This document shows, piece by piece, positions 1 through 64,000 of a stretch of DNA of 64,000 nt (within the stretch, counting starts at the first letter, position 1; every line of letters begins with the position of its first letter). Under the pieces are notes generated by a model. That model did no database searches and was not told where the DNA came from. It was given only the letters and a program-made list of their open reading frames with translations. Both the position numbers and the translations under genes were made by a program. The stretch comes from Promethearchaeia archaeon (GTDB lineage: Archaea > Asgardarchaeota > Lokiarchaeia > Sigyniarchaeales > SOKP01), in contig JBATUM010000185.1 of assembly GCA_049671145.1 (NCBI GenBank), forward strand, positions 1,828 through 65,827. The letters run 5' to 3'.

Positions 1-60
1 ATTAATAACTCTCAATACGAGATGCCAAATTTAATCTCTGAGAGTGTTATTACTCATTAA

Positions 61-70
61 TTTTATAAAT
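61..70 (+). promoter_or_regulatory. Candidate archaeal TATA box for the giant ORF
   Basis: TTTTATAAAT lies 31-40 nt upstream of the ATG at 101. A second A/T box, ATATAAAAA, lies at about 82-90. No experimental support. Confidence 0.3.
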
Positions 71-100
71 TAAGAATTTAGATATAAAAAAGTGTAAAAT

Positions 101-3100
101 ATGTTCGAAAAAAAAGAATCTGATATAAAAAAGAGTGAGAAACAGAGAAAAAAAGACATTGATGACGGATTACATAAATATGGAAATTATTTATATAGTA
201 AAGTGTATGGCGCCCCAGAAACGCTTCTAACTGATCATGAAGGTAAGATTGGGTTTTATAAATCCCAAACCATGTTTTGTCCTAAAACCGAATGTCCATA
301 CCATAGAGTCTCTGATCTGAGTTTAAATATTGATTACAATCTTGAAGAATTTGAATCTGAAATCGATTATCAAGAACTTATCGGACATAAAATCAAGCAA
401 GAAGTACAAAATATTACTCCAATTGAAAAAGAACCAGTTAAAACACTTAGAGGACAGTTTCAAGAATTTCTTAAGACCTATAAAATTTCAAATGTCACTC
501 CTGATGAGTACTTTGGTATTGCTATGTTCTTTAATAAATATTATAGAAAATCTGAATCTCCAGATAGTCAAAAATGGGTACTTAAAAAATTAAAATATAC
601 ATCTGATCTGTGTTCCGTAGAGGAAGTGGAGGATACAAAACAGAAGTCCAAGCCACTACCCCATTCTAATGTAAAGCTAATAGGAAAATATGAACGATAC
701 TTAGAATCTCAGAAACGATCCATAAGAAGATCACGATATAATAAGAAAGTCATGAAAAGACGAACAAAAAACCTTAAAAGCTACAAGCCTATTCAAATCC
801 AAGAACCTTCCTTAAAAAAAGAGATTTATAACAGAAATGTTACTCGCCAGCAACTTCACAATGTAAATAAGAATCGTCCATTTAAAGAGAAGCAGATCCC
901 AGACCCCATCTATGATAGAAAAAGCAAGATATATTATGATAGTTCTCTCACTGAAAATTATTGCCTTAAAAAAGTTTTAGAACAGTCCCATGTTCATGAA
1001 TTAACACATAATTATACAGATGAAAGTTTACTTCGGAAAGAAATTGAATTCTTTTATTTAAAAGATTTTCTGGGCTTCTTCTTACGTAATCCTAATTTGC
1101 AAAAGAGTTTTCATTTTAAAGATAGTGATGAAATAGTCCATTTTGCTAAACTAATTAAGGGTTATTGCTATGACTCATTCATTTCTAATATAGTTGAAAA
1201 ATATCTCAAAGAATCCCCTCTTTATAGGTTAATTTCAAATATTTCTCTACTTTCTTCTCAAATCGAAAAGCAAATTATTCCTGCCTTTGAAGATATCATA
1301 TCAAAGAGCAAAAAAATAAGACAAATTATCAATTATGCTGAATGGACTAACTTATTTACTCTTAGTAGGAATATTGAGCATATTCAGAATCAGTTGATTC
1401 AGCACCAAGTAAAACAAAAGCATCACGCTTTACTTATTGGTTTATTACAGCAAGTAAATGCGTTATGTAAAGACGATCAAGTTTTAACTCATTTAAGAGA
1501 CGTATGTAGGTTTATTAAGGTACAAGTTACCTCGATCACTCCTTATATTTATTCCTCAATCAAACTTAAAAATCGTAAACGAGCCCAACTCCTCCTTACT
1601 CACACCCCTGTATCTGATTTAGTTTCATTTGTTAAACGAATGATTGCATATGATATAATAATGCAACGTTTAGAAATGAAGGAAAGCTTGAGCCTTAACA
1701 ATAAGGACGATAAACCTGTAGAAACAACTTTCTCAAAGATAAAAAATATATTTCGAAAAGAAAAAACTCAAAACAATATGAGAAAGAAGAGACTTATTAG
1801 TAGAATAAAATTACCAAAGTCAAAAAAATTACATATCAAATTAAATATATTTAATAAATTTAGGAAAAAGAGAAGGATTACTAAAAAAATTAGAAAAATT
1901 AGAAAGTTAAAAGAATCTGATTATCGTACCAAACATCCAGATGAATCTTTATATAAAAGAATTAGGCGCCGTTCAAAAGAAAAGTTTGGAAAGGTAAGAA
2001 AGAGGTCAATCCTAAATCTTGCAGGAAAAGGACTTGCTTCCTTTGGAGTAATCCTTCTATGCATATATTTAATTATTTCTTTAGACAATTCATTCTTCCC
2101 ATTTCACATTTTTATGGGTTTTCTTATCTTTCAAGTCCTTATTTATGGAATATTATTATTCTTTTCTATTGATAGGTATGTTTTGTCTAAAAGCCGGTTG
2201 TGGTATCTAATACTAAGCCCATTTATAGGTTTTACCTTATTATGGCTATGTGTAAAGCTTGGATTTTCTTTAGGTGCTACCTTAGTGATTCCAATCTTTA
2301 TGGTTGTTTCCCAACTATTAACTAGAAATCGACCTCATATAAGTGTAGAGGAATTAGTGCGCAGATCAACGAGTAAAATACGACATTCTACCTTACGTCT
2401 CTTTTATCACACCCATAAGTTTGGATTTCTAACTTTTTTACTAACTATAGTACTTATCATTTTCTTGTATTTCTATTTCTTTGTCCCCCATCTCAACTAT
2501 ATTCCGCCAATGCTAGCGACACTTGTCATATTTATATTTACTTTTAAGAGCAAGTCAGCACTAAAACGAGTTATAAGAGAAGTAAGGCGAAAACGTGCTA
2601 AGGTAGAAGAGTCAGAAATAAAAGCAAATAAATGCCTGTTAGTACTTCAAGATTCTAATAAAAGGAAAGCATTAATTGTTTTGGTGTTCCTTGTATTATT
2701 TCCGGTTTCCTTTATCGTAAATTCAGCAAAAACTGTTCATTGTCCTCCGGTTGAATTTGCCTATATTTCTCAAGAAGATCGGTTGTCTTCAAGTTCACTA
2801 GATTTTGAAACATTAGAATACCAACCTGATACTACATACTTGGAAGATATCTCCATTAAAGATATGTTTATTATGAAAAGTGAAATCTCTCCTGAATTTG
2901 CACAATCTGCAGCAATGCGGATTCAGCTAATTCCTGAGGATGTGCCGTATATAGAAGGATATCATATTCGTGATCATTATGATTTTAGATCTGGATATGT
3001 AAATGGACCATTAGAGGATTATGCCCTCATTACCAAGGTAGAACTAAATAGGTTTGATATCCTTCCTGGTCAGTATCAAATGCACGTGTATTATACTGAA

Positions 3101-6100
3101 TTAACCGGATTTTCATTTGCCACTTCAACTCCTGAAGAATATGAGATTACTCTTGAAAAAGATGCCATGCAAGTACTTTCCAATGAACGCTTCGAGGATT
3201 TACCAGTAGAATATTATGGAGCAGTTTGGACAGTAGAAAATGTGGTAGATAATTGCTGGACAATTCATTTTGATGGAACATTAACGAATTCTATTCATGA
3301 ACCATTAGCCAATTATGAACTAGATCTCTTTATTGAAGATCATGATACGTGGCAAAAAGTTACCACAGTTACTACTGATCTTGAAGGCAAATTTTCCTAT
3401 GAGTATACTATTTATGGTTCAATAGAAATGAATATGATGATCAAGATTTCCCATGAGGGAAACGGTTTATATAAACCCTTGGAATATATTGAATATGCAG
3501 GTCTAGAAATAAATACTGAACTTGGAAGATTTTTTATTGATGAAGATGGTGATGGGAAAATAGATTGGGGCCTGAGTTTAGAGGATTTATTAAATGCTCT
3601 ACTGGGAATGTCATACGCACCACCTAGTTCCCTTGATTTCCTTTCTCATTTCTCCGAAAGTTCAGGTACAAATACGTATGATGCTGTCCACAATTATCAA
3701 GGGATATTGAAAGGCGATACCCAATGGACAGTGGGAAAGGAAGGTTATGGACTTTATTTTGATGGGGAGGGAACTGTAAGCGAGGGTTCAGAAACCATCG
3801 GAACTACAATTTATAATGCATATGCGAATGTCTCCTATCAATATTCTGATACAGGATGGAATTCTCCTCAAACAACATCAAGCGTGGATAGAAGCGGAAG
3901 TGTGAATTGGTCTAATCCAAACAACGCACAATCTCAGGATGATAGCTACACCTCTTCCAATTTGGAGATAAGTGGAGGGAGTGGAGTGAGCAGTTGGCAT
4001 GCTGAATCCGATTCAGAACAATCAATAACCAGTTCAAGTTATGTTGAAAAACATACCTTAGATTTTACAGCTCCAGCACAAGGGGATTATTTAATTATAG
4101 TAAGTTGTGAGGTAGCTTCGACTTCAACCAGTTATTCGGTGGGAGTGAGAGTGCAGTTAGATGACACTACTACAATCATGGAAGCACTTACTGAAGCATG
4201 TGACTCCAATAGAAATTATGAGTATAAATGCGAATCAACTGCTTATCTAGCTGAAGATTTAGGAAGTGGTTCACACTCTATTGATATCGATGCGAAAAGA
4301 GAAGGGGGAACAAGTTATATTAGATATGCTCGGATTATAGTATTGCGTCTTGATGACTGGCTTTCCACTACAGGAATGTATGCTTATACTTCCACAGAAG
4401 GAAGTACCACTCCGGCGTCAAATCAATGGGTAGATCTTGAAACATTAACCTTTACGCCAGATCAAGCAGGAGATTATCTAGTCTTAGGAAGTGTTGAGGT
4501 GAAAGACTATCATACAGGATATTCGGCAGCAGTGAGATTAGATTATGATAATGGAAGCGAATATCTTCCTGTCATTCAAGGGGAGGAATCAGGACAAAGT
4601 TATATCACATATGAAGCAAAAGATACTACTGATTATCATGCCTTTGTCTTTGGAGGTATAATCAACATAACAGCGTCCCAAAAATCAATCAAATTACAAT
4701 CTTATATGGCTCATACAGGATTTTACAGGGAAGTGAGACGACGTAGAATCATTGCTATTAGATTAGACGCTATGAGTTCTGATACACAATCCACAGAGAA
4801 TGCCTCGAACACATCAACAACCAGCCAGTGGGCTGATAAATCCTCTCTACAGTTTACACCATCCTCTCAACAAGATTACTTTATTATTGGGGGAATGGTG
4901 ATAAAACCGGACCGTACTTGGAAACCTTCTCATGGAGAATTAACTCATACCACTGGAACTGGGACTGGTACAATAAGTTTGGCTAATGTTGATTCTAAAG
5001 ATCATGACAATCCTGCCGATTGCTTTCCTCTCATAGGTATAGCAATTAAACAGTTAAATGCAGAACAGCAGGTTTTTAAGACCAGATACGGGTATGCAGG
5101 AAGCTCAGGGACTACCTATGGTAAGGGTAGTTTTATCATTGCTGTTCCCCTTGGTGGTGGAGGTGGAGGCGGTAGTGCAGAATCAGATAATTTACGCTGT
5201 ACGAATTTTGGATTTAATATTCCCACTGGAGCAACAATAGAGGGTATCGAAGTAGGTATGGACAGATATGCTACTAATATAACTGAAAATTCAATTCGAG
5301 ATGATTCAATACGCTTAAGAAAAACCTCTGGGCCAGTAGGGACTGATAACGCTACTACGGACTGGTGGGACACTATGGATGATGATACATATAATACATA
5401 TGGGGGTTCAACAAATTTATGGGGTACTTCATGGACTCCCGCTGATATTAACAGTATTAATTTTGGAATTGATATTGCCGCAGAAAATATAGGGTCTACA
5501 AATACTGCCTATATAGACCATGTTCGTGTAAAAATTTATTATACAAAACAAGATAGTGGTATCATCCGCCCAGATGGAGATGTATCGGCTCAATGGGAAG
5601 CATCTTCGGACGGAAATCATTATTCGTTGATTAATGAAGAAACCTTAAACACGAGTGATTATATCTATACCTCTTCTAATACCACAGGGAGTGTAATTGA
5701 TGAGTTTACTATGGAAACTTTGAATATACAAAGTGGAACTGTTACCGAAATTACAGTGAAAGTCTATGGGAATGAAACATCGATTGATTCCACAGTTAAT
5801 GTATATTGTGGTAGTTGGATAGGAGCAAAGCAGTTAAATATGGAATCTGGTCAAACTTGGTATACTTATACGTGGTCAGGATTGAATCTATCCCAATCGG
5901 ATCTAGACGGATTAAAGATCAAGTTTGAATCAGTCCAACCACCTTCTGAAGGATCAACTACATATGATTATGTGGATTTTGGAGATATTTTAGACTCTGC
6001 TCTGGGCACTACCAATAATGAGTTTGTAATTACAGGATGGGTATATCCCACTGTGTTAACTTCAAATCAAAGTGATAATGGGATAAAGAACTGTTTTTTC

Positions 6101-9100
6101 TCCAAAGAGGGAATTTTAGAGATCGGTATTAATGAATCTGGCTATCTCCAATTATATATTAATACCAGCTCAATAGAAGCTACTGCCATATATGGATTCC
6201 AAAATGCAATTTCAACTAATAAATGGATATATATTGCAATACGCTACAATAATGGTAATATTGACGTGCTCATTGGCGATACATGGTGTACTTCAGCTTT
6301 GGGAAGCACCGCAGAGCCATGGAGTGGTGGAGGTAATCTGCAGTCTGGTGGTAAATTCACTATAGGGGCTGAGACTACTTCCTATAGCTGTTTTACAGGC
6401 AAAATTGATGAAGTATCGGTATTTAATACCTCTCTTACTAATGCAGAAATTGAAGAGCATAGCTTCCAAATTACTGCTACTGTTGCAAAAGAGGATGGCC
6501 AAGGCGGGTGGACACTTATCACTACAAATGGAGAGGTTATTGAGGGATACCTTAACTTTCAATGTGCAGTAGCAGGAAGAGAGGCAGACACCGTAGAGTA
6601 TTACCTTTCCAATGAAGTACCCGATATGGAAAGTCCAGATACGAATGATTGGTATTTCCTAACTTCTTACTCTTATGATTCATCTTCTTATAATTTTGTG
6701 TATAATTCATGGGATTTGCCAGATAATGACTCGTGGTACTTTATTATTAAAGCAACCGATGTTTATAATGATACGGTTTATACTTATTATGAGACCTATT
6801 TTGGCATTGATCATTTTGATGAGCTAATTAATTTTACTTATCTTGATAAAGATGGCAGAATTAACCAAAATTCTCAAATTGGAGTAATTCCTTATGAGGG
6901 ATGTGAAGGCTATATCTCTCAACTAAATCTTTATGTAAATTATTCGAATGATATTGATTACCTTACAACTGTTAATTATAGTGATTTATATTCAAACTAT
7001 TGGTTATTTAATCTTGATTCCCTTTCAGATTGGATTTCCCAAAAAGGACTGACTCCTGATAATTATGATATTAATTTTTTAATTGAGGCCAATTTATCTT
7101 ATTCAGTTGGAGAGGCTTTCTATCTTTATAATTATACACTTGAAACTATTACGTTAGATATTGAACCCCCCGAACTTGAACTGCTTACTAGTGGCAACTA
7201 CTCTTTTGACTTAGAGGATACTTATGATATTATTGAGGACAATGTACTTACTATGGCGACAAATTCTTCCGATGCTTATTTTGACCGTGTTATTTTGGAA
7301 TATAAATATACCACTCCTAGCACAGCAGGTTGGATTGAATATGGCGAATATTTAGCAGATAATACCTCACTAGCAGATGTCTCCTTTGATATTATCAACC
7401 TTCGAGATGACAACATAACAATTAGATTTATTGGCTATGATGATCTGGATAATTCTAAGATTCTATATTCCTCTGATTATTGGTTTATTAAGAATTTTAA
7501 CAATCACGAAGAGTTTGTAGTAGAAGGGTTAGAAGCGACAGCTTTATACGGGCTTGATGATACAGATAAGATTGACTTAGAGCTTAAAATCTTACCTGTA
7601 GATAATGATATTACCGAAGTGATTGTAAGAACTAATTATGAAGAGTTTAAATTAGATAATATTATATCGGAACAAGAACATATTTATTTTACAGATGATG
7701 GCAGCTCTGACCCCGATATTAAGCTAAATTCGGTATTTTATAATGTATTTGGGGCTAAATTTACCTTTATTCCGGTAAAAGTTATATTGTATCAAGGAAC
7801 TGATATAGTAAATTCTAAAGAGGTAGTAATTACAGTCATATCAGCAGTATTTAATGACACCGTACAAATGTCTAATCTTGAGATCAATGTATCCAGCACC
7901 ACAGATAATATTTATATGAGCTTTGTGAATGAAACTAATGCCTATAATAACTCTCATTCCATTCCATTTGTAGTTCGCAATCAATATCCAGTGGTTAATG
8001 TATATAATTCTCTCAACGAGCTGGTTGAGAGTATCCCCTTATATGCCAATAATGATAGCTGGGGAAGTAAGGTTTATGATACTGAGACTATAGAAATTTC
8101 TAGCAATAAGTTCAATGTATCGCTTCCAACCCCTCCATCGGGAGAGGTATGTTCCATTGATGAAGTATTGCTCAATGGATCTGCATATCCCTTTTCTTAT
8201 TTTATAAGTATGAATACTGGACAAGTATACATCACTTTACTTTCAGGCAATGATCTAGATGGAATTTATAATAGTTCTAACCCCATTTCAATCATTTATG
8301 GCGTATCTACTTCTCCCCATCCCACTGAACAATTTGTGGGGAGCTTTGATTTTTCTAACCTACATCAAGATAATTATACCTTTATAGGCAAATTTTATGA
8401 TATTTCTGGTGAAGTCTCGACATATTCCATTTCACAACCCACTATTATCGATTTTGATGGGCCAGAAATCTATCAACAATTTATGCAAGAAACTGCAGTA
8501 AATCCCGAAACTGGAACCATTTCATTTGTGATTGAAGACTTTTCAGGTGTATCCCATTATTACTTTAACACTACCATTGAAGGATATTGGGATATTGCGG
8601 GTGATATATATACTTTTTATTTCAATGATACTTCTATCAGTGAGGGAACTACCCATATCATCCTTTCTTGTAATGATACGTTAGGGTATGAATCCCAACA
8701 AACATTTGTTCTGTTTTTAGATAAAACAACTCCTTCTTTTGACGGTGTAGAAAGCAGTACTGATGTATGGAATGGATTATTTGAAATTTATGCAAATATT
8801 AGTGATAATTCAGGGTATACAGTAGATATCGAGCTATTACATATTTCTTCAAATACTATTTCCTCCAGTTTTGAGCATACGTATATTGAAATTGCTCCGG
8901 ATCAATGGCAGATTTTACTCGATAGTACTCGATTGCAAAGTGGCTATTATAACATTTCGATCATTGCAACTGATGCTGCCGAGAATATCCAAACCTATGT
9001 CATTGATAATGTGTATTTTGACAATACTATTTCGGTTATCGAGGAGTTAAAGGAAGAGGTATTTATCGATAGCGAAAGCATGTATAATAATACGATCCAT

Positions 9101-12100
9101 GACGAGCTATATTTCAGTGATGAAAAATATATCACGTTTACTGCATTTGATGAGATGTTTGATAATTTTAACTGGAGTAGCATTGATCAGGCTGTGTATG
9201 AGCAGCTAGGAGTGAAAAATGTAACCTTTTATTATACGAGCCAACTTGCTTGGTATCCGCTTCAAATTTATGGAACCCTCGATTATGAAACATTTGTGTA
9301 TAAAATCACTGGCTATGATGATCCACTTAATACTAACGTACAAAATATAAAAAGTATCCAGAAGTTAAGGATTGCAAATATTACCGTAGATAAATTTACT
9401 GTATTGCTGGATGGGACTTCTATATCTATACGAATCGATGAGCAATACCGTTACCTACTTTCTTCAGAATACAGTGATCAGATTGAAGCGCAATTTTATG
9501 AATTTGTGGATGATAATGTTCTACTAGCATTTGATCAAGTTTCTGAAAAGTGGAAATTAAAATCTACCGGTGAAAATTATTTCAATATTTCACAATATTT
9601 AACCTTAAATGAAGGAGATGAGTTCCTGTTCTGGTTTGAAATTGAAGATGGATTAGGAAATCTTATCCATTCGCACAAATATCATGGGGTATATGATAAT
9701 TCCATGACTAAGGATGGCTCAGATTCCTTTTTTAAATGGAGCTTAGGAACTAACTCCACTGGGGCAGGGATCGTTCTGTTTGGTTCTGATACTTATGCCG
9801 ATAGCACCATTCAGCTTAATTCTTCATCTATAGAAAATACTATCTTCGATGAATCCGATGTACAGCGTATCTATATTTATGGGTCGTCTGACCAGTCTAC
9901 ATGGGAGTTTATAGGTAGAGCCTATTATTCAGGAGAAGAAAGTATATGGAACTATTATTGGGACGGAGATATTATGGAACAATTACCTCCCGATCATTAT
10001 AACTTAAGGGTGTATTTATTTGATAGAGCAGGTAATTATCTTTCAGAGACTCATGTTATCCGCACGTTTGATTATACCCAGATTGCCTTAATTACTGATC
10101 TTATCTTTGGAGAGATTTTTGACTATAATTCTACCGCAAATTCCAATGAACAAGAGCTAAAAGGAATTATAGAAAATTATTTATCAGGTTCTTCAACGAG
10201 TTTATGGGATGTAATTGCTGAGTATTATAATCCTAATACAAAAGAGTGGATTCCTCTCGCCACTGATCCTGCTACCATTGTGGCAAATGGAAATTCAGCA
10301 AACTATACTATTACATGGGATATTAATCAAGATACCGCATTTATGGACACCATGTATAATTTAACCTATAATTATCTACCTTTACAAATCGCTTCTCCTA
10401 CCCAACAGAGTTTATGGGGTTCATGGGGCACATTTGGTATTGCCAGTGAATGGCAACCGATTATTATTTCGGAAGTCTCTTCAAATCTCGATATTTCGGT
10501 ATATAAATTCAATAGTACGACTGGGTGGGAACTTGATACCTCGTTAAGCAGTGAGGCTACCATTTCTTCAATTGAAGGGCAAGTGTTCAAATTATTCGAT
10601 ATTAATAAGGATGGAGTTTATGAAATTATTCGAGTATCCAGCTCGAAAATTGATGTTATATATTTAGACGGAAGTTCAGATTGGACAATTAAAGAGGATG
10701 TGACTGGTCTTTCTGGATATGAATATTCTGCCTTTGATATAGAGTATGATGGTACTTCCTCAAATTCCGTTATGGTAATTACCCAGAAAGATAGTTCACA
10801 ATTACTCTCATTGTGGTATTATCGGTTTGATTCTGAGTTTAATCTTACAAAAGTGGAAAGTGTTGAATGTCCTATAAATTTTGAACCATATGCCATTAAG
10901 ATAGAAAATTATTTCTCTGGCTCTGATAGAAAGGCCATTTTAGTAGGGGGATTAATTTCAAATTCTTATATTTCTCAGGTATTTGAATATGATTTCAACT
11001 TAAACCTCAAATATGTTATTGCTGACGAAATTATAGGTAAAGTTTCAGTTATCGAATATGATCAGATTAATGGGATCGATTCTATCATTCTAGGAGTTGA
11101 GCGCCTTGCTATCGGCAAGATGGATGCGGTTATTACTTTAAAACGGACTACTGGTACAGAAGAATGGGTTGAGTTTGAGCTTTCGGGTTTTGACGATCTT
11201 AAATTTCAGATTATTGATTTAATTACCATCCAAGAAAATAATATGAAACACCTTATTATCTCCTCTAAAACAGGGTTATTTCAGACAAGAATTATAACTT
11301 TACAGGATAAGACTTCAATTACTAGTCCGATATGTTTTATATCCGAGACTTATGCTAAAGGGGAGCTATCTCCTACGAACTATCCGGTTGTCACTCCTAA
11401 TAACCTACCCATTTATAATATTCAAAAAGCATCTTATAAAACAAGTGGAAGTAATCAATGGCAGACTTTAAATCCGGAAAAGTACCGCTATTCTCGAAAT
11501 GAGATTAGACTAGACCTACAATCCATCTGGTCTTCGTTAACGTACATCAAAATCGCTTATTCATTTGAATCGTTTGTGGCAGAGGCTCGAAGTTCTGTAG
11601 ATCCATCTTTTCAATCCTATTCAGGTACGTCTGATACCCAGAGTGTTTCTGCTTCGGGAATGTTTTTCAATGATTTCTCCTTACCGTTTGCCTGGCTCAA
11701 CCCTACCTCGAATTATTATGCTCCAAATGCCCATTGGAATACTTTACCCAACAGTCTGACCTATCAATATACCCCTGTCATTTCGGGGTTAGGCAATAAG
11801 GTTGTATATCCCACTATTAAATCTGATTGGGCAGAGAATTGGGGTTCCGAATATCTTAATATGCCAGAATTAGAAAATTCACTTATTTATTACGGAGATG
11901 GATATGACACGGGACAATTAACGCAGTATTTGAACTCCAAAGATCCTGATTTAGCAGATACCATGTATCTCAATAATTATGTAGATGGGATGTATATTTC
12001 CAACCCTTATATCTCAGAAAATTACAATTTTTCTGATATGTACTATTCCGATATACACAATATCAATAACCAGAACGGACTGTATAATTACTACGACGGT

Positions 12101-15100
12101 TCCCAGAAGGTAATTGCAAGAAATTCATTAGAAGACTGTCAGGTGTACGGTTCCAGTAACTCAAAAGTATTTGAAGAAGAGACGTTTCCTACCAAAGGTG
12201 AGGATCATTACTTACATTCAGTAACTTACATTTATGGCTCTCCATCATCAGGGAGCATTGCAAATACTAAAAGAGATGATAGTAATTACTTTGAGATGAA
12301 AAGCCAATTTTTCCATGATCCCTATGGTGATGATTATCAGGAATTTAATGTCGACCTCAATATTGATGGAGGGTATGGAGGAGATGATTATTATGTTTCT
12401 GTCCGGGTTACAGCGCCAATAAGTGTCCGTTTAATTATCAACGGCGTTTATGCCCAAGGAACAAGCATCGATGTAAATCTTGATTACATTGGAGATATTA
12501 CTCAGATAAAGTTAACTGCTGGCCGACCCGCCTCACAAGGTCAATTTAAAGTAAAGCTTTATTATTTTAAAGTAGCAAAATCTCTTTCTGCAGATTCCCC
12601 GCTCTATCAAAATCCTTCGGCACAAGAGGCCGAATATGTATTAGCAAACAGAAGTCAATATCTTGCTACAGACACGAGCGATTTTGCCGTATTCGGACTG
12701 GGATTTACTTATAAATTACCAGTGATCGATAGAGATGGCATAGAGGGCATTCATATAATGTTTGATGCGGCAATTTCTGCAGTGACCGCTGATAAGCATT
12801 ACCCTCTTTCTATTCAATTATGGAACTATGAACAGAATCGGTGGGAGTCGATTAATGTATCTAAACTAGATAGTTCTGATACTTACGATGATAATTATCT
12901 GGATAAGGACTTTTGGGCATGGGATCCAGGAGCTAGTTCGTATAAGGATGATAAATTCAGATCATCATGGCTTACCCAAGATGATACTAGCATTAATACT
13001 ATCTGCTTTGGAGATTGTGTTCCCCATTCAATAGATGCTTCTGGCTATATAGATTTTGATTCTTCGGTTGAAAACGGTGGTAACTTATTCAATACCAGTA
13101 AAACTGGATATTCTCGAAATAATGAGTATATTAGTCATTATCGAGTGTTATTTAACAATACAGCCTATGCAAATAAACTACAGGCTAACAGTTTGGTTAT
13201 TGACCCTAATAACTTTTTCACCAGCACTAGCACATTTCCCGCATATACTGATTCCTCTCTATTTTATTCTGCCAACTTTTATACTGATTTTCTTAACGAT
13301 CTGCATGAATTTAAAGTACGGATCGTTACTGAGAAAGAATCAGGGCAAGGTACTAATATTAATGCGTATCTATGCATTGGGGATTGTAATACCTATGTCC
13401 ATACTGATTCTTCTTACTTAAACTATGACGAGTTTGAATCTAATGCCCTTGATGGTAGACATATAAGCGATGATTTGGAGTTTACAGATCAAGGCATGAA
13501 ACTATATGGCTATAGTGGATTTAATCTTAAGGGAGTTCCTGAGGTTCAGAAATTCCGCGACGCCTTTAATTCATATCAATGGCAATTCGAAGGAACAGAT
13601 GATTCTACTATTTACTTTACAAAAGACATCCTTCAGGGAACTGTTGTTCGTTCATTGCATCCCAGTACAAATTACGATACTAATAACTTTACCAGTTATA
13701 GGAGACAGGATGCAGTTATAGATTATCCATTTTATAAATCGGCTCTTAAAGGAAATTATAAGGCAGGAAGTCTTCTGAGCATTGAGACCAATAATGGAAT
13801 ATATCTAAGCTATACCTCAGAAAAAGATACCTATCACGAGGCCGAAGTAAAAATATATAATTACTTCGATCAGATGTCGGGTAATGCTGCGAAGACATAC
13901 ACTATCTATTATGATATTGAAAGTGAAGGAACGGTTGATTTTATGTCTCTCTATAATGAAGATGAGACAATCGCCCAATGGGATGGGGGTGAGCTATCGG
14001 GAATGGATAGGGTAGAAGATCCAAGTACCTATAACCTCTATGTCTATGCCCGTTCTAACAGTAATTTTACCTTAAATATAGACCAGCTTGTTGTGGAAAC
14101 CACTCCAGAAGAGTGGGAGACGTTCATGGAGTTGGATACATTAGAGGAGTATTTAACATTCGGATCCAATGATAAGTTTAACCTAACTGTATCACGTGAT
14201 TCTTATCTTTATATTCCCACCCCTAGCCCTATAGCTAAACTGTATTCCACGTATCTATTTGACGAAGATACGATTACTTGGAACAATAAGCCTGCTGATA
14301 GAGGATTGATAACTCAAAACACCCTTCCTCAGAGTTCAACTTCCGAGATATTTGATTTGGGAACGATACATCCTACAAAACAGTATATAAAGGTTGATAT
14401 TTCCGCTACGGGCGGGTTTAACTTTTGGAGCCCCATTGTGAATTATCAATTTGCAAAGTCATATCAAGAAGGCGGCATGTTATACATGCAAACTAATACT
14501 ACGGAATTTTTAACATTGAAAAGCCCTGTGTATGCGAAAAATACTACCATGACACTAAATGACCACATCGTGGTAGAATGTAAGACTACCTCTTCAAATC
14601 AAATTAACCTTGCTTTACTTAGTGGGGATGTAGTAGTCAAAAACTATACGCTAATCCCTCAGAATAATACTGACTTTACCTCTCAGTTTATTGCATTAGA
14701 TACAAATTCCACCATAAAATTTGATCAAATCATTATTTCAGGACAATTAGACGAGGCTGAATATTTTATAGCGAATTCCATCACTGTTTTCGAAGGAGAA
14801 AGTATTGTGGACGTAAAGCTTTCTGCTTATGATTTTACTATAAAAAAGAATCAATGGCCGAATGTGCTCCCAGAAGGAGCAAAAGATCAAGAGCTCTCTG
14901 ATCCGATCTATGGTCAAGAAAAAGATGGACTCTACTATAACTTAAGTTCAGGAACATTTATAGATTATCAACAATTAATTGTGGAATTTGAATTTCCATT
15001 ATCTGCTGAAGAAATAACTAATGCTCATAAAGTTCAAGTTCGATTAAACGGCTATGCTCAAGGCGCCTCATTAGATGATGCCATATTCAAATATTTTAAT

Positions 15101-18100
15101 TTTGATAATGGAAATGAAGAGGAGATTTCATATGTGAAAAATAATGGTGAGTATAGATTTTCTATTCCAAAATCTGATTTTGCCACGTTAAAATACGATA
15201 ATGATAATTATTATGTCAATTTTAAAATGATTTTAACAAACACATCTATGGGTCCAGATGATGAATTTACTTTGCATATCGATAGCATAGATGCTATAGT
15301 ATTTAAGGATTGGAGTGTTGATCATGATCTTTATCGTGTAAGCTATGTGTTTAAGCGGTTAGGTGATTCACAGACTGGCGGGAATGTTACCCTTGCGGTA
15401 AATGATGATATTTTGCTCACTATTGACGATAATGATTTATATACTTCTGGATATGAGAATGTGGTAAATTTCTATTATGATACCCAAACTCAAGAATGGA
15501 GCGCATTTATTAATGAGGATCCTGAAGATAAAACTAATGCAACAGACACAGAATTATCCTTAAAGCTTCGGGTAGAATCTCACTATAATAATGTTAACCA
15601 TGGTATCTTACTTAAATCAGTAGATCATCATTTCTATAAGAAAATTGAAAATAGCTTAAATTTTGAAGAATATAAGTCGATCCTCTATAGTTATGAAAAT
15701 AGGTTAGGTAACGCGGAAAGCGTTATTATAGGCAATAGTAGCGATCTTATAACCCCCGAAAATCTATTCACTCAAGTGTGTGCAGATATTGATGTAATTT
15801 ATAGCTTTCATGATGAGATGGTTCCAGATAACATATTGAGCTATTCGTTGAACCCTACATTGGAAAGTACTTATCAAGATACTTTAGCTGCATTTAACTA
15901 TACAGAAACAGGATTCATTCCAAAGAGCTCTACCTCTTCTGAGATTGAGGTATATAATGACGAGAAGATTGCTGTAGAAAATACTACTTCCCATACCCAG
16001 AACGGATTGCCGTATCGATGTTCAGGATTTTTCGATGATCAATATCTGAGCAATAACACTCTCCGTTTTACAATAAAGAACTCTATTCAGACACCGCTTT
16101 TTGGAAGAAGCAATGAGACGCTTTATGCTAATCTTAAATTAACAGATGTAGATTTAGAGTTTAATGTTATCATTAGCCCTACATATACCGGCTTTCCACT
16201 GGAAAACACCAATGTAGAAGGAAATGATGAGACTGTATATAATCCTTCCGTATTATGTAATTATTCTGCGTATTCACAGAGCAGATTCCGTAATTCTGCA
16301 ATAGATGATGTCCAAATTCCTTTAATTAGCCCTATAGAATTAGATTTTAGTTCAATAAATCTAGATGATTTTGGCACCGCGAATTTGGAACTAGCATTAG
16401 GATTGGATATTTTCAGGAATAATATATTATACAATCGTAGTTGGAGTCTCCGCTTTAGGTTGTTATATTATAATTATAGTTCAGATAGTTGGGTGGATTT
16501 TCAAGGAATGCTTCGCGTAAAGAATAATGGAGTTGATAAAGCAGTATGGAATCCTGACTCGACGGATAATTTTATTGATTATCTCCAAGATCCAAACGCT
16601 AATAATTTTATTCCTATTTATAATGAGAATAATATTGTTATTAAAAATCCGATCACGATTAATAATATTAATACTGACACTATACAAGGCGGAATTATGA
16701 AATTAATGTTTATTTCCTATATCCTTCCTGGTAATTTTTCTGGTGATGGTAATAATAATTATTTTTTCTACGAGAGAGCTGATCCTGATGTACCTATAGA
16801 GATTTCACAGAGCTTAACTATTCAGGAATGCATAATGATTGGTGAATCAAAACAAATTATGTATCCTGAGCCTTCGCTTAAGGCTACTCTGGGCTTGGAT
16901 GAGAATTTCAGAGCTAATTTGAGCTTAATTGAGAATCTTGGCGATATAATTGCAATCCGCGGGTTATACGAAGATGGTGACGGTATTTTATATCAATACC
17001 CAATTGACTATTACTGGACCACCTCTGGTAATGAACTTGCTTTTAATTCTCCGATGAAATATTTATTTACCAATGTTTCTATTGAATATGTTCCTCAAGC
17101 TTCTCTTTCATACAATGCTACTGATGGATTATGGTATCTCCCTAATTTGATTACTATAAATGGAAAGAATTATACCCAACCCTTCTTTGTAAGCAATCTC
17201 TATGTAAATGATACTCTATATGGCACCTATGTTCATCCAAGTGTGGATGTTGGATATGTGCTTGGTTTTGATGATAAGAATGTGTATGCTAACTTTTCAA
17301 CTCCAATTCATCCAGATTCCAATGTTTACGGAGCAATTTACTTTGGGAAGGTAGATAGCAAATATCTATACCAGATTAAACTTAAAGATGAACTATTGTA
17401 TAAGTATAATGTATTAAATGATGAGGATGACCTAATTGGCGGAATTATCAAGTTGGGACTGAATGTTGGCTTTACTAATGTAATCTATTCTGAACTATCC
17501 CAAGTTTCTTGTTCAGATTACTTATTAGATATTACTTTATATAGTTTGTCCGAAAATAACGATGAAGAGCTTGAAAGAGAAAAGATCGGAACAATCCATA
17601 TAGATTTGGATAAAAATTGGGTTGGCTATCATTATTATGATTTGGAAATTAATCTGGATCAGTGCGAATTTGTTAATGAAAGTAAAGGAATTAAACGCTT
17701 AGCTGAAGCTCTTACTCGTGGAAGTGCTGCAGATCTCTATATCGAAGTAGAAAGCGTTATTACTAATTGTTTTGTGAACGGACCTTTGTTTAAAGGATTA
17801 TATGCCCAAGACATTATTTCTGCCGAATTTGAAATCGAGTCAGACACTTCAGAAATACAATATAATGGCGCAGAGGTAGATAATGCATATATCGAGATAC
17901 CACAGAAGAGTATTATGCTTACCAAGATCGGTACGAACATTTATAAGTTTGGTAACCTAAAATATAATTTTGGTTTTGTTGTTGATGAGCTTCGCGCAGA
18001 AGGATCTGTTGTTTTAGCGGAAAATACGCATTATGAGTTTGATGCAGGAAGCCGTACTATTACTCTTATCGGTGATGATTACAAAGGTTATTCAGGTCTT

Positions 18101-21100
18101 TTGTCCGCAGACATTACATATTACGCATTTAAATGGAATGCGGGACAAGTCTCAACTTTAGATCCTATTACCCTTACATTTACTCAGGATTATGTACAAA
18201 ATATTACGAAATTTATGGAATTTATTATTCAATATGATACCATACCTGGAATCGATATAGAAAAAATTGATTTTATCTCAGGCAGAATAGTATTAAGTGA
18301 TGAGGAAAAAAGTTCTGCATTACTCAATATTTACCTCTATAACTTTGTTGAAGATAAATGGGAACTTACTCCGTTTGTACCCTATGATGACTACAGTGGC
18401 TCACTGATCTATTCTTACGTGGCTGATCGGAACTTCGTAGTATTTGAAGACTACTTTAATCAGACTGGTTCAGATACATTTGAAATAAAAGCAATCTTCA
18501 CTGTGGAGCAAGAATCAGGAGAATGTTTTGCTTCTAAGATTGGTTTTGGTATTACGTCCATTGGTGCTAAATTATATTACAATACTCCTAGTGTTCAACA
18601 TAAGCTTAATCCTGCTGTTGAGTTTGATATTGATATTACGGATTACATCACTGATCCGAATATCTATTTAGAAGAACTCACAGTTGATTTAATGTATGAG
18701 GCAGAGATTGAGTTTGATGCCGCATTTATCTATTCCCAATATGCGTTATTAGAGGAAAATTTTAATTTCTACATTAGAAATAACTATTTAGAATTTGACG
18801 AGTTTGAGTTAAACCATAATTCGATTACACTCTCCAGAGAGGAGGTTTACTGTTTCCTGTATCATGATATAGTAAACGAGAAGTATTATTTACGAGCAAA
18901 ATTAGAATATGACTGGAACTGTATTTTAGAGATAAATTTAGGAAGTAGTTCTAAATTAGAAATTATCTCTGAATTGACCTTGCTTAAATATGATCTTACG
19001 GTAGATTATACTTATTATGAGACGACACGCATTTCTGCCAATGAAATTACTGTACCCCATGAGATCGTGCCCATTTATGCTCCAAATTATATTGAGACTC
19101 AATCAGGAATTAACAATTTAGCTGATGACGAAGAATTAGACCTTGGAATTTTTGGAGGGTTTTTACGAAATGTAGACACTCGACAAAGGCTGATGATAAG
19201 GCAAAAGTTACTGTATAATTTTACAGAGTCGCAACAGGATTGGACGCAAATTATTCTTGACCATGAATACACTGATTCTACATTGCGTTTTGTAGTTCCT
19301 TACGGTTATATGGAAATCCCAGAAACTTATATTATTAATTCTACATATTTTGGTTTTATAGCTGACCATGAAGTGGTTCATGTCGAGTTATATTATAAGG
19401 ATGGTCAGACAGATACTAAAGTTGCCAATATGACACAAAATGAAGAGGAACCTACCCTATTTAAATATACGTGGAATGACGTGAAGGGAGATACAGGAGC
19501 TTCCACAAATGATACTATTGAGGTAATGTTTAATGTAACTGATATTTTAGGAAATAATGCAAAATATCGATATAATCTCACAGCAGATTTTGATCCACCA
19601 ACTCCAACCATCGAGTTAGGTGACGGGGTCCAAGATTTCGAGTCAGCAAATACAGCGACTCCCCTTACCGAGATTGATTTTATTTGTGGAGAGCAGTCAT
19701 CTTGCACCGAGGAATATAGAATAGTTGATCTGGTGTCTGGATTTGTATCAAGTTGGAATGAGATAAACCATAGTGAAATTTCAATTTTGCATGATTTAGG
19801 TGATCTTTCTGCAAATTTTTCCATTGAATATAGGGTAATTGATATCGCGGGTAATGAAAATATCACCTCAATTTACAACGGAAACTATCAATATATCCAA
19901 TTTTCGAAAGAAAAATCTATAACGCTAAATGATGATACAATAGATCTAAATTCGTATACAAATCGCGAAATTTCATTTGCAGATGGTAATGAATTTAACC
20001 ATTCCTCACAATTAGATGTTTTCATTAACGGTTTTAGATATGGTACTGCATACTTAGATAGCGGTTATTACAAACTTTCCTTTGGCAATGAGAATTCTGA
20101 GAAGACGTTAATCGGTTATTCTGAATCTTTAATTAGTAATAATATTTTTAGTAATATTAACCCCCTTGACCATGTCAGCTGGGAAGTTCGAGAGGACGAA
20201 TATTTTGCAGTAGTAAAGCATGTATTACTTAATGATAATATTGAAATCTATAACTACCTTTCATTTAATACGACTGCTCAATTTGAACTGGATCATCTAT
20301 ATGATCGTGGCTTTAGTTTACATGATTTTATGTATCTTAACCGCGTGTATTATTATAACGAGACTGATGGCAATGTGTATACATTGATCTCAGAATTAGA
20401 TTATAGCATTACCGAGAATGGTTTTGTAGAATTTCCAGAAAATTCCACTATTTATGACCTCTATCAGAATTCTGATGTACAAGATGGTGTAGTCTACTTT
20501 AACTATTGCTATTCACCATACCAGGAACAATTATTATTAACTAACGCCGATGGATTCTTTGTAAATGTGTCGATCCCTGATGTTTATTATCATCATACTA
20601 CAATCCAAAAATTAGTAGTCAGCTTTAATGATATAGATGGTAATACGTTTACTAAAATTTATTATGATTTGGACTTACGTAAATATTTTATGGAGGACGT
20701 AAAAGCTCAATATGAAAATTATATGTTCAAATTGGGTAAAATGATGAGCATTCCCCTCTATATAGATTTTAGTGATATTGCTTTATCTAATCCTGGCAAA
20801 AATTTTGCATTACATTTATTAGAGTCTATCAGCTTCAGAATTACTGATTCTGAGAAATGGCCCGGTTCTTATATCCAAAATTTTAGTGATTATACGGTTA
20901 TGAATTTACCCTATCAGCGTTTTGCAATAACAGATCTTAAACTATATAACTTGATTAGCGATACTATTGATGCTGATGAACAGGGCTATGTTACTGCTAA
21001 TATAACATTTACTGCTCCAGAGTATTATGGCTTCTATGCTGAAGAGGAGTTTAAAATTAAGCGGTTAGATATTGTATTTACTGATGTGAAAGCCTATGTG

Positions 21101-24100
21101 TATCACGAAGAAATTCTTGATGGTTCTACTGTGGCAATTGAATATTCGGATCAAATCATATTGAATTATCGCTGGAACAATACTTTTAGCCCAGTTATTA
21201 TGGATGATGTTGTAAATCTTCCTATCACATTAGAAAATGCCAGTAATGGTGATATTCTTGGCTTTAGTGTGGCAAATTGGATTACCAAACTGGATATGGA
21301 TTCGGAGTCTGGCTATTATACTAGATACTACTACTCCCAATTTTTGGCTCCGTCGTTGCTTGGAGAGTTCAATATATCTTTTGGATCATTAGGTACACCG
21401 ATTTTTAATATGACATTTATTAGTCCTCCGATCTTCATCTTAAATATTACCCAAGAAACTTTATCTGCTACTGAACCAATATATCTTGCTGATGATATGT
21501 ATGAGCTAAAGTATGGTGAAACACTGCTCTTAGATGGATGTATAGCGGATAATGATGAGTACTTAATTGAAGATGAGGTGTATGAATATAAATATGAAGA
21601 GGCAGTGGATGGAAAAACTACTCATGCTCTTAAAATCCTCTCTCCTTTTGGTGATGATGAGTTTATAGACAAAGAAGAATTTTCCATTTACTTTATTAAT
21701 GATAAACTCAATGTTAAATGTTTATATTCCACGCTCAATGGACTGCATTTTGTAAATACTTCCTACTTGGATGGGAAAAGGGAGCCTACAATTAGCTATG
21801 TAGATAATTCCTTCATCCTTAATATTAATTGGTACAAGAAATCAGATCATTTTATTGAGTATGATACACTATTACTTATTTCTTATAAGGTTTTAAAAGG
21901 AAAACCAATTTCTCCCACATCCTTTAGCTCTCTCGATTCCTATGGAAATGATATGCAGCAAAACCTTATAGAAATCCCATTTGCAAAATACGATATACTA
22001 AGTAGAAGTTGGATTACGGAGGATGACTTTGAAAAACAACTTTTTGTTGACAAACAGTTATTATATAAAGATGTAGAAAGCACTCAGGCAACTATTCAAG
22101 GACCTCAATATGATGAAGGCAGTTTAATTCAAACTGGCATTATTGATATCCATGCAGTTTATGTGAATAAGAGTTACTCAGACAAATTTTGTCATGTAGC
22201 ACCAACCGAATATACTTGGTCAATCAATGCGAATGGTGAATTAGTAGTTGAAGATTTGAACTATTCGTCTGGTGACGTATTTAAAGTAATATATTATGCT
22301 GTTGAGCCTGTTGCCCTTAGCCATTCAGTCGCAAACCCCCAATATCAGATTTCTCATATCACAGTGACTAATGATACAGGGTATAGTTATGAATTTGTGG
22401 AAGGGAATGATTATAAAGTTTCTGAAGATGGTTATACGCTGTATTTCCTTGATTTATACAATGAATTCCTTAAGAACAATGTTTTTACTATTTATGACTA
22501 CTTTAATATCACATATCATGCTCCTCTTTCCAGAAAGGTAGATTTATCGCAAAATGTCTTACTTATGTTACAAGATACGGAGGGCAATGATATTCCTATT
22601 GATAATATTCCAATTGATAGTTTAGGCTTTTTCCAGTATAAAAAACAACTTAAAGTAGACAGCGATCTTTCACTTCCCTTAGGAGGTGGGAAACAGCTTG
22701 TTCATTTAACGCTTAAATACTTGCCTTTAAGTGTATATAATAAATCTGCTGATCAATCAATCACTATTGATTATGAAGATCAGAATGTCGGTAAGTTTTA
22801 TCCATATGTTGAGAGTAATGCTTGGGCTAAACCGTTTACAGTTATAACAATCCCTCATAGAGTCAAATTGAAGATGGTAGAAGATCCTACTCAGGACATG
22901 GTGATCACTCAAGAATTCTATGAGGAACGAGAATATAAATTTAATTATAATCCGGTCGAGGCTTTAGAGAATGGAGAAGAATATACAAAAATAATGATTG
23001 ATGCCTTAGCAAAGGAAGAATATCAGTTCACTTTTAGGTTAAGTGATTTTGATGATAAACCAATAGAAAATTCTGTAGTATGGCTACATATTGGACTAAT
23101 GCCCAAAAGTAAAACTGGATTTTTGAACGAACGCGCAGTAATTGATGAGTATAATATTCACCCTTATTTTGAATCATTAGGTACTGAGGAATTTACTTCA
23201 CGAGGTCCAGGTATTGGTACAAATAAAATGTTTGGAAGACCCCTCACGTATGAGCTTAATTATTATAATACTAACTACTCTGCTTATGGTCCTTATGTTT
23301 GGCTATATGGTATCACCAACGCCCACGGAGAAGTGATTTTCGATGTATCATTTGATAATGACTTTATTGAGGATTTTACTGACATCTTTGGACTTATGGA
23401 AGGATTTAGCTCAGTAGAGGACATTGTGTTGTATATTAGAGCATTTAGCACTGATTTTGACTGGGATGAGTTTACAATTGATTCTCCCGATCAATATCTT
23501 TGTTCCAAAGATGGAGATGTATATAATGGAATAACAGAAGAGCATTATAGCTATATTTGCTCAATTAATAACACTATAAGCTATAATTTAGCTTTACAGG
23601 ATAGTACCTATGTTGAAGGTTTAATCCACCTATATAAGAACCATATTGCACTTGGGGTTCATGATCATGTATCTTATGACTTACCTGATGCAAAAGTAAG
23701 GTCTCGTTATGATCCATTAAAATTACATCTCGATGTGACTGAAGCAGATCCTATTCCTACTACAGAAATGTATACCCTTCAATCATTAACCAAACTGCAT
23801 GCTAGTTCAGAATTAGAACCTTCAGGTAATCCTATTCTCTCTGATGATTATACCTATTATGCCTATGTCAATTTTATTACACCTTCTGGAAGTGTTGCTG
23901 AATCGACTTATCGAGCAATTTTAGATGGAGGGAATAATGGATATATTACTTTTGATAATCAGACCATCAAAGACATTTTAATTGATTTAGGTCCGGGAAT
24001 CTCGACCATCCAAATTCAGGTGGCTGAGTCGGAGTATTATCAGGCTTCACCAGTGGTCATGGTTCCTCTTGAAATAAAGCCAGCAAACTGGACAAAATTT

Positions 24101-27100
24101 GGGGAAAAGAATCTTGAAATCGATTTAATTGATCCATTTATCAATGCTTATGGCAATGCGTTTGATAATGACAACTACATACCATTTGAGAGCAATTATC
24201 CTCATCTTATTGGTACGCTATGGATTGATCCAGATTACCTAGGGACTGGGGATAATAGATCTGCTAAAGAGCGTTCTGCCTTGGATTGTATGGAACTGAA
24301 CTTAATATTTAATCCAGATAATACCGATCCAATCCCATTAAGAAAAGGAGTCATGCTTAGCCCTGGAAATCAAGACGGTATAATGTTATTTGATATCGGA
24401 TTTGGTCCAGAAGATAGTTTCTTAATGGACATATCCGGCGTTCTTAATTTCAGTTTTAGTATTGAAGATACAAAATATGGTATTTATGAAGATAATAGAA
24501 CTTTTGAGGCATATCTATTAGATCTAAGACTAGAGGAGAATCCTTCCTGCTCTACCCCAACCACTCTCTGGTCAGTATATGAAAATGGTTTCGACACTTC
24601 TGGAGTTGATCATTTATCAGTGAAAGTAATTGATCCCTCTATCATCAGTACCGAGACAGGAAGCTTATCTTTAGGAGGTTTTGAAAATGGAGTAAATTAT
24701 GGATTTGAAATTGAATTTGAATATGATCCTGAGGTTGAGGAATATGCAATTGATGCTCAAAGTGAACTGTTAAGCTTATTCTGCCTTGAATCGATTACCT
24801 CCTTAGAAATTATTAATGAAACTGGTCAAGAAGTGACTGGGTGGTCTCAATATTATCCAAGCCCTTCTAATCTAAGAGAGCAGTCAGCAATCAAATTCGG
24901 TAGTTCCACTCCTAAAAATTATACGAAGTTTATCATCATATATAAGTTTGAATTTGAGTTTGGCACGAATAATTATGTAAACATGATATTTGGTCCGAGT
25001 AATAATATGAACAAAACTTCTATTTTGTTCTATTTTGAAGATGGATTCCTACCACCTAGCGAGGATAGCAAGTCATTTATGTTTATACGATATAACCAAA
25101 CAATTGCTGGAACAGGAGCGAGCTCCTATAAGTTGGATTACAGTATTTATGGAGCTACTTCCGGAGATGAAGATAAATTTATTATCTACAATGAACAGGA
25201 GTTAGAAGAGGAACTGAATAAAGAGGTATCCCTTTCTATTAATGGCGTTGATCACCATGCCTATATTGAGTTTAATGAGACTATTGGAAGCGGTACAAGC
25301 TTTAACGTAATCTATGGAGTCTCTTCGCAGTATATGTTAGGATATGGATTCCAAAAGGAAGATAAATCCTATAGCGATTCAGTACGATTAATGTATAATA
25401 ATAATTCGGCAGCTTCTATCATTGATAGTTCCAGTAATACGGTAGGAACAGTAGTTTTAGATGATCCTTCACTATATATCAGCCTTGATAATTCTCCAAA
25501 TGAGACCGTGTTAGAGTTTTACAATGTACCTATGCTTTATGCCCCTGAAATCATTATGACTTTTAAGTTAGATCCTATGAATACTAAATTAATTAATGAA
25601 AATTATCAAAATGAAGAAAATACACTTAAAATCAAGTTCTATTATGTTGCCCAAGGTGGATATGGATCCTATTATACTGATGCCCTTGAAATTCCTCTAA
25701 ATTATACCAAGATTCAATCAGACTTGATAAATGATATATATACCCTTCAATATTCAAAAGATTTACAAGGTATTTATGAGGCATTTGGAGTTGGATCCCT
25801 TGATATTTACATTTCGATCTCTCAGACCGGAAACAATTCCAATTATATCCCTTATATTATCTTAGAACAGTTCGATTACTTATGCGATGAGCATTTGGTA
25901 GAGATGTATGCCCGTATGCCTTTAACTAAAGAGGGTGAGATGGATGTAGAGGCAATTATTAATACTCCGCATTATTTCCAAGTATTCTCTCAGCCTTTTA
26001 TTGACTGTGAATGGGGTGAGTCTCCATTTGATTTGATGAATGGTTCGGAGATCACCGTCGCGCTTGAAGATTTGATCCATTCCAGTTTAGTCTCTTTAGA
26101 TGTGGAAGATGGAAATTACGGCTTCACCTATTTAGGCACCATGGAAACATTACCAATTAATTCTGAAAACTATTACATGATCCCTAATTTGGGGGTATTT
26201 ACTGATGCCTATTCAGTAGATGAAGTGACCTATAATGAAGGATTTTTGAACCTCTTTTATGGAGCAGGAGCACAGGTTTCAGGTGAATATGAATATTATA
26301 ATAGACACTATATGGTGCATGAAAGTTCTCCAGTAGATGATTATTATTCTGTAATAGGTAGCGGAGTACCTACTTCTTGGGAAGATATGTTTAATATCAC
26401 TAACCAATTCTTAACTACCCAAGAGATTGATGTATCTGGGACTGTGCTTTATCATCAATTATTCGATTTAACCACTGATACAATTGACATGGGAGATTTA
26501 GAGGATGTACTGGGTAATATTACAAATGCTTACTTTGCTTTACAGTTGCCAGATGAGGTGAGTATCGCCCATATACGAGCCATCGGAACTCCATATGAAT
26601 ATGATTTATCAGTACAAGGATTCCCAGTGGGTGATTATGTGGATGGTACGTATTGCAAGGTGAAGACTTCAGGTACCACTCAAGCTTTTGATACCCGAAT
26701 AATTGATCTAGATCTTTTGAATGCTAGTACCGATTTTGACCTCAAATTCGCGACAAATGGATCGAAATATATTGTTTTCTATAAGCCCACAAGTTTTGTT
26801 CAAAATTTAGCCGAAAATGATATGATAATGGTCGATTTTTGGGCATATTATACATTTGCTGAAGGATTTGATTATGAAATTGAAGAAGATCCAATTAATC
26901 CCTATGTATCAATAATCGATTGGGATTATAATATTGAAAGCTTACAATCGTATACCATGCATCCTGATTTTGCCAATGGTTCCAGCTTTAGTATTGAATT
27001 TTCTGCATTAGATTGGAATTCTATTAATAATCAATATATCTATGATGGAGAGGATGAGTTTACCTTCCATCCATCCATCTCAACTAACATTACCGTTCCT

Positions 27101-30100
27101 TATTATGGTGATGCGACTGAAGACTTTTCCCTATTAAATATTGTTCCTGAGGAACAATGGAATGATACTGAGATCTTTTATTATGTGTACGTATATATTT
27201 GGGACGGAGAAAACGAAAGCTCTACAGAACTATATGAGCTACGAGAAGCCTTTTATAATGGATATATTACTCAGGATGAAAATTGTAGCTTTTATTTTAC
27301 GTTAAATTTCACCGCAATGGAAGACTACATCAAAATCATGGAAGGTAATAATTATGAGATCATATCAGATACCTATGCGTTTGTACAAGTTAGTTTTATT
27401 TCTGATCAACTCAAGTATCCACTATCCCATACACCATTTAATTACGATTATGTGGGCACGGAGCATACCAGTTATCATATAAAACTTACGATTAGCAATA
27501 ATGATCCTATTTATAGTTATCAAACTTCAGAATTCAGTAAGTATGTGCTCAAAATTGAAGATAATTATATCCATTTCCAGAATAGAAACTACTCTGAAGA
27601 GGGATATATTGCTAATAAGACAAATATTAAGATTGAATATAAATTCAAATTACAACCAGGGTTATTAGAGCAGAAGCATGTATTAATGACAATTTATCCA
27701 TGGAGCAATACCTTTGATTCTATATTTGATGGCCTGACCGCTGCGGATGGCTCAATGATGAGTTATCGAGAGAAGTACCGAAAATTATCGGGAGGATCGA
27801 TTATTTCGCCATTTGAATATTCCTTATCCATCAATGAGACTTATTCTCTCTTGCTTAGTTATCGTCTCAACCAACGAGAATATTTTGAGGAGCATTTTGA
27901 AATTGATCATCGCACAGGAGAAAATGAGTTTTATTATATGCAAGAGGGGCTTGATCTTTATGTTTCTGAGTTAGTAGAGGATGGAATCCCAGCAGTATAC
28001 GTATATTATCATGATGAAGAAGGTCGGCTTAACTTTTTGGACAGGGAAAGCTATCTTGTCGATACCAATATACATAAATTAACCATATTATCAGATAGTA
28101 ATCCCATCATAACCTATATTAAGGATTTCTATGTATCGTTCCTTGTGACTCCCCATGACTTTATCAGCACAGGATATAAGTTTACCTATAACCCTTCCAT
28201 TAAAAATATTACCGAAACGCTTACTTTAACCAGTTGGAATGTACTAAATGGAGAATCGTTTGATGTGTATCCAAATTTTGATGCCTATTATTATTTAAAT
28301 GAGGATACGTTAACCCCCACCTTCTGTGAATCATTTGCCACTCAAATTGGAGCTGTTTTAGAAGAGGAAGAGCGGCTGGTGCTCAACTTTACTGACGCAT
28401 TAGATTCACAAATGTTAACTGATATTAGGGATGGAAAATATCTCTCACTTTATATCAATACGGCATTTAGTAATTATGAAAGCCTTGACCATATTACCAT
28501 TGAATTGAATGATACATCAGGGATAATGAGCGAATTTACTCAAGTATATACTCGTAGCGATCTAGAATATTGGGATTTCAAAATTAAGGTGAGGTTGCCC
28601 TCCACTGCTAATACATTACAAAATATGACTATTATTCCAGAATTTAGAAGTGATGATGAATATTCACCTAATAATTCTTTAGGAGTTCCTCGTTTTGATA
28701 TGATAGAATGGGATTCTCAAGCCTTAGTTGAAGATATAAACGGTCAATATATGCTCCATAATCTTGAATATCCTCTCTATACGGATGAAAGCTCCTTAGA
28801 CTTAGCATATCTCTTTACTGATAAGCTGGAGTACTTAGGATTACCAACTGGAATTGCATTTAATTGGTCAATTGAAAAAGATGCTTTAGGTAAGGATATA
28901 TCCATACTCCACATCCCAAGTATTTATGTAGATCCAATAACCTCTGTAAATTGTACTTTTGAAGATGGAGATACCATTTTCTTACGCTATAATTCTCCTG
29001 TTGAAAAAGAGATAGGCATTGGAATCGAGTCGATGTACTTCCATAAGGAACCTTACGGATATGATTCACTTTCCACTTTAGCGGAGTGTATGCTCATTAA
29101 TGCCAGTAGTTCAGAGTCGTTCGTGGAGTTTATTGCGCCTTATAGCTATAACTTTAGTTTGTCGTTGACTCCATTTGATACAGAGTATATGGGTTCCTAT
29201 AAGAACATAGAAATTGAATTTAATGTAAGCTCTTTAGCTCAGTTTGCCGATGGAGATGGGTATGTTGACTTTTCTGATCTAGTATTTTCAGTTCCAAACC
29301 CAGCTTATGAATTAACTATTCAAGAAGTTGCCCTAATTGAACATTCACTTGCTCCATCTGAGTATGTAGACGAATTTTACAGTAGAATATGGCAATATAC
29401 TGAGCTTGAGGAATTTACCTCTAGTGCTGATCCTGAAAGTGATCAATACCATCTTTTACTAGAAGAAGGTCCTATATTCTATTATGATGCTGATGAAGGT
29501 AAGTGGTTAGAACATTTGAAAATCTATGATGAAAATTATAATTATTATTCTGCATGCGTACAAGGAGATGCGGATGCTAAAAATTACCAGCTTCTGTATG
29601 ATTCGACATCTGGTAATTTCACATGGAATAACAATTTTGATAAAACCCAAGAGTATTGGGGTATGGAAATTGAATTGCCTTCAATAATTGATGCCAATAC
29701 TTCATTTTATTTTGAGTATTGTACCAATAGTTCTTGGGTTCACCCCATCACTCTATATTATACCCATATCGATTTTGATTCCGTTGATATCATCTATAAT
29801 TATGAATATTTATTGACACCTCGATTTGAAGAATGGTATGGTGAGATAGTAGAAAATAGTAATTATGACTATGAATTAGTGCAGTATTATGGCGAGACCT
29901 TTACTGTATATACAGATGAGAGCGTATATTCTCATATTTTTAACGTAGAATATAGCTTTACTAAAGATTTTGTAAATATGTCCTTATACAAGATTGTAGG
30001 GATGTATGCAAACTATACTGAGTTGATGATTGAAGATGATGATGTCAATTTCGATATTACGTTCGATGTAGAAGATAAAAACGTGACCATCACTGATCTC

Positions 30101-33100
30101 AATTCTGGGGATGGATTGTTAAATGTATTTGATTCCATTACCATCTTCTTAAATTATTCTTTTGGACCTATTTCTATGCTTACTGAGGTATATCTCTCAG
30201 ACGAGTTTAACCAGACTTATCTTACCGACATGGAAGAAACTTTTTACGATTATGTATCATGCTCCTTCTCCTATCATGCCAATTCACCCAATTATTTATT
30301 TGCCGAGCCTTATCAATATATAATATCGGGTTCCAGCTCATTTTCACCCATAAATTTCAGCAGAAACGAGGATTTAACCACCGGATATCATTTAGAAAGC
30401 TATGATACCACCACATTGTATACCAAATTTGAGATTTTTGAGGATCCGTTTAATGTTATTTATGAGGCAGATATTGATTCGAATGGAGAAGTGGATTATA
30501 AACAAGAAGTTGATGTCGATAAAGACGGAAAAGTGGATATCACCAGATATGGTGTCGAAGATCCTGAATATGCAGGACAGATCATTTGGTATAGAGTTAT
30601 TCAAGAATTTGAATCTACCGAAAGGACCATAGAGCTTTTTGAAAATCCAGAAAAACGTACTGAATGGTTTGATCTAGACGAGAGTCATGTAGGTACTCTC
30701 CTCGATGCAGAGTATAGGGAAGGTGTACTTGAGATGTTTGGGATTGATTCTTTAGAAGGATTTCCTCTTTGGAATCCTACCTATTGGAATATGTGGTGCC
30801 AGCGCTCGACCAAGCAAAGCTCAAGCAAAGAACAAGTGGTGACCACCAAGTTTTATAGTATCCGCTCCGATGAGAACAGAGATGGTTATGCAGAAACGCA
30901 AGTAAATTATCTTAAGACTATTGCCACCACCTATACCAACCTTACTACTATTGAAGAAACATATGTTGCGGGGCAAACTACCTGTATAACATCTCATAAA
31001 TTAGACTATTCAAAGATGAGCGCAATTTTTTCAATTGTAACTGTAGAACATCTTGAGAGCGGAGAATTCCCTGATAAATTTAAAAAGTTTACCGGGATTA
31101 TAGAACAACTTAAAGAAAGCTTTACCAAATATGTAAGGACTACTTGTGTATATTATAAAGACACCCAGATTTCTGAACAGATCAAATATATTGAATTTGA
31201 AGAGGGAGAAATAAAAGAGACTCGTGTATATTCTGATAATTTTGTTGATGAATTTTCGGCTTTTGACTGCGAATCGACCATCCAGACGTTAACCATTACT
31301 ATTAATGATACGGAACAGGCTCAAGAAGTTGTATCACCCGCAGCTTTTATCGCTGAAATCTCCACGTTAAACTGGACAACTCCAACATGGGGAATCGATG
31401 ATGTTCCCTTAAAATTTGATTCACTTACGACCATTTCCAGTGAGGGAGATATTGTAGCTGAAAATTATTATGAGAGAACAATCATAATTAGCGTTCCTTC
31501 TATCTATAGTCTTTATCATGAATATTTGTCAGATGAGCGTGCAGGTATGTTGCCAGTTGCCACTAGTAATACATTGTTTAGTGTAAAAGGTGTATTTATC
31601 ACACCTCCCGACGGTCAAGTGTTTTACTCTTCAGATAAACTAGATTATCTTTCGGGTAGACTTGTGGAAGACGGAGATGGTTCGGGAGGATTTAGTGTTA
31701 AGGCAAAAACTGAGGGTCATTATCTTTATTATGATAGCGATGGAAATGGTTATTACGAAACTATTTTTATTTTATATCCTGATCATGTAGGCGATGGAAT
31801 TTATACCGTAATGTCTGTTGGATTTAATTATGATGGAAGACAAGTTTTTGATCCATATGAGGTTTTGGATTATGAGATTCTTCAAGGTAACGTTAAGAGC
31901 GAAACTGAGCAGAGCGCTAAAGTAGTTGGTGCAGTTTGTCATCGAACCTTGCTAGCACAAATCGATGAAGTCTATCCTAATGATTTTGATGGAGTTATCG
32001 CAAAGGATCATATTTTTGAGATTATTAAATTAGTCCGCAGAGGTGATATCAATAAATATTGGCCAGAATTGTATTATGAGGTATATCATGACCAGTATGC
32101 CAGGAGTTGGGAATTATATAGCCAAGGATTTCAGGATGATCTGTGGGATCAGACCAGAAACCAATTAATTGCGGGAATTGTAGGCGGCTCTCTCGGTATT
32201 TTTAATGTTGCTCTTGGAGGTCTTGCTTATGCCTTCATATACTGGGGCTACTCCATGATGGAATCAGAGGAGAAGAAGCAGTTAGCCGAGAATCATATGC
32301 GTTCCGCCACGTTTTACTCAATTGAAACTGAGCGAAAGGATCCTATTAAGGTTAGCCAGAAACATCCAGCAGATGGTCCAGAGGATATGTGGGAGAATAT
32401 TAACGGACATCCTAGTGCTTTCTACACTGAAGTAAGTGGTGGAGAGCCGGGTAATTTATATACTGGTCAGGCAGTTATTATTCCACCAAGAAGCTTTTCC
32501 ACGTGGAGTGAAAGTATGTATCATGTAAACCCTCACGACTATCCAGACTTAGCAATTGGATATCTGAATCTAGATTATTTCTTTTTAAGCAGTGAACTTT
32601 CCGCATATAATGATAGACCACATTATTCATTTTATTTTGACAATTTAGGCAATATGGATGACCTTTCTGAGGTTTTCTCTGCCCTCTCGGAATTAGGAGC
32701 TAGACCGACTGATCCAAGTTCTTTCTTTGCTAAAGCATTATTATACCATCAATATCGCCATAATACTTTAGCATACTTGGAGGATCACGTAGAAGTAATT
32801 TCTGATAAGGAGTTTAATGCTATCCGTCCCATTTGTATTAATGGAAGACCACGCTATGAATTTATTAATGCTAATGATGAACTTAATCAATTAACTTTAC
32901 CAAGATCTCCTCTATATCAACCTATCGTAGTTGATCAGGAGAGGTATGACGCACTTGTGGAGGAGTTTGGCGTTCCTATCGGAGTTATTTCAGTAGAGGT
33001 AGCAAGTGATCTACTCGAAGAGGATTATACTTTAGGTATTTCCTCTTCAGATATGAACCTAGCAGAAAGAGAGAGCTATAATGCTAAAATCCCGTTAACC

Positions 33101-36100
33101 GCCACTAAATTTGACTATCCTATTACTAAAGTTACAATTGAAGGGTTTTCACCTACTTATGGTCCTTATGGTCTGCTTGTAGTTGATGAAGAACCCTTAT
33201 TTGAGGTAGAGCTTGATACATATGACTACAAGTTGATAGGAGGTAATTTGTATTTCCTTCAAAGTATTAATACCATAGCGGCACAGAAGGATCCAGACTT
33301 CAATAATAAAATTTCCACCATCCAAAGTATGGACAGAGAGTTCTATTACAGAGTTAATATATTTTTCAATACCATTGTGCCCTATGACAGTTCCCGTGTG
33401 TATGATGATGAATTTACTCAATCTAGCAGACCAGCTCAGGTGTTATATGAATATGTGGATACTGAAGCCGATGATTTAGGCAAGTTAGCACTAGCTCAAT
33501 TGATTTCCTTGAGTATTGGCAATTATCTTGAAGTATTTACGTTAGCAACAGCAACCGCAGAATATCATACCGAGCAAAGATATACGACTGATATCACCTT
33601 ACAATCTACTCTTATCACTTCACTTGCACTTGCCCCCATGACCATAGCTAATTTGTACGGATCATTCTCGAGCTCAGTTTTGGCTGAGCTTTCCGAGGAG
33701 GCTGGAGAGGAGATTACAAAATTGACAACCCAACAAGCGTTAATATGTTTGGCTAAAGCTTCTGCTGTTGTGTTAGCGAGCATTCCCACTTCAGTTCTTA
33801 AGGAAGTCTATGAAGAATTATATATCGATACGTGGATTGAGCATACTACTGATAGAATTGTTACTGCACTTGGCGGAGATGAGGGAGCTGCATCATGGTG
33901 GTCAACTTTTATCTGTTCTTTTAGAGAGGCATTTCTCGGATGGTTTAGTGATGTAAATATTGGTTCTGGAGCTGATTCCCAAGTTACCACCGAAACTACT
34001 CAAACCACAGGCACTCCTACCTATGCTGATATGGGATTGAATGCCGCGTGGGATTTAATTCAAAACACAGAGCAGGCCCTTCAAAATATTGAAGTTGCTA
34101 TACAACAAGGACGGAAAGTAGCTTCTAAAGGAATTTTAAGCTCTTTAGTCGATACTGATTCTATTCTGGCTCTTCTCTTATCTATACCAGGATTAATAGT
34201 AGGCGGTTTTGGGTTAGGAGCTCTTTCACTGCTAGGTTCTGCTAGTATGGATATGATTCATGCCCAGATCCAGAAGAATGTAGCAAGAAAATGGGTTAGC
34301 GCATATGAAAGTATACAAGAGAATATGCAGCAGAGTTTGGATGGGTTAATAGAACAAGAGATTGCCCGACCGAAGATCAAAACTTTAGATCTTGAAGTTT
34401 TCAACTATCCAACGGTAGGATATACCCCAGAAATTGGGAGGCAATTAACCCAAAACTATCTTACTCCTGCACAAATCATTGATCAAACTAATACACTTAT
34501 AGCAGATACAGAAAAGACATTAGCAGAGATAGAGTCTCGGTATGAAATTCAGAAAGAAAATATTGAACAACAATTAGAAGTTTTAAAAGAAATGGTAAAT
34601 TCAGAGTCCGTTTCCAATGAAAATCCCTTTGAAATTTTTGTAGCAGAAGCTGCTGTGAAAGCTGATCCTGTTTATGAAGTAAATGGCATGAGAATATGGA
34701 TTCAACCGCTTCCTGCTGAGCATTATAACTTAGATCATGATATGACATTGAATGAATTTTTAGCTTTAATAGACATCTTAAATGATCCTTCAAAACAAGC
34801 GGTATTCAATGGTTTTATTCTCCAACATGGGACAGAAATTCTCACCGCACAAGGGATCATTCGATTAGATGGAAATATGCCCCTTTCTCAAGCATTAGAC
34901 CTTATTGGATATGATCGAAATAATTTGGAAGATCAATTTAATAGGTTAGCTCCTTGTATTCAAATAATTGACACAACTACACTCCTACAATTACAAGATG
35001 ATATATCGAATCTATTCAATCCTGATGCAAGAGAAGCAATTTTTTATCGAAATAGTATTTCTGACTATCAACGAAGTTATTTTTATTATAAATTTTTAAA
35101 AGTTTATCAAATACAACAATCTGAAATAAAAAACACATTTAATAAACCGATATATGAAGTAATCTATAGTAGGCTAGTGAATAGCTTACCAACGGATATT
35201 GAATTTACACTAGAGGCGTGGAAGCAAGAAGTTGATGATAAAGCAAAACAAGAAGGAAAAATTACAGATGAATTTAGATATATTGTTGACCTATGCCTTA
35301 AAGAAGTAATTTTACTTAATTTGATCGAACTCTCAGGTGCGAACGAAATTGACATAAATGAAATATTTAACTCATTGGATAACTACTTAGAAAATAATTT
35401 GGATGCCCTTATTGAAAAGTTATCTGATCCCAAAAATTTCGCATTACTCTTAGCTGAAGTCAAAAACAAGATCATTGACAACCTCGCACAAGATGACTTA
35501 TCAGTGTTTTTAGCCCTTACTCACCGATACTTTGATTCCATAAACCCGAATCCAAGTCAACTAAATCTGTTGGATGAGCAATTTCAAAATATCCTAATAT
35601 TAAAAGATTTATCTACTATAGCTGAAGATAATAATGTTCGTAATGAAATTAATTTTCTGTCCGATTTTATCTACCGATTACTCAATATTTACTCTGAAAC
35701 TGCTATTTTAGAGGGTTTAAATGATTTACCTGTACCAGGAGATAAAAGAGAAGGAAATGATTTTATAAATAAATTCTTAAATATGCAGGGTCCTAATAGT
35801 GAAATCCAGTACTCCATAAATCACCTCAGAAATATGTTCACAGCATTAGGATTAAATAATGACCTTTTGAAAGAGATGCTTTTAGATCAAAAATCTTTCT
35901 TTAGGGTTTTACGTCAAAAAATTCAACAAGCTAGCCAAAATCAAGATTTAGATCAAGAAGTTAGAAATATATTCAATAATATTGAAACAAACTTAGGAGA
36001 TTTAGATTTCAATGGAAATGATGGATTCACGAGTGATGAAGAGATGCTTTTAAAGATTTTAGATGAAGAACTTAATAATCTTTTTGGATATGTTGGTTAT

Positions 36101-36973
36101 TCACTTTTACAATTAGGTTTAATATCAATTGACAATAATTGGAATTTAGAATTTAAAGCCCCAAAAGATATAGGAACTCTAATAGATATTATTAGAAATC
36201 TTAATATTCATGCCAATTTTGAAATTAATTTGGATGGTGCGAATAATATAGAGAATGTGGCAAATCTAATACTTTCAATATTATTATCAGGGCACTATAA
36301 AACGTATACAATTGTTGACGAGACAGGAAAAGTAATAAAACAGAAACAAAAATATACTCATCCCGGAAGAGATTTCTTAGGTAATTTATTCGAAAATTAT
36401 CAAGTAGGTATTAAAAATCCTCTTTATCACATCAATATCAATGATATTTTTACAAAACAATTTATTTACACTCGACATTTTGTTAATTTCTTTAGATTGT
36501 CTCAATTATATGATGAAAAATTATTCTTTCAATTACCACCAGGTACTCAATTCACTAAAGCAAAAACCATTGGAATTGTTGAATCTGTGGGTGGTGAACG
36601 AATAATCGATGAAATTAATAATATTCGAGTAAAAGATAATAGACGTGTATTTTGGCTCGAATTAGGAAACCAATTTAGTGGATTTGAACATATTCTGTAT
36701 GACAGGAACATATTCGGTACATTTGAATTGAATAAAGAGAAAAATCCTTATGGGCATATGAGAGACTTTGCAGAGTGGGGTGGTTTTTATACTAGAGAGG
36801 ATATAGCGACATTAATTTTGAATACAATTAAAACACAAGAATACACAAGTAGTATAAATGAAAATGGAATAGAAGAGTTAAGATTCGAAGTAATGACAAA
36901 TTTTGGAATTATTAAGGAATTTGTTATCATAGTTGCGAGTAATGGATATATAATTTCTGCTTATCCGCAATAA
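101..36973 (+). CDS. Giant (12,290 aa) membrane-anchored surface/adhesin-like protein with a C-terminal toxin-like domain
   Basis: A single 36,873-nt reading frame is open in AT-rich DNA, while all other frames carry only short ORFs. Order of parts: soluble N-terminus, Lys/Arg-rich stretch, hydrophobic cluster, long N/S/T/Y/D-rich region with Ig-like, LamG-like and DxDxDG motifs, second hydrophobic cluster. The C-terminal region recurs as orphan copies downstream. Confidence 0.9.
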   Translation: MFEKKESDIKKSEKQRKKDIDDGLHKYGNYLYSKVYGAPETLLTDHEGKIGFYKSQTMFCPKTECPYHRVSDLSLNIDYNLEEFESEIDYQELIGHKIKQEVQNITPIEKEPVKTLRGQFQEFLKTYKISNVTPDEYFGIAMFFNKYYRKSESPDSQKWVLKKLKYTSDLCSVEEVEDTKQKSKPLPHSNVKLIGKYERYLESQKRSIRRSRYNKKVMKRRTKNLKSYKPIQIQEPSLKKEIYNRNVTRQQLHNVNKNRPFKEKQIPDPIYDRKSKIYYDSSLTENYCLKKVLEQSHVHELTHNYTDESLLRKEIEFFYLKDFLGFFLRNPNLQKSFHFKDSDEIVHFAKLIKGYCYDSFISNIVEKYLKESPLYRLISNISLLSSQIEKQIIPAFEDIISKSKKIRQIINYAEWTNLFTLSRNIEHIQNQLIQHQVKQKHHALLIGLLQQVNALCKDDQVLTHLRDVCRFIKVQVTSITPYIYSSIKLKNRKRAQLLLTHTPVSDLVSFVKRMIAYDIIMQRLEMKESLSLNNKDDKPVETTFSKIKNIFRKEKTQNNMRKKRLISRIKLPKSKKLHIKLNIFNKFRKKRRITKKIRKIRKLKESDYRTKHPDESLYKRIRRRSKEKFGKVRKRSILNLAGKGLASFGVILLCIYLIISLDNSFFPFHIFMGFLIFQVLIYGILLFFSIDRYVLSKSRLWYLILSPFIGFTLLWLCVKLGFSLGATLVIPIFMVVSQLLTRNRPHISVEELVRRSTSKIRHSTLRLFYHTHKFGFLTFLLTIVLIIFLYFYFFVPHLNYIPPMLATLVIFIFTFKSKSALKRVIREVRRKRAKVEESEIKANKCLLVLQDSNKRKALIVLVFLVLFPVSFIVNSAKTVHCPPVEFAYISQEDRLSSSSLDFETLEYQPDTTYLEDISIKDMFIMKSEISPEFAQSAAMRIQLIPEDVPYIEGYHIRDHYDFRSGYVNGPLEDYALITKVELNRFDILPGQYQMHVYYTELTGFSFATSTPEEYEITLEKDAMQVLSNERFEDLPVEYYGAVWTVENVVDNCWTIHFDGTLTNSIHEPLANYELDLFIEDHDTWQKVTTVTTDLEGKFSYEYTIYGSIEMNMMIKISHEGNGLYKPLEYIEYAGLEINTELGRFFIDEDGDGKIDWGLSLEDLLNALLGMSYAPPSSLDFLSHFSESSGTNTYDAVHNYQGILKGDTQWTVGKEGYGLYFDGEGTVSEGSETIGTTIYNAYANVSYQYSDTGWNSPQTTSSVDRSGSVNWSNPNNAQSQDDSYTSSNLEISGGSGVSSWHAESDSEQSITSSSYVEKHTLDFTAPAQGDYLIIVSCEVASTSTSYSVGVRVQLDDTTTIMEALTEACDSNRNYEYKCESTAYLAEDLGSGSHSIDIDAKREGGTSYIRYARIIVLRLDDWLSTTGMYAYTSTEGSTTPASNQWVDLETLTFTPDQAGDYLVLGSVEVKDYHTGYSAAVRLDYDNGSEYLPVIQGEESGQSYITYEAKDTTDYHAFVFGGIINITASQKSIKLQSYMAHTGFYREVRRRRIIAIRLDAMSSDTQSTENASNTSTTSQWADKSSLQFTPSSQQDYFIIGGMVIKPDRTWKPSHGELTHTTGTGTGTISLANVDSKDHDNPADCFPLIGIAIKQLNAEQQVFKTRYGYAGSSGTTYGKGSFIIAVPLGGGGGGGSAESDNLRCTNFGFNIPTGATIEGIEVGMDRYATNITENSIRDDSIRLRKTSGPVGTDNATTDWWDTMDDDTYNTYGGSTNLWGTSWTPADINSINFGIDIAAENIGSTNTAYIDHVRVKIYYTKQDSGIIRPDGDVSAQWEASSDGNHYSLINEETLNTSDYIYTSSNTTGSVIDEFTMETLNIQSGTVTEITVKVYGNETSIDSTVNVYCGSWIGAKQLNMESGQTWYTYTWSGLNLSQSDLDGLKIKFESVQPPSEGSTTYDYVDFGDILDSALGTTNNEFVITGWVYPTVLTSNQSDNGIKNCFFSKEGILEIGINESGYLQLYINTSSIEATAIYGFQNAISTNKWIYIAIRYNNGNIDVLIGDTWCTSALGSTAEPWSGGGNLQSGGKFTIGAETTSYSCFTGKIDEVSVFNTSLTNAEIEEHSFQITATVAKEDGQGGWTLITTNGEVIEGYLNFQCAVAGREADTVEYYLSNEVPDMESPDTNDWYFLTSYSYDSSSYNFVYNSWDLPDNDSWYFIIKATDVYNDTVYTYYETYFGIDHFDELINFTYLDKDGRINQNSQIGVIPYEGCEGYISQLNLYVNYSNDIDYLTTVNYSDLYSNYWLFNLDSLSDWISQKGLTPDNYDINFLIEANLSYSVGEAFYLYNYTLETITLDIEPPELELLTSGNYSFDLEDTYDIIEDNVLTMATNSSDAYFDRVILEYKYTTPSTAGWIEYGEYLADNTSLADVSFDIINLRDDNITIRFIGYDDLDNSKILYSSDYWFIKNFNNHEEFVVEGLEATALYGLDDTDKIDLELKILPVDNDITEVIVRTNYEEFKLDNIISEQEHIYFTDDGSSDPDIKLNSVFYNVFGAKFTFIPVKVILYQGTDIVNSKEVVITVISAVFNDTVQMSNLEINVSSTTDNIYMSFVNETNAYNNSHSIPFVVRNQYPVVNVYNSLNELVESIPLYANNDSWGSKVYDTETIEISSNKFNVSLPTPPSGEVCSIDEVLLNGSAYPFSYFISMNTGQVYITLLSGNDLDGIYNSSNPISIIYGVSTSPHPTEQFVGSFDFSNLHQDNYTFIGKFYDISGEVSTYSISQPTIIDFDGPEIYQQFMQETAVNPETGTISFVIEDFSGVSHYYFNTTIEGYWDIAGDIYTFYFNDTSISEGTTHIILSCNDTLGYESQQTFVLFLDKTTPSFDGVESSTDVWNGLFEIYANISDNSGYTVDIELLHISSNTISSSFEHTYIEIAPDQWQILLDSTRLQSGYYNISIIATDAAENIQTYVIDNVYFDNTISVIEELKEEVFIDSESMYNNTIHDELYFSDEKYITFTAFDEMFDNFNWSSIDQAVYEQLGVKNVTFYYTSQLAWYPLQIYGTLDYETFVYKITGYDDPLNTNVQNIKSIQKLRIANITVDKFTVLLDGTSISIRIDEQYRYLLSSEYSDQIEAQFYEFVDDNVLLAFDQVSEKWKLKSTGENYFNISQYLTLNEGDEFLFWFEIEDGLGNLIHSHKYHGVYDNSMTKDGSDSFFKWSLGTNSTGAGIVLFGSDTYADSTIQLNSSSIENTIFDESDVQRIYIYGSSDQSTWEFIGRAYYSGEESIWNYYWDGDIMEQLPPDHYNLRVYLFDRAGNYLSETHVIRTFDYTQIALITDLIFGEIFDYNSTANSNEQELKGIIENYLSGSSTSLWDVIAEYYNPNTKEWIPLATDPATIVANGNSANYTITWDINQDTAFMDTMYNLTYNYLPLQIASPTQQSLWGSWGTFGIASEWQPIIISEVSSNLDISVYKFNSTTGWELDTSLSSEATISSIEGQVFKLFDINKDGVYEIIRVSSSKIDVIYLDGSSDWTIKEDVTGLSGYEYSAFDIEYDGTSSNSVMVITQKDSSQLLSLWYYRFDSEFNLTKVESVECPINFEPYAIKIENYFSGSDRKAILVGGLISNSYISQVFEYDFNLNLKYVIADEIIGKVSVIEYDQINGIDSIILGVERLAIGKMDAVITLKRTTGTEEWVEFELSGFDDLKFQIIDLITIQENNMKHLIISSKTGLFQTRIITLQDKTSITSPICFISETYAKGELSPTNYPVVTPNNLPIYNIQKASYKTSGSNQWQTLNPEKYRYSRNEIRLDLQSIWSSLTYIKIAYSFESFVAEARSSVDPSFQSYSGTSDTQSVSASGMFFNDFSLPFAWLNPTSNYYAPNAHWNTLPNSLTYQYTPVISGLGNKVVYPTIKSDWAENWGSEYLNMPELENSLIYYGDGYDTGQLTQYLNSKDPDLADTMYLNNYVDGMYISNPYISENYNFSDMYYSDIHNINNQNGLYNYYDGSQKVIARNSLEDCQVYGSSNSKVFEEETFPTKGEDHYLHSVTYIYGSPSSGSIANTKRDDSNYFEMKSQFFHDPYGDDYQEFNVDLNIDGGYGGDDYYVSVRVTAPISVRLIINGVYAQGTSIDVNLDYIGDITQIKLTAGRPASQGQFKVKLYYFKVAKSLSADSPLYQNPSAQEAEYVLANRSQYLATDTSDFAVFGLGFTYKLPVIDRDGIEGIHIMFDAAISAVTADKHYPLSIQLWNYEQNRWESINVSKLDSSDTYDDNYLDKDFWAWDPGASSYKDDKFRSSWLTQDDTSINTICFGDCVPHSIDASGYIDFDSSVENGGNLFNTSKTGYSRNNEYISHYRVLFNNTAYANKLQANSLVIDPNNFFTSTSTFPAYTDSSLFYSANFYTDFLNDLHEFKVRIVTEKESGQGTNINAYLCIGDCNTYVHTDSSYLNYDEFESNALDGRHISDDLEFTDQGMKLYGYSGFNLKGVPEVQKFRDAFNSYQWQFEGTDDSTIYFTKDILQGTVVRSLHPSTNYDTNNFTSYRRQDAVIDYPFYKSALKGNYKAGSLLSIETNNGIYLSYTSEKDTYHEAEVKIYNYFDQMSGNAAKTYTIYYDIESEGTVDFMSLYNEDETIAQWDGGELSGMDRVEDPSTYNLYVYARSNSNFTLNIDQLVVETTPEEWETFMELDTLEEYLTFGSNDKFNLTVSRDSYLYIPTPSPIAKLYSTYLFDEDTITWNNKPADRGLITQNTLPQSSTSEIFDLGTIHPTKQYIKVDISATGGFNFWSPIVNYQFAKSYQEGGMLYMQTNTTEFLTLKSPVYAKNTTMTLNDHIVVECKTTSSNQINLALLSGDVVVKNYTLIPQNNTDFTSQFIALDTNSTIKFDQIIISGQLDEAEYFIANSITVFEGESIVDVKLSAYDFTIKKNQWPNVLPEGAKDQELSDPIYGQEKDGLYYNLSSGTFIDYQQLIVEFEFPLSAEEITNAHKVQVRLNGYAQGASLDDAIFKYFNFDNGNEEEISYVKNNGEYRFSIPKSDFATLKYDNDNYYVNFKMILTNTSMGPDDEFTLHIDSIDAIVFKDWSVDHDLYRVSYVFKRLGDSQTGGNVTLAVNDDILLTIDDNDLYTSGYENVVNFYYDTQTQEWSAFINEDPEDKTNATDTELSLKLRVESHYNNVNHGILLKSVDHHFYKKIENSLNFEEYKSILYSYENRLGNAESVIIGNSSDLITPENLFTQVCADIDVIYSFHDEMVPDNILSYSLNPTLESTYQDTLAAFNYTETGFIPKSSTSSEIEVYNDEKIAVENTTSHTQNGLPYRCSGFFDDQYLSNNTLRFTIKNSIQTPLFGRSNETLYANLKLTDVDLEFNVIISPTYTGFPLENTNVEGNDETVYNPSVLCNYSAYSQSRFRNSAIDDVQIPLISPIELDFSSINLDDFGTANLELALGLDIFRNNILYNRSWSLRFRLLYYNYSSDSWVDFQGMLRVKNNGVDKAVWNPDSTDNFIDYLQDPNANNFIPIYNENNIVIKNPITINNINTDTIQGGIMKLMFISYILPGNFSGDGNNNYFFYERADPDVPIEISQSLTIQECIMIGESKQIMYPEPSLKATLGLDENFRANLSLIENLGDIIAIRGLYEDGDGILYQYPIDYYWTTSGNELAFNSPMKYLFTNVSIEYVPQASLSYNATDGLWYLPNLITINGKNYTQPFFVSNLYVNDTLYGTYVHPSVDVGYVLGFDDKNVYANFSTPIHPDSNVYGAIYFGKVDSKYLYQIKLKDELLYKYNVLNDEDDLIGGIIKLGLNVGFTNVIYSELSQVSCSDYLLDITLYSLSENNDEELEREKIGTIHIDLDKNWVGYHYYDLEINLDQCEFVNESKGIKRLAEALTRGSAADLYIEVESVITNCFVNGPLFKGLYAQDIISAEFEIESDTSEIQYNGAEVDNAYIEIPQKSIMLTKIGTNIYKFGNLKYNFGFVVDELRAEGSVVLAENTHYEFDAGSRTITLIGDDYKGYSGLLSADITYYAFKWNAGQVSTLDPITLTFTQDYVQNITKFMEFIIQYDTIPGIDIEKIDFISGRIVLSDEEKSSALLNIYLYNFVEDKWELTPFVPYDDYSGSLIYSYVADRNFVVFEDYFNQTGSDTFEIKAIFTVEQESGECFASKIGFGITSIGAKLYYNTPSVQHKLNPAVEFDIDITDYITDPNIYLEELTVDLMYEAEIEFDAAFIYSQYALLEENFNFYIRNNYLEFDEFELNHNSITLSREEVYCFLYHDIVNEKYYLRAKLEYDWNCILEINLGSSSKLEIISELTLLKYDLTVDYTYYETTRISANEITVPHEIVPIYAPNYIETQSGINNLADDEELDLGIFGGFLRNVDTRQRLMIRQKLLYNFTESQQDWTQIILDHEYTDSTLRFVVPYGYMEIPETYIINSTYFGFIADHEVVHVELYYKDGQTDTKVANMTQNEEEPTLFKYTWNDVKGDTGASTNDTIEVMFNVTDILGNNAKYRYNLTADFDPPTPTIELGDGVQDFESANTATPLTEIDFICGEQSSCTEEYRIVDLVSGFVSSWNEINHSEISILHDLGDLSANFSIEYRVIDIAGNENITSIYNGNYQYIQFSKEKSITLNDDTIDLNSYTNREISFADGNEFNHSSQLDVFINGFRYGTAYLDSGYYKLSFGNENSEKTLIGYSESLISNNIFSNINPLDHVSWEVREDEYFAVVKHVLLNDNIEIYNYLSFNTTAQFELDHLYDRGFSLHDFMYLNRVYYYNETDGNVYTLISELDYSITENGFVEFPENSTIYDLYQNSDVQDGVVYFNYCYSPYQEQLLLTNADGFFVNVSIPDVYYHHTTIQKLVVSFNDIDGNTFTKIYYDLDLRKYFMEDVKAQYENYMFKLGKMMSIPLYIDFSDIALSNPGKNFALHLLESISFRITDSEKWPGSYIQNFSDYTVMNLPYQRFAITDLKLYNLISDTIDADEQGYVTANITFTAPEYYGFYAEEEFKIKRLDIVFTDVKAYVYHEEILDGSTVAIEYSDQIILNYRWNNTFSPVIMDDVVNLPITLENASNGDILGFSVANWITKLDMDSESGYYTRYYYSQFLAPSLLGEFNISFGSLGTPIFNMTFISPPIFILNITQETLSATEPIYLADDMYELKYGETLLLDGCIADNDEYLIEDEVYEYKYEEAVDGKTTHALKILSPFGDDEFIDKEEFSIYFINDKLNVKCLYSTLNGLHFVNTSYLDGKREPTISYVDNSFILNINWYKKSDHFIEYDTLLLISYKVLKGKPISPTSFSSLDSYGNDMQQNLIEIPFAKYDILSRSWITEDDFEKQLFVDKQLLYKDVESTQATIQGPQYDEGSLIQTGIIDIHAVYVNKSYSDKFCHVAPTEYTWSINANGELVVEDLNYSSGDVFKVIYYAVEPVALSHSVANPQYQISHITVTNDTGYSYEFVEGNDYKVSEDGYTLYFLDLYNEFLKNNVFTIYDYFNITYHAPLSRKVDLSQNVLLMLQDTEGNDIPIDNIPIDSLGFFQYKKQLKVDSDLSLPLGGGKQLVHLTLKYLPLSVYNKSADQSITIDYEDQNVGKFYPYVESNAWAKPFTVITIPHRVKLKMVEDPTQDMVITQEFYEEREYKFNYNPVEALENGEEYTKIMIDALAKEEYQFTFRLSDFDDKPIENSVVWLHIGLMPKSKTGFLNERAVIDEYNIHPYFESLGTEEFTSRGPGIGTNKMFGRPLTYELNYYNTNYSAYGPYVWLYGITNAHGEVIFDVSFDNDFIEDFTDIFGLMEGFSSVEDIVLYIRAFSTDFDWDEFTIDSPDQYLCSKDGDVYNGITEEHYSYICSINNTISYNLALQDSTYVEGLIHLYKNHIALGVHDHVSYDLPDAKVRSRYDPLKLHLDVTEADPIPTTEMYTLQSLTKLHASSELEPSGNPILSDDYTYYAYVNFITPSGSVAESTYRAILDGGNNGYITFDNQTIKDILIDLGPGISTIQIQVAESEYYQASPVVMVPLEIKPANWTKFGEKNLEIDLIDPFINAYGNAFDNDNYIPFESNYPHLIGTLWIDPDYLGTGDNRSAKERSALDCMELNLIFNPDNTDPIPLRKGVMLSPGNQDGIMLFDIGFGPEDSFLMDISGVLNFSFSIEDTKYGIYEDNRTFEAYLLDLRLEENPSCSTPTTLWSVYENGFDTSGVDHLSVKVIDPSIISTETGSLSLGGFENGVNYGFEIEFEYDPEVEEYAIDAQSELLSLFCLESITSLEIINETGQEVTGWSQYYPSPSNLREQSAIKFGSSTPKNYTKFIIIYKFEFEFGTNNYVNMIFGPSNNMNKTSILFYFEDGFLPPSEDSKSFMFIRYNQTIAGTGASSYKLDYSIYGATSGDEDKFIIYNEQELEEELNKEVSLSINGVDHHAYIEFNETIGSGTSFNVIYGVSSQYMLGYGFQKEDKSYSDSVRLMYNNNSAASIIDSSSNTVGTVVLDDPSLYISLDNSPNETVLEFYNVPMLYAPEIIMTFKLDPMNTKLINENYQNEENTLKIKFYYVAQGGYGSYYTDALEIPLNYTKIQSDLINDIYTLQYSKDLQGIYEAFGVGSLDIYISISQTGNNSNYIPYIILEQFDYLCDEHLVEMYARMPLTKEGEMDVEAIINTPHYFQVFSQPFIDCEWGESPFDLMNGSEITVALEDLIHSSLVSLDVEDGNYGFTYLGTMETLPINSENYYMIPNLGVFTDAYSVDEVTYNEGFLNLFYGAGAQVSGEYEYYNRHYMVHESSPVDDYYSVIGSGVPTSWEDMFNITNQFLTTQEIDVSGTVLYHQLFDLTTDTIDMGDLEDVLGNITNAYFALQLPDEVSIAHIRAIGTPYEYDLSVQGFPVGDYVDGTYCKVKTSGTTQAFDTRIIDLDLLNASTDFDLKFATNGSKYIVFYKPTSFVQNLAENDMIMVDFWAYYTFAEGFDYEIEEDPINPYVSIIDWDYNIESLQSYTMHPDFANGSSFSIEFSALDWNSINNQYIYDGEDEFTFHPSISTNITVPYYGDATEDFSLLNIVPEEQWNDTEIFYYVYVYIWDGENESSTELYELREAFYNGYITQDENCSFYFTLNFTAMEDYIKIMEGNNYEIISDTYAFVQVSFISDQLKYPLSHTPFNYDYVGTEHTSYHIKLTISNNDPIYSYQTSEFSKYVLKIEDNYIHFQNRNYSEEGYIANKTNIKIEYKFKLQPGLLEQKHVLMTIYPWSNTFDSIFDGLTAADGSMMSYREKYRKLSGGSIISPFEYSLSINETYSLLLSYRLNQREYFEEHFEIDHRTGENEFYYMQEGLDLYVSELVEDGIPAVYVYYHDEEGRLNFLDRESYLVDTNIHKLTILSDSNPIITYIKDFYVSFLVTPHDFISTGYKFTYNPSIKNITETLTLTSWNVLNGESFDVYPNFDAYYYLNEDTLTPTFCESFATQIGAVLEEEERLVLNFTDALDSQMLTDIRDGKYLSLYINTAFSNYESLDHITIELNDTSGIMSEFTQVYTRSDLEYWDFKIKVRLPSTANTLQNMTIIPEFRSDDEYSPNNSLGVPRFDMIEWDSQALVEDINGQYMLHNLEYPLYTDESSLDLAYLFTDKLEYLGLPTGIAFNWSIEKDALGKDISILHIPSIYVDPITSVNCTFEDGDTIFLRYNSPVEKEIGIGIESMYFHKEPYGYDSLSTLAECMLINASSSESFVEFIAPYSYNFSLSLTPFDTEYMGSYKNIEIEFNVSSLAQFADGDGYVDFSDLVFSVPNPAYELTIQEVALIEHSLAPSEYVDEFYSRIWQYTELEEFTSSADPESDQYHLLLEEGPIFYYDADEGKWLEHLKIYDENYNYYSACVQGDADAKNYQLLYDSTSGNFTWNNNFDKTQEYWGMEIELPSIIDANTSFYFEYCTNSSWVHPITLYYTHIDFDSVDIIYNYEYLLTPRFEEWYGEIVENSNYDYELVQYYGETFTVYTDESVYSHIFNVEYSFTKDFVNMSLYKIVGMYANYTELMIEDDDVNFDITFDVEDKNVTITDLNSGDGLLNVFDSITIFLNYSFGPISMLTEVYLSDEFNQTYLTDMEETFYDYVSCSFSYHANSPNYLFAEPYQYIISGSSSFSPINFSRNEDLTTGYHLESYDTTTLYTKFEIFEDPFNVIYEADIDSNGEVDYKQEVDVDKDGKVDITRYGVEDPEYAGQIIWYRVIQEFESTERTIELFENPEKRTEWFDLDESHVGTLLDAEYREGVLEMFGIDSLEGFPLWNPTYWNMWCQRSTKQSSSKEQVVTTKFYSIRSDENRDGYAETQVNYLKTIATTYTNLTTIEETYVAGQTTCITSHKLDYSKMSAIFSIVTVEHLESGEFPDKFKKFTGIIEQLKESFTKYVRTTCVYYKDTQISEQIKYIEFEEGEIKETRVYSDNFVDEFSAFDCESTIQTLTITINDTEQAQEVVSPAAFIAEISTLNWTTPTWGIDDVPLKFDSLTTISSEGDIVAENYYERTIIISVPSIYSLYHEYLSDERAGMLPVATSNTLFSVKGVFITPPDGQVFYSSDKLDYLSGRLVEDGDGSGGFSVKAKTEGHYLYYDSDGNGYYETIFILYPDHVGDGIYTVMSVGFNYDGRQVFDPYEVLDYEILQGNVKSETEQSAKVVGAVCHRTLLAQIDEVYPNDFDGVIAKDHIFEIIKLVRRGDINKYWPELYYEVYHDQYARSWELYSQGFQDDLWDQTRNQLIAGIVGGSLGIFNVALGGLAYAFIYWGYSMMESEEKKQLAENHMRSATFYSIETERKDPIKVSQKHPADGPEDMWENINGHPSAFYTEVSGGEPGNLYTGQAVIIPPRSFSTWSESMYHVNPHDYPDLAIGYLNLDYFFLSSELSAYNDRPHYSFYFDNLGNMDDLSEVFSALSELGARPTDPSSFFAKALLYHQYRHNTLAYLEDHVEVISDKEFNAIRPICINGRPRYEFINANDELNQLTLPRSPLYQPIVVDQERYDALVEEFGVPIGVISVEVASDLLEEDYTLGISSSDMNLAERESYNAKIPLTATKFDYPITKVTIEGFSPTYGPYGLLVVDEEPLFEVELDTYDYKLIGGNLYFLQSINTIAAQKDPDFNNKISTIQSMDREFYYRVNIFFNTIVPYDSSRVYDDEFTQSSRPAQVLYEYVDTEADDLGKLALAQLISLSIGNYLEVFTLATATAEYHTEQRYTTDITLQSTLITSLALAPMTIANLYGSFSSSVLAELSEEAGEEITKLTTQQALICLAKASAVVLASIPTSVLKEVYEELYIDTWIEHTTDRIVTALGGDEGAASWWSTFICSFREAFLGWFSDVNIGSGADSQVTTETTQTTGTPTYADMGLNAAWDLIQNTEQALQNIEVAIQQGRKVASKGILSSLVDTDSILALLLSIPGLIVGGFGLGALSLLGSASMDMIHAQIQKNVARKWVSAYESIQENMQQSLDGLIEQEIARPKIKTLDLEVFNYPTVGYTPEIGRQLTQNYLTPAQIIDQTNTLIADTEKTLAEIESRYEIQKENIEQQLEVLKEMVNSESVSNENPFEIFVAEAAVKADPVYEVNGMRIWIQPLPAEHYNLDHDMTLNEFLALIDILNDPSKQAVFNGFILQHGTEILTAQGIIRLDGNMPLSQALDLIGYDRNNLEDQFNRLAPCIQIIDTTTLLQLQDDISNLFNPDAREAIFYRNSISDYQRSYFYYKFLKVYQIQQSEIKNTFNKPIYEVIYSRLVNSLPTDIEFTLEAWKQEVDDKAKQEGKITDEFRYIVDLCLKEVILLNLIELSGANEIDINEIFNSLDNYLENNLDALIEKLSDPKNFALLLAEVKNKIIDNLAQDDLSVFLALTHRYFDSINPNPSQLNLLDEQFQNILILKDLSTIAEDNNVRNEINFLSDFIYRLLNIYSETAILEGLNDLPVPGDKREGNDFINKFLNMQGPNSEIQYSINHLRNMFTALGLNNDLLKEMLLDQKSFFRVLRQKIQQASQNQDLDQEVRNIFNNIETNLGDLDFNGNDGFTSDEEMLLKILDEELNNLFGYVGYSLLQLGLISIDNNWNLEFKAPKDIGTLIDIIRNLNIHANFEINLDGANNIENVANLILSILLSGHYKTYTIVDETGKVIKQKQKYTHPGRDFLGNLFENYQVGIKNPLYHININDIFTKQFIYTRHFVNFFRLSQLYDEKLFFQLPPGTQFTKAKTIGIVESVGGERIIDEINNIRVKDNRRVFWLELGNQFSGFEHILYDRNIFGTFELNKEKNPYGHMRDFAEWGGFYTREDIATLILNTIKTQEYTSSINENGIEELRFEVMTNFGIIKEFVIIVASNGYIISAYPQ
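2030..2725 (+). other. Cluster of about 6-7 predicted transmembrane helices (N-terminal anchor of the giant protein)
   Basis: Hydrophobic runs include LASFGVILLCIYLIISL, FHIFMGFLIFQVLIYGILLFFSI, LWYLILSPFIGFTLLWLCV, LGATLVIPIFMVVSQLL, FGFLTFLLTIVLIIFLYFYFFV, MLATLVIFIFTF and ALIVLVFLVLFPVSFIV. A K/R-rich stretch (about 1780-2010) precedes them. Confidence 0.7.
4051..5150 (+). repeat. Three tandem protein repeats of about 120-130 aa inside the giant ORF
   Basis: The units start HTLDFTAPAQGDYLIIVSCEV, ETLTFTPDQAGDYLVLGSVEV and SSLQFTPSSQQDYFIIGGMVI. They end RIIVLRLDDW, RIIAIRLDAM and SFIIAVPLGGGGGGG. Confidence 0.7.
5969..6465 (+). other. LamG / concanavalin-A-like lectin domain (main part)
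   Basis: The sequence ...NEFVITGWVYP...WIYIAIRYNNGNIDVLIGD...GGKFTIGAE...FTGKIDEVSVFNTSLTNAEIEEH matches the Laminin_G_3-type pattern (hydrophobic core strands, then F-x-G-x-I-D-E-V-x-h-h-N-x-x-L). Confidence 0.6.
10480..11300 (+). other. Possible FG-GAP/VCBS-like beta-propeller region
   Basis: Blades of about 50-60 aa recur, with motifs such as FDINKDGVYEIIRV, FDIEYDGTSSNSVMVIT, KAILVGG and DSIILGV. Judged by eye only. Confidence 0.3.
14160..14420 (+). other. Possible DNRLRE/CBM-like module
   Basis: DKFNLTVSRDSYLYI...LFDEDTITWNNKPA resembles the TWNNxP signature of DNRLRE-type carbohydrate-binding modules. Confidence 0.3.
30470..30539 (+). other. Two adjacent DxDxDG-type calcium-binding loops
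   Basis: DIDSNGEVD and DVDKDGKVD lie 8 aa apart. Similar loops occur at about 3540 (DEDGDGKID), 10600 (DINKDGVYE) and 31735 (DSDGNGYYE). Confidence 0.5.
32520..34290 (+). other. Conserved pre-toxin module shared with the orphan ORF at 41867
   Basis: The two copies are collinear. Giant gene: LNLDYFFLSSELSAYNDRPHYS, FNAIRPICINGRPRYEF, LYQPIVVDQERY, YNAKIPLTATKFDYPITKV. Orphan: LNLDYFLMTSELPAYNFRPGYS, FDTIRPVCKDGRPQYEF, LYQPIVLDQYRF, YKAKIPLFQHEFDYPVQNV. Both continue into matching hydrophobic segments. Confidence 0.8.
36482..36970 (+). other. C-terminal cassette CT1 (putative toxin domain plus junction)
   Basis: From VNFFR onward it is collinear with orphan CT2. CT1 reads VNFFRLSQ...AKTIG...RVFWLELGNQFSGFEHILYD...ASNGYIISAYPQ. 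CT2 reads VNFFRSSH...AKTIG...RVTWLELGNQFGGMEHILYD...SSNGYIINAHPW. Confidence 0.6.
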
Positions 36974-37033
36974 AATTTTATTATAATTATAATTTTGTAT
37001 TATTAAAAACATGAAAAAATAGGAGCGAAATAA

Positions 37034-37504
37034 ATGGAAATAATAGTAAAAAAGGTAAGAACAGGAGCAGAATATGAAGGCAAAATTGCAAATTTTTGGA
37101 TTTTAGGGCAATTAAAAGATTCCTCATGTATATGGATCTTTGACAGTAAGGCATATGATTTAAGGAAACACATAAACAACAATGTTGAATGTTTAATTTT
37201 AGCTTTTTTAGTGAATCTTACTCAAAAAGATTATAAGCAAGATAACAAAGAATCAATAACTAATATAATTAGTGGAAATTTTATTAAATCTGCTCTAATA
37301 ACATCAGACTGGAAGTTGCCATGGAATTATAAAGAAAAGCACTTTGCGGCATTAAACACAAATAATGGTTTGGTTTTATTGGATTGGGCAGATCTTGAGA
37401 CAATACCTATTCGAGAAAACATCGAAATTAAATTTCAAGAGCTAGATGAATTAAAATTATATGTACAACGATTCGATTTGGTAGCTTGGCATCCAATTGA
37501 ATAA
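37034..37504 (+). CDS. Putative immunity protein 1 (AWHPIE family, 156 aa)
   Basis: It starts 60 nt after the giant ORF stop and is preceded by a TAGGAGCG Shine-Dalgarno-like sequence. No TM segment or signal peptide is visible. It is paralogous to 38503-38985 and to the remnant at 41297-41536, and its C-terminus reads VQRFDLVAWHPIE. Confidence 0.6.
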   Translation: MEIIVKKVRTGAEYEGKIANFWILGQLKDSSCIWIFDSKAYDLRKHINNNVECLILAFLVNLTQKDYKQDNKESITNIISGNFIKSALITSDWKLPWNYKEKHFAALNTNNGLVLLDWADLETIPIRENIEIKFQELDELKLYVQRFDLVAWHPIE

Positions 37505-37590
37505 TTTTTATTCTATTTTCTTTAATTCCTCTACTTATTAAATATAATTAAAAGATAATCTAAAAATAGTAAAAAATTGGAATAAAAAAT

Positions 37591-37941
37591 GTGGATCTAA
37601 TGGTAAGATTAAATCAAGAATTTGATGAGCCAATAAGTGAAAGTATGTCAGGATTTTTAGTAGATATAATTGACAAAATAGATGAAATTACTGAACAAAA
37701 CCCTGATCAAATAATAAATGATTATCTGGCAAAATATTATGAAAGAAGGAAGCCAGTAGAACATTCTTTTAGTGATGATTTAATTGAAATTGTCAAAAAT
37801 GATATTATACTCAATATAATAGAAGTGAATACAGAAAAATTTGAAAATGTTAGTCAACCTGTAATGAATAAATTAATTGTGTTTTTCAAAGATTTTTTTA
37901 TAGATGAATTCCATAAATACAAAAACATTGAAATAAGTTAA
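37591..37941 (+). CDS. Hypothetical acidic protein; possibly a decayed pre-toxin linker of the orphan cassette
   Basis: GTG start, 116 aa. Its end overlaps, in another frame, the point where CT2 homology begins (37937). KNDIILNIIEVNTEKF weakly resembles KNPLYHININDIFTKQF in the giant protein. Confidence 0.35.
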   Translation: MDLMVRLNQEFDEPISESMSGFLVDIIDKIDEITEQNPDQIINDYLAKYYERRKPVEHSFSDDLIEIVKNDIILNIIEVNTEKFENVSQPVMNKLIVFFKDFFIDEFHKYKNIEIS

Positions 37942-38494
37942 TTTCTTTAGATCATCTCATTCATGGAATTTAGAATTAATTTATGAATTAAGAGGAAATG
38001 GTGTAACTTTTGATATTGCAAAAACAATAGGTCTAGCAAGAGAAGGTCGAGAAATCATAGAATTACCTGATGGCTCCTTTGCAATTAGTGGAAGGGAAAG
38101 TAGGGTTACATGGCTAGAATTAGGAAATCAATTTGGTGGTATGGAACATATTCTGTATGATACATTTATATTTGGCTCTTACGCTCCACACCCTACGCAT
38201 TTAGGCCATCTTGGGGATTTTGCAAAGTATGGTTATGATACAAAAGAAGAAATTGCTGAATTAATATTAAAAACAATCCATGAAAATGATTATTATATGT
38301 ATCTTGGTAGACATACTTATAGAATTGAGACTAAATCAGGTGAAACTATATATATAGGAATTATTATATCATCAAATGGATATATAATTAATGCCCATCC
38401 TTGGGATCGGGATCAGGATGATATTGATAATTTAAATAAAATCTTTCAGGAGATTGATGATTATTTCAATTTTAAATTATTTAATAATTGGTGA
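37937..38494 (+). pseudogene. Orphan CT2 cassette (start-less copy of the giant protein's C-terminal about 185 aa)
   Basis: The frame opens right after a stop at 37934-37936 and translates to VNFFRSSHSWNLELIYELRGNGVTFDIAKTIGLAREGREIIELPDGSFAISGRESRVTWLELGNQFGGMEHILYD..., collinear with giant residues VNFFRLSQ...EHILYD. The first ATG is internal, at 38141. Confidence 0.75.
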
Positions 38495-38502
38495 ATATTT
38501 TT

Positions 38503-38985
38503 ATGAAAGTTTTCTTAGAAAAAGTAAATATTGGGACTGAATCAGAGGGAGTAATATATGAATTCCTAATTCATGGTCGATTAAATAGTAATCAAATTAT
38601 ATATATTCATGATGACGCTGCGAAATTTGATCTTCGAAATTTTGAGAATCAGGTAGTTGAAATTCTTTTAGTAGCACATAATATTTCCCTTAAAACCACT
38701 TCAAGGAGACCTGATACTCAATTAATAGATAGGGAACTTAGAGTTATTAAAGGCAACTATCTTGGAAGATATGTTCTCCCTAATGAATGGCATGATTCGA
38801 AATATTTTCATAATGAGAGATCCTATAAGTATTGGCATCATCTTGATCTTCATGCGATTAAAGCGGAAAATGGAATATTTATAATTACGAATGAGAATGC
38901 TGAAAAGTTACCCATTGAAAAAGGAGAAAAAAGCTATTTCTATGTTGATAGTTTTTATATGATTGCATGGCATCCAATTGAATAA
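38503..38985 (+). CDS. Putative immunity protein 2 (AWHPIE family)
   Basis: An ATG at 38503 lies 8 nt after the CT2 stop (the track's TTG at 38488 is less likely). The N-terminus MKVFLEKVNIGTESEG parallels MEIIVKKVRTGAEYEG, and the C-terminus reads VDSFYMIAWHPIE. Confidence 0.6.
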   Translation: MKVFLEKVNIGTESEGVIYEFLIHGRLNSNQIIYIHDDAAKFDLRNFENQVVEILLVAHNISLKTTSRRPDTQLIDRELRVIKGNYLGRYVLPNEWHDSKYFHNERSYKYWHHLDLHAIKAENGIFIITNENAEKLPIEKGEKSYFYVDSFYMIAWHPIE

Positions 38986-39024
38986 TTTTGACTCTATTTT
39001 TTATTTAAAATTCCTCTACTTTTT

Positions 39025-39078
39025 AAATAATTTCTATAGACATTTTCTCCCTCCCCCATGGTGCCCCTGTTGAAAAAG
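39025..39078 (+). repeat. GC-rich direct repeat, copy A
   Basis: AAATAATTTCTA...CTCCCTCCCCCATGGTGCCCCTGTTGAAAAAG. Its partner at 46563-46628 shares the AAATA(A/G)TTTCTA, CTCCCTCCCC, TGGTGCCCC and TGAAAAAG blocks. Confidence 0.6.
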
Positions 39079-39328
39079 AAGATTAAAGATTTTCTTCACA
39101 TCTAAAGATGAAAACATACGAAATAATAATCATTTTGAAGACACTATCTGTTGAAAAGACCAATTTCTCCCTAATATGATCCCACTTCGTGTGGGATGAA
39201 AACTTTCTATTCGTGAGGAAAGTTGTTGTCTCCACTATGTGCGTTAATATCTTCCACCCAAATTCTAATAATCATTCTAAATTTTACATATCAAAATATT
39301 TAAATACTCTATTTTATCTAATATAGTA

Positions 39329-39353
39329 AAGAGATATATTTTTTATATCTCTT
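39329..39353 (+). promoter_or_regulatory. Perfect 10-bp inverted repeat immediately upstream of the ORF at 39359
   Basis: AAGAGATATA-TTTTT-TATATCTCTT ends 5 nt before the ATG at 39359. It could be an operator or a 5' hairpin. Confidence 0.3.
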
Positions 39354-39358
39354 CAAAA

Positions 39359-39634
39359 ATGAAAGAAAATTTTAATTGTCAACGGAAAAATAATGTAAAT
39401 CAAGGCGTATTGCATAATTACAGATTAATTTTAGAAGGGATTATACGCTTTGAACATGAGAAATCTATTCTTTTTGAACTTAGAAAGAATAAAGAATCCT
39501 ATATTTCTTTTAAGATTAAAAAAATAGTAGCAGATATTAAATCAATCACCTTTAATGAGTGGCAGATCAAGAAAGAAAACTTCTATAACAAATTAAAAAT
39601 CAATGAAATAGGGAGAGTGCCATGGAGATCTTAA
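39359..39634 (+). CDS. Hypothetical small protein (91 aa), translationally coupled to the helicase-like gene
   Basis: The ORF overlaps the next start by 13 nt. No recognisable motif. Confidence 0.4.
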   Translation: MKENFNCQRKNNVNQGVLHNYRLILEGIIRFEHEKSILFELRKNKESYISFKIKKIVADIKSITFNEWQIKKENFYNKLKINEIGRVPWRS

Positions 39635-41094
39635 AAGTTAATTCAGAAGAATTAGTTAGATATCCTGTTAAAAATTTCATTGGAAAGGGAACTTTTAATA
39701 ATAAAAGTTCTGGAACGGGTAAAACTTGGAAGAGTTATGAAATTATAGACTATGGAATAGAACATCAAATGCTCATGATGATTTGCTTACCGACTCATGA
39801 TAATATAAAGGAATTTATAAAGAGAATGAATAACCATAGGGATAATGCAATTCAGTTAAAGGGTAAAATGAAATATTGCAAGTTAAGAAATAAAGTCAAT
39901 GCTTACTTGATCGGATGTACAACATGTAAACATCAAAGAAAATGTCGATATATAAAGCAATTTTCAATAGCAAAAGATAAACAGATTATATTCATAGTTC
40001 CACATCATCTACATTTGGTTCGTGAATTTAATCCAGACATTCTTATAATCGATGAAAGTATAGAAAAACAAGCTCATAAAGGAATAAAAATTCCAGAAAG
40101 GGTAAATCCGAATAATTATTTAGTACAAGCGAATTGTAATACCTGTCCATTTAGTAATAAGTGTTCAGATCAGCGTAAGAGGTTTAAAAGAAACCACGGT
40201 TGTTATTTTACGTTATACAAAACCCTTAATTTGGATGATTTTGAACCAGAATCTTTAGAAGAATATTTTTTCAAATATAATTATGAAAATTTAGACAATA
40301 TATTTGCTGTTGAAGATAATAGTAGAAATCACGTTATTATCGGAGATACACCTCTAGATTTCTTAAATCAAGTCAATACTCTTATTTTCAATTGTGCTAC
40401 AACAAGAATTTCAATTGCAGAGAAAATATTTCAACGGAAGTTCGATATTGTAATATTAGATGAAGAAAAATTAGAGAATAGGATATTTTTACTAGATGAT
40501 CTAATGACAAAGAAGAAAACTAAAGTAGAATTAACTAATGCTGAGAAATATTTTGAAGTACTGAATATCCCATTAGGAGATAAGACGTTGATCTATACTA
40601 AAAAAGAATTTGAAGAATATTTTAAAAAGAAATTTCCTAAAGTAAAAACAGGTCATTATGGTGATAGCAGGGGTTATAACAAGTTTGAAGAATGTGAAAA
40701 TGTTATTATATTTGGAAGATACGGACTAACACCAGCAGTTCAAATGTTATTGGAATTAAGAGGGTATAAATCAAGAGAAATACACTGGTTTGAAAAAGCA
40801 GAGGAACTTCAAGCTATGCATAGAATTCGACCGATAAGAGATAAAAATAAAATGATTTATTTATTATCAAATTCTCTTAAAGAAGTTGTTGAACCAACAG
40901 ATTACATTAATTTGAATAGTTTAAAAATTGGTTTCGAAATCCTTAACGGAGATTATGAAGGTATGACGAAAACTGAGATATATGAAAAAGTTAAGGGAAA
41001 CATAAAAGATAAAATAAGAGCTATCGATACATTACAAAACACAGGCAAAATAGGAGATATGACAGGGAGGGGCAAGAAATTACAGAAGATATAA
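39622..41094 (+). CDS. P-loop NTPase, divergent XPD/DinG-like SF2 helicase with Cys clusters
   Basis: Walker A is SSGTGKTW and the Walker B/DExx-like motif is ILIIDESIE. A CATT motif-III-like element and QAMHRIRPIR (motif VI-like) are present. The cluster C-x12-C-x2-C-x5-C (CKLRN...CTTCKHQRKC) sits between motifs Ia and II, as in XPD Fe-S helicases. A second cluster reads CNTCPFSNKC. Confidence 0.45.
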   Translation: MEILKVNSEELVRYPVKNFIGKGTFNNKSSGTGKTWKSYEIIDYGIEHQMLMMICLPTHDNIKEFIKRMNNHRDNAIQLKGKMKYCKLRNKVNAYLIGCTTCKHQRKCRYIKQFSIAKDKQIIFIVPHHLHLVREFNPDILIIDESIEKQAHKGIKIPERVNPNNYLVQANCNTCPFSNKCSDQRKRFKRNHGCYFTLYKTLNLDDFEPESLEEYFFKYNYENLDNIFAVEDNSRNHVIIGDTPLDFLNQVNTLIFNCATTRISIAEKIFQRKFDIVILDEEKLENRIFLLDDLMTKKKTKVELTNAEKYFEVLNIPLGDKTLIYTKKEFEEYFKKKFPKVKTGHYGDSRGYNKFEECENVIIFGRYGLTPAVQMLLELRGYKSREIHWFEKAEELQAMHRIRPIRDKNKMIYLLSNSLKEVVEPTDYINLNSLKIGFEILNGDYEGMTKTEIYEKVKGNIKDKIRAIDTLQNTGKIGDMTGRGKKLQKI

Positions 41095-41250
41095 TCGAGC
41101 TTTCGTAATTACTGCTATTTTCCAAATCCTCTTCTTTATTATATATAGGGGGAAAAATAACAGATGTCCAAGCCCTTTTTTCTTTTTTTGTTCAAAATAT
41201 TAACAAAAAACTATTAAACTCTTTTTTAAAAGCAGTTTTCATCAAAAAAG

Positions 41251-41294
41251 TATCATCAATTCACAGACCAACATATCATCAATTCACAGACCAA
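41251..41294 (+). repeat. Tandem duplication (two 21-nt copies, 23-nt period)
   Basis: TATCATCAATTCACAGACCAA occurs at 41251-41271 and again at 41274-41294. The duplication lies exactly at the 5' break of the immunity-gene remnant. Confidence 0.85.
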
Positions 41295-41296
41295 AT

Positions 41297-41536
41297 GTAA
41301 TTCAAGGTATTTACATAAATAATTATGAAATACCAATAAAATGGAAAGACTACGATAAATTTTATTCAGAAAGATCTATTGCAATAAAAACTAATGAGGG
41401 TTTTTTTTTATTAGACGCATCTGATGTTAAAAAAATGTCAATTCGGGGAAAAAAAGAAATTAAATTAAAGGAAGGTCAAAAAATTACTCTTTATGTTGGG
41501 AGGTTTGATCTACATGCTTGGTATCCACTAGAATAA
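41297..41536 (+). pseudogene. 5'-truncated remnant of a third AWHPIE-family immunity gene
   Basis: It translates to VIQGIYINNYEIPIKWKDYDKFYSERSIAIKTNEGFFLLDASDVKKMSIRGKKEIKLKEGQKITLYVGRFDLHAWYPLE*. This is collinear with the C-terminal halves of the two intact paralogs. No in-frame start lies upstream. Confidence 0.7.
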
Positions 41537-41866
41537 TTATTAATTTTTAATTCAATTCCATTCACATTATAATCTCTCTATTTAAAGGTAAACTAATTTA
41601 GCCAAGCCGGCTTAATAGGGTAATATCTTAGAAGCTAGTTGTATAAAAAATATCTATGTTTCTGATCTTAATGTAGAGTAGTTAAACCAACTCCTGGTTA
41701 AATACGAGTTTCATAATGATTTGAATGAACTCTTAACCATCAATGCAGAGCGTCAAATCCTGCATAATATCCAAGATTTTTCCAGAGCATTTTTACACAT
41801 GTATGAGTTGTAACCTTAATATTAATTTTAAGTCCGCAGGGAGATAACCTTGATGGATTCTTAGAT

Positions 41867-44800
41867 TTGCTATGGGACAATTTATTGAGCATGGGAGCCT
41901 CTGATCCTGACGTATTTGTTGCTCTTGATTTTGATGACCTAAACTTAGATTATTTCTTAATGACTAGTGAGCTACCTGCTTATAATTTTAGACCGGGATA
42001 TTCATACCCAAATACCAATAATCTCGATAACGTATATCATACATATGCGGTTAATACATTAGGTTACGTGGAATATCTAGTACAACACTCCTCAAATAAT
42101 CAATTTGACACAATTCGCCCAGTATGTAAAGATGGAAGACCTCAATATGAATTTGTGGAGCGCGATAGCTACGATAAAGTGCTCCCGCAATCAGTTCTTT
42201 ACCAACCAATCGTATTAGATCAATATCGATTTAGCCAGCTCAGACCTCAGCTTGGTCATCTTATCGTAAATGTACAGTGTAGACCTCATGATTATAATAA
42301 TTCTATTGGTATTAACCCTTATGTGATGAATGCAGTCGAGGCAGATGTATATAAAGCCAAAATTCCACTCTTTCAGCATGAGTTTGATTATCCCGTGCAG
42401 AATGTTTACATCGATATTGTAAAAAGTAATCCTGAATATGAAAACGGAATACTCTCAAATTTGAATTTGAAATATCTTGCCCAAGACATTTATGTAAATG
42501 AATCATATTATGCATTTGAGCAAGGACAGCTCTACTTCACTGCCCCAATTGAGACCTTAATTACTCAAAAATATCCCCATTATAGGACCGCACTAAAGGA
42601 TATATGGCGGATAGAAGGTATGAATTCCAAGGTATACTATCGCCTCCATGTCTATTTTGATGTTTTTGTTCCTGATCTTACAGAAGAGACTCATAGATTA
42701 GCACTAGCCCAAGCATCTTCCTATGCAATTATGGATTATTTCAATCAATACACTTACGCTGAAGTCACAGCGAATATGATTTCTGAAATTGCTTATACTG
42801 AGACAGTAACCTTCTGGTCCACTATTATTAGCGCTCCTATGATGATGTTTGGTTCATACCTCGTAGAGGGTTTAGAAGAGGGGATAGCACGAGCAGGAGT
42901 GCAAATGGCGTTGACCACGCTTACCGCTCCGATAAAGGAAGTATTCCAAGAAATTATTATGGATGGATTTATAGAGGCATTCGCCGAGAATTTTGCGGAT
43001 ATAATGGGCTGGTCTGACGATGTTGGATATTGGCTCTCTGCTTTAGCAACCTCAGGTCGAGAAACTTTGTTGGGTCCCTTAGGAAAATTAACTTGGGGAA
43101 AGATTCGAGAAATGACTAAGTTGGACCTTGAGATAAAAAACACCGTTAAATTAATGCAGCAGGCAACTCAATCTCAAGATACCGATACTGCCAATAAACT
43201 TCGTCAGACATTAGAAGATCTATACCGACAACAAAGTGAAGCTAGACAACAGAAAGAACAGGAGAAAAAGACATGGAAAAAATTACTTGCCTCTGACTTT
43301 TTCAAGGGAGTTCTAATGACTATTCCATCTGCCTTTATTGGTGGATTTAACATATTTTCTTTCATGGGAATGCAAAATATGCTCTCAGGTACGTTGAGCC
43401 ATATTAATATAAAGACATTTTCTAAGATACGAGCGGTACAACAAGCGTCCAGAAGAGGAAAATTACAGCACATTCTTGATGAATACGGAATTGAGGGTGA
43501 TGTCCTTTCCAGAAATATCGAAAGCAACTTGAAACAGCCTACCGATATTGATGGAGAAGCGCTACATAATTTATTTAAAGAACAGAATGAAGAAGACCTT
43601 CCGGGAGTAAAGAATACTATAGTGTTTAACCCCAATCCTAAGGCTGCTAAAACTGTGGAAAAAATTAATATACCGAATAAGTTTGAGGAGATCCGATTAG
43701 CAAATTGGGTTGATGAATTAACAAAAGATTATAAATTTGAGGATAAGAAGAAAATCTCTGACCAAGTAAGTAAGACGACAAATAATGTTGAAGAGACTGA
43801 ACTTAAGTCTGACATCATGATCGGGGATCTATATGAAGGCTTATTTTACCAATTTAATAAAATTCGAATAGGGAATCTCTATCATGAATTTTATGCCACT
43901 GGAACTTTGCAAACCGATGGTAAGAAAGTCTCGAAATTACTCTATTCTAAGCAATTGATAACCGATGCGATTATTATGCTCAGTTCCACTAAATATAAAG
44001 GAGTCCCAATTATCATAGACCAAGAAATCAACTTCATAGTTCTAGAAGCTATTATAGCTAAAATAAAAGAAGGACACACGATCACCCAGCTTGAGAGAAT
44101 AATAATGGACATTGGCATCTTTATTGAAGGAAGATACGATATTATTGGAAAGGTAAATTCAGCGTCTGATTTCAATGAAAAATTCTTTGAAAAAACGAAG
44201 CGGAATGTAAAGAAACTTGGAATTCTAAAAGTAATAGGGAGATCGATGTTTGGCAAATTAAAACCAGGTGCTAAAGTTGCTTATGAGATTAAGAACGAGG
44301 GAGAAGTGTATAATGTAGATGATATTATTGTATTTTATCGGGATGGAGTGAAAATTGTCCATCGGGTTGAATATATATTCGAATCCAATGGTGAAATCTT
44401 CTATGTAACCGAGGGTGTGAATTCCGATACTAATCCATATGTAGATAGTGATCTTGTTTCCAACGATCAAGTTATTGGAAGAGTCACTGAGATGTCTGAA
44501 CAAGATTTATCCGCTCTTATAGAAATGGCAGAACAAGGGAAGGTCCCCTCTATTGAGGGTTTAGGAATGTCGAATGCTTTAGAAAAAGTCTATCAATCAC
44601 TATACAAAACAAGCAAAAGCCTTAGAAATATGAGGGATAATCCTATAGGCTTAACTAGGGAACAACTATTAGATTTTGTCATAAATAAAATTTCTGAGAT
44701 AAATGTAGAAGCTTTTACAGATATAGATAAAGTAAAGGAAGCAAGAATAAGAATATTAACTACATGTTATGAAATGATTGAAAGGAATATCTATTCTTGG

Positions 44801-45658
44801 TTTAGTAAAGACTTAAGTAAAAAAATGATTACTTATCTGTATAAAGAATTTATTTACCCTAGTGGCAAATCTACACATCCAGTTAGTTCAGATTATTTTA
44901 TAGACCAAGTACTCATCTTGGGTGAAGTTCTCAAAAGCTTGAATAATTATTACGAGCCAGAGACATTTAAGGAAAATCTAAAAGCTCTTCTCAATAGCAG
45001 AGAGTTTCGTTCTTATAATAATTTAGGTGGTTCTCAAAAGCAAGAATTCATTAATAACCTAATTAAAAATGTATGGAAAAATTCATATGAAAGTTTATGT
45101 TTAGAATTACTTTACAAAGAATTCACATACCAAGGTAAGGAAGCATTATATTACAAACCAGAAGATGTGCTTATTGAGAAAACGACTTGTACAACTGTTT
45201 TAAAAAGTCCTGGAGATAACTTTTTCCAACCTACTGAAATTTATCTAACTTTTGGTGAACATGAATTTAAATTTGATAAACGTGCTGGAAATGGTATAAT
45301 ACATATTTTTGCAGGACATTGGGCTGATTTCGCTAGATTACATCCTGATCTTAATACTCCTGAAGCCATAGCAAAATTCATATTTGAACTAATTAAGTCT
45401 CAGAAGGGAGTCGTTATGGAAGATGGAGGTAAAATAGTATATGCATTCCGATTTAAAGGGGAACAAAAAGTCCGTTATGTAGAACTTTTAGTTGATGATG
45501 GAGGACCAATGGGTCCAGAAGGTAGATTACATACAGCATATCCAGTAGATCTTACAAAATCCAAATATAAAGATAAATATATAGAATACAGAAATTATTT
45601 TATAAGACATTCAAATCTAATTCAAAATGATATAGACTTAAAAAATATACTAGTATAA
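41867..45658 (+). CDS. 5'-truncated paralog (orphan module) of the giant gene's 3' end, with a distinct CT3 domain
   Basis: The 1,263-codon ORF has only a TTG start. Its first about 500 aa are collinear with giant residues encoded at about 32520-34290. Decayed, frame-broken homology continues upstream (41700-41866). The C-terminus carries a third variant of the CT domain. Confidence 0.7.
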   Translation: MLWDNLLSMGASDPDVFVALDFDDLNLDYFLMTSELPAYNFRPGYSYPNTNNLDNVYHTYAVNTLGYVEYLVQHSSNNQFDTIRPVCKDGRPQYEFVERDSYDKVLPQSVLYQPIVLDQYRFSQLRPQLGHLIVNVQCRPHDYNNSIGINPYVMNAVEADVYKAKIPLFQHEFDYPVQNVYIDIVKSNPEYENGILSNLNLKYLAQDIYVNESYYAFEQGQLYFTAPIETLITQKYPHYRTALKDIWRIEGMNSKVYYRLHVYFDVFVPDLTEETHRLALAQASSYAIMDYFNQYTYAEVTANMISEIAYTETVTFWSTIISAPMMMFGSYLVEGLEEGIARAGVQMALTTLTAPIKEVFQEIIMDGFIEAFAENFADIMGWSDDVGYWLSALATSGRETLLGPLGKLTWGKIREMTKLDLEIKNTVKLMQQATQSQDTDTANKLRQTLEDLYRQQSEARQQKEQEKKTWKKLLASDFFKGVLMTIPSAFIGGFNIFSFMGMQNMLSGTLSHINIKTFSKIRAVQQASRRGKLQHILDEYGIEGDVLSRNIESNLKQPTDIDGEALHNLFKEQNEEDLPGVKNTIVFNPNPKAAKTVEKINIPNKFEEIRLANWVDELTKDYKFEDKKKISDQVSKTTNNVEETELKSDIMIGDLYEGLFYQFNKIRIGNLYHEFYATGTLQTDGKKVSKLLYSKQLITDAIIMLSSTKYKGVPIIIDQEINFIVLEAIIAKIKEGHTITQLERIIMDIGIFIEGRYDIIGKVNSASDFNEKFFEKTKRNVKKLGILKVIGRSMFGKLKPGAKVAYEIKNEGEVYNVDDIIVFYRDGVKIVHRVEYIFESNGEIFYVTEGVNSDTNPYVDSDLVSNDQVIGRVTEMSEQDLSALIEMAEQGKVPSIEGLGMSNALEKVYQSLYKTSKSLRNMRDNPIGLTREQLLDFVINKISEINVEAFTDIDKVKEARIRILTTCYEMIERNIYSWFSKDLSKKMITYLYKEFIYPSGKSTHPVSSDYFIDQVLILGEVLKSLNNYYEPETFKENLKALLNSREFRSYNNLGGSQKQEFINNLIKNVWKNSYESLCLELLYKEFTYQGKEALYYKPEDVLIEKTTCTTVLKSPGDNFFQPTEIYLTFGEHEFKFDKRAGNGIIHIFAGHWADFARLHPDLNTPEAIAKFIFELIKSQKGVVMEDGGKIVYAFRFKGEQKVRYVELLVDDGGPMGPEGRLHTAYPVDLTKSKYKDKYIEYRNYFIRHSNLIQNDIDLKNILV
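44237..44494 (+). other. Sec11/S26B signal-peptidase-like (S24/S26 fold) domain embedded in the orphan module
   Basis: The boxes occur in the canonical order: GRSMFG (box B, Ser), DDIIVF (box C), KIVHRV (box D, His), VTEGVNSDTNPYVD (box E, diverged from TKGDNNxxxD), then QVIGRV. Confidence 0.55.
45265..45655 (+). other. CT3 putative toxin domain (divergent member of the CT1/CT2 family)
   Basis: FKFDKRAGNGIIHIFAGHW...PEAIAKFIFELIKSQ...EGRLHTAYPVD aligns with CT1 FWLELGNQFSGFEHILYD...REDIATLILNTIKTQ...SNGYIISAYPQ. Confidence 0.5.
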
Positions 45659-45728
45659 AACTAAAATTAATAAACTATTATCTCTATCTATTTTTTTAAT
45701 TAGGATCAAAAATCAATCTGATGTTATT

Positions 45729-46568
45729 ATGGGTTTTTATAAAATAGACGGAAAAAAATATGAGGTAAAAAAAGATTATATCAATCTATATGAATGTGGA
45801 TTAAATTTAATTCGTGATATTATTGGTTTAGACCAACTGGTAAATTTAAGAGCTTTATTGTTAGAACGTAACAATATTAGTGATATCGAAGGATTGGAAA
45901 ACCTTATAAATTTAAAAATTTTAAACTTAGAGGATAATCATATTAATGAGATTAAGGGATTAGAGAAACTTACAAATTTAGAGACATTGAAATTGAATAT
46001 TAATTCAATAAGTAAAATAGAACAAATTGAAAATTTAACGAATTTAATAGAATTAAACTTAAGTTCAAACAATATTAAAATAATAGAAGGACTTACGAAA
46101 TTGATAAAATTAGAAAAATTATCTTTGGCAAATAATCAAATTTCCAAAATTTCTGGTTTAAATTCGTTAAAAAATCTCTCTCTATTAACTTTAGATTCTA
46201 ATAAAATCACAAAAATAGAGAATCTACCCATATCAAAAAAATTAGAATCTTTAAGTTTAGGTGATAATAAAATCACTGAAATTTCTGGCTTAGATAATTA
46301 CAGGAATTTGATACTTTTATATTTAAGAAATAATAAGATTAGTGAAATTACGGGTTTAAAATCTCAGAATAATTTGGAATATCTTGATTTAAGCAATAAT
46401 AATATTAAAGAGTTAAAGGGATTAGAGAGGATGACAAAATTAACTCAATTAGAATTTGGTGGAAATTTAATAGATCCTAATTTGATTGAAAAATTAGGTG
46501 GTTTAGATAGAAGTGGATGTGCATTACAACCTCAAAAGTTTGTTGAATATTGTAGAAAAAATAAATAG
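45729..46568 (+). CDS. Leucine-rich repeat protein (about ten 22-aa LRRs, SDS22/internalin-like)
   Basis: The unit LxxLxxLxLxxNxIxxIxGLxx repeats regularly, for example LENLINLKILNLEDNHINEIKG and LEKLTNLETLKLNINSISKIEQ. No TM segment or signal peptide is visible. Confidence 0.85.
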   Translation: MGFYKIDGKKYEVKKDYINLYECGLNLIRDIIGLDQLVNLRALLLERNNISDIEGLENLINLKILNLEDNHINEIKGLEKLTNLETLKLNINSISKIEQIENLTNLIELNLSSNNIKIIEGLTKLIKLEKLSLANNQISKISGLNSLKNLSLLTLDSNKITKIENLPISKKLESLSLGDNKITEISGLDNYRNLILLYLRNNKISEITGLKSQNNLEYLDLSNNNIKELKGLERMTKLTQLEFGGNLIDPNLIEKLGGLDRSGCALQPQKFVEYCRKNK

Positions 46569-46628
46569 TTTCTAATTAAACTTTCTTTCCTTTACCTCCC
46601 TCCCCTGTGGTGCCCCCTCCTGAAAAAG
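46563..46628 (+). repeat. GC-rich direct repeat, copy B
   Basis: AAATAGTTTCTA...CTCCCTCCCCTGTGGTGCCCCCTCCTGAAAAAG. It is the partner of copy A at 39025-39078. Confidence 0.6.
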
Positions 46629-46725
46629 TAAGCGAAAAAAATTATTTTGAATTAGAACCTCTATTTTAAGAAATTTGAAACACACTAAATTTTTATTAAT
46701 CGGTTAATTCTATAAAAATGAAGAT

Positions 46726-47316
46726 ATGACTAAAAATATTGATTTACATACCCAACTTGTATTGAAGTTATTAAATGGGTTAAATTCTAAACCGATAGAT
46801 GGAAAAATAAAATTCCAAAAGATAGCTTTCTTGGTTTTAAGGAATTTTGAAGAGATATTTGAGTTTTTTGATTTCAAAGCTCATAGATTTGGTCCTTATA
46901 GTGAATCTTTGAATTATACTTTAGAAGAAGTTAAGAACAAGGAAGAAGCACAAATAGAGAAAGATACAATAAAAATTACTGAAAATGGGAGAAAAAAATT
47001 AAATGAATTAGAATCCATTACAGAGTTAAGCGAGAAAGAGAAGAAAAATAAGGAATTAATTGAAAAAGCAATTGAAAATATAAAGGAAGACTTTATCAAT
47101 TTCACCAGTGATGAGATGTTAGCTTTTATTTATAAAAGTTATCCTAACTACATAAGTGATTCTATTGTAGCCGATAAAATGGACTATGAGAAAATATTTC
47201 TTGAGTTATATGATAAAGGTGAATTAGGAATATCAAAAATTGCTGAGTTAATGGACTGGGAGTTTCAAGATGCATACGATTTTATAAAAAAGAACACCAA
47301 GTTACAAATCTTATGA
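46726..47316 (+). CDS. Putative antitoxin (C-terminal UPF0175-like HTH; N-terminal Panacea/DUF4065-like region)
   Basis: The C-terminus GELGISKIAELMDWEFQDAYDFIKKN resembles the UPF0175 HTH that partners with PIN toxins. The N-terminus KFQKIAFLVL...FKAHRFGPYSESL resembles the Panacea pattern. The stop overlaps the PIN gene start (ATGA). Confidence 0.45.
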   Translation: MTKNIDLHTQLVLKLLNGLNSKPIDGKIKFQKIAFLVLRNFEEIFEFFDFKAHRFGPYSESLNYTLEEVKNKEEAQIEKDTIKITENGRKKLNELESITELSEKEKKNKELIEKAIENIKEDFINFTSDEMLAFIYKSYPNYISDSIVADKMDYEKIFLELYDKGELGISKIAELMDWEFQDAYDFIKKNTKLQIL

Positions 47317-47804
47317 TAGTAACAAAACTCTTTGATACAGTCGTTTTAATAAATATTCTCCAAGATATTGATATTGAAGATATATTACTCAACTGGGGTG
47401 AAAATCCTAGCTATGACCAATGGACTTCTTATGAGGTAAACCTAGAAGTTCAGAAGAAAGCAAGAATCAAGCTTGATAAATTGATTACTGATAATGTTAT
47501 AAGAATCTTCAATCAAGCACCTCAGAATAATCTTAAACAAATTCAAGGTTTTAACCCTAAATTATCAATAGCTGACTGTTCTCTAATATATCACTATACA
47601 AGGGTAAATAACGTTATATGTTTAACAAATGATTTAGACCTTAGAAAGTATTTCATTAAAAACAATTTTAGGTTATCAGGGACTAATGGGATTTATTTAA
47701 AAGTACTAAAAGATGGTAATTTTCCCAAAGATATCATTGAAGAAAAATTTAAAGATTTAAAAAACGACTCTCGGGTGTTTCCGCAACCTGAAATTAATAA
47801 CTAA
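47313..47804 (+). CDS. PIN-domain toxin (VapC/DUF3368-like)
   Basis: An N-terminal Asp is present in LFDTVVLINIL. Later acidic positions occur in IADCSLIYHY and ICLTNDLDLRKY (the T-x-D motif). The 4-nt start/stop overlap with the upstream gene is typical of TA pairs. Confidence 0.6.
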   Translation: MIVTKLFDTVVLINILQDIDIEDILLNWGENPSYDQWTSYEVNLEVQKKARIKLDKLITDNVIRIFNQAPQNNLKQIQGFNPKLSIADCSLIYHYTRVNNVICLTNDLDLRKYFIKNNFRLSGTNGIYLKVLKDGNFPKDIIEEKFKDLKNDSRVFPQPEINN

Positions 47805-49009
47805 AAATCATAAAGAGATTTTGTTTTTATAAAATTATCTAACCAATTTACCTTATTTCTTATCTGGTCTTTAATACCAATTTTATTTACTAAGATCTTA
47901 AGTGTAGGCTCGTTATTTTTAATTTTCTGATGTAAAGTATTCATTTCTAAATTTAAATTAGCATAATTGAATTTCTTTTGGAAAGTATTTCTTTTTATGT
48001 ATGTTGCAGTGGTAAAGTTTTGAAAACTTGGTTGGATTAACGGATTTGGAAAAATATTATTGAATTCAACTCTATTAGAAATCCTATAGTAATTATACTC
48101 ATCTGTATTTAACAAATTAGTGTTAACTTTAATAATGGTTTTAGCAGGTCTTTTTGTTTTTTTCTTTTTTGGAATTTTTGTTGTAGCACTTCCTCCTGAT
48201 AAATGATTAATTCCTAAGATATCTGTTCCAACTGAGGGAGTTAGTAGATCTTCTGCCGGAAAAGGATTATATCTATTTCTGTTTGAAGGAATTCTTAAAT
48301 TTATTACATATTTAATAGTTTCTTCTAATTTTGTTTTATCAATATCATAAAGTGTTCTAAAAACTTGCGAATAATGAGGATAATATGCACTTAAACTGGA
48401 TCCATTAAAATCAAAACAAAACATCATTAAATCTAAGGATACAAACTTTTCAACAATTTTACGAATAAAAGCTTGAGGTATGGGAGGAATTATACCCATT
48501 ATAGGTTTGTTATTTAAAGTATCGGCAATTTTATGGCATTTATCAATGAAAACTAAATAATCTTGTAAGATTGAATTGCTATTAACAACTTCTCTCACAC
48601 CGTGAATGATTGGAAAAGTTACAATATCAGTATATAAATAACTAGCATCCATCATAAATTCAAGCAGTTTATCATCAAAAACTTTAAAAGGATTTCCCTC
48701 AATTTTCTTGTAGGAAGTTAAAAAGATTTTAGGTTTGTTTTTGACATTTCTAGTGTTTTTATTACGAAATCGATTTATTATTTTATCTCCAACTTTATTA
48801 TTAATAGGAGCATTTAAAACATCCTTTATGTTAAAAGTGCTCCAAAATTCATACAATTCATTAGAAAGAGAGGAAGGCATCGTTTCTTGAGAGATAGTAG
48901 GGTTTTTCACAGGAAAGGGTGTCTGAAATCTACGATTATTTATCTCTATTTCCTTTGCAAAGGAATAAATTTCATTATCTTTAGAAACACTTTTTATTCT
49001 TAAGGTCAT
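47801..49009 (-). CDS. Hypothetical protein (402 aa)
   Basis: A long ORF convergent with the PIN gene. It contains a basic patch, KKKKTKRPAKT. The N-terminal RRFQTPFPV faintly recalls the TGT/DpdA TP-x-F-x-P strand, but that is not sufficient for a call. Confidence 0.5.
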   Translation of the reverse strand: MTLRIKSVSKDNEIYSFAKEIEINNRRFQTPFPVKNPTISQETMPSSLSNELYEFWSTFNIKDVLNAPINNKVGDKIINRFRNKNTRNVKNKPKIFLTSYKKIEGNPFKVFDDKLLEFMMDASYLYTDIVTFPIIHGVREVVNSNSILQDYLVFIDKCHKIADTLNNKPIMGIIPPIPQAFIRKIVEKFVSLDLMMFCFDFNGSSLSAYYPHYSQVFRTLYDIDKTKLEETIKYVINLRIPSNRNRYNPFPAEDLLTPSVGTDILGINHLSGGSATTKIPKKKKTKRPAKTIIKVNTNLLNTDEYNYYRISNRVEFNNIFPNPLIQPSFQNFTTATYIKRNTFQKKFNYANLNLEMNTLHQKIKNNEPTLKILVNKIGIKDQIRNKVNWLDNFIKTKSLYDF

Positions 49010-49394
49010 TTAATTCTACTTTATTGATTTTATATAATAAAGTTAGTTAATATCACAATACTATATCAAAAACCTATAAAATTTATCATTGAGATTAATT
49101 ATTTTATGAATTTAATTTGTATAATGTTTGATATAAGTTTGTTGTTTTTAAAAAAAAAAAATGTGATTCTCTTCATTTTATTTTTAGTCTTAAATTTTAG
49201 AAGAAAGCACCGAAGCTTTTTAAATGATACTTTATCTCCCACTAAGATGAGTGAAAAATTATTAAAAGATGATTAGTTAACAAAAAAAAAGGAAAAGAAA
49301 ATCATTTTAGATGGAAATATAATTGATTTTTCTTTGAATAATCCTTAACTTTTGTTTATAGGGCAAAAACCAAAAGAGGAGTGTATGAAGACAT

Positions 49395-49523
49395 ATGGAA
49401 ATAGTAAAAGTCAATTCTGAAGAATTAGAAAATTATCCGATTGAAAATTTTATTGGCCATAGTAAACCCGGAACAGGTAAAACATCTTATGGCCTTTCCG
49501 CCATTTTTTTTATCTTTATTTAA
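49395..49523 (+). pseudogene. Truncated second copy of the helicase-like gene (N-terminal 42 codons)
   Basis: MEIVKVNSEELENYPIENFIGHSKPGTGKTSYG matches MEILKVNSEELVRYPVKNFIGKGTFNNKSSGTGKTWKSY of 39622-41094, then runs into a stop. Confidence 0.7.
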
Positions 49524-50077
49524 TATTGAATTAGAGATTATAATTGAAATTCTTTTATCTACTATTATCTCTGGCCAATTTTGATGTATAATTTTGATTA
49601 GCTGTTTTTGATACCATAAATTAAATTTACTAGAATGTTTTTTTATTTGTATAAAATAAGCGTTTCTTTTATCAAAACGTAATAAAAGCACAGGTCCTAA
49701 ACTCTTTATAAAGCCATCAGATTCTACTGTTATATTTAAATGAAGGTGATAAATTCCCCAGTCATTCAGAAATAGATCATTATAATCAAACTTTTTTAAT
49801 AATCGGCTTAAAAATGCAGTGGATCTTCACCATTTTTAATTTTTTGCTCAATTAATTGGATGGCACTTTTTTTATCAGGAGGACATAAGAATTCCTTTGA
49901 ATTTAAAATATTCCTTGGTATATTTTGAATTAAACGATTTTGAAGATTTAGATATTTAATACATATTTCAGTAGAATTGTTTAAATCTTTAATTTGATTT
50001 TTATAGTTAATCGAGGGCTGAAAACACTTTAATATTTTTAATCGTTTTTTAATAATCCTAACAAAGTCACTTTTCAT
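49425..50077 (-). pseudogene. Frameshifted and 3'-disrupted gene of unknown function
   Basis: Two consecutive minus-strand frames overlap at about 49808. The first is 50077-49808 and ends ...KNGEDPLHF*. The second opens at about 49830 and reads ...FDYNDLFLNDWGIYHLHLNITVESDG.... Its tail runs antisense through the helicase fragment. Confidence 0.45.
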
Positions 50078-50133
50078 CTATAGGTTTTTGGAACTTTTTC
50101 TTTAAATACTTTGATGATTTGATAGAGTCAATA

Positions 50134-50358
50134 ATGAATTACATTTTTATCAATGGTTATAAATTGAAGGGCATAAATGATTTAGTGTTTGAGTGTTTAA
50201 AACCCGAACTGGAATATATTTGAGGAAAAATTCAGAGTAGTTTAGAGAATGTTACAGATGAGACAAAAGAATATCAATCTGACATTATAGAGTCCTATAC
50301 TAAAGTGATTCATGAAATGCTGAAATACACTGAAGGTAAAGATTTTTTTAAGAGATAA
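50134..50358 (+). pseudogene. Small ORF interrupted by an in-frame TGA (50221-50223)
   Basis: MNYIFINGYKLKGINDLVFECLKPELEYI-TGA-GKIQSSLENVTDETKEYQSDIIESYTKVIHEMLKYTEGKDFFKR* ends 8 nt before the ATG at 50366. Confidence 0.25.
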
Positions 50359-50365
50359 ACCCATC

Positions 50366-50707
50366 ATGTCTGAAATAAAAATTTTTGAAAGAGCATTAGA
50401 AGATGTGTTATTAAATAAAACAGAACTTAATAATCTTAAATCTATTATTAAGGATGTAGCATCTGGAAAAGGCAGCGATAAATTTTTACGAGAGCAAATC
50501 ATAAAAAATCGTATAAACATTATAAAGGATCTTTTAAAGCTTTTTCCCTTTTTTACAACATCGGTAAGAGATACAAACAAGATTTCCATGCCAATTAATA
50601 CTTTACAAGAAGAGTTGCAGGAAAAAAATGCATTTTTAGAACAAGTTGGGCAAAGAATAAATAATATTTATAATAGACTTAAAAAACAAGACCACACTGC
50701 CCCCTAA
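50366..50707 (+). CDS. Small predicted coiled-coil protein (113 aa)
   Basis: ATG-initiated ORF with heptad-like charged sequence (LQEELQEKNAFLEQVGQRINNIYNRLKK). It lies upstream of the ATPase pair on the same strand. Confidence 0.45.
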   Translation: MSEIKIFERALEDVLLNKTELNNLKSIIKDVASGKGSDKFLREQIIKNRINIIKDLLKLFPFFTTSVRDTNKISMPINTLQEELQEKNAFLEQVGQRINNIYNRLKKQDHTAP

Positions 50708-50892
50708 ATAATGATTACTCAAAACACCAATTTTTAGAATTTTATTCAAAAACCTTCACATTACTTAGTTCTTCTTTTGGCCAATGATTTGTTTCAATCC
50801 AATTATCATCAACAAACTAACAGGTTGGAAATATCAAAACAATTTTTCATTTAAATATAATCAAAATTAATGAATTAAAAATAAGAATATAG

Positions 50893-53800
50893 TTGTTTAA
50901 TATGAGTTTAAAATATAGCGATTATCTGAAAAACAAAAAAAACGATAAAAAATATAATGAATCTCGTTTTGAAGATGAGGGTGATAATTCTGATTATTTA
51001 GATATTTGGACGGTAAATCCTTTTTATAAAGATATTAATACTAAAAAGTTAAGAGCCAAAATAGGCTTTTTTGCAATTTTAATCTTAGCAACATCGTTTC
51101 TAATTCTATCTCTCTTTTCTAAAATTAATTACTTAATAGGAGCAATAGCTTTCCTTCTAGTATTGCTATTTTATGAAAATATCTTTAACTTTTTCAACAA
51201 CCTCTTTACAAGCGTTCAGGGATTGAAGTGGATCAATCCATATAAAGATTTGATATTCTGGACAAATGATCCTGAAACCCTTGTAATGGTAAATAAGAAA
51301 AATTCGTTGGTATTTGCAATTCAAATATTTGAAGTTAAAACCTTGCCTGAGAATGTCCATCCTACTTTAAATCATTTTCTTAAAGCACTAAACAATGCAA
51401 ATATTAAATACTCGTATCAGGTCGTACAAACTCCATTGATGTATCAAAAACTCAAAATAAAGAAAATTAGTAATAATGAAACTTCAATTTATTTTAGTGT
51501 ATTTGATCAGAGAAAAGGCATTTTAACTAAAAGCAAAATTGATAATTTAGTTCAAACTGTACGGTTTAACTCAAAAATATTCAAGTCTCATCTTAGTTCG
51601 AATTTTCATCATACACAAATCTCCTTATTAAGCGGGCTTAATTTAATTAACGCGATTAGAGCAATTTTTTGTGGAATTAATCTTGATAAAATAGAGTTTA
51701 GAGACCTTAACAATGAGCATTCTAAAAACAATGTTCGTTACATAGTAAAATTAATAGTTATAGCTCTTTTTATAGGATTAGTATCTTATTTTTCAACGTA
51801 TTTTTCACTTCCTTGGATATTCATACTCTTATTAGATATTATAATCATAATGGCGCTCATTTTCATTTGGTGGGAAGATTTGTTATATTCTATTTCAAGG
51901 GTTTGTTTTCTTAATAATATAAACGTAAAATCTGTTGATCCCTTCATAGATATTAATTTTTATCGAATGAAAGGGTGTAGAGATACGCTTTTTCTTCTCT
52001 TAGATGATCACTTATTAATTGGACTCAAACAATTTAGCTTAAAACATGCGATTCAGAAATGCTTTATATATTCCGAGAAACTTTTCCGAGAGCTGAATAA
52101 TCAGAAAATAACTTTTATTTATACTCTTCAGGCTATACCTTTATTACCTAGCGATTTTAGCAAAAAATGTTCTAAATTTCTAAATGAAAAAGGATATTCA
52201 GATATGAAAAGAATATTTGGGGAAACAGTGCTTGGTGGAACATCTACTCCTCCAGCTAAAAATGCCCCCCTAGTGTTTAAAAATTGGTTAAACATGAGAT
52301 CAGGGATTTGGAACACAATTTTAACAGTGTCAGTATTATCATATCATTTTATTAATCCAAGAGATATTAGCCATTTTGAGGATGTAGAGGAAGACCTAAT
52401 AAGTAAGTCTGAAATTATGCTAAGGGCATTTGAGGACAATTTTCTCAATCTTAAATTAACTCAATTGAGAAATCATAAACTAATTAATGGATATCGATTT
52501 GTGTCTCTTAAAAATAGTTTATTCAAGGCAAAGAACACAGGTTTACCTTGTGTATATTTCCAAGGAAAGACCTTAATATATCTAAATGCTATTTCAAATG
52601 AATTTAAAAAAGGATTAGAAACCAAAATCGCTGCAGAATTTAATACTCCCCTCCATTTGAAAAATGATATTATTATAGGAGAAACCATCAATACTGAGTT
52701 CTTAGAAAAAGAAGGTGAATTAGGCTTTAAACTTGAGCAGGTAAAGCAACTACTAATTACTAATGGGCTTTCTGAGCAAAGAGAACACACAATGATGAAG
52801 ATTGTAACGGAACTTATAAAGATAGGAATACCATGTGTGATATTTGATTATTCAGGAAAGTGGTCGAAACTAATCAGTAATTTTAAAAATACGTACTTAG
52901 AAGAGACCTTTTTATATTTCAAATTAGGACGCTCATTTAGCCTGTATTTAATAGATTCAGAAGAAGATTATGATAAACATAACTTAGAATATTTAAACTT
53001 ATTTTACGATGTATTTGCGTTAGCCTTTAAGGAACAAAGAAAAAGTGTTGATCTTCTCAAAGAATCTGTAACAAAAAATAAGGAAATTGATATAAGCACA
53101 CTTGCTTTAGAGCATGAAATGGAAGAACAACTCTTTAAAAAAAATAATTATAATAGTTTGCTTGAGCTTTTACAGGGATTTATTGATTGGAGAGCTTTAT
53201 TTTCATCTAGATCGTTAAAATTTGAACAAGAAATTAAACCTATTGATTTTCTTAAAATTGATAAAACGATCATCATTGATTTATCTTTATTAGAAGAATT
53301 GAAACAAAAAAATTTCAGTACCTTTGTTCTCTTATCCAAATTCATACATCATCTTAGAAATGTAAATGATTTTCACAGAAAAGTTATTATTATTCCTCAT
53401 ATCGATCTTTTTTTTGATGCATATTACATTGATAATTACAATATGGTTGATTATGGTACAATCGAAAAGTTTTTAGATCCATTTCTTGACAATGGATTTG
53501 GGCTAATTTGTTCAGCAAATCAAATACGATATCTGCATTCTCATGTGTTTACCTACTTTCCAAATATCATTACATTTAAAGCTACGGATCCTCGAGATAT
53601 TGCGGTGTTAAAAAACACAATAAATTTGCAAGAATTACAAGGAACAGGTTATTATAGTTCAAAACGAAATAATACATACCAAATTGATTATCTTATGAAT
53701 TTGCGAAAAAATGAAGTCATTGTAAAAAGATCTGATATTAATCAACCATTTCCGGGAGAAATTAATTACGATCAACTCCAATTAACCCCTCTCCTTTCAC

Positions 53801-54717
53801 AGGATACAATAGCGGTTTATATGGAAAGGCAAGGATATGCTTATAAAGATCATGAGAGACGTATCTTAGAAAGAGCTAAAGAGACACTTTTTGAAAAAGA
53901 TTTTGGAATCTATTCGGAATTTATTGATGATATAATTAAGTTTTTGGCTAATATAAGTGCCGTTGATAAGATTGGGGGGAATTATGAGCATAAACTTAAA
54001 GAAGAACTTCTAAAATATATTCATTCAAACGCAATACATAAAACGAAAGATAAGAAGAAAATTAAGCAATTAAGAGATGCCCTTTTCCGCATTCTTAAGC
54101 AACAAAGTTATTTAGTTGAGAGTCACCCACTTCAAGCGAGTGGAGGGCAAACTACACGCACTTGCTATAAAGTCGGACAAAAATATCATAACGCACTTAA
54201 GGATTATTATAGCTCAAAAAAAAGGTTAGCCCCTAATATTTCTGTTGATGTAATTGAAAAGAATATAAAGAATAATTCTAAGGGGCTTAATATGTTAAAA
54301 GGGGTATCTTCAAATGATACAATCAGAAGTGATAAATTTAAAGATATAGTATTTAGAGAATTGGGAAGTTTTATATGGCAATTATTTAAATTGCATGACG
54401 CAAATGAGAATAAACACTACGAAACATCATTAAAAGTTGGTAAAGATTTGATCTTTAATTATCTTACATCATTATACAAGATATTTCTTAAAATGAACGG
54501 AGGTCAAACTCCTGAAAGCATAAAACTTCCCTCATTTATTACGGCTCTGACTTCTTATAAAGTTATTCCATTTACTATGAATATGATTAAAGATTATTGT
54601 CAAAAATCAAAGCAATTATCCCAAAATGCAGAAAATCCCGAAAAGAATGCTCATGAATTAGAAGATTTAATCATGGAATTCTACAAGACTACTAGAATGC
54701 ATTTTATAACAAATTGA
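50893..54717 (+). CDS. Membrane-anchored HerA/VirB4-like protein with degenerate Walker A and B (pseudo-ATPase)
   Basis: There are two TM hairpins (about 51058-51175 and 51733-51875). The C-terminal half is collinear with the next gene, but its P-loop reads TNGLSEQREHT against MSGLTGVGKTT, and its Walker B reads VIIIPHIDLF against VIMMDEVGSI. Shared blocks are IIIDLSLL/VYIDLSGF and NIITFKATDPRDI/IKILFRTDKEDL. The ATG at 50902 may be the true start. Confidence 0.6.
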   Translation: MFNMSLKYSDYLKNKKNDKKYNESRFEDEGDNSDYLDIWTVNPFYKDINTKKLRAKIGFFAILILATSFLILSLFSKINYLIGAIAFLLVLLFYENIFNFFNNLFTSVQGLKWINPYKDLIFWTNDPETLVMVNKKNSLVFAIQIFEVKTLPENVHPTLNHFLKALNNANIKYSYQVVQTPLMYQKLKIKKISNNETSIYFSVFDQRKGILTKSKIDNLVQTVRFNSKIFKSHLSSNFHHTQISLLSGLNLINAIRAIFCGINLDKIEFRDLNNEHSKNNVRYIVKLIVIALFIGLVSYFSTYFSLPWIFILLLDIIIIMALIFIWWEDLLYSISRVCFLNNINVKSVDPFIDINFYRMKGCRDTLFLLLDDHLLIGLKQFSLKHAIQKCFIYSEKLFRELNNQKITFIYTLQAIPLLPSDFSKKCSKFLNEKGYSDMKRIFGETVLGGTSTPPAKNAPLVFKNWLNMRSGIWNTILTVSVLSYHFINPRDISHFEDVEEDLISKSEIMLRAFEDNFLNLKLTQLRNHKLINGYRFVSLKNSLFKAKNTGLPCVYFQGKTLIYLNAISNEFKKGLETKIAAEFNTPLHLKNDIIIGETINTEFLEKEGELGFKLEQVKQLLITNGLSEQREHTMMKIVTELIKIGIPCVIFDYSGKWSKLISNFKNTYLEETFLYFKLGRSFSLYLIDSEEDYDKHNLEYLNLFYDVFALAFKEQRKSVDLLKESVTKNKEIDISTLALEHEMEEQLFKKNNYNSLLELLQGFIDWRALFSSRSLKFEQEIKPIDFLKIDKTIIIDLSLLEELKQKNFSTFVLLSKFIHHLRNVNDFHRKVIIIPHIDLFFDAYYIDNYNMVDYGTIEKFLDPFLDNGFGLICSANQIRYLHSHVFTYFPNIITFKATDPRDIAVLKNTINLQELQGTGYYSSKRNNTYQIDYLMNLRKNEVIVKRSDINQPFPGEINYDQLQLTPLLSQDTIAVYMERQGYAYKDHERRILERAKETLFEKDFGIYSEFIDDIIKFLANISAVDKIGGNYEHKLKEELLKYIHSNAIHKTKDKKKIKQLRDALFRILKQQSYLVESHPLQASGGQTTRTCYKVGQKYHNALKDYYSSKKRLAPNISVDVIEKNIKNNSKGLNMLKGVSSNDTIRSDKFKDIVFRELGSFIWQLFKLHDANENKHYETSLKVGKDLIFNYLTSLYKIFLKMNGGQTPESIKLPSFITALTSYKVIPFTMNMIKDYCQKSKQLSQNAENPEKNAHELEDLIMEFYKTTRMHFITN

Positions 54718-54825
54718 AATCAAGTTTTTTATTTAAATATCCCTAAAATATTAACTTTTAAAACAAAATTCGAGGTGGTTTAGATCGAACCAGAATTTTG
54801 GCATGGAGTAGTAAAAATTACTCAA

Positions 54826-56772
54826 GTGCCTAATATGAAGAACAGTAGTGAAAATAATAACTCATGGCTCTGTAATCCTTTTGGAGATGCCAGAGTTTAT
54901 ACTACAAGGATTACGCTAGACGAGGAATTTTCGTGGGAATTCTTTTTTAAAGAAGATTCTAAAAAGGAAGCTTATCAAAGTGCTGAGTCGTTTCTCCTTT
55001 ATTTAAAAGAGGTTTATCCAGGGTTAGCAGGACAAGTGAAAGTCAGAGGAATAAATTATATGGACTTACAAACAAAGAAGCAGATCTTTGAACTTATTTT
55101 ACCCAATCCTGTATTTGCGAAAAAAATCAACTTAATCAAAAAAATAATGAATTTATTTCCAGTGAGCAAAGAGTTTAAAAAGAGTTTTTTTATCTCATGG
55201 CAGGAAGATGATTCTGTCATTAAAGAACTGGAAAATTTTGCGAAACTAAAGCAACATATTACTTTAGATGAGAATTATAAAGCAAAAGTATTCTTTCTAA
55301 TTGAGCCAAAATTCAATAATAATTCAGAAATAAGTAACCAGGTAATTGAAGAAATAAAAGAATATATGGCGATGGATATACGCAATGCGGATAATGAAAA
55401 TGCATCTATAAGCGACGCACCTCCGGATACATGGAGATATATCTTAGAGGAGATGGTGTTTTGGAAGAATATTTTAGATTGCGATACAGGCAGGTTTTAT
55501 CGACGCGTGGAAGGAGGAATCCCTCCAGAAATGATACCTGCTTTTATTAGTCCTAAAGTAGTTGATTTTAGTTTTAATCATGATATTCCTTTAGATAAAG
55601 CATTTACTATTAAAAATGAGAAGATTGGGTTTAATTCTGACTTTAGAAACAATAGTTCTCGAATTCTTTTAGGATATTATATCAAACATGGGGTTATTAC
55701 TGAGAATCCTGTTTATCTACACTTAGAAGATTTAGTCCAACATATATTTATGTCAGGATTAACTGGTGTAGGGAAAACTACTATAGAATCCCAATTAAAA
55801 CAACGTATAAAGAAGACAGGTAATCCCTGTGGAGTGTTAACGATCAAATTGTTGAAAGGAAATGAATCTTTTATGTTTAGCTCAGAGATTATGCTCAAAA
55901 AAGGAGATCCCAAATTACGAGTACCTTATATCATGGAAGGAGAAGAAATTGACCAAATTATAGAACAAGTTGCTGGATACTCTGTTGCTTCAGTGGGATT
56001 AAAAAACGTTGTTGTTTCAATTATGGAAATCGTATTAACCCATGAATATGAAAATAAAGGTAAATTTCCAGCAAAAATCAAGCAAGCTTTTGCACGCGTT
56101 CATTTACATCTGGAGGAGAATCCTTACCATAAAAAATTTCAAACTAACATTTTGAAAGCTTTAGAAAATCGGGTAATGAAACTTTTATCAAATCCAATTC
56201 TGGAGAAAATTTTGGAAACGGGACCAATCCCAGAGTGGTTTATTGAATGGCAAAATGGTAAAGATGTGTATATAGATTTATCAGGATTTAAGAAAAGTGC
56301 GCAAAGACTGCTGGTTCACGCGATCTTCCAATTAATTCGTACTTGTTCCCCTGAATTAGATGCAAAAAAACTGATGCATAGTAAAGATCCTTCTCAGAAG
56401 CTTAAAAATGTCATAATGATGGATGAAGTAGGCTCTATTTTAGGAAAACCAAAGTATCAAAGTTATGATGATGACGAAACTATAACGAAGCATTACTTAG
56501 AAATTGTGTTTGAAGAATTTTTATCCGCCTTCAGAAGTAGAGGAATTGGTATAATCCTTGGGGATCATATGCCTTCCAGATTATTTGAAGGAGTTTATAA
56601 ACTTCCTAGCATAAAAATATTGTTTAGAACAGATAAAGAGGATTTACAAAAGTTTGGGTTAGATGTAGAGGATATCATGGTTATTGACACTCTAAAAAAT
56701 CGGTTTGCATTCATTAAAGATGGTGTTAATTCAAGAAGATTTCTATTCTATACGACTGACTACGAATTATAA
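54826..56772 (+). CDS. HerA/FtsK/VirB4-superfamily ATPase (intact Walker A/B)
   Basis: Walker A is GLTGVGKTT and Walker B is NVIMMDEVGS. The family-typical YIDLSGF block and the C-terminal GIGIILGDHMPS...IKILFRTD block are present. The ATG at 54835 is a possible alternative to the GTG start. Confidence 0.7.
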   Translation: MPNMKNSSENNNSWLCNPFGDARVYTTRITLDEEFSWEFFFKEDSKKEAYQSAESFLLYLKEVYPGLAGQVKVRGINYMDLQTKKQIFELILPNPVFAKKINLIKKIMNLFPVSKEFKKSFFISWQEDDSVIKELENFAKLKQHITLDENYKAKVFFLIEPKFNNNSEISNQVIEEIKEYMAMDIRNADNENASISDAPPDTWRYILEEMVFWKNILDCDTGRFYRRVEGGIPPEMIPAFISPKVVDFSFNHDIPLDKAFTIKNEKIGFNSDFRNNSSRILLGYYIKHGVITENPVYLHLEDLVQHIFMSGLTGVGKTTIESQLKQRIKKTGNPCGVLTIKLLKGNESFMFSSEIMLKKGDPKLRVPYIMEGEEIDQIIEQVAGYSVASVGLKNVVVSIMEIVLTHEYENKGKFPAKIKQAFARVHLHLEENPYHKKFQTNILKALENRVMKLLSNPILEKILETGPIPEWFIEWQNGKDVYIDLSGFKKSAQRLLVHAIFQLIRTCSPELDAKKLMHSKDPSQKLKNVIMMDEVGSILGKPKYQSYDDDETITKHYLEIVFEEFLSAFRSRGIGIILGDHMPSRLFEGVYKLPSIKILFRTDKEDLQKFGLDVEDIMVIDTLKNRFAFIKDGVNSRRFLFYTTDYEL

Positions 56773-56803
56773 TTATAGGAGGGAGGGAATCTGAATTAGT
56801 GAA

Positions 56804-59800
56804 GTGGGGGATGAGTGGGATGAATATGAAAAAGATGAAGACACGAATCCTGAGAAAGAAAAGGATTTAGACGAGTTAGAGGAAGGATATGACCCATTTT
56901 CGTTGAAATCAAAGGTTATGGAAAATGAAGAAGAACAAGAGTATGATCCCTTTTCTTTGCATAGAGATGAGTGTGATACAGAAACAACTGAAGATTACGA
57001 TCCTTTTTCCTTAACTGAGGGCGATTCTGCGAATGAAATGGATGAAGATTATGATCCATTTTCTTTACATAGAGATGAAGTAAGTGAGGAACAAACTGGA
57101 GAAGAAGACATTACTCAAAAAGAAGAACGAGAGGAAATATGTGAAAATATTGATTCCCAATCTACTCTATTAGTGCAAAGAGAGTCTAATAAAGATGGAG
57201 AAACTTGTGATGAACGAGCAGAGGAAAATAGTGAGCAAGAGAAAAATCAAACTGAAGATACTGAAGAAATAATAATGCCTGATCCAGAAAAATATGAACA
57301 AGACCAAGAGACAATTTATGATCCAGCTGAGATTGATTTTATTAGAGATATGGAAGAACTAGGGAGTATTTTAAAAGAATCTGAAGAAAGTAGAGGCATT
57401 TCTGAAGAGGAATTAGAGGAATATGATAATACAGGTTTTAATGCAGAGCAAGCATATCAAGAAATAAAAGAAAAAAATAGAGAAAAAGAATTAGAGCAAA
57501 AGGAATTGCCTTTAGAGGAACATGATCTCCAAAATACGGTTGAGAAGGCGGAGGAGCAACATAATGAAAATTTAAAAGAGAGAGAATGCAAGGAAGAAGA
57601 TGAATTACCAAAGGAAATAACCGATTCGGAGGAATTTCAATACCTTTGGGAAGAATATGATAGACTTGAACAAGAAGGAACGAACCTCGAAGAGATTTCT
57701 GAATTAATGCATGAAGCGGAAGAGACGTATCAAATGTTAAAAAATTATGAGGAAGAATTAGAAGAAATCTATGAACGACAAGAAAAGCAAGGTTTAGAAT
57801 CAATTGACCATAAGAACGAGGAAAAACCAGAAGATTATAGAATAGAAGTTGAGAGTGTATATGAAGCAGAATATTTTATTGATGCTGAAATACAATTACA
57901 AACAGAAGGTAAATCATCAGAAGAAATAACCAATGAAATGCAAAAAGTTGAAGAAAAATATGATTTTGAGGAAAAAGTGGAAAAACTTCATGAAAAACAG
58001 AGAAAGGATAAATATAATTCAGTTGATCATGAGAATGAAGAGGATGAAGATGACCAAAGGGAGGAGATTGACAGAGTAGATGTGATAGAAGGTGTTGTAG
58101 AAGCTGAAGAAGAATTCCATAAGCAAGGAAAATCTCAAAAAGAAATAGATGAGAAGACTGAAAGAATTGCCAATAAATTTTATAAAAATGAAATAGAAGA
58201 ACAGCTACAAAATAGACCAGAACAAGAGGTTAATAAGGAACTTGGAACTGAAGTTACTGAACCTGAATTTGCTTTAGAAGAACGAGATCAGATCAACCAC
58301 ACCTCTTTTGATAATAATGATCAAAAAATTGAAATTTATCCAGAGATGGAAAATAGAGAAATATTAGAAGAAATCGATATAGAAGTAGATGACTCCACAA
58401 ATGATAGAGGATCGTATCAAGAAAGTATGGAAAAAGCTATTGAAAAAGAAAACAAACCAGAAACCGAAGAATCACAGGAAAAAGAATATGAACTCCTCCA
58501 ACAATTATATCACCAAGATACAGGGAGAAGACCTCAATATAGAGGAAGAGAAACAAAAGAGTATAGTCAATGGTTAGAACATCAAAAGTTAAAAACTAAG
58601 AAAGCCAAAGAAAAAGAAGTGAAAGAACAAGAAGAGGAGAGATGGAAAGAGATACTTAAAGATTGGATAGAAGAATCTAAAGATGAAATGCCCAGCTCTG
58701 AACTTAAATTAGTTTTAAAAGAGATAATTCAAAAGTTCGAAATATTAGAAGAGTTATATAGAGAAGGTGTAAATTTAACTGAAATCGAAAGAGATCATTG
58801 GCTCTCTAAATTAATAAAGCTTCAAAACAAATATCCAATTCATTTACATTTATATCAAAATATCTACGGATTTAAAGTATATGTTCAAGAGAGTCATCCT
58901 TGGGATATTAATCGAATAAAAAACAAATTTCTTAGACATTTGGTTAAAAAATATAAAATTTTAAAACAAAACTTAAAAAATATTAATTTCGGCAATATAA
59001 AAAGTTCAGAATTAAGAAGCATTATTAAAAAATATCATAAATTTACGTTAAATAAATATTTAAAAGTTAAATATCCAAATAGAGGCTTTCAAATAACCAA
59101 ACAATTTTTCAAATGGTTAAAGACTGACGGAAACGCTGCTAAGATGGATAAAATAACTAATATTTGTAAAGAAATTAATACTAATCAAGAACTATATAAC
59201 TTTTTTATTTATCTGGTTATAAATTCATTATTATCTCTTAAAAAAATCTCTGAAAAATTTAAATTTCTCGGTTTTAATATCCACTCATCCGCTTTGGGAA
59301 AATATGCTAAAAAAATTTTAGGAGCAGAATATAAAATTCGATTTCCAAGTGGCAAGAAGAGAATTCAATCATTTAATAACAAAAATTTATGTTTTCACAA
59401 TCTCTTAAATAAAGTTTTATTACAGAAATTTTATGAATTTCGGGAAGAATTTCCTAAAAGTTATCCAAATACAGGTAGGATTATAGGTGATAAGTTTATT
59501 TTATGGATTAAGAAAAATTTGAAAAATTTTGATGAAAAGAGATATTTACTTAAATTGATTGAAAGAGTTAATGGAAATAGAGAGATTACTCAATATATAA
59601 TAAGTTTAATTTACCATTCCGAATTAACTCAATTGGATATTGTAAATGAGCTTTGGAAGAAAAACTTAAAAATTTCCCGAGAAGCAATAAGAAATATTGC
59701 GGAACAGAATTTGTCTTATGATAAATACAAAGAAAGATTTTCAAGATATAAAAAATCTTATAATTATGATGAGCAATTATCATCAAATAGCTCTCTTTAT

Positions 59801-61603
59801 CAAAGTTTATTAAATCCAGTATTACATACCTCATTTAAAAATTATTACCAAACTATTGGGAAGTACGCTAATATAGGAAGAAAAATTTCTAATTCCTTTA
59901 AATCATGGATTAAAAGATCAAAATATAAACTTAATAAGCGTCAAAGAATCCTTAATTTAATTGAAAACATCAATAAAAATAATGAAGTTGAAAGATTTAT
60001 CATCAATATTATTCGAAATTCAATAGATAATTCAAAAGAAAGAACTTCTTTAGGCGAAATTTCGAGAATGTTTAAAAACTTTGGCTTAGATGTCTCTCGA
60101 ATGACTGTAACTAGAATCGCATTGGAAAAAGTATTTAATAATGATCTAGAGATATTCCAAAAATATTTTAAACCTGGACAAGATGAAGAATTTAAAGATA
60201 TTGATCTTCAAAACTTATTCTTTGACGATATAACTAATTTTGGAGTAGTAAGTAAATTTAAAAGCTTTAGAAGAATAACGAGAGAGGAAGGAAGAGAGTT
60301 ATATCCGAATATAGGTACAAAGATTTCACCATATTTTATTGAATGGATAAAAAAAAATATTAAAAATGATGATGAAGAGAAGCAAAAATTAATTCAATTA
60401 TGCGAAAAAATAGACGAAGAGTCGCAAATTTTACAACTAATCCTTCACAGAACATTATCTTCAGATTTAAATATATCTGAAATCGCGCTTGAAATGGAAA
60501 ATCTAGGACTTAATGGTCAACGGGGTACCATTTCAAAAAACGTATTAAAGTATATATATAATAATGATAAAGAAAATCTAAACTTAAGATTTCCATCAGA
60601 TTTAAGTTCAGAATTGGGAACTTGGACTCATATATGCATTAGAGATTTATTATCTAAGCATTTTATATCCATTAATTATAAATATTATTCAGAAGTACAA
60701 ATATTTCCTCCTAGTAATAAAAAGGCAGATGGGATTTTACTAAATATTAGACAAAATAGATATTTGCATGAAAAGTTAAATCTTTCTAAAGATGGAAATA
60801 GATTTAAAAACAAAATGGGAATTAAAAATAATATCATTCAAAAAATTAAAGCTATTCAATTTGATTTTACAAGTGATATTTCTGATGAAAATATTATAGA
60901 CAAATGCATAAAATATCAAAATCCAAATATTTTATTGATTATCGTATGTACAAACTGGAAAAATAAAAAGGCTAATAGAAGTTTGCCTCCTCTCTCGAAT
61001 AAAGTTAAGAATAAAGATAATCTTTGTATTATTAGTGCTAAATTATTCACTGAATTTATAGGATTGAATCAAACTTTAAAACAAGAATTCCTCAATATTA
61101 TTTCTAAAAGCAATAAATCAAATTTAACTTTCTTAAAACAATATCATAAGAAAAATTATCCAAATCTTACTAATTCTGGAACTATAGAATTGAAAAATGA
61201 TATTGGCTCCAAATTATTTAATAGAGTTTTTAAAGATCTTGAAATAAGCGAGGTAAATGAACTCATTGATACCTCAAAACTTGCATCTAAATTTGTTTCA
61301 TTTTGTTTGGAAAATATAAATTCCCAATCGAATCAGCATGAATTAAAATCTCATATAATATCAAAAGGTGGATATAAAGGAGGATACTTCAAATTTACAA
61401 CTAAAAATTTATATGAATTTAAGAAATTTGTAAAAACAAAAAATCTAAATTTAAACTATTTGTCTAAGATTTTGGCAAATATACATGGAATTCGTAATAT
61501 TTTTTATAAAAAGATATTAAGATATAATTCAACACTTAAGAGAAGGACAGAACAAAGAGTAATTTTGATTAAGAAATCTTTTTTAGAAAGTCAAATACAC
61601 TGA
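56804..61603 (+). CDS. Large (1,599 aa) acidic/coiled-coil protein with four HTH-like modules and a possible nuclease-like end
   Basis: The GTG start is preceded by TAGGAGGGAGGG. The N-terminus has four (E/D)YDPFSL motifs, followed by a long E/K-rich region with about 70-aa repeats, four about 125-aa repeats each ending ...RFPS/KPG, and a C-terminal alpha/beta region. Confidence 0.75.
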   Translation: MGDEWDEYEKDEDTNPEKEKDLDELEEGYDPFSLKSKVMENEEEQEYDPFSLHRDECDTETTEDYDPFSLTEGDSANEMDEDYDPFSLHRDEVSEEQTGEEDITQKEEREEICENIDSQSTLLVQRESNKDGETCDERAEENSEQEKNQTEDTEEIIMPDPEKYEQDQETIYDPAEIDFIRDMEELGSILKESEESRGISEEELEEYDNTGFNAEQAYQEIKEKNREKELEQKELPLEEHDLQNTVEKAEEQHNENLKERECKEEDELPKEITDSEEFQYLWEEYDRLEQEGTNLEEISELMHEAEETYQMLKNYEEELEEIYERQEKQGLESIDHKNEEKPEDYRIEVESVYEAEYFIDAEIQLQTEGKSSEEITNEMQKVEEKYDFEEKVEKLHEKQRKDKYNSVDHENEEDEDDQREEIDRVDVIEGVVEAEEEFHKQGKSQKEIDEKTERIANKFYKNEIEEQLQNRPEQEVNKELGTEVTEPEFALEERDQINHTSFDNNDQKIEIYPEMENREILEEIDIEVDDSTNDRGSYQESMEKAIEKENKPETEESQEKEYELLQQLYHQDTGRRPQYRGRETKEYSQWLEHQKLKTKKAKEKEVKEQEEERWKEILKDWIEESKDEMPSSELKLVLKEIIQKFEILEELYREGVNLTEIERDHWLSKLIKLQNKYPIHLHLYQNIYGFKVYVQESHPWDINRIKNKFLRHLVKKYKILKQNLKNINFGNIKSSELRSIIKKYHKFTLNKYLKVKYPNRGFQITKQFFKWLKTDGNAAKMDKITNICKEINTNQELYNFFIYLVINSLLSLKKISEKFKFLGFNIHSSALGKYAKKILGAEYKIRFPSGKKRIQSFNNKNLCFHNLLNKVLLQKFYEFREEFPKSYPNTGRIIGDKFILWIKKNLKNFDEKRYLLKLIERVNGNREITQYIISLIYHSELTQLDIVNELWKKNLKISREAIRNIAEQNLSYDKYKERFSRYKKSYNYDEQLSSNSSLYQSLLNPVLHTSFKNYYQTIGKYANIGRKISNSFKSWIKRSKYKLNKRQRILNLIENINKNNEVERFIINIIRNSIDNSKERTSLGEISRMFKNFGLDVSRMTVTRIALEKVFNNDLEIFQKYFKPGQDEEFKDIDLQNLFFDDITNFGVVSKFKSFRRITREEGRELYPNIGTKISPYFIEWIKKNIKNDDEEKQKLIQLCEKIDEESQILQLILHRTLSSDLNISEIALEMENLGLNGQRGTISKNVLKYIYNNDKENLNLRFPSDLSSELGTWTHICIRDLLSKHFISINYKYYSEVQIFPPSNKKADGILLNIRQNRYLHEKLNLSKDGNRFKNKMGIKNNIIQKIKAIQFDFTSDISDENIIDKCIKYQNPNILLIIVCTNWKNKKANRSLPPLSNKVKNKDNLCIISAKLFTEFIGLNQTLKQEFLNIISKSNKSNLTFLKQYHKKNYPNLTNSGTIELKNDIGSKLFNRVFKDLEISEVNELIDTSKLASKFVSFCLENINSQSNQHELKSHIISKGGYKGGYFKFTTKNLYEFKKFVKTKNLNLNYLSKILANIHGIRNIFYKKILRYNSTLKRRTEQRVILIKKSFLESQIH
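56887..57067 (+). repeat. Four YDPFSL short linear motifs in an acidic context
   Basis: GYDPFSL, EYDPFSL, DYDPFSL and DYDPFSL are spaced 12-13 aa apart. The second and fourth are followed by HRDE. Confidence 0.9.
59069..60600 (+). repeat. Four tandem modules of about 125 aa with a helix-turn-helix-like core
   Basis: Each module begins (K/S/L)Y(P/A)N-x-G-x-x-I-x-x-x-F-x-x-W(I/L)K and contains a segment such as LSLKKISEKFKFLGFNIHSSALGKYAKKIL, LTQLDIVNELWKKNLKISREAIRNIAEQNL, SLGEISRMFKNFGLDVSRMTVTRIALEKVF or NISEIALEMENLGLNGQRGTISKNVLKYIY. Confidence 0.6.
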
Positions 61604-61634
61604 ATTAGGTAAAGGTTTACCTTAAACTTATAGT

Positions 61635-61913
61635 TTATTTGTTAGATCTTCTATCCGCCTTTGCCCTCTGAGAAACAGTTCCAGCATGTACGCTACAACT
61701 AATACAATAGTATTTCGTCTTAGTGGGAGCTTGAATAATCGTTCCTGATTTTTTAAGCTCTGTATACATTCTTCCATCTACTAATGGAACTCTTCTTGTC
61801 ACAGCTTTAGCTTTACTCCGAGCAACAAAACGCCCACACTTAGCACACTGAACTTTTGAGTATTGGCCTTTACGTGAACCGCTTTTACCGCCACTTTTTC
61901 TCTTTTTGGGAAT
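61635..61913 (-). CDS. rps26e: Ribosomal protein eS26
   Basis: The minus-strand translation is (M)PKKRKSGGKSGSRKGQYSKVQCAKCGRFVARSKAKAV...KYYCISCSVHAGTVSQRAKADRRSNK*. It matches the eS26 pattern (PKKR..G, C-x2-C ... C-x2-C-x-H). It is absent from the ORF track because the only plausible start is ATT. Confidence 0.8.
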   Translation of the reverse strand: MPKKRKSGGKSGSRKGQYSKVQCAKCGRFVARSKAKAVTRRVPLVDGRMYTELKKSGTIIQAPTKTKYYCISCSVHAGTVSQRAKADRRSNK

Positions 61914-62055
61914 TAAAATCAGCCTTTTTAAAATAGTTTTAGATGAAGTTTTAGTTCTATTTATTTGAATAAGATAAACCTTAAAAAATTTATGCTTTCC
62001 CTTAGTTTTTTAACAATTTCGAGTGATTTCAATGTAATACTTTAGAAGAAATGCT

Positions 62056-62787
62056 TTATTTCGATTTTTCTTTATCAATTTTATGCAAAGATTTAAATGA
62101 ATATAAAATTCTCTGGAGGATGGTAAAAATAAGTAATCCCGTATATATTATAATGAAAATAGGAAAAAATAGTGTGAAATGAGAGCCATATATGAGTTTA
62201 GATAAATAATAGATCCAAGATTCAGTAATAAAAGCGAACCACAAAATTATAAGTCTTTCCGCTCTTTCCATGAATCCAATTCCTTTCATTTCAATTCCCT
62301 CATTTTCAGCACGCGCCCTTATATAAGAAATCATTATTACTAAAAAGAGAAGAATATAACCCCATAGATAATCGATCAATTTTCCAAATATCAGGCTTAA
62401 AATAATTACAGCATCAGATAATCTATCTAAATTTGAATCTAGGAATGCTCCTGCCCTTGAATTATGACCAGTTCTTCTAGCAACTTCTCCATCAAAAACA
62501 TCAAAAGTTCCAGCCCAGAACATTAGAAAAGGTACAATCCAAGCCGACCATATTGGAAAGTGGAGTCCTCCAATTGAAATAAAAAAAGCAGCAGCAATAG
62601 AAAATATAAAACCAATAAAAGAAAGAGAATTAGGAGAGACATTATGCTTAATTAAAAGCTTTACTGGACGATCAATAAATTTATCAAGTAGCTTTCTTTG
62701 ATTTTGTCTCTTTGTATTCGCTTTTTCTTTGTCACTCATTTTCATTGCCGTTTTCGAAATTAGAGATATTATAATTTTAACATTCAT
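62056..62787 (-). CDS. CDP-alcohol phosphatidyltransferase family (archaetidyl-inositol-phosphate/serine synthase-like)
   Basis: The full signature D-x2-D-G-x2-A-R-x8-G-x3-D-x3-D is present in DVFDGEVARRTGHNSRAGAFLDSNLDRLSD. The protein has multiple TM helices. The true start may be an internal Met (MKMSDKEK). Confidence 0.85.
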   Translation of the reverse strand: MNVKIIISLISKTAMKMSDKEKANTKRQNQRKLLDKFIDRPVKLLIKHNVSPNSLSFIGFIFSIAAAFFISIGGLHFPIWSAWIVPFLMFWAGTFDVFDGEVARRTGHNSRAGAFLDSNLDRLSDAVIILSLIFGKLIDYLWGYILLFLVIMISYIRARAENEGIEMKGIGFMERAERLIILWFAFITESWIYYLSKLIYGSHFTLFFPIFIIIYTGLLIFTILQRILYSFKSLHKIDKEKSK

Positions 62788-62803
62788 TAAAATAAAAAAT
62801 TTT

Positions 62804-63406
62804 TCATATTAATAACTCTAAATTTAATCTTATTAATCGAATTACAGAAGAAGCTAAATATGATTGAGTTCCTAAACTTAAATTTGGTAGTTTTAACTCA
62901 ATCAATTCTTTTGATTTTAATATTTCACCAGTTTGACTACCAATAACGAAAATAATGTGCTCTTGTGATGATATCTCCTTTATATATTTAAAGAAATCTT
63001 GTCCACTCTCATCTAGAACATATATCGTATATTTTTGCTTTTTATAGGCGTTTAACGTATTAAAGATATCTTGATTAATGTATTTAATATTTTTTAAAGG
63101 GTTTTTACTATACTTTAGCTGACCAGTTCTATTTTGGATTAAATCTACAAAATATTCTGTAAGTAGAATTTCATTTTTTGGAAATACCTCCTCATCCAAT
63201 GATTCAGGGTCAAATACAAAAGTACCATATTTTTCTAAAAACACCCAAATTTGGATATTATTATTAAATCCTTTTTGATTCAATAAGGCAGCTAGAATGC
63301 ATCTTGAAATTACATCTAATCTTCCCGTTGAACCAGGAATTTCTTTAATTGTATAATTTGTAATATCTACACTACTAGATTTAATGAAGAAAAGTATTTC
63401 CATCAA
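62804..63406 (-). CDS. trmY: tRNA (pseudouridine54-N1)-methyltransferase TrmY-like SPOUT protein
   Basis: IKEIPGSTGRLDVISRCILAAL matches the conserved TrmY/DUF358 N-terminal motif (LPGSxGRLDxxCRC). The length, about 200 aa, is typical. Confidence 0.65.
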   Translation of the reverse strand: MMEILFFIKSSSVDITNYTIKEIPGSTGRLDVISRCILAALLNQKGFNNNIQIWVFLEKYGTFVFDPESLDEEVFPKNEILLTEYFVDLIQNRTGQLKYSKNPLKNIKYINQDIFNTLNAYKKQKYTIYVLDESGQDFFKYIKEISSQEHIIFVIGSQTGEILKSKELIELKLPNLSLGTQSYLASSVIRLIRLNLELLI

Positions 63407-63598
63407 AAATTAAAAATGAATCCTATAAAAAAAATGTAGTAAAAATTTCTTAACTAAAAAAGTTCTAACTTTATACTATAAAATCCTGGTCACTTTTATT
63501 ATATTAACCTAAAAATTGGTCTAAAAAACCTTTTAATAAAGCAAACGGGTTACTTAAAATGAAAACCAAAAAAAATCTAATAAAAAGAGATATAAAAA

Positions 63599-64000
63599 AT
63601 GGAATCTGCAAAACTTAAAAAAGTAAATAACAATGATGTTGCAATTGAGGTTAAAGACTTAAAGAAATATTTTGAAGATGTAAAGGCAGTAGATGAGATT
63701 TCTTTTAAAATAAACAGGGGAGAATGCTTTGGATTCTTAGGACCAAATGGTGCCGGAAAAACAACAACCATTAATATTCTTTCTTGTTACCTAAAACCGA
63801 CAAGCGGAGAAGGTAGAGTAAATAATTTTGACGTTGTAAAAGAAGCAGCAGAAGTAAAAAAACTTATTGGAATAGTACCACAAGAAAACATTTTTTATGA
63901 AGAATTTACTGTATATGAAAACTTAATGTTCTTCGGAAAAATGTATACGGTAAATTCGTCAATTCTTAAGCAAAGAGCCAATGATCTAATTAACAAAGTT
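63599..64000 (+). CDS. ABC transporter ATP-binding protein (5' part; runs off the window)
   Basis: MESAKLKKVNNNDVAIEVKDLKKYFEDVKAVDEISFKINRGECFGFLGPNGAGKTTTINIL... carries Walker A GPNGAGKTT. The frame is open to the window end and is not in the track because it has no stop. Confidence 0.85.
   Translation, partial: MESAKLKKVNNNDVAIEVKDLKKYFEDVKAVDEISFKINRGECFGFLGPNGAGKTTTINILSCYLKPTSGEGRVNNFDVVKEAAEVKKLIGIVPQENIFYEEFTVYENLMFFGKMYTVNSSILKQRANDLINKV

Follow-up and report, generated by a model that had tools for sequence, protein, structure and literature searches.

A 5'-truncated, probable orphan cassette of a predicted polymorphic toxin system behind a giant gene in an Asgard archaeon

A 64-kb window of a Promethearchaeia genome (by window we mean the whole stretch of DNA analysed, 64,000 nucleotides of contig JBATUM010000185.1) contains a giant gene and, starting 4.9 kb beyond its end, a long ORF (41867-45658) resembling the 3' end of that gene without its 5' body. 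What is this orphan ORF: a spare copy of the giant gene's tip that could be swapped into it, as originally predicted, a gene in its own right, or a relic? All features described here lie on the forward strand, and positions are those of the window. The giant gene (101-36973; 12,290 aa) is a full-length member of its family. Its product has a cluster of transmembrane (TM) segments at aa 636-879 and a TM helix at aa 10689-10716; the conserved module spans aa ~10570-11383, and the protein ends in a toxin domain (aa 12128-12290, nt 36482-36970). Pfam searches covering aa 1-8000 and 10701-12290 found LamG as the sole match in the former part and nothing in the latter.

We compared the orphan ORF with the giant protein. 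By blastp, orphan aa 8-505 matched giant aa 10805-11383 (nt ~32513-34249) in a single collinear alignment with 29% identity (E = 2e-52), and nothing past orphan aa 505 was significantly similar to the giant protein. Tblastn agreed (41888-43381, E = 6e-53). Collinearity over about 500 aa followed by divergence, as put forward in the original prediction, is thus seen with both programs, and the peptides quoted there lie where they had been placed. The prediction had also described decayed, frame-shifted homology further upstream, with HNIQDFSRAF matching the giant's ENINGHPSAF at identical spacing. HNIQDFSRAF is genuine sequence (41763-41792, frame +2 relative to the orphan ORF), but its resemblance to the giant did not rise above chance. 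With 48 closer homologues as tblastn queries, no match at E ≤ 1 was found upstream of 41822, and a profile HMM built on the part of the family upstream, which is strongly conserved, found nothing. A frameshift-tolerant profile alignment scored 19.6, against 18.4 ± 2.9 in dinucleotide shuffles (83 of 300 reached the score); when collinearity was enforced with the correct anchor, the observed score was reached by 150-664 of 1000 shuffles. Nor was the spacing identical, being 137 nt versus 132 nt to the downstream anchor and 50 nt versus 69 nt to the nearer YTGQ anchor.

Homology does continue upstream in the orphan's own frame, which is open and homologous for 45-54 nt before the TTG at 41867, from 41813/41822. 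The peptide encoded there, TLILILSPQGDNLDGFLDLLWDN, corresponds to YTGQLLVSPP...FDGFLDLLWEN in the family. Since this in-frame homology is closed by a TGA (41804-41806), the 5' edge of the orphan (41804-41866) is sharp rather than gradually decayed; of the earlier claim, truncation holds and decay does not. NCBI places the start at ATG 41891, the codon of a Met that the family conserves within the module. Longer members have, ahead of the module, a strongly conserved region made up of a TM segment and "HPGGYYTTVSGGEPGN" (TM/HPGGYY), and this is missing from the orphan. These comparisons support the view that the orphan ORF is the C-terminal portion of a member of the giant-gene family, cut off at its 5' end and without a conserved start of its own.

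The resident giant gene is not its closest relative. Orphan aa 1-~650 had 48 Asgard homologues (30-47% identity), and the module is nearer to genes of other genomes (41-47%) than to the resident gene (29-36% at the protein level and 49.9% in codon-aligned DNA). Consequently, the idea of a displaced copy of the giant's 3' end has to be narrowed: the orphan comes from the C-terminal part of this family, and it is not a recent copy of the gene next to it. In most of the 48 homologues, the alignment to the orphan stops at aa ~505-650, and there are family pairs whose modules are 60-77% identical and whose tails, 400-900 aa on both sides, are then unrelated (unaligned). Many homologues are also truncated, at a dozen different points of the module, and there too homology extends slightly upstream of the called starts. 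Several of these stand alone in a housekeeping neighbourhood where no full-length gene lies within 10 kb (L001-L003, L060, L061), a situation that fits stand-alone function as well as orphan status. As judged from the sequences, body and module constitute an Asgard-only family without a Pfam domain.

The orphan begins with the pre-toxin module (41867-43816, aa 1-~650), of which aa 8-505 are shared with the giant protein and aa 505-650 with most other members. It includes a hydrophobic segment (aa 473-500). An alpha/beta domain is also predicted in it with confidence, and a fold search of the PDB returned no match for that domain. Pfam found no domain in the orphan, and the ORF has neither a signal sequence nor an N-terminal anchor. 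Further along is a domain resembling signal peptidase I of the archaeal/ER type, S26B (44222-44494, aa ~786-876), matched by TIGR02228 (E = 1.8e-11) and SipW (E = 7.6e-10); the corresponding PHROG match is to the S24 part of CI repressors. The TIGR02228 score (44.1 bits, model positions 34-121 of 158) lies below the curated equivalog cut-off of 51.85, and by sequence this is not the housekeeping enzyme but a homologue of it that forms one domain of a 1,263-aa protein. Its Ser-Met and His, in GRSM and IVHRV, are invariant across 16 family members. By analogy with Sec11-type enzymes, we take the Ser of the GxSM box as the catalytic residue and the His of the IxHR-type box as the general base.

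The ORF ends in a predicted BECR-fold, RNase-like toxin domain (45224-45655, aa 1120-1263), homologous to the giant's tip and to a second toxin fragment in the window; the three copies align mutually, and both toxin His residues are retained in the orphan. A profile search with the domain gathered 73 proteins, almost always with the domain at the extreme C-terminus. Twelve of the 73 match PBECR1, with E-values down to 3.9e-6, and single relatives also carry DUF637 (CdiA-type), WXG100 or Peptidase_S24. The orphan's own score against PBECR1 (PF18809) is 13.6 bits (E = 0.095), below the Pfam gathering threshold of 27.6, and its assignment to that family is therefore indirect, by way of these 12 relatives. 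The predicted structure (pLDDT 87.7) has helices at 25-39 and 46-59 followed by four strands, and so resembles solved BECR toxins, where a pair of N-terminal helices packs against an antiparallel sheet of four strands. Its best PDB match was a chain of a CDI toxin complex, 7m5f_C (probability 1.0, E = 1.2e-3), a modest predicted-fold match with TM-scores of 0.42/0.50 and an rmsd of 3.4 Å over 89 columns, followed by HigB2 and the tRNase colicin D.

Directly behind the orphan lies an intact gene for a 279-aa leucine-rich repeat (LRR) protein (45729-46568; Pfam LRR_4, E = 2.7e-38). The small downstream gene co-varies with toxin type: LRR genes come after the orphan-type toxin in the window and in loci L005, L023 and L062, and after related truncated copies in L001 and L061, whereas the giant-type toxin has genes ending in AWHPIE behind it, twice in the window and also in L028. 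The one exception is P0002, which is followed by an LRR gene and has a tail different from the orphan's, so that strict co-variation of toxin and LRR gene is weakened. In L062, a 6,169-aa gene ends in the orphan-type toxin and is followed by an LRR gene; L062 then has its own 5'-truncated copy 5 kb downstream. The LRR protein is likely to be the cognate immunity protein of the orphan toxin type.

Behind the giant gene runs a partly decayed array, in which the orphan is the third unit. The giant's toxin tip is directly followed by immunity-type gene 1 (37034-37504; 156 aa, ending in AWHPIE), whose homologues in L028 and L005 likewise stand behind this type of toxin. Next is p116 (37591-37941), the 3' end of another cassette type. 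Over 331 nt (37607-37937), p116 is 95.5% identical to L041, where its counterpart ends an ORF containing a signal peptidase domain and is followed by a conserved ~38-nt element. In the second toxin fragment (37937-38494), which shows homology to giant aa 12128-12289 (40.6% identity, E = 5e-23), no start codon occurs before 38141; at its WLELGNQF.G.EHILYD motif, 50 nt are 88% identical to giant nt 36653-36702. Behind it are immunity-type gene 2 (38488-38985; 165 aa, also ending in AWHPIE), a copy of the ~38-nt element, and a block unrelated to the cassettes (39095-41094) that follows the element in other Promethearchaeota loci as well. The block comprises ~170 nt of conserved non-coding DNA (39095-39262), a 91-aa ORF (39359-39634) and a P-loop/Cys-rich protein of 490 aa (39622-41094). 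Immunity-type pseudogene 3 (41145-41536) is missing ~27 codons at its start, and a perfect tandem duplication of 23 nt (41251-41273/41274-41296) shifts its frame; removing one copy restores homology to aa 28-165 of immunity protein 2. The orphan, its LRR gene and another copy of the element complete the array.

What we observe is homology, truncation, domain content, a toxin that occurs together with its partner, and a gene in another genome whose tip consists of this toxin/LRR pair; we read these as marks of an orphan cassette. That is, the ORF and the 45-54 nt upstream of it would be such a cassette, belonging to a polymorphic toxin system that is confined to Asgard archaea (Promethearchaeota), toxicity and immunity being predicted; we give this reading a probability of about 0.72. 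Full-length members would be giant membrane-anchored surface proteins with a predicted toxin at the tip, the last 1,500-1,800 residues comprising a TM helix, the pre-toxin module and a highly variable tail with the toxin domain, and each member would be followed by a small cognate immunity gene. The orphan would retain the module from just before the folded domain, and a tail in which the Ser/His domain resembling signal peptidase may cut the toxin-bearing end free. Past recombination or horizontal transfer could have displaced this tip from the giant gene or delivered it beside the gene. The original prediction went further, seeing a silent cassette that could be swapped into the giant gene through the ~1.5-kb module, with replacement of about 900 aa including the toxin. 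The orphan does lie downstream of the giant gene, in the same orientation and collinear with it; such swapping is accepted for bacterial polymorphic toxin cassettes (PMC3482391), family pairs do combine a conserved module with unrelated tails, and the near-identity of p116 to another genome indicates that recent DNA exchange occurs in the locus. Yet the 1.5-1.8 kb of homology said to suffice for recombination has a longest identical run of 13 nt and a best 150-nt window of 64% identity, and blastn found only a 60-nt match, at 73%. Searches of a protein collection and of metagenome contigs yielded no recombinant, near-identical haplotype or donor allele: in the former, the C-terminal half of the ORF matched only the ORF itself, and the latter yielded no relative. 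With module DNA only 50% identical, the orphan should not be movable into the resident gene by homologous recombination; at the sequence level, such intragenomic recombination is already contradicted, and we consider the exchange model very improbable.

Two other explanations are to be weighed against the orphan-cassette reading. The ORF may be a functional shorter paralogue starting at ATG 41891, as annotated by NCBI. Module, helix, peptidase and toxin would then work independently, perhaps as an effector associated with the membrane or as a toxin inside the cell, and in either case the LRR protein would be the antitoxin. Its frame stays open for 3.8 kb at 33% GC while neighbouring array elements are visibly broken, and the truncation falls just before a confidently predicted domain, which is thus complete in the orphan. 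Elsewhere, intact truncated homologues of 1,000-2,200 aa stand alone amid housekeeping genes, and a small ORF lies downstream of each homologue. However, homology passes upstream of every candidate start up to the stop codon, ATG 41891 is an internal Met of the conserved module, and the missing signal sequence and N-terminal anchor also speak against independence. The "starts" of the homologues, scattered over a dozen points, many of them inside the folded domain, have the look of truncation and not of a conserved gene model. An AT-rich, TATA-like stretch at 41815-41832 could serve an independent gene, but is not discriminating, since such strings are common in intergenic DNA of 29% GC. All in all, we regard a stand-alone gene as unlikely. 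Less likely still is that the ORF is dead, a remnant of an old rearrangement in a graveyard of cassette debris, in which stops have not yet accumulated. The debris is real (the startless part of the second toxin fragment, 37937-38140, the p116 fragment, and pseudogene 3 with its duplication), the 5' body is gone, and the closest relative of the orphan tail is only ~33% identical. Against this, the ORF has no stop in 1,263 codons where composition predicts ~98 (the other two frames have 109 and 153), and the adjacent LRR gene is intact; with the peptidase Ser/His and both toxin His retained, the absence of stops points to either a very recent arrival or ongoing selection. For the orphan cassette, present value most likely lies in the retained immunity gene and/or in a reservoir that would be usable only with a closely related incoming allele.

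In the orphan cdiA-CT/cdiI and rhs-CT/rhsI modules of bacterial CDI and Rhs loci, a short identical "landing pad" is typical. As in those loci, a very large surface/toxin gene has downstream of it, oriented the same way, a 3' fragment truncated at its 5' end, with a variable toxin domain at the fragment's end and then its own candidate immunity gene. Intact units stand beside degraded ones in the array, in L062 this toxin/immunity pair makes up the tip of a full gene, and the closest structural match of the predicted toxin is a CDI toxin complex. In contrast, the host is an archaeon and there is no T5SS or T6SS context, a signal-peptidase-like domain lies upstream of the toxin, and the candidate immunity protein is an LRR protein. 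The VENN and PxxxxDPxGL motifs are absent from giant and orphan, and neither the orphan nor the giant protein (aa 1-8000 and 10701-12290) showed FHA/DUF637 or RHS features in Pfam searches. The orphan has also kept a pre-toxin module of ~650 aa, yet at about 50% nucleotide identity to the resident gene a landing pad of the CDI/Rhs type is absent here. Taken as a spare "toxin tip" with a candidate antidote gene, the orphan would be akin, in an Asgard archaeon, to the spare toxin cassettes of bacteria.

More broadly, polymorphic toxin systems were defined by Zhang, de Souza, Anantharaman, Iyer and Aravind in 2012 (PMC3482391). With them the locus shares a constant body, a releasing peptidase and a variable C-terminal toxin, as well as toxin/immunity gene pairs, cassette arrays and a BECR-fold toxin, here predicted. 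Imm-LRR is a listed immunity class, and the text nowhere uses the term "signal peptidase" (PMC3482391). According to that survey, such systems are generally absent from archaea and were acquired from bacteria (PMC3482391), whereas body and module here are confined to Asgard archaea and carry no Pfam domain. Makarova et al. (mBio, 2019) reportedly surveyed archaeal examples. In Heimdallarchaeia, Wu et al. (2022) described truncated giant-gene fragments and Aloposon elements, with no occurrence of "toxin" in their text and no toxin/immunity reading (PMC8813620). Aloposons are defined by insertion at tRNA sites together with an upstream MinD/ParA gene set (PMC8813620); ARAGORN found no tRNA gene in the 64-kb window, and there is thus no Aloposon-type insertion at a tRNA downstream of the giant gene. 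The hypervariable Ig-domain module of Thermococcales likewise combines an archaeal gene for a large surface protein with shuffled, variable downstream genes. It has been discussed as analogous to polymorphic toxin systems, and immune-like and self/non-self-recognition roles were also considered (Makarova et al. 2021, PMC8416519), but it belongs to a different protein family, whereas the tips here have a predicted toxin fold of the BECR type.

As a separate observation, the conserved element of ~38 nt recurs after toxin/immunity cassettes across Promethearchaeota. The first copy in the window (39046-39075; CTCCCTCCCCCATGGTGCCCC..TGAAAAAG) lies 60 nt 3' of immunity-type gene 2. The second (46593-46625; CTCCCTCCCCTGTGGTGCCCCCTCCTGAAAAAG) lies 25 nt 3' of the LRR gene, and a 40-nt stretch there is 92.5% identical to the copy behind the LRR gene of L001.

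The window carries a single open reading frame of 12,290 codons (101-36973), the gene for a giant surface protein with a C-terminal toxin tip, and, on the same strand 4.9 kb downstream, an ORF of 1,263 codons that begins with TTG (41867-45658), here called the orphan. Read from an ATG at 41891, the latter is on record as a 1,255-aa protein, annotated as hypothetical, on a 66-kb contig from a MAG of Asgard Promethearchaeia. In blastp, one alignment joins orphan aa 8-505 to giant aa 10805-11383 (29% identity, E 2e-52); nothing significant follows past orphan aa 505, and tblastn concurs. The orphan is a real feature, and the collinearity followed by divergence described in the original prediction is confirmed. 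The two genes share essentially no similarity at the DNA level, the best blastn match being 60 nt at 73%. When their common module (the conserved pre-toxin region, orphan aa 1 to about 650) was aligned by codons, nucleotide identity was 49.9%, the longest identical run was 13 nt and the best 150-nt window reached 64%. This identity and run length are too low for homology-driven recombination of the orphan with the resident giant gene, and the proposal that the orphan could be swapped into the expressed gene in this way is unsupported. The recombinant haplotypes that this proposal called for did not appear in a metagenome scan using the orphan's C-terminal half as the query, and searches of protein collections and metagenomes found neither a donor nor a recombinant for the orphan. 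The missing DNA identity poses a concrete question: by which route would tips be exchanged here, and does a 38-nt element described below take part?

It had also been proposed that homology to the giant continues, in decayed form, upstream of the orphan. The peptide HNIQDFSRAF is indeed present in another frame (41763-41792), but the upstream homology scores no better than shuffled controls do. Upstream of the stop at 41804-41806, nothing above such controls was obtained by tblastn with the giant and with 48 closer homologues, by a six-frame profile HMM, or by frameshift-tolerant profile alignment, both unanchored and banded. The orphan is far more similar to these 48 homologues than to the giant, and they keep a strikingly conserved stretch just before the orphan's beginning (...TFY..S....P.SLNEK.I.DR.LQDSMAAALIGHPGGYYTTVSGGEPGNQYTGQLLVSPP). 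The TGA at 41804-41806 closes the orphan frame upstream; from 41813/41822 up to the TTG this frame is homologous to the family, and the ATG called by NCBI is a conserved Met within the family module. Since homology in the orphan's own frame reaches the TTG from 41813/41822, none is found upstream of the stop and the ATG is internal to the module, the orphan is truncated at its 5' end, and the edge is sharp. Its earlier description as a displaced, truncated copy was right in kind; no support was obtained for the upstream relic or for the mechanism of homologous recombination. The 5' junctions of truncated copies in the window and in four loci from other genomes (L001-L003, L005) have no sequence in common.

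Homologues of the module were found in Loki-, Thor-, Odin- and Hermodarchaeota MAGs and in sediment metagenomes, and none contains a Pfam domain in the shared part. In the longer members the module is internal; some two dozen others are called from starts within it, at a dozen different positions. In these truncated members, as in the orphan, family homology reaches slightly upstream of the called start, and several of the other truncated copies sit alone amid housekeeping genes. Pairs of members are 60-77% identical in the module and have tails beyond it that are unrelated over hundreds of residues. A constant body that bears polymorphic tips, as here, is what characterises polymorphic toxin families. 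In the giant, a cluster of transmembrane segments (aa 636-879) is followed by about 9,800 residues, where a Pfam scan of aa 1-8000 gave one LamG match, a TM helix (aa 10689-10716) and then the module, with further hydrophobic segments. AlphaFold models the orphan module as a confidently predicted alpha/beta domain (residues ~40-320, pLDDT 80-97) with long helices after it, and no PDB fold matches the model. Searches of Pfam, PHROGs and NCBIfam with the module, the giant's last 1,590 aa, the immunity genes, a 490-aa protein encoded upstream of the orphan (p490) and the neighbours returned almost nothing except LRR, signal peptidase and a weak PBECR1.

Within the orphan's variable tail, aa ~786-876 resemble archaeal-type signal peptidase I (TIGR02228, E 1.8e-11, with a score below the equivalog cut-off; SipW, E 7.6e-10), and the region also weakly matches CI-like repressors in their S24 part. 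All of 16 family members have the Ser of a GxSM box and the His of an IxH(R) box, the Ser/His arrangement of Sec11-type enzymes. This domain precedes the toxin, a position that would suit a releasing peptidase. The last ~140 residues of the orphan align with the C-terminus of the giant and with a start-less fragment at 37937-38494 (toxin fragment 2). A profile built from these three copies retrieved 73 proteins among 1.84 billion, with the domain nearly always at the extreme C-terminus; 12 of them match Pfam PBECR1, and single members carry DUF637 (CdiA-type), WXG100 or Peptidase_S24. The modelled toxin domain (pLDDT 88) consists of two helices and a four-stranded sheet, and among PDB structures it best matches one chain from a Serratia CDI toxin complex (probability 1.0, E 1.2e-3), with HigB2 and the colicin D tRNase next. 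On the basis of the C-terminal position, the PBECR1 relatives and these fold matches, the tips are read as predicted BECR-fold RNase-type toxins. At the N-terminal edge of the giant-type toxin domain, the codons for WLELGNQF.G.EHILYD are 78-88% identical in DNA across the giant (36653-36702), toxin fragment 2 (38111-38160) and two other genomes (L028, 5702-5743; L013, 6267-6322), far above their flanks, with a longest identical run of 17 nt. This may reflect functional constraint or a junction for tip exchange.

Two candidate classes of immunity gene accompany these toxins. One small family, whose products end in ...AW(H/Y)P(I/L)E, comprises immunity genes 1 (37034-37504) and 2 (38488-38985) and pseudogene 3 (41145-41536). 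Genes 1 and 2 directly follow a giant-type toxin, and the same pairing occurs in L028. The pseudogene has no 5' end, and its frame is shifted by a perfect 23-nt tandem duplication at 41251-41296 (TATCATCAATTCACAGACCAA + 2 nt); removal of one copy restores a frame homologous to aa 28-165 of immunity gene 2. The orphan-type toxin is followed by an LRR gene (45729-46568 in the window), as it is in L005, L023 and L062, and Imm-LRR is a recognised immunity class (PMC3482391). In L062, a 6,169-aa gene ends in an orphan-type toxin, the LRR gene behind it is 48% identical to that of the window, and a separate 5'-truncated family copy lies 5 kb downstream. Judged by gene order, this layout matches that of the window, with the orphan's type of cassette in the putatively active position. 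Elsewhere in the array, 331 nt (37607-37937) are 95.5% identical to L041 (MAG contig CAZOYD010000003.1, 595-925), where they end a peptidase-containing ORF. The match begins exactly at the LNQE codons (box E of the L041 signal-peptidase domain) and stops at the stop codon, beyond which L041 continues into the 38-nt element and the window into toxin fragment 2. The edge resembles a junction formed by recombination at a short conserved motif, and such identity to another MAG means that recent exchange of pieces does occur.

The 38-nt element (consensus TATTAyC-TCCCTCCCCCGTGGTGCCCCCTCCT-rAAAAA) accounts for both GGTGCCCC strings that occur in the window, one in the copy after immunity gene 2 (39046-39075) and one in the copy after the LRR gene (46593-46625). 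A scan of 185,579 genomes located it in about 48 Promethearchaeota and Hermodarchaeota loci (among them L004-L059), at least 90% conserved and in a few copies per genome; 16 of these loci carry pieces of this toxin family. Behind the LRR gene of L001 (13944-13983) it is 92.5% identical to the window's copy, with coding DNA there at about 70%. In 28 of 45 cases a same-strand gene ends no more than 120 nt before it. Genes for LRR, immunity, PIN/ParE and truncated-toxin proteins are enriched among those that precede it, which include 8 LRR proteins and 3 immunity genes of the AWHPIE family. Pairs of elements are sometimes 0.8-2 kb apart and enclose one or two genes. On a complete Promethearchaeota chromosome (CP070831.1, 2245-5029; L056), a compact two-cassette array beside proteasome and ribosomal genes consists of a stand-alone 410-aa ORF combining the signal peptidase with a different C-terminal domain, a 184-aa partner, an element, a VapB/VapC pair and a second element. 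An RNA or tRNA fragment was rejected as the element's identity, with no Rfam match and no stable or conserved hairpin; a tRNA lies near it in only one of the 48 scanned loci (L050, ~2.8 kb away). On viral contigs, only chance matches in phage DNA of 63-65% GC were seen. Directly after the first copy in the window, a block of about 170 nt (39095-39262) is 77-85% identical in L047, L021, L057, L027 and L052 and contains a CCCAC...GTGGG hairpin; because stop codons interrupt its 50-aa minus-strand ORF in the homologues, the block has the look of conserved non-coding DNA and may encode a small RNA.

Between immunity gene 2 and pseudogene 3, the segment 39359-41094 encodes a 91-aa ORF and p490, a Cys-rich P-loop (GTGKT) protein; neither has a match in Pfam, PHROG or NCBIfam. 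p490 adjoins the truncated pseudogene and sets the orphan apart from the other members of the array. It lies ~530-550 nt past the 38-nt element in both the window and L039, and the L047 protein is 71% identical. Its 17 homologues (identity up to 84%) are all hypothetical proteins of Asgard MAGs or metagenome assemblies and none is on a viral contig; a viral or mobile-element gene was accordingly rejected.

The orphan is most likely a stored toxin/immunity cassette, which would have been either displaced from the giant or delivered beside it. Its frame is open over 1,263 codons, where about 98 stops would be expected, and the putative catalytic residues are retained, namely the peptidase Ser and His and two conserved His residues of the toxin (positions 27 and 32 of the domain alignment); as its neighbours in the array are broken, it appears to have arrived recently or to be under selection. 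That such an intact frame is independently expressed as a gene in its own right we consider unlikely, since truncation points vary among the homologues and no start is conserved.

The sober reading of the 38-nt element is a terminator-like 3' signal. A more speculative one, to which we give little credence, takes it to mark the end of cassettes mobilised by a system found just in these archaea, by which the orphan and its LRR gene would have been imported. Each cassette would then consist of one or two conflict genes and a fixed recombination site, a logic like that of integrons, and the recurrent block of the 91-aa ORF and p490 could be a helper. The orphan would have come as a mobile unit of truncated toxin, LRR gene and element instead of being displaced from the giant, and the tips of giant genes would be swapped by site-specific or microhomology joins, not by homologous recombination.

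Among bacteria, polymorphic toxins with spare cassettes are a defining feature of warfare between cells. The founding survey saw them as nearly absent from archaea and, where present, acquired from bacteria (PMC3482391). The kind of system encoded in the window is already known; the archaeal variant is new. It combines an Asgard-only 12,290-aa delivery body, whose own pre-toxin module has no PDB fold match, with a signal-peptidase-type domain at the position of a releasing peptidase, predicted BECR RNase-like tips, two candidate immunity classes and a decaying array of orphans.

Two further groups of genes lie downstream. Right after the second element, two overlapping ORFs (46726-47804) resemble a toxin-antitoxin pair, the first (196 aa) being similar to SocA/Panacea and DarG antitoxins (Pfam E 0.0025; NCBIfam DarG E 5.9e-7) and the second encoding 163 aa. 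Farther on, three large co-directional genes (50893-61603) encode a 1,274-aa membrane protein, a 648-aa P-loop ATPase with weak similarity to TraD/coupling proteins (E 5.6e-4) and a very acidic 1,599-aa protein with DYDPFSL repeats, which could together be a transfer or export apparatus.

Follow-up and report, generated by a model that had tools for sequence, protein, structure and literature searches.

Why does an orphan toxin ORF of an Asgard archaeon carry, within its reading frame, a domain that resembles signal peptidase I? The question is raised by a stretch of 64,000 nucleotides of Promethearchaeia DNA, here called the window, to which all coordinates refer; every feature located below lies on its + strand. 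A first-pass annotation, made from the letters, had placed a Sec11/S26B-like domain inside an orphan toxin module, about 390 residues from the C-terminus, with boxes B, C, D and E in the correct order, an intact Ser/His dyad, a diverged box E, and no counterpart in the tail of the giant toxin gene of the same window.

A signal peptidase homolog inside an orphan toxin ORF

The interval 44237-44494 translates in frame as residues 791-876 of the ORF at 41867-45658, and the domain is a true homolog of the archaeal/ER-type (S26B) signal peptidase I. It matches NCBIfam model TIGR02228 (archaeal-type signal peptidase I, sigpep_I_arch) at E=3e-11 over profile positions 34-121 of 158, with a score of 43.4 bits that lies under the curated NCBI cut-off of 51.85 bits, and it matches NF046067 (SipW) at E=1e-9. 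Relative P0004, which is named signal peptidase I, scores 52.9 bits against TIGR02228, above the curated cut-off. The best matches of the family profile among PDB sequences are SEC11C and SEC11A, with IVHRV aligned on IVHRV; phmmer with the single window sequence against the PDB returned noise only. The S26B assignment is upheld by these matches, the four boxes do follow one another in the order given, in a peptide that agrees exactly with our translation, and the distance to the C-terminus measures 387 aa. The suggested profile check on S24/S26 peptidases came out in part: TIGR02228 and SipW match, but Pfam Peptidase_S24/S26 has no match in the whole ORF 41867-45658 or in a 201-aa segment, and among the relatives Pfam S24 (PF00717) appears only below threshold (E 4e-4 to 0.03).

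A full HMMER scan defines a family of 70 sequence clusters at E<1e-10, in proteins of up to 1569 aa and apparently from Asgard archaea throughout. As delimited by the family HMM, TIGR02228, and AF2 with Foldseek, the complete peptidase domain spans 44210..44572 (aa 782-902); it comprises boxes B-E, an inserted helix and a final strand, an arrangement common to the roughly 70 clusters. Against a six-frame translation of the window the family HMM finds a single match, so that the tail of the giant gene indeed lacks the domain.

Catalytic residues and predicted fold

Conservation was counted over those family rows that reach the column or junction scored. Ser793 (44243..44245), the predicted nucleophile in box B (GRSM), is Ser in 55/55 rows. 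His832 (44360..44362), the predicted general base in box D (IVHRV), is His in 73 of 74 rows and falls on the IVHRV of SEC11A/C, in whose box D the catalytic His96/108 sits (Liaci et al.). The dyad proposed at first pass stands as far as its two members go, both being present at the aligned positions, but a third residue is conserved too. Asp860 of the YVD motif (44444..44446), equivalent to SEC11A Asp122 and the predicted third member of a triad, is Asp in 74 of 75 rows; in P0022-type members the Asp lies at G+7, as in the canonical GDNNxxxD. Since Asp860 is present and conserved, the alignment makes a Ser/His/Asp triad likely, rather than a dyad.

Box E reads GVN for GDN, as had been noted. 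Family-wide, its Asp is D in 3/76 rows and V/I/L/T in 69/76, and the Arg following the His is kept in just 23 of 74. In human SEC11A, Asp116 is only the salt-bridge partner of Arg97 and its mutants stay active, whereas Asp122 is essential (Liaci et al.). The box E position that has diverged here is therefore one that is dispensable in human SEC11A, where it is structural, not catalytic.

The AF2 model of the domain, with a core pLDDT of about 88-93, matches the signal-peptidase/LexA beta fold. Foldseek with this model returns the SpsB signal peptidase (E 3.9e-4), the LexA C-domain (TMt 0.59, 25% identity in the alignment), SipA and the lambda cI C-domain. Confidence is modest in the active-site loops (pLDDT 67 near Ser793, 52 near box E). 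Model residues 217-221 form a confident strand, and the chain is disordered afterwards.

The orphan ORF and its neighborhood

The ORF at 41867..45658 (1263 aa, TTG start) copies a giant-type toxin gene but is truncated at the 5' end; the domain is thus embedded, as claimed, in an orphan module that corresponds to the giant gene's 3' end. Its aa 8-505 align with aa 10805-11383 of the giant protein at 29% identity. The longer relative P0071 aligns through its aa 509-1416 with 41855-44542 at 41% identity; this homology begins abruptly at nt 41855, upstream of which there is none to P0071. ORF 39622-41094 was considered as the missing 5' part and rejected, being homologous neither to P0071 or P0088 nor to the giant. 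Given the 5' truncation, the window copy probably serves as a cassette in storage and not as a toxin that is expressed; like many relatives, it is an orphan fragment that is perhaps never translated.

Ahead of the peptidase lies a conserved alpha/beta 'pre-core' domain (43949..44128, aa 695-754; AF2 pLDDT 90-95), also conserved in P0007-9, P0011, P0018, P0071 and L093. The sole hydropathy peak of the ORF in a crude scan (aa 713-731) falls within this folded domain; the same scan shows no TM-like segment immediately before the S26B-like domain, and the box A anchor is lacking. An internal domain (aa 782-902 of 1263) with no TM-like segment just ahead of it does not suit a general signal peptidase, and removal of signal peptides from secretory precursors is unlikely on this architecture.

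The C-terminal toxin domain of the orphan ORF (45221..45655, aa 1119-1263; AF2 pLDDT 90) is homologous by alignment to the giant gene's own toxin domain of the same family (36602..36970), at the giant's C-terminus, and to the product of orf38141, with His, His and Phe invariant and an Asp near-invariant. A homolog search with this domain returned nothing at E<=1e-3, its profile finds the CdiA toxin 7m5f as a weak best match in the PDB (E 0.017), and Foldseek of the confident model against the PDB gives a best E of 0.36, which is not significant; the toxin assignment therefore rests on the weak CdiA profile match and on context. The second copy, orf38141 (38141..38494), is an orphan toxin tip of 117 aa that aligns with the last 94 aa of the giant at 39% identity. 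ORF 41867 and orf38141 thus each repeat part of the giant's 3' end and form orphan cassettes downstream of the full-length gene. Directly behind the giant gene is a candidate immunity gene (37034..37504), a paralog of 38488-38985 behind the orphan tip (28% identity, E 1e-18), so that each of the window's two CdiA-CT-like tips has one of the 156/165-aa putative immunity paralogs behind it. Directly behind the orphan ORF lies an LRR protein gene (45729..46568; Pfam LRR_4, E 2.7e-38), a candidate accessory or immunity gene; homologous LRR genes occur behind toxin ORFs in L058 and L085. Pfam searches of the giant, covering aa 1-2500 and its C-terminal 1500 aa, find Laminin_G_3 alone (E 5.6e-13) and no known secretion domain; over the giant's ends and the neighboring large ORFs they are uninformative except for Laminin_G_3 and a HerA-like match. 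A hydropathy scan of the giant shows TM-like clusters.

The domain travels with an exchangeable tail

At least five unrelated tail types stand behind the same peptidase domain, joining this conserved part to differing C-terminal toxins. They include a GIY-YIG nuclease (Pfam E 2e-8), deaminase-like and REase-like tails and others, with a CdiA-CT-like tail in the window. The domain is always ahead of another toxin and, in complete sequences, never makes up the C-terminal module. The small ORFs downstream vary together with the tail type: a 106-aa family follows YFKRAQ-type tails and a 130-132-aa family follows REase-type tails. Tails without a protease domain also occur behind the same core (the giant gene's own, L085 and L093), which implies that the protease is not required for every toxin of the system. 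The S26B-like domain is part of the exchangeable tail, not of the toxin's constant part.

This tail starts at a 49-nt core that resembles a site-specific recombination site and was absent from the first-pass annotation. The core, GGAAAGGTAAATTCAGCGTCTGATTTCAATGAAAAATTCTTTGAAAAAA, occupies 44147..44195, is read in frame as GKVNSASDFNEKFFEK, and has the S26B-like domain directly 3' of it. An exact 28-base pattern taken from the core occurs at more than 116 loci in Asgard genomes. Between loci the core is 86-96% identical, whereas the flanks show only background or coding-level identity; sharp DNA conservation is limited to the 49 nt and does not extend over the domain. The core marks mosaic junctions, with flank mosaicism among loci and an integrase often adjacent. 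These integrases match Pfam Phage_integrase, the recombinase being paired with a 172-aa protein. Besides being conserved across Asgard phyla, the core occurs in cassette-like arrays between genes. A diverged copy, MVNSESVSNENPFEI, lies inside the giant gene at 34592..34636 (aa 11498), with 3 mismatches to the 28-base pattern and 7/45 to the core, and the tail behind it is without an S26 domain. L085 has a near-canonical core and then the same FEIFVAEAAVKADP tail as the giant gene.

DNA folding of the core gives -3.7 kcal/mol (z = -0.43 against shuffles) and no significant hairpin; an attC-like hairpin or structured RNA was accordingly rejected, the folding being no different from that of shuffles. 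Rfam returned nothing relevant on three core-bearing loci. A scan of IMG/VR for the core gave no match, which leaves a viral origin unsupported. Core conservation, the arrays and the integrase neighbors point to site-specific rather than homologous recombination.

What the domain may do

The constant/variable boundary behind the domain carries a small-x-small junction motif, G898-L-G900↓M901 (44558..44569), with the arrow at the candidate scissile bond. Its consensus is A/V/G-x-G/A↓M, and divergence of the relatives begins right behind it. Position P-3 holds A/V/G/I/T/S in all 76 of 76 rows, and P-1 holds G/A in 72/73, so that the signal-peptidase -3/-1 rule is satisfied in 72 of 73. In SEC11A, the stretch that comes after the final strand extends outward from the substrate pocket (Liaci et al.), which suggests that the chain exits the domain close to the active site. 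The VPxIxAxG strand is probably the canonical last S26B strand (VPYIG in SEC11A), and its small residues could be structural.

Conservation of the triad, the position of the domain and the -3/-1 junction motif lead us to propose, with about even confidence, that the domain acts as a processing protease which the cassette brings with it and which sets the toxin free. It is a soluble, anchor-less S26B derivative forming part of the C-terminal tail, the exchangeable portion of an Asgard polymorphic toxin, and as a predicted Ser793/His832/Asp860 endopeptidase it would cut its own polypeptide in cis. The likeliest cut would be at G898-L-G900↓M901, where the fold completes its last strand and the conserved part borders on the variable one. 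Such a cut would release the CdiA-CT-like His/His/Asp toxin from a membrane-associated carrier. Protease, toxin and downstream putative immunity gene move as one cassette starting at the core at 44147-44195, and recombination at the core, probably by the associated tyrosine integrase, can set the cassette behind different carriers.

The same active peptidase may instead cut on its N-terminal side in the manner of LexA, within the disordered linker G761-K-V-N-S765-A-S767 some 28 residues before Ser793, an arrangement that we regard as unlikely. The released piece would be protease plus toxin, with KVNS as a VENN-like demarcation that serves as both cleavage site and recombination core. V-N-S and S-x-S likewise satisfy the -3/-1 rule, the linker is flexible in the AF2 model (residues 79-100, pLDDT <50), and in divergent members (P0033, P0056, P0065, P0106) KVNS has survived the drift of the DNA core. 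In LexA, Ala84-Gly85 lies 34 residues before Ser119, a spacing similar to that between the linker and Ser793. The conservation of the KVNS peptide is largely at the DNA level, however, since synonymous positions are conserved too; the same KVNS is found in the protease-less tails (giant, L085, L093), and the variable region begins behind the protease, not ahead of it.

The N-terminal half of a CdiA-CT is an entry domain, situated behind the demarcation motif and ahead of the toxin, and the S26B-like domain mirrors this placement. It could accordingly be a non-catalytic adaptor, a pre-toxin or entry domain that docks on a target or carrier through its peptide-binding groove. Drift of box E and of the Arg after the His would fit such a role, as would the presence of S. 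pyogenes SipA, a non-catalytic signal-peptidase homolog, among the fold matches. Yet about 99% of members, at <=50% mutual identity, retain Ser, His and Asp while the residues next to these vary freely, which is hard to explain without catalysis and makes an adaptor improbable. About as improbable is an active protease working in trans, either as a second effector on target-cell proteins or in processing other copies or partners. Canonical S26 enzymes do work in trans, and P0032 carries two S26B-like domains in tandem; against this, the domain stands without exception in front of another toxin rather than at the C-terminus of any complete sequence, and it lacks a membrane anchor by which it could be placed on signal peptides. 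That the domain is conserved as a mere homology handle for cassette exchange in decaying, untranslated orphan fragments is very improbable: many gene calls do begin inside or just ahead of the domain, and several copies have stops or frameshifts (L009, L006a), but sharp DNA conservation is confined to the core, the domain's dN/dS is 0.15-0.5, and the domain is in frame within the long proteins P0071, P0088, P0032, P0028 and P0050.

The processing-protease reading extends to a broader proposal, which we offer tentatively. Asgard archaea may possess a cassette system that is driven by a recombinase and uses a single 49-nt core. Where giant surface-toxin genes carry this core in their reading frame, it would allow a tyrosine integrase and its 172-aa partner to swap whole toxin tails, each composed of a self-releasing S26B-derived protease, a toxin and an immunity gene; the same core also punctuates arrays of ordinary metabolic-gene cassettes in Loki-, Hod-, Hermod- and Odinarchaeal genomes. 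To our knowledge, neither site-specific replacement of toxin tips nor a signal-peptidase-derived autoprotease has been described so far.

Relation to known systems

With the enzymes of MEROPS S26B (Sec11/SEC11A/C, SipW, archaeal SPase) the domain shares the order of boxes B-E, the SM, IVHRV and GxN...D motifs, Ser/His/Asp at the SEC11A triad positions S56/H96/D122, and the beta-rich fold. Unlike them, it has no N-terminal TM anchor, is embedded with toxin domains behind it, has Val/Ile/Leu for the Asp of GDN, and carries an inserted helix of about 15 residues before the last strand. LexA, UmuD and lambda cI (S24) are likewise soluble members of the fold superfamily and provide precedent in that they cleave their own chain at a pair of small residues, but their dyad is Ser-Lys; in the present domain the base position is taken by His, Asp is added, and there is no DNA-binding domain. 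A phage-repressor-like reading, that is, an S24 domain beside an integrase, was rejected, there being no HTH, His for Lys, and toxins behind the domain.

The in-line releasing peptidases of bacterial polymorphic toxins include HINT, ZU5, PrsW, caspase-like, MCF1-SHE and PVC-metallopeptidase domains; an S24/S26-type peptidase is absent from those of Zhang et al. 2012 (PMC3482391). The system described here resembles polymorphic toxins in having a conserved peptidase just upstream of a hypervariable C-terminal toxin, with downstream immunity genes and orphan cassettes, and differs in that the peptidase lies in the swapped cassette, not in the constant carrier, and in that the host is an Asgard archaeon. 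As with the VENN motif of CdiA, a short in-frame motif (KVNS...NEN) stands at the constant/variable junction, with orphan tails and downstream immunity genes; the junction here, however, is a 49-nt sequence found across Asgard phyla, in intergenic arrays as well, and beside integrases. Recombinase-associated cassette arrays are also known from the rAID-1 immunity arrays of Bacteroidales. Integrons, including the archaeal ones (Ghaly et al. 2022, PMC9668308), share a tyrosine recombinase, direct repeats around unrelated cassettes and Asgard enrichment. The present core differs from theirs in being conserved in sequence, free of a hairpin, in frame within toxin genes, and served by a recombinase with a 172-aa protein.

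Implications

Polymorphic-toxin-type conflict systems have been considered rare in archaea; on the present reading, the family documents a large one in the Asgard archaea, which of all known organisms stand nearest to the eukaryotes. If the proposed role is correct, an S26B derivative would join the known in-line toxin-processing proteases, and a protease of the archaeal/eukaryotic secretory pathway would have been recruited, minus its anchor, for self-processing. The in-frame core and its linkage to integrases would further suggest that toxin tails are swapped by site-specific recombination. The same site would organize cassette-like gene arrays genome-wide, which would bear on how Asgard archaea acquire genes.

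The S26B-type domain and its host gene

Translation of window 44237-44494 (+) reproduces exactly the peptide in which the first-pass annotation saw a signal peptidase (S26B)-like domain embedded in an orphan toxin module, and both the observation and the identification were right. The segment forms residues 791-876, in frame, of ORF 41867-45658 (1263 aa, TTG start), with 387 residues between its end and the C-terminus. Residues 8-505 of this ORF are 29% identical to residues 10805-11383 of the giant 12,290-aa ORF at 101-36973, and the ORF is a partial copy of the giant gene's 3' region. Homology to P0071, a related protein of 1454 aa, begins abruptly at nt 41855 (P0071 residue 509), with none upstream of that point. 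This abrupt start and the partial copying justify the term orphan. As also proposed, the giant's own tail carries no S26-like domain: across all six reading frames of the window, the family HMM has a single match. In the parts of the giant ORF scanned, Pfam finds a Laminin_G_3 domain (aa 1954-2117) and nothing else; six TM-like segments cluster at aa 637-875, and more hydrophobic segments lie near aa 10689-11383.

Pfam returns no match on the window protein, and a single-sequence search of PDB gave only noise. Assignment by profile stands instead on S26B-specific NCBIfam models, namely TIGR02228 for archaeal-type signal peptidase I, matched over profile positions 34-121 of 158 with 43.4 bits (E=3e-11), and the SipW model (E=1e-9). 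The relative P0004 scores 52.9 bits on TIGR02228, over the NCBI cut-off of 51.85, and bears the NCBI name 'signal peptidase I'. The best PDB sequences for the family profile are SEC11C and SEC11A, with IVHRV aligned on IVHRV and TEGVN on TKGDN. Structure prediction agrees as to fold: an AlphaFold2 model from 26 sequences (core pLDDT about 88-93) retrieves, by Foldseek, the S. aureus signal peptidase SpsB (E 3.9e-4), the LexA C-domain (TM 0.59), SipA and the lambda cI C-domain. Since the match does not extend to profile positions 1-33, where the membrane anchor lies, we regard the domain as a genuine S26B homologue but not as a conventional signal peptidase.

Family distribution and catalytic residues

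Word-indexed searches returned 27 relatives; those that carry a name all come from Loki-, Odin- or Promethearchaeota MAGs. Scanning the full set of 1.84 billion representatives with HMMER gave 1030 matches at E<1e-3. The whole unit (S26 core, inserted helix and final strand) is present in 70 clusters at E<1e-10, housed in proteins of up to 1569 aa. Weaker matches cover profile positions 3-95 only, and the five inspected (P0089, P0094, P0099, P0103 and P0112) look like ordinary signal peptidases. P0032 (1079 aa) has two S26-like domains in tandem, at residues 479-558 and 687-804, the first with a box E motif, KGDAN, nearer the canonical GDN.

Residues were counted over 76 aligned rows extending to the final strand, with denominators varying by position. 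The catalytic Ser (55/55) and His (73/74), described as intact in the first-pass annotation, are indeed kept, as is the Asp of YVD (74/75). The Arg after His is kept in 23 of 74 rows. Box E is diverged, as had been noted, its GDN Asp surviving in just 3 of 76 rows and being mostly replaced by V/I/L. The triad of human SEC11A is Ser56/His96/Asp122, while Asp116 of GDN makes a salt bridge with Arg97 only and activity survives its mutation (Liaci et al., bioRxiv 10.1101/2020.11.11.378711). The family's conservation pattern fits these roles. P0022-type members have the conserved Asp at G+7, the same spacing as in GDNNxxxD, relative to which most members carry a three-residue insertion. Given the residue counts, the SEC11A Asp116 mutation and a dN/dS of 0.15-0.5 for the domain, the box E divergence affects a dispensable residue, and the putative catalytic triad is under selection.

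Variable tails and a candidate cleavage junction

Every relative has the same order of parts: KVNSxSDFNENSFEK, S26 core, helix (DLSxEAxxxLxEM) and strand (VPxIxAxG). Directly past this strand the sequences are unrelated. Among the tails are a GIY-YIG nuclease (Pfam E 2e-8), a deaminase-like module, and Zn-ribbon/REase-like, HEMGH-type and other modules. In the window the tail is a domain in which two His and a Phe are invariant and an Asp nearly so; it is common to the giant's C-terminus and to orf38141, a tiny second orphan that lies between the two larger ORFs and copies the giant's last 94 aa. The profile of this domain best matches the CdiA toxin 7m5f (E 0.017); its fold is predicted confidently (pLDDT 90), and the model has no significant match in PDB.

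The junction has A/V/G/I/T/S at P-3 in 76/76 rows and G/A at P-1 in 72/73, with a bulky P-2 and mostly Met at P1', and so follows the -3/-1 rule of signal-peptidase substrates. The model predicts the strand SIEGL (residues 217-221) confidently and disorder from G-M-S onward. Since the segment past the last strand of SEC11A projects out of the substrate pocket (Liaci et al., bioRxiv 10.1101/2020.11.11.378711), the chain would leave the S26B-like domain close to the predicted active site. The small-x-small junction and this exit support, short of proof, self-cleavage between G900 and M901. Against this, the VPxIxAxG strand probably corresponds to the fold's canonical last strand, so the small residues may be structural. 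A releasing role is the best-supported of the proposed functions, and cleavage at the C-terminal junction has about an even chance of being correct. The domain might instead cut as LexA does, within the disordered KVNS linker 28 residues ahead of Ser793; we take this alternative seriously but consider it rather unlikely.

A putative recombination core and mosaic genes

Upstream of the domain lies a 49-nt core, GGAAAGGTAAATTCAGNGTCTGATTTCAATGAAAATTCCTTTGAAAAAA (window 44147-44195), which is 86-96% identical between loci, whereas its flanks are no more alike than background or ordinary coding sequence. Searched for as an exact pattern of 28 specified bases, it occurs at more than 116 loci (among them L011-L126) in Loki-, Hod-, Hermod- and Odinarchaeal genomes; a scan of IMG/VR gave no match. 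Among the matches listed, most copies lie outside any long ORF with unrelated flanks, multiple copies at a locus are in direct orientation at 0.4-3.5 kb spacing, and the S26 domain directly follows the core in only 2 of the 116 new loci. Among these matches, 110 site pairs share the left flank only, 53 the right only and 8 both, as expected if recombination takes place at the core; sharing of a single flank is how sites of site-specific recombination behave. The core DNA fold is not attC-like, and Rfam has no family matching it.

Within toxin genes, a conserved alpha/beta pre-core domain precedes the S26 tail in the window ORF and P0071 and a 'FEIFVAEAAVKADP' tail in locus L093. A coiled-coil upstream type precedes the FEIFV tail in the giant gene (diverged core at 34592-34636) and L085, and the S26 tail in P0050. 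Upstream types and tails thus make a 2x2 mosaic.

Core direct repeats also bound blocks of ordinary genes (L045, L083, L044 and L065), one core lying just after ribosomal protein genes. The 4.3-kb contig L045 (1-4335) has a core at both ends, and its ORFs resemble, by eye only, a prenyltransferase and an FAD-dependent reductase. This arrangement is like that of integrons, but without attC-type hairpins.

Linked integrases and neighbouring genes

A divergent tyrosine integrase (about 300 aa) adjoins the S26-toxin ORF in L001, L003/L004, L006 (twice) and L008, lying directly upstream of the cassette with core and S26-toxin ORF (L001 489-1912; L003 44-1413; L006 1338-2758 and 7612-9050; L008 8687-9610). 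Except in L008, a 172-aa gene intervenes and homology to the window begins exactly at GKVNS. Each toxin ORF has a small ORF after it. A conserved hairpin-containing arm, TTTGTCCCAATTTTCTGTGAAATTGGAATGGA, separates integrase and cassette in L001, L003 and the second L006 copy, and is present at 21/140 core copies among the matches listed. From adjacency we infer a role for the integrase in tail exchange. Downstream of the second L006 unit, a run of small ORFs with a D5_N/DUF5906 primase-helicase-like gene (11153-16081) suggests that these cassettes ride on or adjoin an integrated plasmid- or virus-like element. P0023 (236 aa) is a chimera in which the N-terminus of an HD-motif protein, elsewhere found downstream of the cassette (L001 3403-4074; L005 1263-1745), is fused to pre-core domain, core and S26 domain; this fusion, too, is evidence that these loci have been rearranged.

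Small downstream ORFs co-vary with tail type, as would be expected of immunity genes, for which they are candidates. ORFs 37034 (156 aa, after the giant) and 38488 (165 aa, after the orf38141 tip) are paralogues, so window 37034-38985 is likely a toxin/immunity duplication. A leucine-rich-repeat gene of 278-279 aa follows toxin ORFs with differing tails at window 45729-46568, L058 5916-6752 and L085 5386-6225, its product being either a conserved accessory or an adaptable immunity scaffold. The overlapping pair at window 46726-47804 consists of a gene for a SocA/Panacea-like antitoxin domain (weak, E 0.0025) and, after it, a 163-aa ORF that matches nothing in Pfam and may encode the toxin partner; this is probably a separate toxin-antitoxin pair. 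Three large consecutive ORFs at window 50893-61603 (1274, 648 and 1599 aa) may be a separate conflict or secretion module; the middle one matches a HerA/DUF87-like ATPase (E 4.8e-5), the outer two nothing in Pfam.

Comparison with known polymorphic toxins

Zhang et al. 2012 (PMC3482391) catalogued HINT, ZU5, PrsW, caspase, MCF1-SHE and PVC-metallopeptidase as releasing peptidases, with no S24/S26 type, and reported polymorphic toxin systems to be rare in archaea. Other literature searches turned up no account of toxins that carry an S26-type peptidase. Unlike known systems, these have an S26B-derived in-line peptidase, Asgard archaeal hosts, and cassettes that begin at a conserved in-frame core. 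From the one-flank site pairs, the mosaic and the co-varying downstream ORFs, we conclude that the tails are exchangeable and bounded by a core of site-specific-recombination type, and that one class of these tails opens with the S26 domain.

Follow-up and report, generated by a model that had tools for sequence, protein, structure and literature searches.

Among known archaea, the Asgard group is most closely related to eukaryotes. In a contig of a Promethearchaeia archaeon (JBATUM010000185.1), four forward-strand genes form a block at positions 50366-61603 of the 64,000-nt stretch of DNA that we analysed (the window). Their products raise the question of whether the block is a machine that moves DNA at the membrane and, if so, what kind of system it belongs to: an earlier note had offered either a DNA-transfer system of an integrated element or a motor dedicated to the giant protein encoded upstream. 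A module that moves DNA across or at the membrane would be a dedicated Asgard route for cell-to-cell or environmental DNA exchange, and would bear on gene flow in a lineage related to the eukaryotic ancestor. Full-text literature searches returned no published description of such a system.

A VirB4-like membrane protein and a HerA-like ATPase

The four genes are spaced by 186, 109 and 32 nt and encode, in order, a small helical protein, a transmembrane (TM) protein, an ATPase and a large acidic protein. The genes that follow them are housekeeping genes on the opposite strand, and the window ends 2.4 kb past the block. The first gene (50366..50707, + strand) encodes 113 aa and appears to be a conserved partner of the TM protein, with homologues immediately downstream of the TM gene in two other loci, L029 and L031 (28% identity, E 3e-10 and phmmer 6e-11 in the latter). 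Its Pfam matches are of the coiled-coil type and all sub-threshold, and a hydrophobicity scan found no TM segment. A further ORF at 50119-50223 (29-34 aa), which contains the position 50134 where the earlier note began the block, is unsupported as a gene, so the several small coiled-coil proteins of that note come down to one.

The TM protein (50893..54717, + strand) is 1274 aa long, or 1271 aa from the probable NCBI start, an ATG at 50902. A Kyte-Doolittle scan places its four TM segments in two hairpins, at aa 53-100 (51049..51192) and aa 280-334 (51730..51894), which appear in the structural model as helices 2-60 and 224-291. The AlphaFold 2 model of aa 50-1249 is of moderate quality (pLDDT 67), as is that of the ATPase described below (pLDDT 62), and the inter-domain geometry of both is unreliable. 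In a Foldseek search of the PDB, the top matches of the TM model were TrwK/VirB4 structures of R388 (E 1.3e-13 to 8e-11 over ~950-1020 aligned columns); HerA ranked next at E 9e-8, about six orders of magnitude behind, and the VirB4 C-terminal domain 4ag5 gave a TM-score of 0.55. From this model, we assign to the TM protein a predicted VirB4 fold that includes both the N- and the C-terminal domain. Pfam, NCBIfam, PADLOC and PHROG profiles gave no match, including no VirB4/TraC/CagE sequence homology, and a PDB profile search gave no relevant match.

The P-loop domain of the TM protein (52732..53889), located by motif positions, family alignment and hhalign, is degenerate. Motif comparison finds ITNGLSEQREHT at the Walker A position (52756-52791), followed by IIIDLS (53269-53286) and by IIIPHIDLFFD at the Walker B position (53386-53418). 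hhalign pairs the stretch from DLS to Walker B with the ATPase family weakly (E 0.005, probability 6.7%). The Walker A lysine, as part of a GK[ST] motif, is absent from all 14 members of the TM family that were sampled. Judged by these motifs, the protein probably has no functional NTP-binding site, as it lacks both the Walker A lysine and the Walker B acidic pair. Each of 22 close homologues is ~1270 aa long, and a whole VirB4-like family that keeps this length despite the loss of its catalytic lysine would be a clear case of an ATPase fold serving as a scaffold. The two hydrophobic hairpins, the VirB4-like model and the ITNGLSEQREHT and IIIPHID sequences at the Walker positions bear out the proposal of a TM-anchored pseudo-ATPase. 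Beyond the P-loop domain, model secondary structure defines a C-terminal helical region (53890..54714) with a winged-helix-like segment (…YLVESHP…RTCYKV…), in which Y1073, L1074, H1078 and P1079 are conserved across the family. We assign a putative wHTH here from the secondary-structure pattern alone, an H-H-H-E-E order at model residues 983-1060.

The third gene (54826..56772, + strand) encodes a predicted active P-loop ATPase of 648 aa, or 645 aa from its probable NCBI start, an ATG at 54835. Walker A (GLTGVGKT, aa 311-318, 55756-55779) and Walker B (MMDEVG, aa 531-536, 56416-56433) are intact, and G311, G314, G316, K317, D533 and E534 are invariant among 23 homologues. The protein matches Pfam DUF87 just above threshold (4.8e-5, score 24.0 against a cut-off of 23.2) and the PADLOC models HerA (6.4e-11) and mad8 (2e-6), both of the latter in generic P-loop regions. 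Foldseek aligns its model, in which the N-terminal domain (aa 24-200) is of low confidence, to HerA (3.6e-14), TrwK/VirB4 (8e-12) and TrwB (3e-10), with TM-scores of 0.65 against the VirB4 C-terminal domain 4ag5 and 0.53 against TrwB. These matches place it in the FtsK/HerA superfamily, where its model would put it among HerA, VirB4 and TrwB, with no clear affiliation to any one of them. The active HerA/VirB4-like ATPase named in the earlier note is accordingly upheld at the level of motifs and fold, as a predicted activity. A hydrophobicity scan found no TM segment in this copy; a distant clade of the ATPase family carries a fused domain of 5-6 TM segments. HerA in the strict sense, which has an N-terminal HAS-barrel and NurA as its operon partner (with Mre11/Rad50 in archaea), was set aside: Pfam/NCBIfam ORF scans found no NurA, Mre11 or Rad50 in the window.

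A large acidic protein with exchangeable C-termini

The last gene (56804-61603, + strand) encodes an acidic protein of 1599 aa in which we find no signal peptide or TM segment. Composition and motifs mark aa 1-545 (56804..58438) as a probably disordered region, with a D+E content of 33-41% over aa 1-500 and 27% over aa 501-600. Near its start, YDPFSL occurs four times with an 18-aa period (56888-56905, 56942-56959, 56996-57013 and 57050-57067), with no tandem repeat beneath the copies at the DNA level. The broader aromatic-acidic-Pro motif [FYW][DEN]P is seen 5 times in this N-terminus against 0.4 expected, and 80 times against 12.1 across the whole large-protein family. The acidic docking motifs proposed earlier are therefore real and enriched in the family; that they serve in docking is our conjecture from their pattern.

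Alignment of homologues delimits a conserved central helical domain at aa 556-723 (58469..58972; Y..(E)TG(K/R)RP.Y.G..TKGF..WL…), the sole part common to every homologue, which has no relative in Pfam or the PDB. It is followed by four basic tandem repeats of ~135 aa (59012..60673; YPN.G..I...F..WIKK … L..EI…G…S), supported by pairwise z-scores of 10-18 against shuffles and present only in the window protein and one homologue, P0049. The HTH arrays of the earlier note hold up as repeats, and their identity as HTH is suggested by a weak profile match to the DNA-binding domain of sigma-54 RpoN (E 0.037). The nuclease-like end is not supported for the window protein. The C-terminal region (60674..61603) has no Pfam or PDB sequence match, and its candidate motif, ADGILL…IQFDFT, reads D...DxT rather than D...(D/E)xK and lacks the lysine.

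Nuclease domains are found in large-protein homologues of other loci. C-termini are shuffled across the family, often with LAGLIDADG domains (LAGLIDADG_3 in at least eight homologues) and sometimes with PD-(D/E)xK domains, including a weak PDDEXK_1 match with an HIDLIA…IIDYK motif in L030; the homologues in L015 and L016 carry a Hint/intein-like autoprocessing domain. The family thus combines motif-rich acidic disorder with a cassette-like swapping of DNA-binding and nuclease ends.

Distribution in Asgard archaea

The module was found again in ~30 loci; wherever a source is named, it is an Asgard MAG. The TM family yielded only 192 matches among 1.84 billion representatives and, as far as sequence searches indicate, is confined to Asgard archaea, where it is widespread, at 35-62% identity across lineages. 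The genes for the ATPase and the large protein adjoin in ~16 loci, and a TM gene lies at most 5 kb upstream of this pair in the window and in L002/3, L008, L024, L026/27 and L030. The linkage of the TM gene to the ATPase is incomplete: in many ATPase loci a TM gene is missing within 10 kb, three TM loci lack an ATPase nearby, the TM gene is split in L008 and L024, and insertions separate it from the ATPase in places. One TM subfamily is syntenic with a Hel308-like helicase on four contigs, and some genomes hold several divergent paralogous copies. Whatever its function, the module defines three associated protein families, uncharacterised so far and restricted to Asgard archaea.

Other loci add membrane proteins. 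A polytopic protein of 230 aa with an HExxH motif (C3) is encoded beside the ATPase in six loci and beside the TM gene in L032; it has a weak match to the DUF3267 zincin family and none to VirB6 in Pfam. Another polytopic protein of related loci (Y, 4 TM) likewise has no Pfam match to VirB6, and a membrane protein with a helix-hairpin-helix domain (HhH; PF14520, 1e-11) is part of the TM operons of L029 and L031. The window copy has neither the C3-type protein, nor the fused polytopic ATPase domain, nor the HhH membrane protein. Neighbours of a defence type occur at some loci: pAgo with a NurA gene beside it, 10 kb from the module, in L001; an MmeI-type restriction-modification enzyme in L028; and HNH_5 in L030. 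The window itself holds a SocA/Panacea-like gene.

We consider an integrated element (ICE, provirus or plasmid) an unlikely setting of the block. The window, which ends 2.4 kb after the block and may thereby stop short of an element boundary, holds no tRNA and no att-like flanking direct repeats, and Pfam/NCBIfam scans of window ORFs of at least 100 aa from 37 to 63.4 kb found no integrase or relaxase family. Relatives of the module are absent from IMG/VR viral contigs and PLSDB plasmids, and its proteins have no PHROG match. The earlier hypothesis of a DNA-transfer system within such an element therefore keeps its first half, the kind of system, which is favoured by the VirB4-like TM protein and by recurring DNA-linked parts (the wHTH-like segment, the HTH-like repeats, LAGLIDADG and PD-(D/E)xK domains in homologues, and the HhH membrane protein), and loses its second, the integrated setting.

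Candidate function and competing explanations

VirB4, like CedB and TedB, is an active ATPase. The TM model aligns with both domains of VirB4/TrwK (R388; PDB 7o42 and 8rtd, including VirB3-VirB4 fusions), its short helical hairpins would provide the membrane association that VirB3 gives to VirB4, and its partner is another ATPase from that superfamily. The Asgard protein differs from VirB4/TrwK in showing no similarity to it at the sequence level, in lacking the Walker A lysine family-wide, and in its layout of two hairpin-plus-α/β units with a further helical, winged-helix-like region at the C-terminus. An inactive VirB4 relative beside an active ATPase has a precedent in the rvh T4SS of Rickettsiales, where VirB4a is active and VirB4b has a degenerate NTP-binding cleft and was proposed to serve as a gate or scaffold that supplies no power (PMC2653234). 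VirB4b, however, is a recent, recognisable paralogue within a canonical T4SS, whereas the Asgard protein forms an old, separate family with no canonical T4SS around it.

Ced of Sulfolobales and Ted of Thermoproteales are chromosomal T4SS derivatives that import DNA, each with a VirB6-like channel (CedA/TedA), a VirB2-like pilin (CedA1/TedC) and an ATPase (CedB/TedB) (PMC9905601). By description the Asgard module resembles them as a chromosomal T4SS derivative with a VirB4/HerA-like ATPase and membrane proteins (PMC9905601), and like them it is lineage-specific and diverged beyond recognisable sequence similarity. It differs in that no channel or pilin was identified, its only VirB4-like component is inactive and accompanied by a separate soluble ATPase, and its large acidic protein has no Ced/Ted counterpart. 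We found no VirB6-like channel in the window, no small two-TM VirB2-like pilin ORF at 49-62 kb, and no detectable VirB6, VirB8 or VirB2 homologues alongside the module. Without channel and pilin, and with its VirB4-like component inactive, the module is set apart, by description, from Ced/Ted proper.

The ATPase model also matches HerA-effector complexes (HerA-NurA, SIR2-HerA/Nezha, DUF4297-HerA and TdpAB; E 1e-14 to 1e-9), and in both cases the ATPase gene stands beside a partner that often has a nuclease domain. The Asgard partner differs in its 1000-1700 aa, its long acidic motif region and its novel central domain, and linked to ATPase and partner is a membrane protein of VirB4-like fold. 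We did not assign the module to the known HerA-based defence systems in PADLOC, where the ATPase alone matches and the other three proteins have no match. FtsK/SpoIIIE and coupling proteins (T4CPs) such as TrwB/VirD4 join N-terminal membrane segments to a RecA-like motor, and FtsK adds a C-terminal winged-helix γ domain. The fused 5-6 TM domain of the distant ATPase clade and the good match of the ATPase to TrwB recall this architecture; in contrast, the window ATPase lacks TM segments, it is the inactive protein that carries them, and no T4CP-type all-α domain was recognised.

On balance, we tentatively favour a chromosomal, Asgard-specific, T4SS/HerA-derived membrane DNA translocation apparatus that works in a Ced/Ted-like manner. 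In such an apparatus, the 1274-aa protein would insert into the membrane through its two hairpins, and its VirB4-like domains would form a non-catalytic oligomeric scaffold or gate; the predicted fold, the TM segments and the loss of the Walker A lysine are the parts of this step that model and sequence point to. The soluble HerA/VirB4/TrwB-like ATPase, whose catalytic motifs are intact by sequence, would supply energy, docking on the scaffold or alternating with it. The 1599-aa protein may be the subunit that selects the substrate and processes DNA: its acidic aromatic-acidic-Pro peptides, being multivalent, would attach to the ATPase ring or to an adaptor, its central domain would act as an anchor, and its exchangeable basic C-terminus (HTH-like repeats in the window copy; LAGLIDADG, PD-(D/E)xK or HNH-like modules in homologues) would bind DNA and, in many homologues, cut it. 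The 113-aa protein would be a scaffold accessory, and in other genomes the polytopic HExxH protein, the polytopic N-terminal domain fused to the ATPase and the HhH membrane protein may complete the set.

This reading is favoured by the full-length VirB4 match and family-wide lysine loss of the TM protein, the invariant ATPase motifs, the linkage of genes across loci, the joining of ATPase and TM genes by C3, the recurrence of DNA-related parts, the FtsK- and T4CP-like fusion in the distant ATPase clade, and a TM family that is Asgard-only, broad, syntenic with the Hel308-like gene and absent from viral and plasmid collections. Against it stand the lack of a VirB6-like channel or VirB2-like pilin (neither is detectably homologous to the membrane partners that were found), a catalytically dead VirB4-like subunit, models of moderate quality, the incomplete linkage of TM protein and ATPase, and shuffled nuclease C-termini with pAgo/NurA and MmeI-type neighbours, which suit defence equally well. 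We regard as somewhat unlikely the bolder view that Asgard archaea own an ancient, lineage-wide T4SS-derived DNA-exchange machine, with a dead VirB4-like scaffold, a HerA-like motor and a DPF/NPF-like motif subunit bearing exchangeable DNA-recognition and nuclease cassettes. Archaea would then have domesticated conjugation machinery a third time, independently of Ced and Ted.

The main rival, which we consider doubtful, is a membrane-anchored HerA-plus-effector defence against viruses or plasmids, in which a HerA-like hexamer would assemble with the large protein, the variable nuclease or DNA-binding C-termini of the latter would attack invading DNA, and the VirB4-like protein would place the complex where DNA enters, or trigger it there. 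It draws on the PADLOC matches of the ATPase, on a model that fits SIR2-HerA and DUF4297-HerA complexes almost as well as HerA-NurA, on the tight pairing of the ATPase with a protein whose cassette-like, rapidly swapped C-termini include several nucleases, on the defence-type neighbours listed above (the SocA/Panacea-like gene among them), and on the paralogous copies in some genomes. However, no PADLOC model matches the TM, the large or the small protein, and the ATPase matches are to generic P-loop regions, while the TM protein keeps its length, its identity across Asgard lineages and, in one subfamily, its synteny with a Hel308-like housekeeping helicase, unlike the turnover typical of defence islands. 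Known HerA defence systems have, to our knowledge, neither an HhH membrane protein nor a protein that joins TM hairpins to a VirB4-like fold.

T4SS/T7SS-like protein export appears improbable. Here the large protein would be the cargo, a polymorphic effector targeted by its acidic motifs and central domain and delivering swappable nuclease toxins to competitors. Its kept N-terminal and central parts with shuffled C-termini (nucleases and the Hint/intein-like domains of L015 and L016) do resemble polymorphic toxins, its gene lies immediately downstream of the ATPase, and a VirB4-like component with a coupling-type ATPase would be fitting partners. The large protein, however, has no signal peptide or TM segment, and no conserved small immunity-like gene follows it, opposite-strand housekeeping genes taking that place in the window. 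The window copy, moreover, carries DNA-binding-like repeats and no recognisable toxin domain, and LAGLIDADG domains are, as far as we know, not typical of toxins.

We give slightly less credence still to an FtsK-like housekeeping chromosome machine for segregation, dimer resolution or membrane tethering, with the TM protein as anchor and DNA platform and the HerA-like ATPase as pump. The TM protein parallels FtsK/SpoIIIE in its layout, with TM segments towards the N-terminus, then a P-loop-like domain, then a winged-helix-like segment near the C-terminus. Its family occurs throughout Asgard archaea, seems to be inherited vertically, shares synteny with a Hel308-like repair helicase and is missing from viral and plasmid collections. 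Its best structural match, however, is VirB4 rather than FtsK, and divergent paralogues, variable contexts, insertions, split TM genes (L008 and L024) and the hypervariable C-termini of the partner protein would be unusual for an essential segregation system.

A dedicated motor for assembly or export of the 12,290-aa giant protein or its toxin is largely refuted and very improbable. Its one support is proximity, the block starting ~13.4 kb downstream of the giant ORF (50366 against 36973) on the same strand; the interval holds ten unrelated ORFs, of which three run on the opposite strand. The co-occurrence check suggested in the earlier note, made at the level of loci, does not tie the module to the giant gene: none of the 31 module-bearing loci contains a homologue of any non-module window gene, the giant locus and the 37-50 kb interval included, and nearly all have no adjacent giant gene. 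We have accordingly removed this tempting link as wrong.

A VirB4-like pseudo-ATPase and its ATPase neighbour

The block comprises four genes on the + strand, encoding a 113-aa helical protein (50366-50707), a 1274-aa transmembrane (TM) protein (50893-54717; the NCBI model begins at ATG 50902), a 648-aa ATPase (54826-56772; NCBI model from ATG 54835) and a 1599-aa large protein (56804-61603). The last three are 100% identical to WBH31_09145, WBH31_09150 and WBH31_09155 in NCBI. An earlier note set the left end at 50134, which sits inside an unsupported ORF of 29-34 aa; the real genes in the block number four. GC content is nothing unusual compared with the flanks, and genes for archaetidylinositol-phosphate synthase and TrmY lie directly downstream on the opposite strand.

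The TM protein has no match in Pfam, NCBIfam, PADLOC or PHROGs. Hydropathy analysis revealed two helical hairpins (aa 53-100 and 280-334). We built an AF2 model spanning aa 50-1249 on 20 homologues (pLDDT 67, pTM 0.44, the inter-domain arrangement being unreliable). In the model, each hairpin is followed by an α/β domain, then come a P-loop-like domain and finally a helical C-terminus, whose pattern suggests a winged-helix-like element. Foldseek searches of the PDB returned TrwK/VirB4 of the R388 type IV secretion system (T4SS) as the top match (E 1.3e-13 to 8e-11 over ~950-1020 columns), with the alignment spanning both VirB4 domains; HerA came second (E 9e-8) and defence-type HerA complexes ranked lower. 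The family carries ITNG-x4-RE (GG-x4-R in distant members) where Walker A would be, and IIIPHxD in the place of Walker B. Because GK[ST] was found in 0 of 14 sampled members, with identities down to 21%, the earlier label of TM-anchored pseudo-ATPase is correct, and it can be narrowed to a VirB4-like pseudo-ATPase. A precedent is Rickettsia VirB4b, a degenerate VirB4 proposed to be a non-powering gate; an Agrobacterium VirB4 active-site mutant is reported there to have still stabilised partners (PMC2653234). In two related loci the TM gene is split, at different places: L008 (3978-7874; ORFs of 645 and 648 aa) and L024 (823-4721; 816 and 462 aa). Frameshift, decay or a genuine split could each account for this.

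The ATPase carries GLTGVGKT and MMDEVG motifs that are invariant in 23 homologues. It barely exceeds the threshold of Pfam DUF87 and matches PADLOC HerA at 6e-11. Its model (pLDDT 62) points to membership in the HerA/VirB4/VirD4 clade; the branch within the clade is not assignable because HerA (3.6e-14), TrwK/VirB4 (8e-12), SIR2-HerA (~1e-11) and TrwB (3e-10) match almost equally. For 4ag5, the C-terminal domain of VirB4, the TM-score is 0.65. No TM segment was found in the window ATPase; a distant ATPase clade has a 5-6 TM N-terminal domain fused on.

Motif arrays and exchangeable C-termini of the large protein

The N-terminal region of the large protein is acidic (D+E 33-41% over aa 1-500) and contains YDPFSL four times, 18 residues apart. 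No DNA-level repeat underlies this array, indicating conservation of the peptide rather than recent duplication. Homologues contain analogous arrays (DDPFDEYPD seven times, YNPFECPDY three times, FDPxExYDW, SFDPNDD) and a second repeat, PELVPEW..PEELAG..IP.I.VPE; across the family, shuffles predict 12.1 occurrences of [FYW][DEN]P and 80 are observed. Similar W..NP[FS] peptides are conserved at the N-termini of both the TM protein (DIWTVNPFYKD at 51001-51033; family consensus YLDIWxxNPSYKDIN) and the ATPase (SWLCNPF at 54862-54882; consensus SWLxNPFGDxRVYGT). They are reminiscent of the (D/N)PF motifs in the large protein, and a common receptor is conceivable.

The sole part common to all homologues is a helical central domain (aa 556-723), for which we found no relatives in Pfam or the PDB. 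The likeness between its ETGKRPIY segment and TGEKPY, the linker of C2H2 zinc fingers (KLF4, E 0.16), was judged coincidental. The C-terminal half is basic and holds four ~135-aa repeats (mutual similarity z 10-18) that weakly match an HTH-type RpoN domain (E 0.037). The nuclease-like end claimed by the earlier note is unproven for this protein: the suggested motif lacks the lysine, and the last ~310 aa have no detectable relatives.

Some homologues have central domains 65-85% identical to that of the window yet unrelated C-termini, one of which is shared with a distant lineage; the C-terminal halves are shuffled cassettes. LAGLIDADG_3 occurs in the C-termini of at least 8 loci, and the L030 protein ends in a weak PD-(D/E)xK match with a good motif. 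Inspection by eye suggests a candidate HNH-like motif, ICHNCHTVIHYKR, at the L002 C-terminus. The proteins of L015 (12033-14159) and L016 (8658-11324), encoded downstream of distant-clade ATPases, end in a complete intein-type Hint plus LAGLIDADG unit (Intein_splicing plus LAGLIDADG_3), which only ~10 further residues follow; these terminal units resemble a C-terminal Hint autoprocessing domain more than an inserted intein.

Distribution and partners in related loci

An index of 5.8 billion proteins yielded 25 ATPase homologues, and the 19 ATPase loci in GTDB genomes are all in archaeal MAGs, Asgard where named; four genomes hold two divergent copies. The TM family has only 192 matches (E ≤ 1e-3) among 1.84 billion representatives. 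Its named members are 100% Asgard; among them are GC-rich forms, short forms (830-850 aa) and sequences at 21-28% identity. Such a spread across the Asgard archaea speaks for a cellular system.

We counted gene linkage by ORF clustering in 31 loci. The large protein directly follows the ATPase in ~16 loci, and the TM gene lies ≤5 kb upstream in the window, L002/3, L008, L024, L026/27 and L030; in L028, L029 and L031 it has no ATPase nearby. Variable genes often separate the TM gene from the ATPase, a gap of 109 nt in the window. These inserts differ by genome (UDG-like, HNH_5, NosD/β-helix, small ORFs) and occupy L002 4273-6541, L026 14190-15482, L030 8208-11270 and L008 7996-9591; NosD-like β-helix proteins are found near the module in 6 loci.

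Homologues of the 113-aa protein directly follow the TM gene in L029 and L031. C3, a 230-aa polytopic HExxH membrane protein, directly precedes the ATPase in 6 loci and directly follows the TM gene in L032. We also considered the fused TM extension of distant ATPases as a C3 homologue; HMMs did not detect it, and we take it as analogous only. A standalone CDC48_N protein is encoded upstream of the TM gene in L026-28, and such a 170-aa protein adjoins the module at L026 9463-9990, L028 384-896 and L012 128-640; it is a candidate for an adaptor that binds the acidic motif peptides. The TM operon of L029, L031 and one JGI contig opens with an HhH membrane protein (PF14520, 1e-11), after which come a four-TM and then a two-TM protein; a Hel308-like helicase lies a few kb upstream in 4 contigs of this subfamily. 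The 623-690 aa proteins of L029 and L031 had been candidates for divergent ATPases; they have no match to the ATPase HMM and no Walker A, and are HhH membrane proteins.

Possible function and the neighbouring giant gene

Our full-text literature search on Asgard/Lokiarchaeota with VirB4, HerA or T4SS turned up no account of the module. The ATPase superfamily of its parts is known, as are the T4SS-derived systems that it resembles; new are the subunit combination, the loss of catalysis across the whole VirB4-like family and a large protein rich in motifs.

Folds, motifs, TM segments, gene linkage and distribution are established, and we tentatively read the module as a membrane DNA-translocation apparatus. 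In the assembly, substrate and direction that we infer, the inactive VirB4-like TM protein would serve as scaffold or gate, the HerA/VirB4-like ATPase as active motor, and the large protein as adaptor and DNA-processing subunit. The large protein would use its acidic peptides for multivalent docking, either on the ring or on an adaptor, and its swappable C-terminus for selecting or cutting DNA. The VirB4 fold supports a T4SS-like nature, as in the earlier proposal of a conjugation- or Ced/Ted-like system. Neither the channel nor the pilin by which T4SS, Ced and Ted are defined (PMC9905601) was found, so we liken the module to these in its working and do not class it as a member.

The further proposal of an integrated element found no support. 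The window contains no tRNA or flanking repeats, and its ORFs scanned with Pfam and NCBIfam include no integrase or relaxase families. It ends 2.4 kb past the block, and an element boundary may lie farther out, although the Asgard-wide spread makes a cellular system more likely. The module has no relatives in PLSDB (tblastn), and a plasmid or ICE origin was rejected for lack of evidence. Viral origin, or a packaging ATPase, was rejected as well: the module has no PHROG match and no relatives in IMG/VR, packaging ATPases in BFVD score far below VirB4-like phage proteins, and the lone PDB sequence hint is STIV B204 (E 0.001).

A membrane-anchored HerA-nuclease defence system, supported by the nuclease cassettes and by defence-type neighbours (e.g. 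pAgo plus NurA in L001, an MmeI-type enzyme in L028), is a less likely rival. That the large protein is itself exported, as a polymorphic effector, is improbable, this reading being weakened by missing immunity-like genes, and an FtsK-like housekeeping DNA machine slightly more so. A motor for the giant protein, the earlier note's second hypothesis, can be dismissed as highly improbable: none of the 31 related loci has homologues of any window gene besides the four of the module, and in nearly all other loci the module has no giant gene next to it.

Three 1500-aa samples of the giant ORF (101-36973; 12,290 aa), from its N-terminus, middle and C-terminus, gave no Pfam match at E ≤ 0.001, leaving the "toxin" label of the locus unsupported by these scans. 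Downstream, a 63-nt segment occurs three times at 63-78% identity (37457-37519, 38938-39000, 41489-41551), at the 3' ends of small ORFs or immediately beyond them, with a second shared 21-mer behind it (37524-37544, 39009-39029). These look like repeated cassette ends, e.g. orphan modules belonging to the giant-gene locus. Two copies of a perfect 21-nt direct repeat, TATCATCAATTCACAGACCAA, lie 23 nt apart at 41251-41294, between the genes for a 490-aa and a 1263-aa protein. The latter (41867-45658) has no predicted TM segment; its aa 787-888 resemble S24-type phage repressors (PHROG 4) and, with a score below cut-off (TIGR02228, 5.7e-10), archaeal type I signal peptidase/SipW. Beyond an LRR protein gene (45729-46568), directly downstream, a SocA/Panacea-like gene (46726-47316; Pfam 0.0025; PHROG 14939, 9e-9) overlaps the ORF at 47313-47804 by 4 nt, and the two are a possible toxin-antitoxin pair.

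Follow-up and report, generated by a model that had tools for sequence, protein, structure and literature searches.

Three consecutive genes on the forward strand of contig JBATUM010000185.1 (assembly GCA_049671145.1) of a Promethearchaeia archaeon (Lokiarchaeia; Sigyniarchaeales; SOKP01) encode, in this order, a VirB3-VirB4-like membrane pseudo-ATPase (P1), a soluble HerA-type ATPase (P2), and a large partner of P2 (ORF3). The window analyzed comprises 64,000 nt, corresponding to positions 1,828 to 65,827 of the forward strand of the contig, and all coordinates given here are window positions (Table 1). The reading frames of P1 and P2 were found on the forward strand at the coordinates given in the original prediction, which had described P1 as a membrane-anchored, catalytically dead paralogue of P2. 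The P1 frame contains 1274 codons when counted from a TTG codon; in the NCBI record, translation begins with the ATG at position 50902, yielding 1271 amino acids, and this ATG is the likely start. The P2 frame contains 648 codons when counted from GTG (645 amino acids in the NCBI record), and its start may lie upstream, at position 54784.

Table 1. Features of the P1-P2-ORF3 locus, in window positions.
Feature	Position	Strand	Evidence
P1, VirB3-VirB4-like membrane pseudo-ATPase	50893..54717	+	ORF list, translation, homologues, fold matches
P1 transmembrane hairpin 1, residues 58-94	51064..51174	+	hydropathy of P1 and all 20 family members
P1 NTD subdomain A, residues about 107-267, INPYKD motif at start	51211..51693	+	AF2 model, VirB4-only fold matches, homology to subdomain B
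P1 transmembrane hairpin 2, residues 281-327, between NTD subdomains A and B	51733..51873	+	hydropathy, AF2 model
P1 NTD subdomain B, residues about 343-547, VDPFID motif at start	51919..52533	+	AF2 model, fold matches, hhalign
P1 HerA/VirB4-type RecA-like core without catalytic motifs, residues about 590-960	52660..53772	+	AF2, Foldseek
P1 degenerate Walker A site LLITNGLSEQREHT, residues 620-633	52750..52791	+	alignment columns, motif search
P1 degenerate Walker B site KVIIIPHIDLFFD, residues 830-842	53380..53418	+	alignment columns, hhalign
P1 segment equivalent to HerA/FtsK arginine finger LDNGFGLICSANQIRYL, residues 865-881, arginine missing	53485..53535	+	hhalign against P2 FRSRGIGIILGD
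P1 C-terminal region, residues 985-1274, conserved in family	53845..54717	+	family alignment
P2, soluble HerA-type ATPase, intact motifs	54826..56772	+	Pfam DUF87, PADLOC HerA, PDB profiles, 25 homologues
P2 Walker A GLTGVGKT, residues 311-318	55756..55779	+	alignment of 24 sequences
P2 Walker B NVIMMDEVGSI, residues 528-538	56407..56439	+	D533, E534 invariant
P2 arginine-finger segment FRSRGIGIILGD, residues 569-580	56530..56565	+	R570, S571, G573 invariant
ORF3, 1599 aa, partner of P2	56804..61603	+	translation; linkage to P2
ORF3 conserved module, residues about 556-745	58469..59038	+	BLASTP against 9 other P2 partners

An AlphaFold2 model of P1 residues 545-1010 (pLDDT 79.6, pTM 0.82) had 146 PDB matches at E<=1e-3 in Foldseek, of which Sulfolobus HerA was the best (4d2i, E 7.8e-13), followed by dozens of further HerA chains, and the RecA-like fold is also common to VirB4 (4ag6, E 1.5e-7). 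The ATPase-like character of P1 is thus no chance resemblance, and a RecA-like core of the FtsK-HerA type was recognized in P1 through this model and in P2 through profiles. The motif strings quoted in the original prediction are present in both proteins at the residues given in Table 1, and in the model LLITNGLSEQREHT falls on the strand, loop, and helix where Walker A would lie (model residues 75-79 for the strand, 83-99 for the helix), and KVIIIPHIDLFFD is located where the Walker B strand ends (model residues 287-290). At the P-loop position P1 reads NGLSEQRE (family consensus NGxxxxRE), and a search for an alternative intact P-loop found no Walker A motif anywhere in the protein. The pattern GxxxxGK[ST] occurs in 0 of 20 P1 homologues, as opposed to 24 of 24 P2 homologues, and in the P1 superfamily none of the 122 representatives that align over the P-loop carries Walker A. 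The Walker B position reads VIIIPHID, where hhalign sets VIII of P1 against VIMM of P2; the family consensus hhhhP[HND]xD replaces hhhhDE, and only 2 of 112 superfamily representatives retain hhhDE. The alignments thereby bear out that Walker A and Walker B, which are kept in P2, were lost from P1, and the arginine finger has disappeared as well (LDNGFG in P1 versus FRSRG in P2). The loss of all three motifs sets P1 apart from VirB4. The HerA/VirB4-type domain of P1 is predicted from its sequence to be incapable of canonical ATP hydrolysis. Since N624, R630, D652, P835, D838, D842, and Q877 around the dead site are invariant, P1 may nevertheless bind nucleotides in a non-canonical manner or have another activity.

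The 22 homologues of P1 are confined to Asgard archaea, and so is the family at large, which comprises 171 cluster representatives and is conserved over five Asgard phyla. The family is old and has diversified across the Asgard archaea, with a degenerate P-loop throughout. P1 is not a decayed paralogue of P2, for it belongs to this family, in which none of the 122 representatives has an intact P-loop and whose profile matches never include P2.

The original prediction also noted that the N-terminal hairpin of P1 resembles the arrangement of VirB3-VirB4 fusions, and this likeness proved stronger than had been claimed. A model of residues 96-625 (pLDDT 73.9) had 14 PDB matches, all of them to TrwK/VirB4 (TrbE; E 1.4e-10 to 3.5e-8, about 500 aligned columns), and the first match outside this group was far weaker (E 0.026); P1 hence has a modelled VirB4-type N-terminal domain (NTD) preceding its ATPase domain. 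Hairpin 1 occupies the position of VirB3 in such fusions, and P1 is a VirB3-VirB4-like inner-membrane protein. Hydropathy revealed segments equivalent to the hairpins in all 20 aligned family members, and in the model hairpin 2 consists of two long helices (model residues 180-244). Two transmembrane hairpins are thus present as predicted, but they were not simply gained: subdomain A aligns with subdomain B (hhalign 97%, E 9e-11), the latter aligns with the single NTD subdomain of short relatives (E 6e-11), and these shorter relatives contain one copy of the unit of hairpin plus alpha/beta subdomain. The N-terminal half of P1 is, according to these profile alignments, a tandem duplication of this unit. 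In comparison with VirB4, the second hairpin between the duplicated subdomains is peculiar to P1, as are some 290 additional amino acids at the C-terminus, for which Pfam and PDB sequence searches gave no match.

P2 scores just above the cut-off of Pfam DUF87 (PF01935; 24.0 bits versus 23.2, residues 390-503), a domain that is precomputed for 8 of the 25 P2 family members, and it matches the PADLOC HerA model (6.4e-11) as well as the PDB profiles of HerA and STIV B204. Residues G311, G314, G316, and K317 of its Walker A motif are invariant in 24 sequences, and FRSRGIGIILGD can be aligned with its counterpart in STIV B204. Hydropathy analysis of P2 and 23 relatives detected no transmembrane hairpin and at most one marginal segment. 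The N-terminal 290 residues of P2 resemble nothing known, and hhalign detected no similarity of P2 to the NTD of either P1 or its short forms (E 0.07-0.37).

Compared directly, P1 and P2 show little similarity (E 0.12 in BLASTP; E 0.009 and 0.002 in hhalign, at 4-14% probability), and the homology of their ATPase halves emerges only via the shorter relatives of P1. Profiles of short P1-superfamily members align with P2 over 466 columns (hhalign 93.7%, E 1.9e-7), and the ATPase halves alone align at 95.7% (E 8.9e-9), collinear from Walker A via the IDLS motif and Walker B to the arginine-finger segment. The collinearity of two FtsK-HerA-type ATPase halves that the original prediction had claimed is therefore upheld by this indirect route, although not by pairwise alignment of the two proteins.

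The genomic context of the P1 family takes two forms. In about 50 of 65 genomic loci (type I), relatives of P1 are encoded in a distinct, conserved operon of membrane proteins with 3-4 transmembrane segments, tail-anchored proteins, and an (HhH)2 protein of which the N-terminus matches the HhH domains of RadA, Topo V, and NusA; no P-loop protein and no ATPase partner was found in these type I operons. The P1 sequences of the window type (type II) form a single clade in a neighbor-joining tree, and the suggested survey of co-occurrence showed that the pair is conserved, with P2 downstream of P1 in 12 of about 15 type II loci, from Promethearchaeota and Thorarchaeota. In seven of these 12, no gene separates P1 from P2, the gap ranging from -16 to 526 nt, and the P1 stop and P2 start codons abut or overlap in L012, L017, and L018. 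One to three genes, mostly on the opposite strand, intervene in L001, L005, L007, and L014 (in L005 one of them encodes an HNH-domain protein), and a same-strand gene of 230 amino acids in L064; L004 and L016 contain a type II P1 without P2. Conversely, P2 occurs without P1, with its ORF3-type partner kept, in at least 10 loci with 4.6-10 kb of upstream sequence. P1-P2-ORF3 is a conserved gene cluster within a single clade of P1 proteins. The intervening genes and the occurrence of P2-ORF3 without P1 could be taken to indicate that P1 and P2 are functionally unrelated, a mobile P2-ORF3 module having landed beside a P1 paralogue and having been co-inherited thereafter. This is improbable, as the linkage persists from Promethearchaeota to Thorarchaeota among P1 sequences of only about 44-70% identity, is limited to one P1 clade, and includes overlapping or abutting coding regions that are typical of co-translated partners.

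P2 has a close genomic link to a protein that is very large and varies rapidly. A large protein, of 1000-1750 amino acids depending on the locus, is encoded downstream of P2 in all 10 genomic loci with downstream sequence, and tblastn detected the conserved module of ORF3 3' of P2 in 12 metagenome loci. This module is the sole part common to all P2 partners, which makes it a candidate P2-binding region. The N-terminus of ORF3 is acidic and contains YDPFSL repeats, a conserved motif is present at the C-terminus, and the repeated modules of the protein resemble helix-turn-helix units when judged by eye. As domain and PADLOC scans of the window ORF3 gave no significant domain match and no recognized effector domain, DNA-binding and nuclease roles of ORF3 would rest on motif reading. 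The partners in other loci have matches to TFIIB and HTH, LAGLIDADG (LAGLIDADG_3 in L006), or, weakly, PD-(D/E)XK domains (PDDEXK_1 in L005, E 0.002).

A dead and a live subunit alternating in one mixed ring, with P1 as the membrane anchor, in the way of heteromeric motors with degenerate sites, would accord with the homologous and collinear ATPase halves, with genes that are adjacent and at times overlapping, and with the conserved surface kept around the dead site of P1. It is quite improbable, however, in view of the about 50 type I loci without a P2-like gene and the at least 10 P2 loci without P1, of ATPase halves too diverged for a confident BLASTP or direct hhalign link, and of a VirB4-type NTD that is found in P1 and undetectable in P2; moreover, HerA and VirB4 form homo-oligomers in the structures solved so far. 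The same ATPase-less type I loci and the P2-ORF3 loci without P1 speak against an obligatory mixed hexamer. Because each protein is found without the other, each must presumably be able to assemble alone, and the distribution of both genes makes separate stacked assemblies more likely than a mixed hexamer.

In the mechanism favored here, to which slightly less than an even chance is given, a dead P1 scaffold, a separately stacked P2 motor, and ORF3 would act together on DNA at the cell envelope. P1 would self-assemble on the cytoplasmic face of the membrane in a VirB4-like manner and serve as a scaffold or gate and not as a motor, and a P2 ring would dock on it as a separate assembly that provides the ATP-driven work, the nearest parallel being VirD4 or VirB11 acting with VirB4, or CedB with CedD. 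ORF3 would provide substrate binding and possibly cleavage; the combination of such a substrate-binding protein with a motor and a membrane protein suggests that the site of action is DNA at the envelope. We infer the function of P1-P2-ORF3 from these features, and its likeliest purpose would be to capture foreign DNA that enters the cell or to process it, following the logic of a HerA plus an effector, because P2-ORF3 is patchy and is found without P1, and because its partner changes rapidly.

Systems of the latter kind provide partial parallels. Defense by 'HerA/FtsK capture' has been described (PMC10853773), and P2 has a dedicated partner gene, like the hexameric DNA translocase HerA with NurA, Sir2, or DUF4297. 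The structures that the P1 core matches best are also HerA chains. A fixed partner is shared with the Sir2-HerA and DUF4297-HerA defense systems, whereas an effector domain was not recognized in the window ORF3, and the known HerA systems lack a membrane pseudo-ATPase as third component. The scanned window ORFs contain no NurA, Mre11, or Rad50 match, unlike a HerA-NurA end-resection module; no PADLOC model matched P1 or ORF3, and the window neighborhood is no obvious defense island. In one related locus (L006), NurA is encoded about 10 kb away.

The main alternative purpose is import or export of DNA between cells of the Ced/Ted kind, in which P1 would be the VirB4-equivalent channel component and P2-ORF3 would prepare or pump chromosomal DNA. 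The NTD fold of P1 is specific to VirB4, its type I relatives lie beside multi-transmembrane and tail-anchored membrane proteins and the (HhH)2 DNA-binding protein, and the spread of the family over five Asgard phyla is as expected of a housekeeping system. Moreover, the Ted loci of Thermoproteales likewise combine a VirB4-like gene (TedB) with HerA-like genes (PMC9905601). DNA exchange of this type is nevertheless unlikely, if the best of the alternatives: the VirB4-like component is dead, unlike CedB, TedB, and VirB4, a patchy P2-ORF3 with a highly variable partner suits a conflict system better, and neither a pilin-like (VirB2/CedA1) nor a VirB6/CedA-like gene was found in the window or in type II loci. 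Pfam and hydropathy also recognized no VirB2, VirB3, VirB6, VirB8, or coupling protein (VirD4) gene near P1 in the window, and the P1 family, unlike bacterial VirB4, is found in Asgard archaea only.

The notion that a membrane-anchored heteromer of a dead and a live protein was undescribed for archaeal HerA-like proteins has to be qualified, as CedB and CedD of Sulfolobales, paired membrane VirB4/HerA-like proteins, form a partial precedent (PMC11868833). In CedB as in CedD, a transmembrane segment is accompanied by one half of the VirB4 NTD, and both proteins are called ATPases (PMC11868833). The likeness lies in archaeal membrane-associated pairs of the FtsK-HerA superfamily with VirB4-like NTDs; here, P1 alone bears the whole duplicated NTD, all transmembrane segments, and the dead site, and P2 is soluble, with neither a transmembrane segment nor NTD similarity, so that the two membrane anchors and partial NTDs of the Ced pair were not recovered. 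By description alone, P1-P2 is also akin to EssC/EccC of type VII secretion. These membrane-anchored, FtsK-like proteins of bacterial protein secretion contain degenerate ATPase domains that regulate or scaffold beside an active one, the dead and live domains being fused in one polypeptide, whereas they are separate proteins here.

Searchable literature contains no description of DNA exchange or interception in Asgard archaea, and the P1-P2 pairing may mark an undescribed membrane machine for DNA handling. The P1 family, a phylum-spanning group of VirB4-derived pseudo-ATPases that is mostly encoded in a membrane-protein operon with a DNA-binding protein and of which one sub-clade is tied to an active HerA motor, provides together with P2 concrete and testable candidates for such a machine. 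The pair would be a clean natural example in which an ATPase for secretion or translocation has become a scaffold and the energy comes from a separate protein, and bears on the simplification and repurposing of T4SS-like systems in archaea, as in Ced and Ted. Should its purpose be defense instead, the growing set of HerA-plus-effector immune systems would gain a layer anchored in the membrane. Only tentatively, and with some doubt, it may be proposed that Asgard archaea possess an ancestral, hitherto unrecognized membrane apparatus, a domesticated T4SS/Ced-like system with a dead VirB3-VirB4 fusion at its center, of which the main form includes a helix-hairpin-helix DNA-binding membrane protein. 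In one offshoot, the dead VirB4 would have regained a motor in trans, of the HerA type, together with a giant partner that binds DNA. This offshoot would then represent a new envelope-associated machine that imports, exports, or intercepts DNA in the prokaryotes most closely related to eukaryotes.

P1 and P2, the adjacent genes in which the original prediction saw a catalytically dead membrane paralogue and a live ATPase, match exactly two entries of the public protein collection, both hypothetical proteins (1271 and 645 amino acids, respectively) from the metagenome-assembled genome of a Promethearchaeia (Asgard) archaeon. P1 had no match in Pfam, PHROGs, PADLOC, NCBIfam or the PDB sequences, and its two halves were examined through structural models, built on shallow alignments of 18-19 sequences. 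Foldseek matched the AlphaFold2 model of residues 545-1010 (19 homologues, pLDDT 79.6, pTM 0.82) to HerA (4d2i, E = 7.8e-13) and many other HerA chains, as well as to the DndH C-terminal domain, TdpAB, and VirB4 (4ag6, 1.5e-7), and the C-terminal half of P1 is predicted to have a HerA/VirB4 fold. In this model LLITN is the strand preceding the P-loop, GLS-EQREHT a short loop entering the next helix, and VIII the Walker B strand, followed by PHID.

Positions of the features in the window (nucleotides unless residues are stated) and gene order of the type I operon
Feature	Position	Strand	Size	Description
Giant ORF	101-36973	+	12,290 codons	single ORF, more than half of the window
Genes upstream of P1, together	41867-47804	same as P1		1263-aa protein with a signal-peptidase-I/S24-like stretch, and the two proteins of the next rows
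Leucine-rich-repeat protein	45729-46568	same as P1		LRR_4 at 2.7e-38
Antitoxin-like protein	46726-47316	same as P1		weak SocA/Panacea similarity
P1	50893-54717	same as P2	1274 codons	ORF
P1, Walker A position	residues 620-633			degenerate string cited in the original prediction
P1, Walker B position	residues 830-842			degenerate string cited in the original prediction
P2 upstream peptide	54769-54835			region of an in-frame peptide that precedes the annotated P2 start
P2	54826-56772	same as P1	648 codons	ORF
P2, Walker A	residues 311-318			string cited in the original prediction
P2, Walker B	residues 528-538			string cited in the original prediction
ORF3	56804-61603		1599 codons	ORF after P2
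ORF3, start	56888-57089			extremely acidic region with four YDPFSL repeats
ORF3, repeats and C-terminal domain	58469-61603			module with signature YPN.G..I...F..W[IL]K in four or more copies, then the C-terminal domain
Type I gene 1			~600-700 aa	N-terminal (HhH)2 DNA-binding domain and two hydrophobic segments
Type I gene 2			~245 aa	3-4 TM segments
Type I gene 3			~286 aa	C-terminal anchor (tail-anchored)
Type I gene 4				P1
Type I gene 5				small soluble protein

All 20 aligned members of the P1 family carry NGxxxxRE at the Walker A position, hhhhP[HND]xD at the Walker B position, and L(D/E/Q)xGFG as arginine-finger segment. A search of the rest of P1 for an alternative P-loop gave none: GxxxxGK[ST] occurs nowhere in the sequence of any family member (0/20), and isolated GK[ST] tripeptides are unconserved and lie outside a Walker A context. 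The replacement residues N624, R630, E631, P835, D838, D842, and Q877 are invariant or nearly so, which suggests that the site is conserved for some purpose other than canonical catalysis. The C-terminal region (residues 985-1130) received no PDB or Pfam assignment; a MAGE winged-helix match came from one homologue and was considered insufficient.

The model of residues 96-625 (pLDDT 73.9, pTM 0.72) had 14 PDB matches, every one of them to TrwK/VirB4 from the type IV secretion system of R388 (~500 columns, E = 1.4e-10 to 3.5e-8; next match E = 0.026). In it, one alpha/beta unit occurs in two copies, homologous to each other (hhalign 97%, E = 9.2e-11), with a pair of long helices between them that correspond to the second hydrophobic hairpin; by this model, P1 is VirB4-like and internally duplicated in its N-terminal half. 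The first hairpin (residues 58-94) occupies the position of VirB3 in VirB3-VirB4 fusions, so that the proposed likeness of the N-terminal hairpin to such fusions holds in position and in the fold that follows it. According to hydropathy both hairpins are conserved across the family, and if each crosses the membrane twice, all soluble parts of P1 would lie on one side, presumably the cytoplasm.

A HMMER search with a P1-core profile against 1.84 billion representative proteins (E<=1e-3) returned 171 proteins, the named members of which belong to Promethearchaeota/Lokiarchaeota, Sigynarchaeota, and one bin labelled Bathyarchaeota. None of the 122 representatives aligned over the P-loop region has a Walker A motif, and in the Walker B region hhhDE was found in 2 and hhD[DQ] in 5 of 112; the family is large, old, and uniformly degenerate. 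Distant relatives of 520-870 aa (short forms) consist of one hairpin, one N-terminal subdomain, a degenerate core, and a short C-terminal domain. As this single subdomain has homology to each of the two in P1 (E = 8e-13 and 6e-11), P1 appears to have arisen by tandem duplication of a hairpin-plus-subdomain unit.

P2 exceeds the Pfam cut-off for DUF87, the HerA central domain (24.0 versus 23.2 bits), and matches the PADLOC HerA model at 6.4e-11, while in the PDB its family profile finds Sulfolobus HerA as well as the packaging ATPase STIV B204. Across 24 aligned relatives there is no variation in the glycines and lysine of Walker A, in the D-E of Walker B, or in the arginine segment FRSRG; P2 is a HerA-clade member and, by sequence, an intact HerA-type ATPase. 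Hydropathy gave no convincing membrane segment, and the first ~290 residues match nothing known. This N-terminal domain shares an NPFxD-like start with the N-terminal domains of P1 and the short forms, to which its similarity is not significant; that P2 carries half a VirB4 N-terminal domain, in the style of CedB/CedD, is conjectural. Several P2 homologues (P0037, P0041, P0042, P0044) end in a zinc-ribbon (PF13248/PF12773; CxxC...CxxC tail) that P2 of the window lacks. P2-family proteins share a conserved N-terminus, M-E-P-E-F-W-H..I-T-Q-V-P-N, and in the window this peptide is encoded ahead of the annotated start, in frame, as IEPEFWHGVVKITQVPN; its first codon is ATC at 54784, directly after an in-frame TAG, and GAGGTGG precedes it, so P2 may have a non-canonical ATC start or may have lost its original ATG. 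The homologue P0024 (88% identity) is annotated with the same short start.

Compared directly, P1 and P2 gave no significant BLASTP match (best E = 0.12), hhalign between their family profiles was suggestive only (E = 0.009 and 0.002, probability 4-14%), and no P2-like protein was among the P1-profile matches. Homology was reached only via the short forms, which retain more HerA-like sequence, e.g., RRFRRAGIGLHLSVQTPSRF: their profile aligned with the P2 family at 93.7% probability (E = 1.9e-7, 466 columns), and the ATPase halves alone at 95.7% (E = 8.9e-9). The alignment pairs GGT--PEER with GLTGVGKT, IEVD/IDLS with IDLS, and VLIDQAD with VIMMDEV, and the arginine segments face each other. 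The predicted collinearity and motif replacement are thereby borne out, and P1 and P2 are homologous and collinear, but distantly; P1 is a paralogue of its neighbour only in a deep superfamily sense. Among the short members (P0150-P0182, 520-870 aa), which have already lost Walker A, some keep hhhDE/DD and the arginine segment R-x-x-G-h-G-h-h-L-S-x-Q-x-P-S; these short proteins resemble earlier stages of decay and form the bridge to P2.

Scanning one genome per species yielded 65 P1 loci, all in Asgard archaea (Promethearchaeota, Hermod-, Hod-, Thor-, and Odinarchaeota), which were ordered by a neighbour-joining tree of 59 full-length proteins, without support values, and by clustering of neighbouring ORFs; the neighbourhood counts vary with contig ends. 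Approximately 50 loci, termed type I, share a strongly conserved, Asgard-wide operon (e.g., L022 4675-13004 and L024 4804-13098) with a divergently transcribed DEAD/Hel308-like helicase and no P-loop protein within it. GNAT-like and DUF998 genes occur downstream of these operons. Type II P1, including that of the window, forms a single clade without the type I partners. Here P2 and then a 1000-1750-aa protein come after P1, and a small gene with a CDC48_N domain and a TPR-like gene often come before it. These two upstream genes (~170-aa CDC48_N protein, PF02359 at 3e-18) recur just upstream in L001 (9481-9990), L004 (384-896), L016, and L071, and both are missing from the window. The P1 relatives in L001 and L004 lie next to very large genes (>3234 and >1947 aa, respectively). 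Types I and II occur in the same genome bins (e.g., L008/L022, L018/L024, L011/L025, L014/L038), and type II is therefore an extra paralogue rather than a replacement.

P2 was found in 12 of ~15 type II loci with enough sequence, and directly adjoins P1 in 7 of these 12 (gaps of -16 to 526 nt); the dead-plus-live gene pair is thus conserved. Of 48 P2-centred metagenome loci, 6 have P1 directly upstream, and P1 is absent from at least 10, each with 4.6-10 kb of upstream sequence; a ~190-aa module corresponding to ORF3 residues 556-745 lies downstream in 12 of the 48, and it also follows P2 in every one of the 10 genomic loci whose sequence extends downstream. The core pair is therefore P2 with the ORF3 module, which type II P1 joins as a facultative third member. 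The remainder of the P2 partner varies, with TFIIB plus HTH, LAGLIDADG, and a weak PD-(D/E)XK match in one locus each. In one P2 locus without P1 (L006 1-12142) the downstream partner has a LAGLIDADG_3 domain, and ~7-10 kb away are a NurA-domain gene and a 757-aa protein that matches a Piwi domain weakly. The C-terminal domain of ORF3 has residues H..YYSE..DG..[DE]xTS..K..KY, invariant in four homologues; a PD-(D/E)XK-like reading by eye was unsupported by PDB profile search or Pfam, and neither this domain nor the acidic region and repeats had a library match. Relatives of P1 or P2 were absent from 2.9 million viral contigs, and a viral or mobile-element origin was set aside.

The functional statements on P1, P2, and ORF3 draw on sequence, predicted folds, and gene order. 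That P1 and P2 are mere neighbours would fit the P2 loci without P1 and is judged unlikely, given that clustering of P1, P2, and an ORF3-type partner is conserved in one P1 clade. We tentatively favour, at somewhat less than an even chance, a scaffold-plus-motor model in which P1 would serve as a platform or gate in the membrane, with P2 as motor and ORF3 as a substrate-binding, possibly nucleolytic, part. Since solved assemblies of VirB4 and HerA are homo-oligomeric and each of P1 and P2 is also found without the other, the two proteins probably form distinct rings that dock, and the single mixed hexamer originally proposed, with which their collinear ATPase halves would agree, appears quite improbable. 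DNA is the likely substrate, to judge from the HhH protein that type I operons encode, from P2 being a HerA, and from the domains of its partners. Patchy distribution and a fast-changing partner make us lean towards interception of incoming DNA, for which 'HerA/FtsK capture' systems offer a parallel (PMC10853773). The main alternative, Ced/Ted-like DNA exchange (PMC9905601, PMC11868833), has CedB/CedD as the closest archaeal precedent for P1-P2 and is considered rather doubtful; unlike in that pair, P1 holds all membrane and N-terminal-domain parts and the dead site, and P2 is soluble and live. By fold, P1 would descend from VirB4 and work like it, but it fails the catalytic criteria of that family, and no canonical type IV secretion partners were recognised nearby. 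The P1 family is undescribed in the searchable full-text literature on Asgard archaea and VirB4, type IV secretion or conjugation, and the P1-P2 pair should interest specialists in archaeal DNA transfer, type IV secretion evolution, and Asgard biology.

Among the other genes of the window, the 1263-aa protein matches TIGR02228 at 5.7e-10, below cut-off, and the phrog_4 repressor. The giant ORF has ~6-7 hydrophobic segments at residues ~637-875 and more near 11214-11373.
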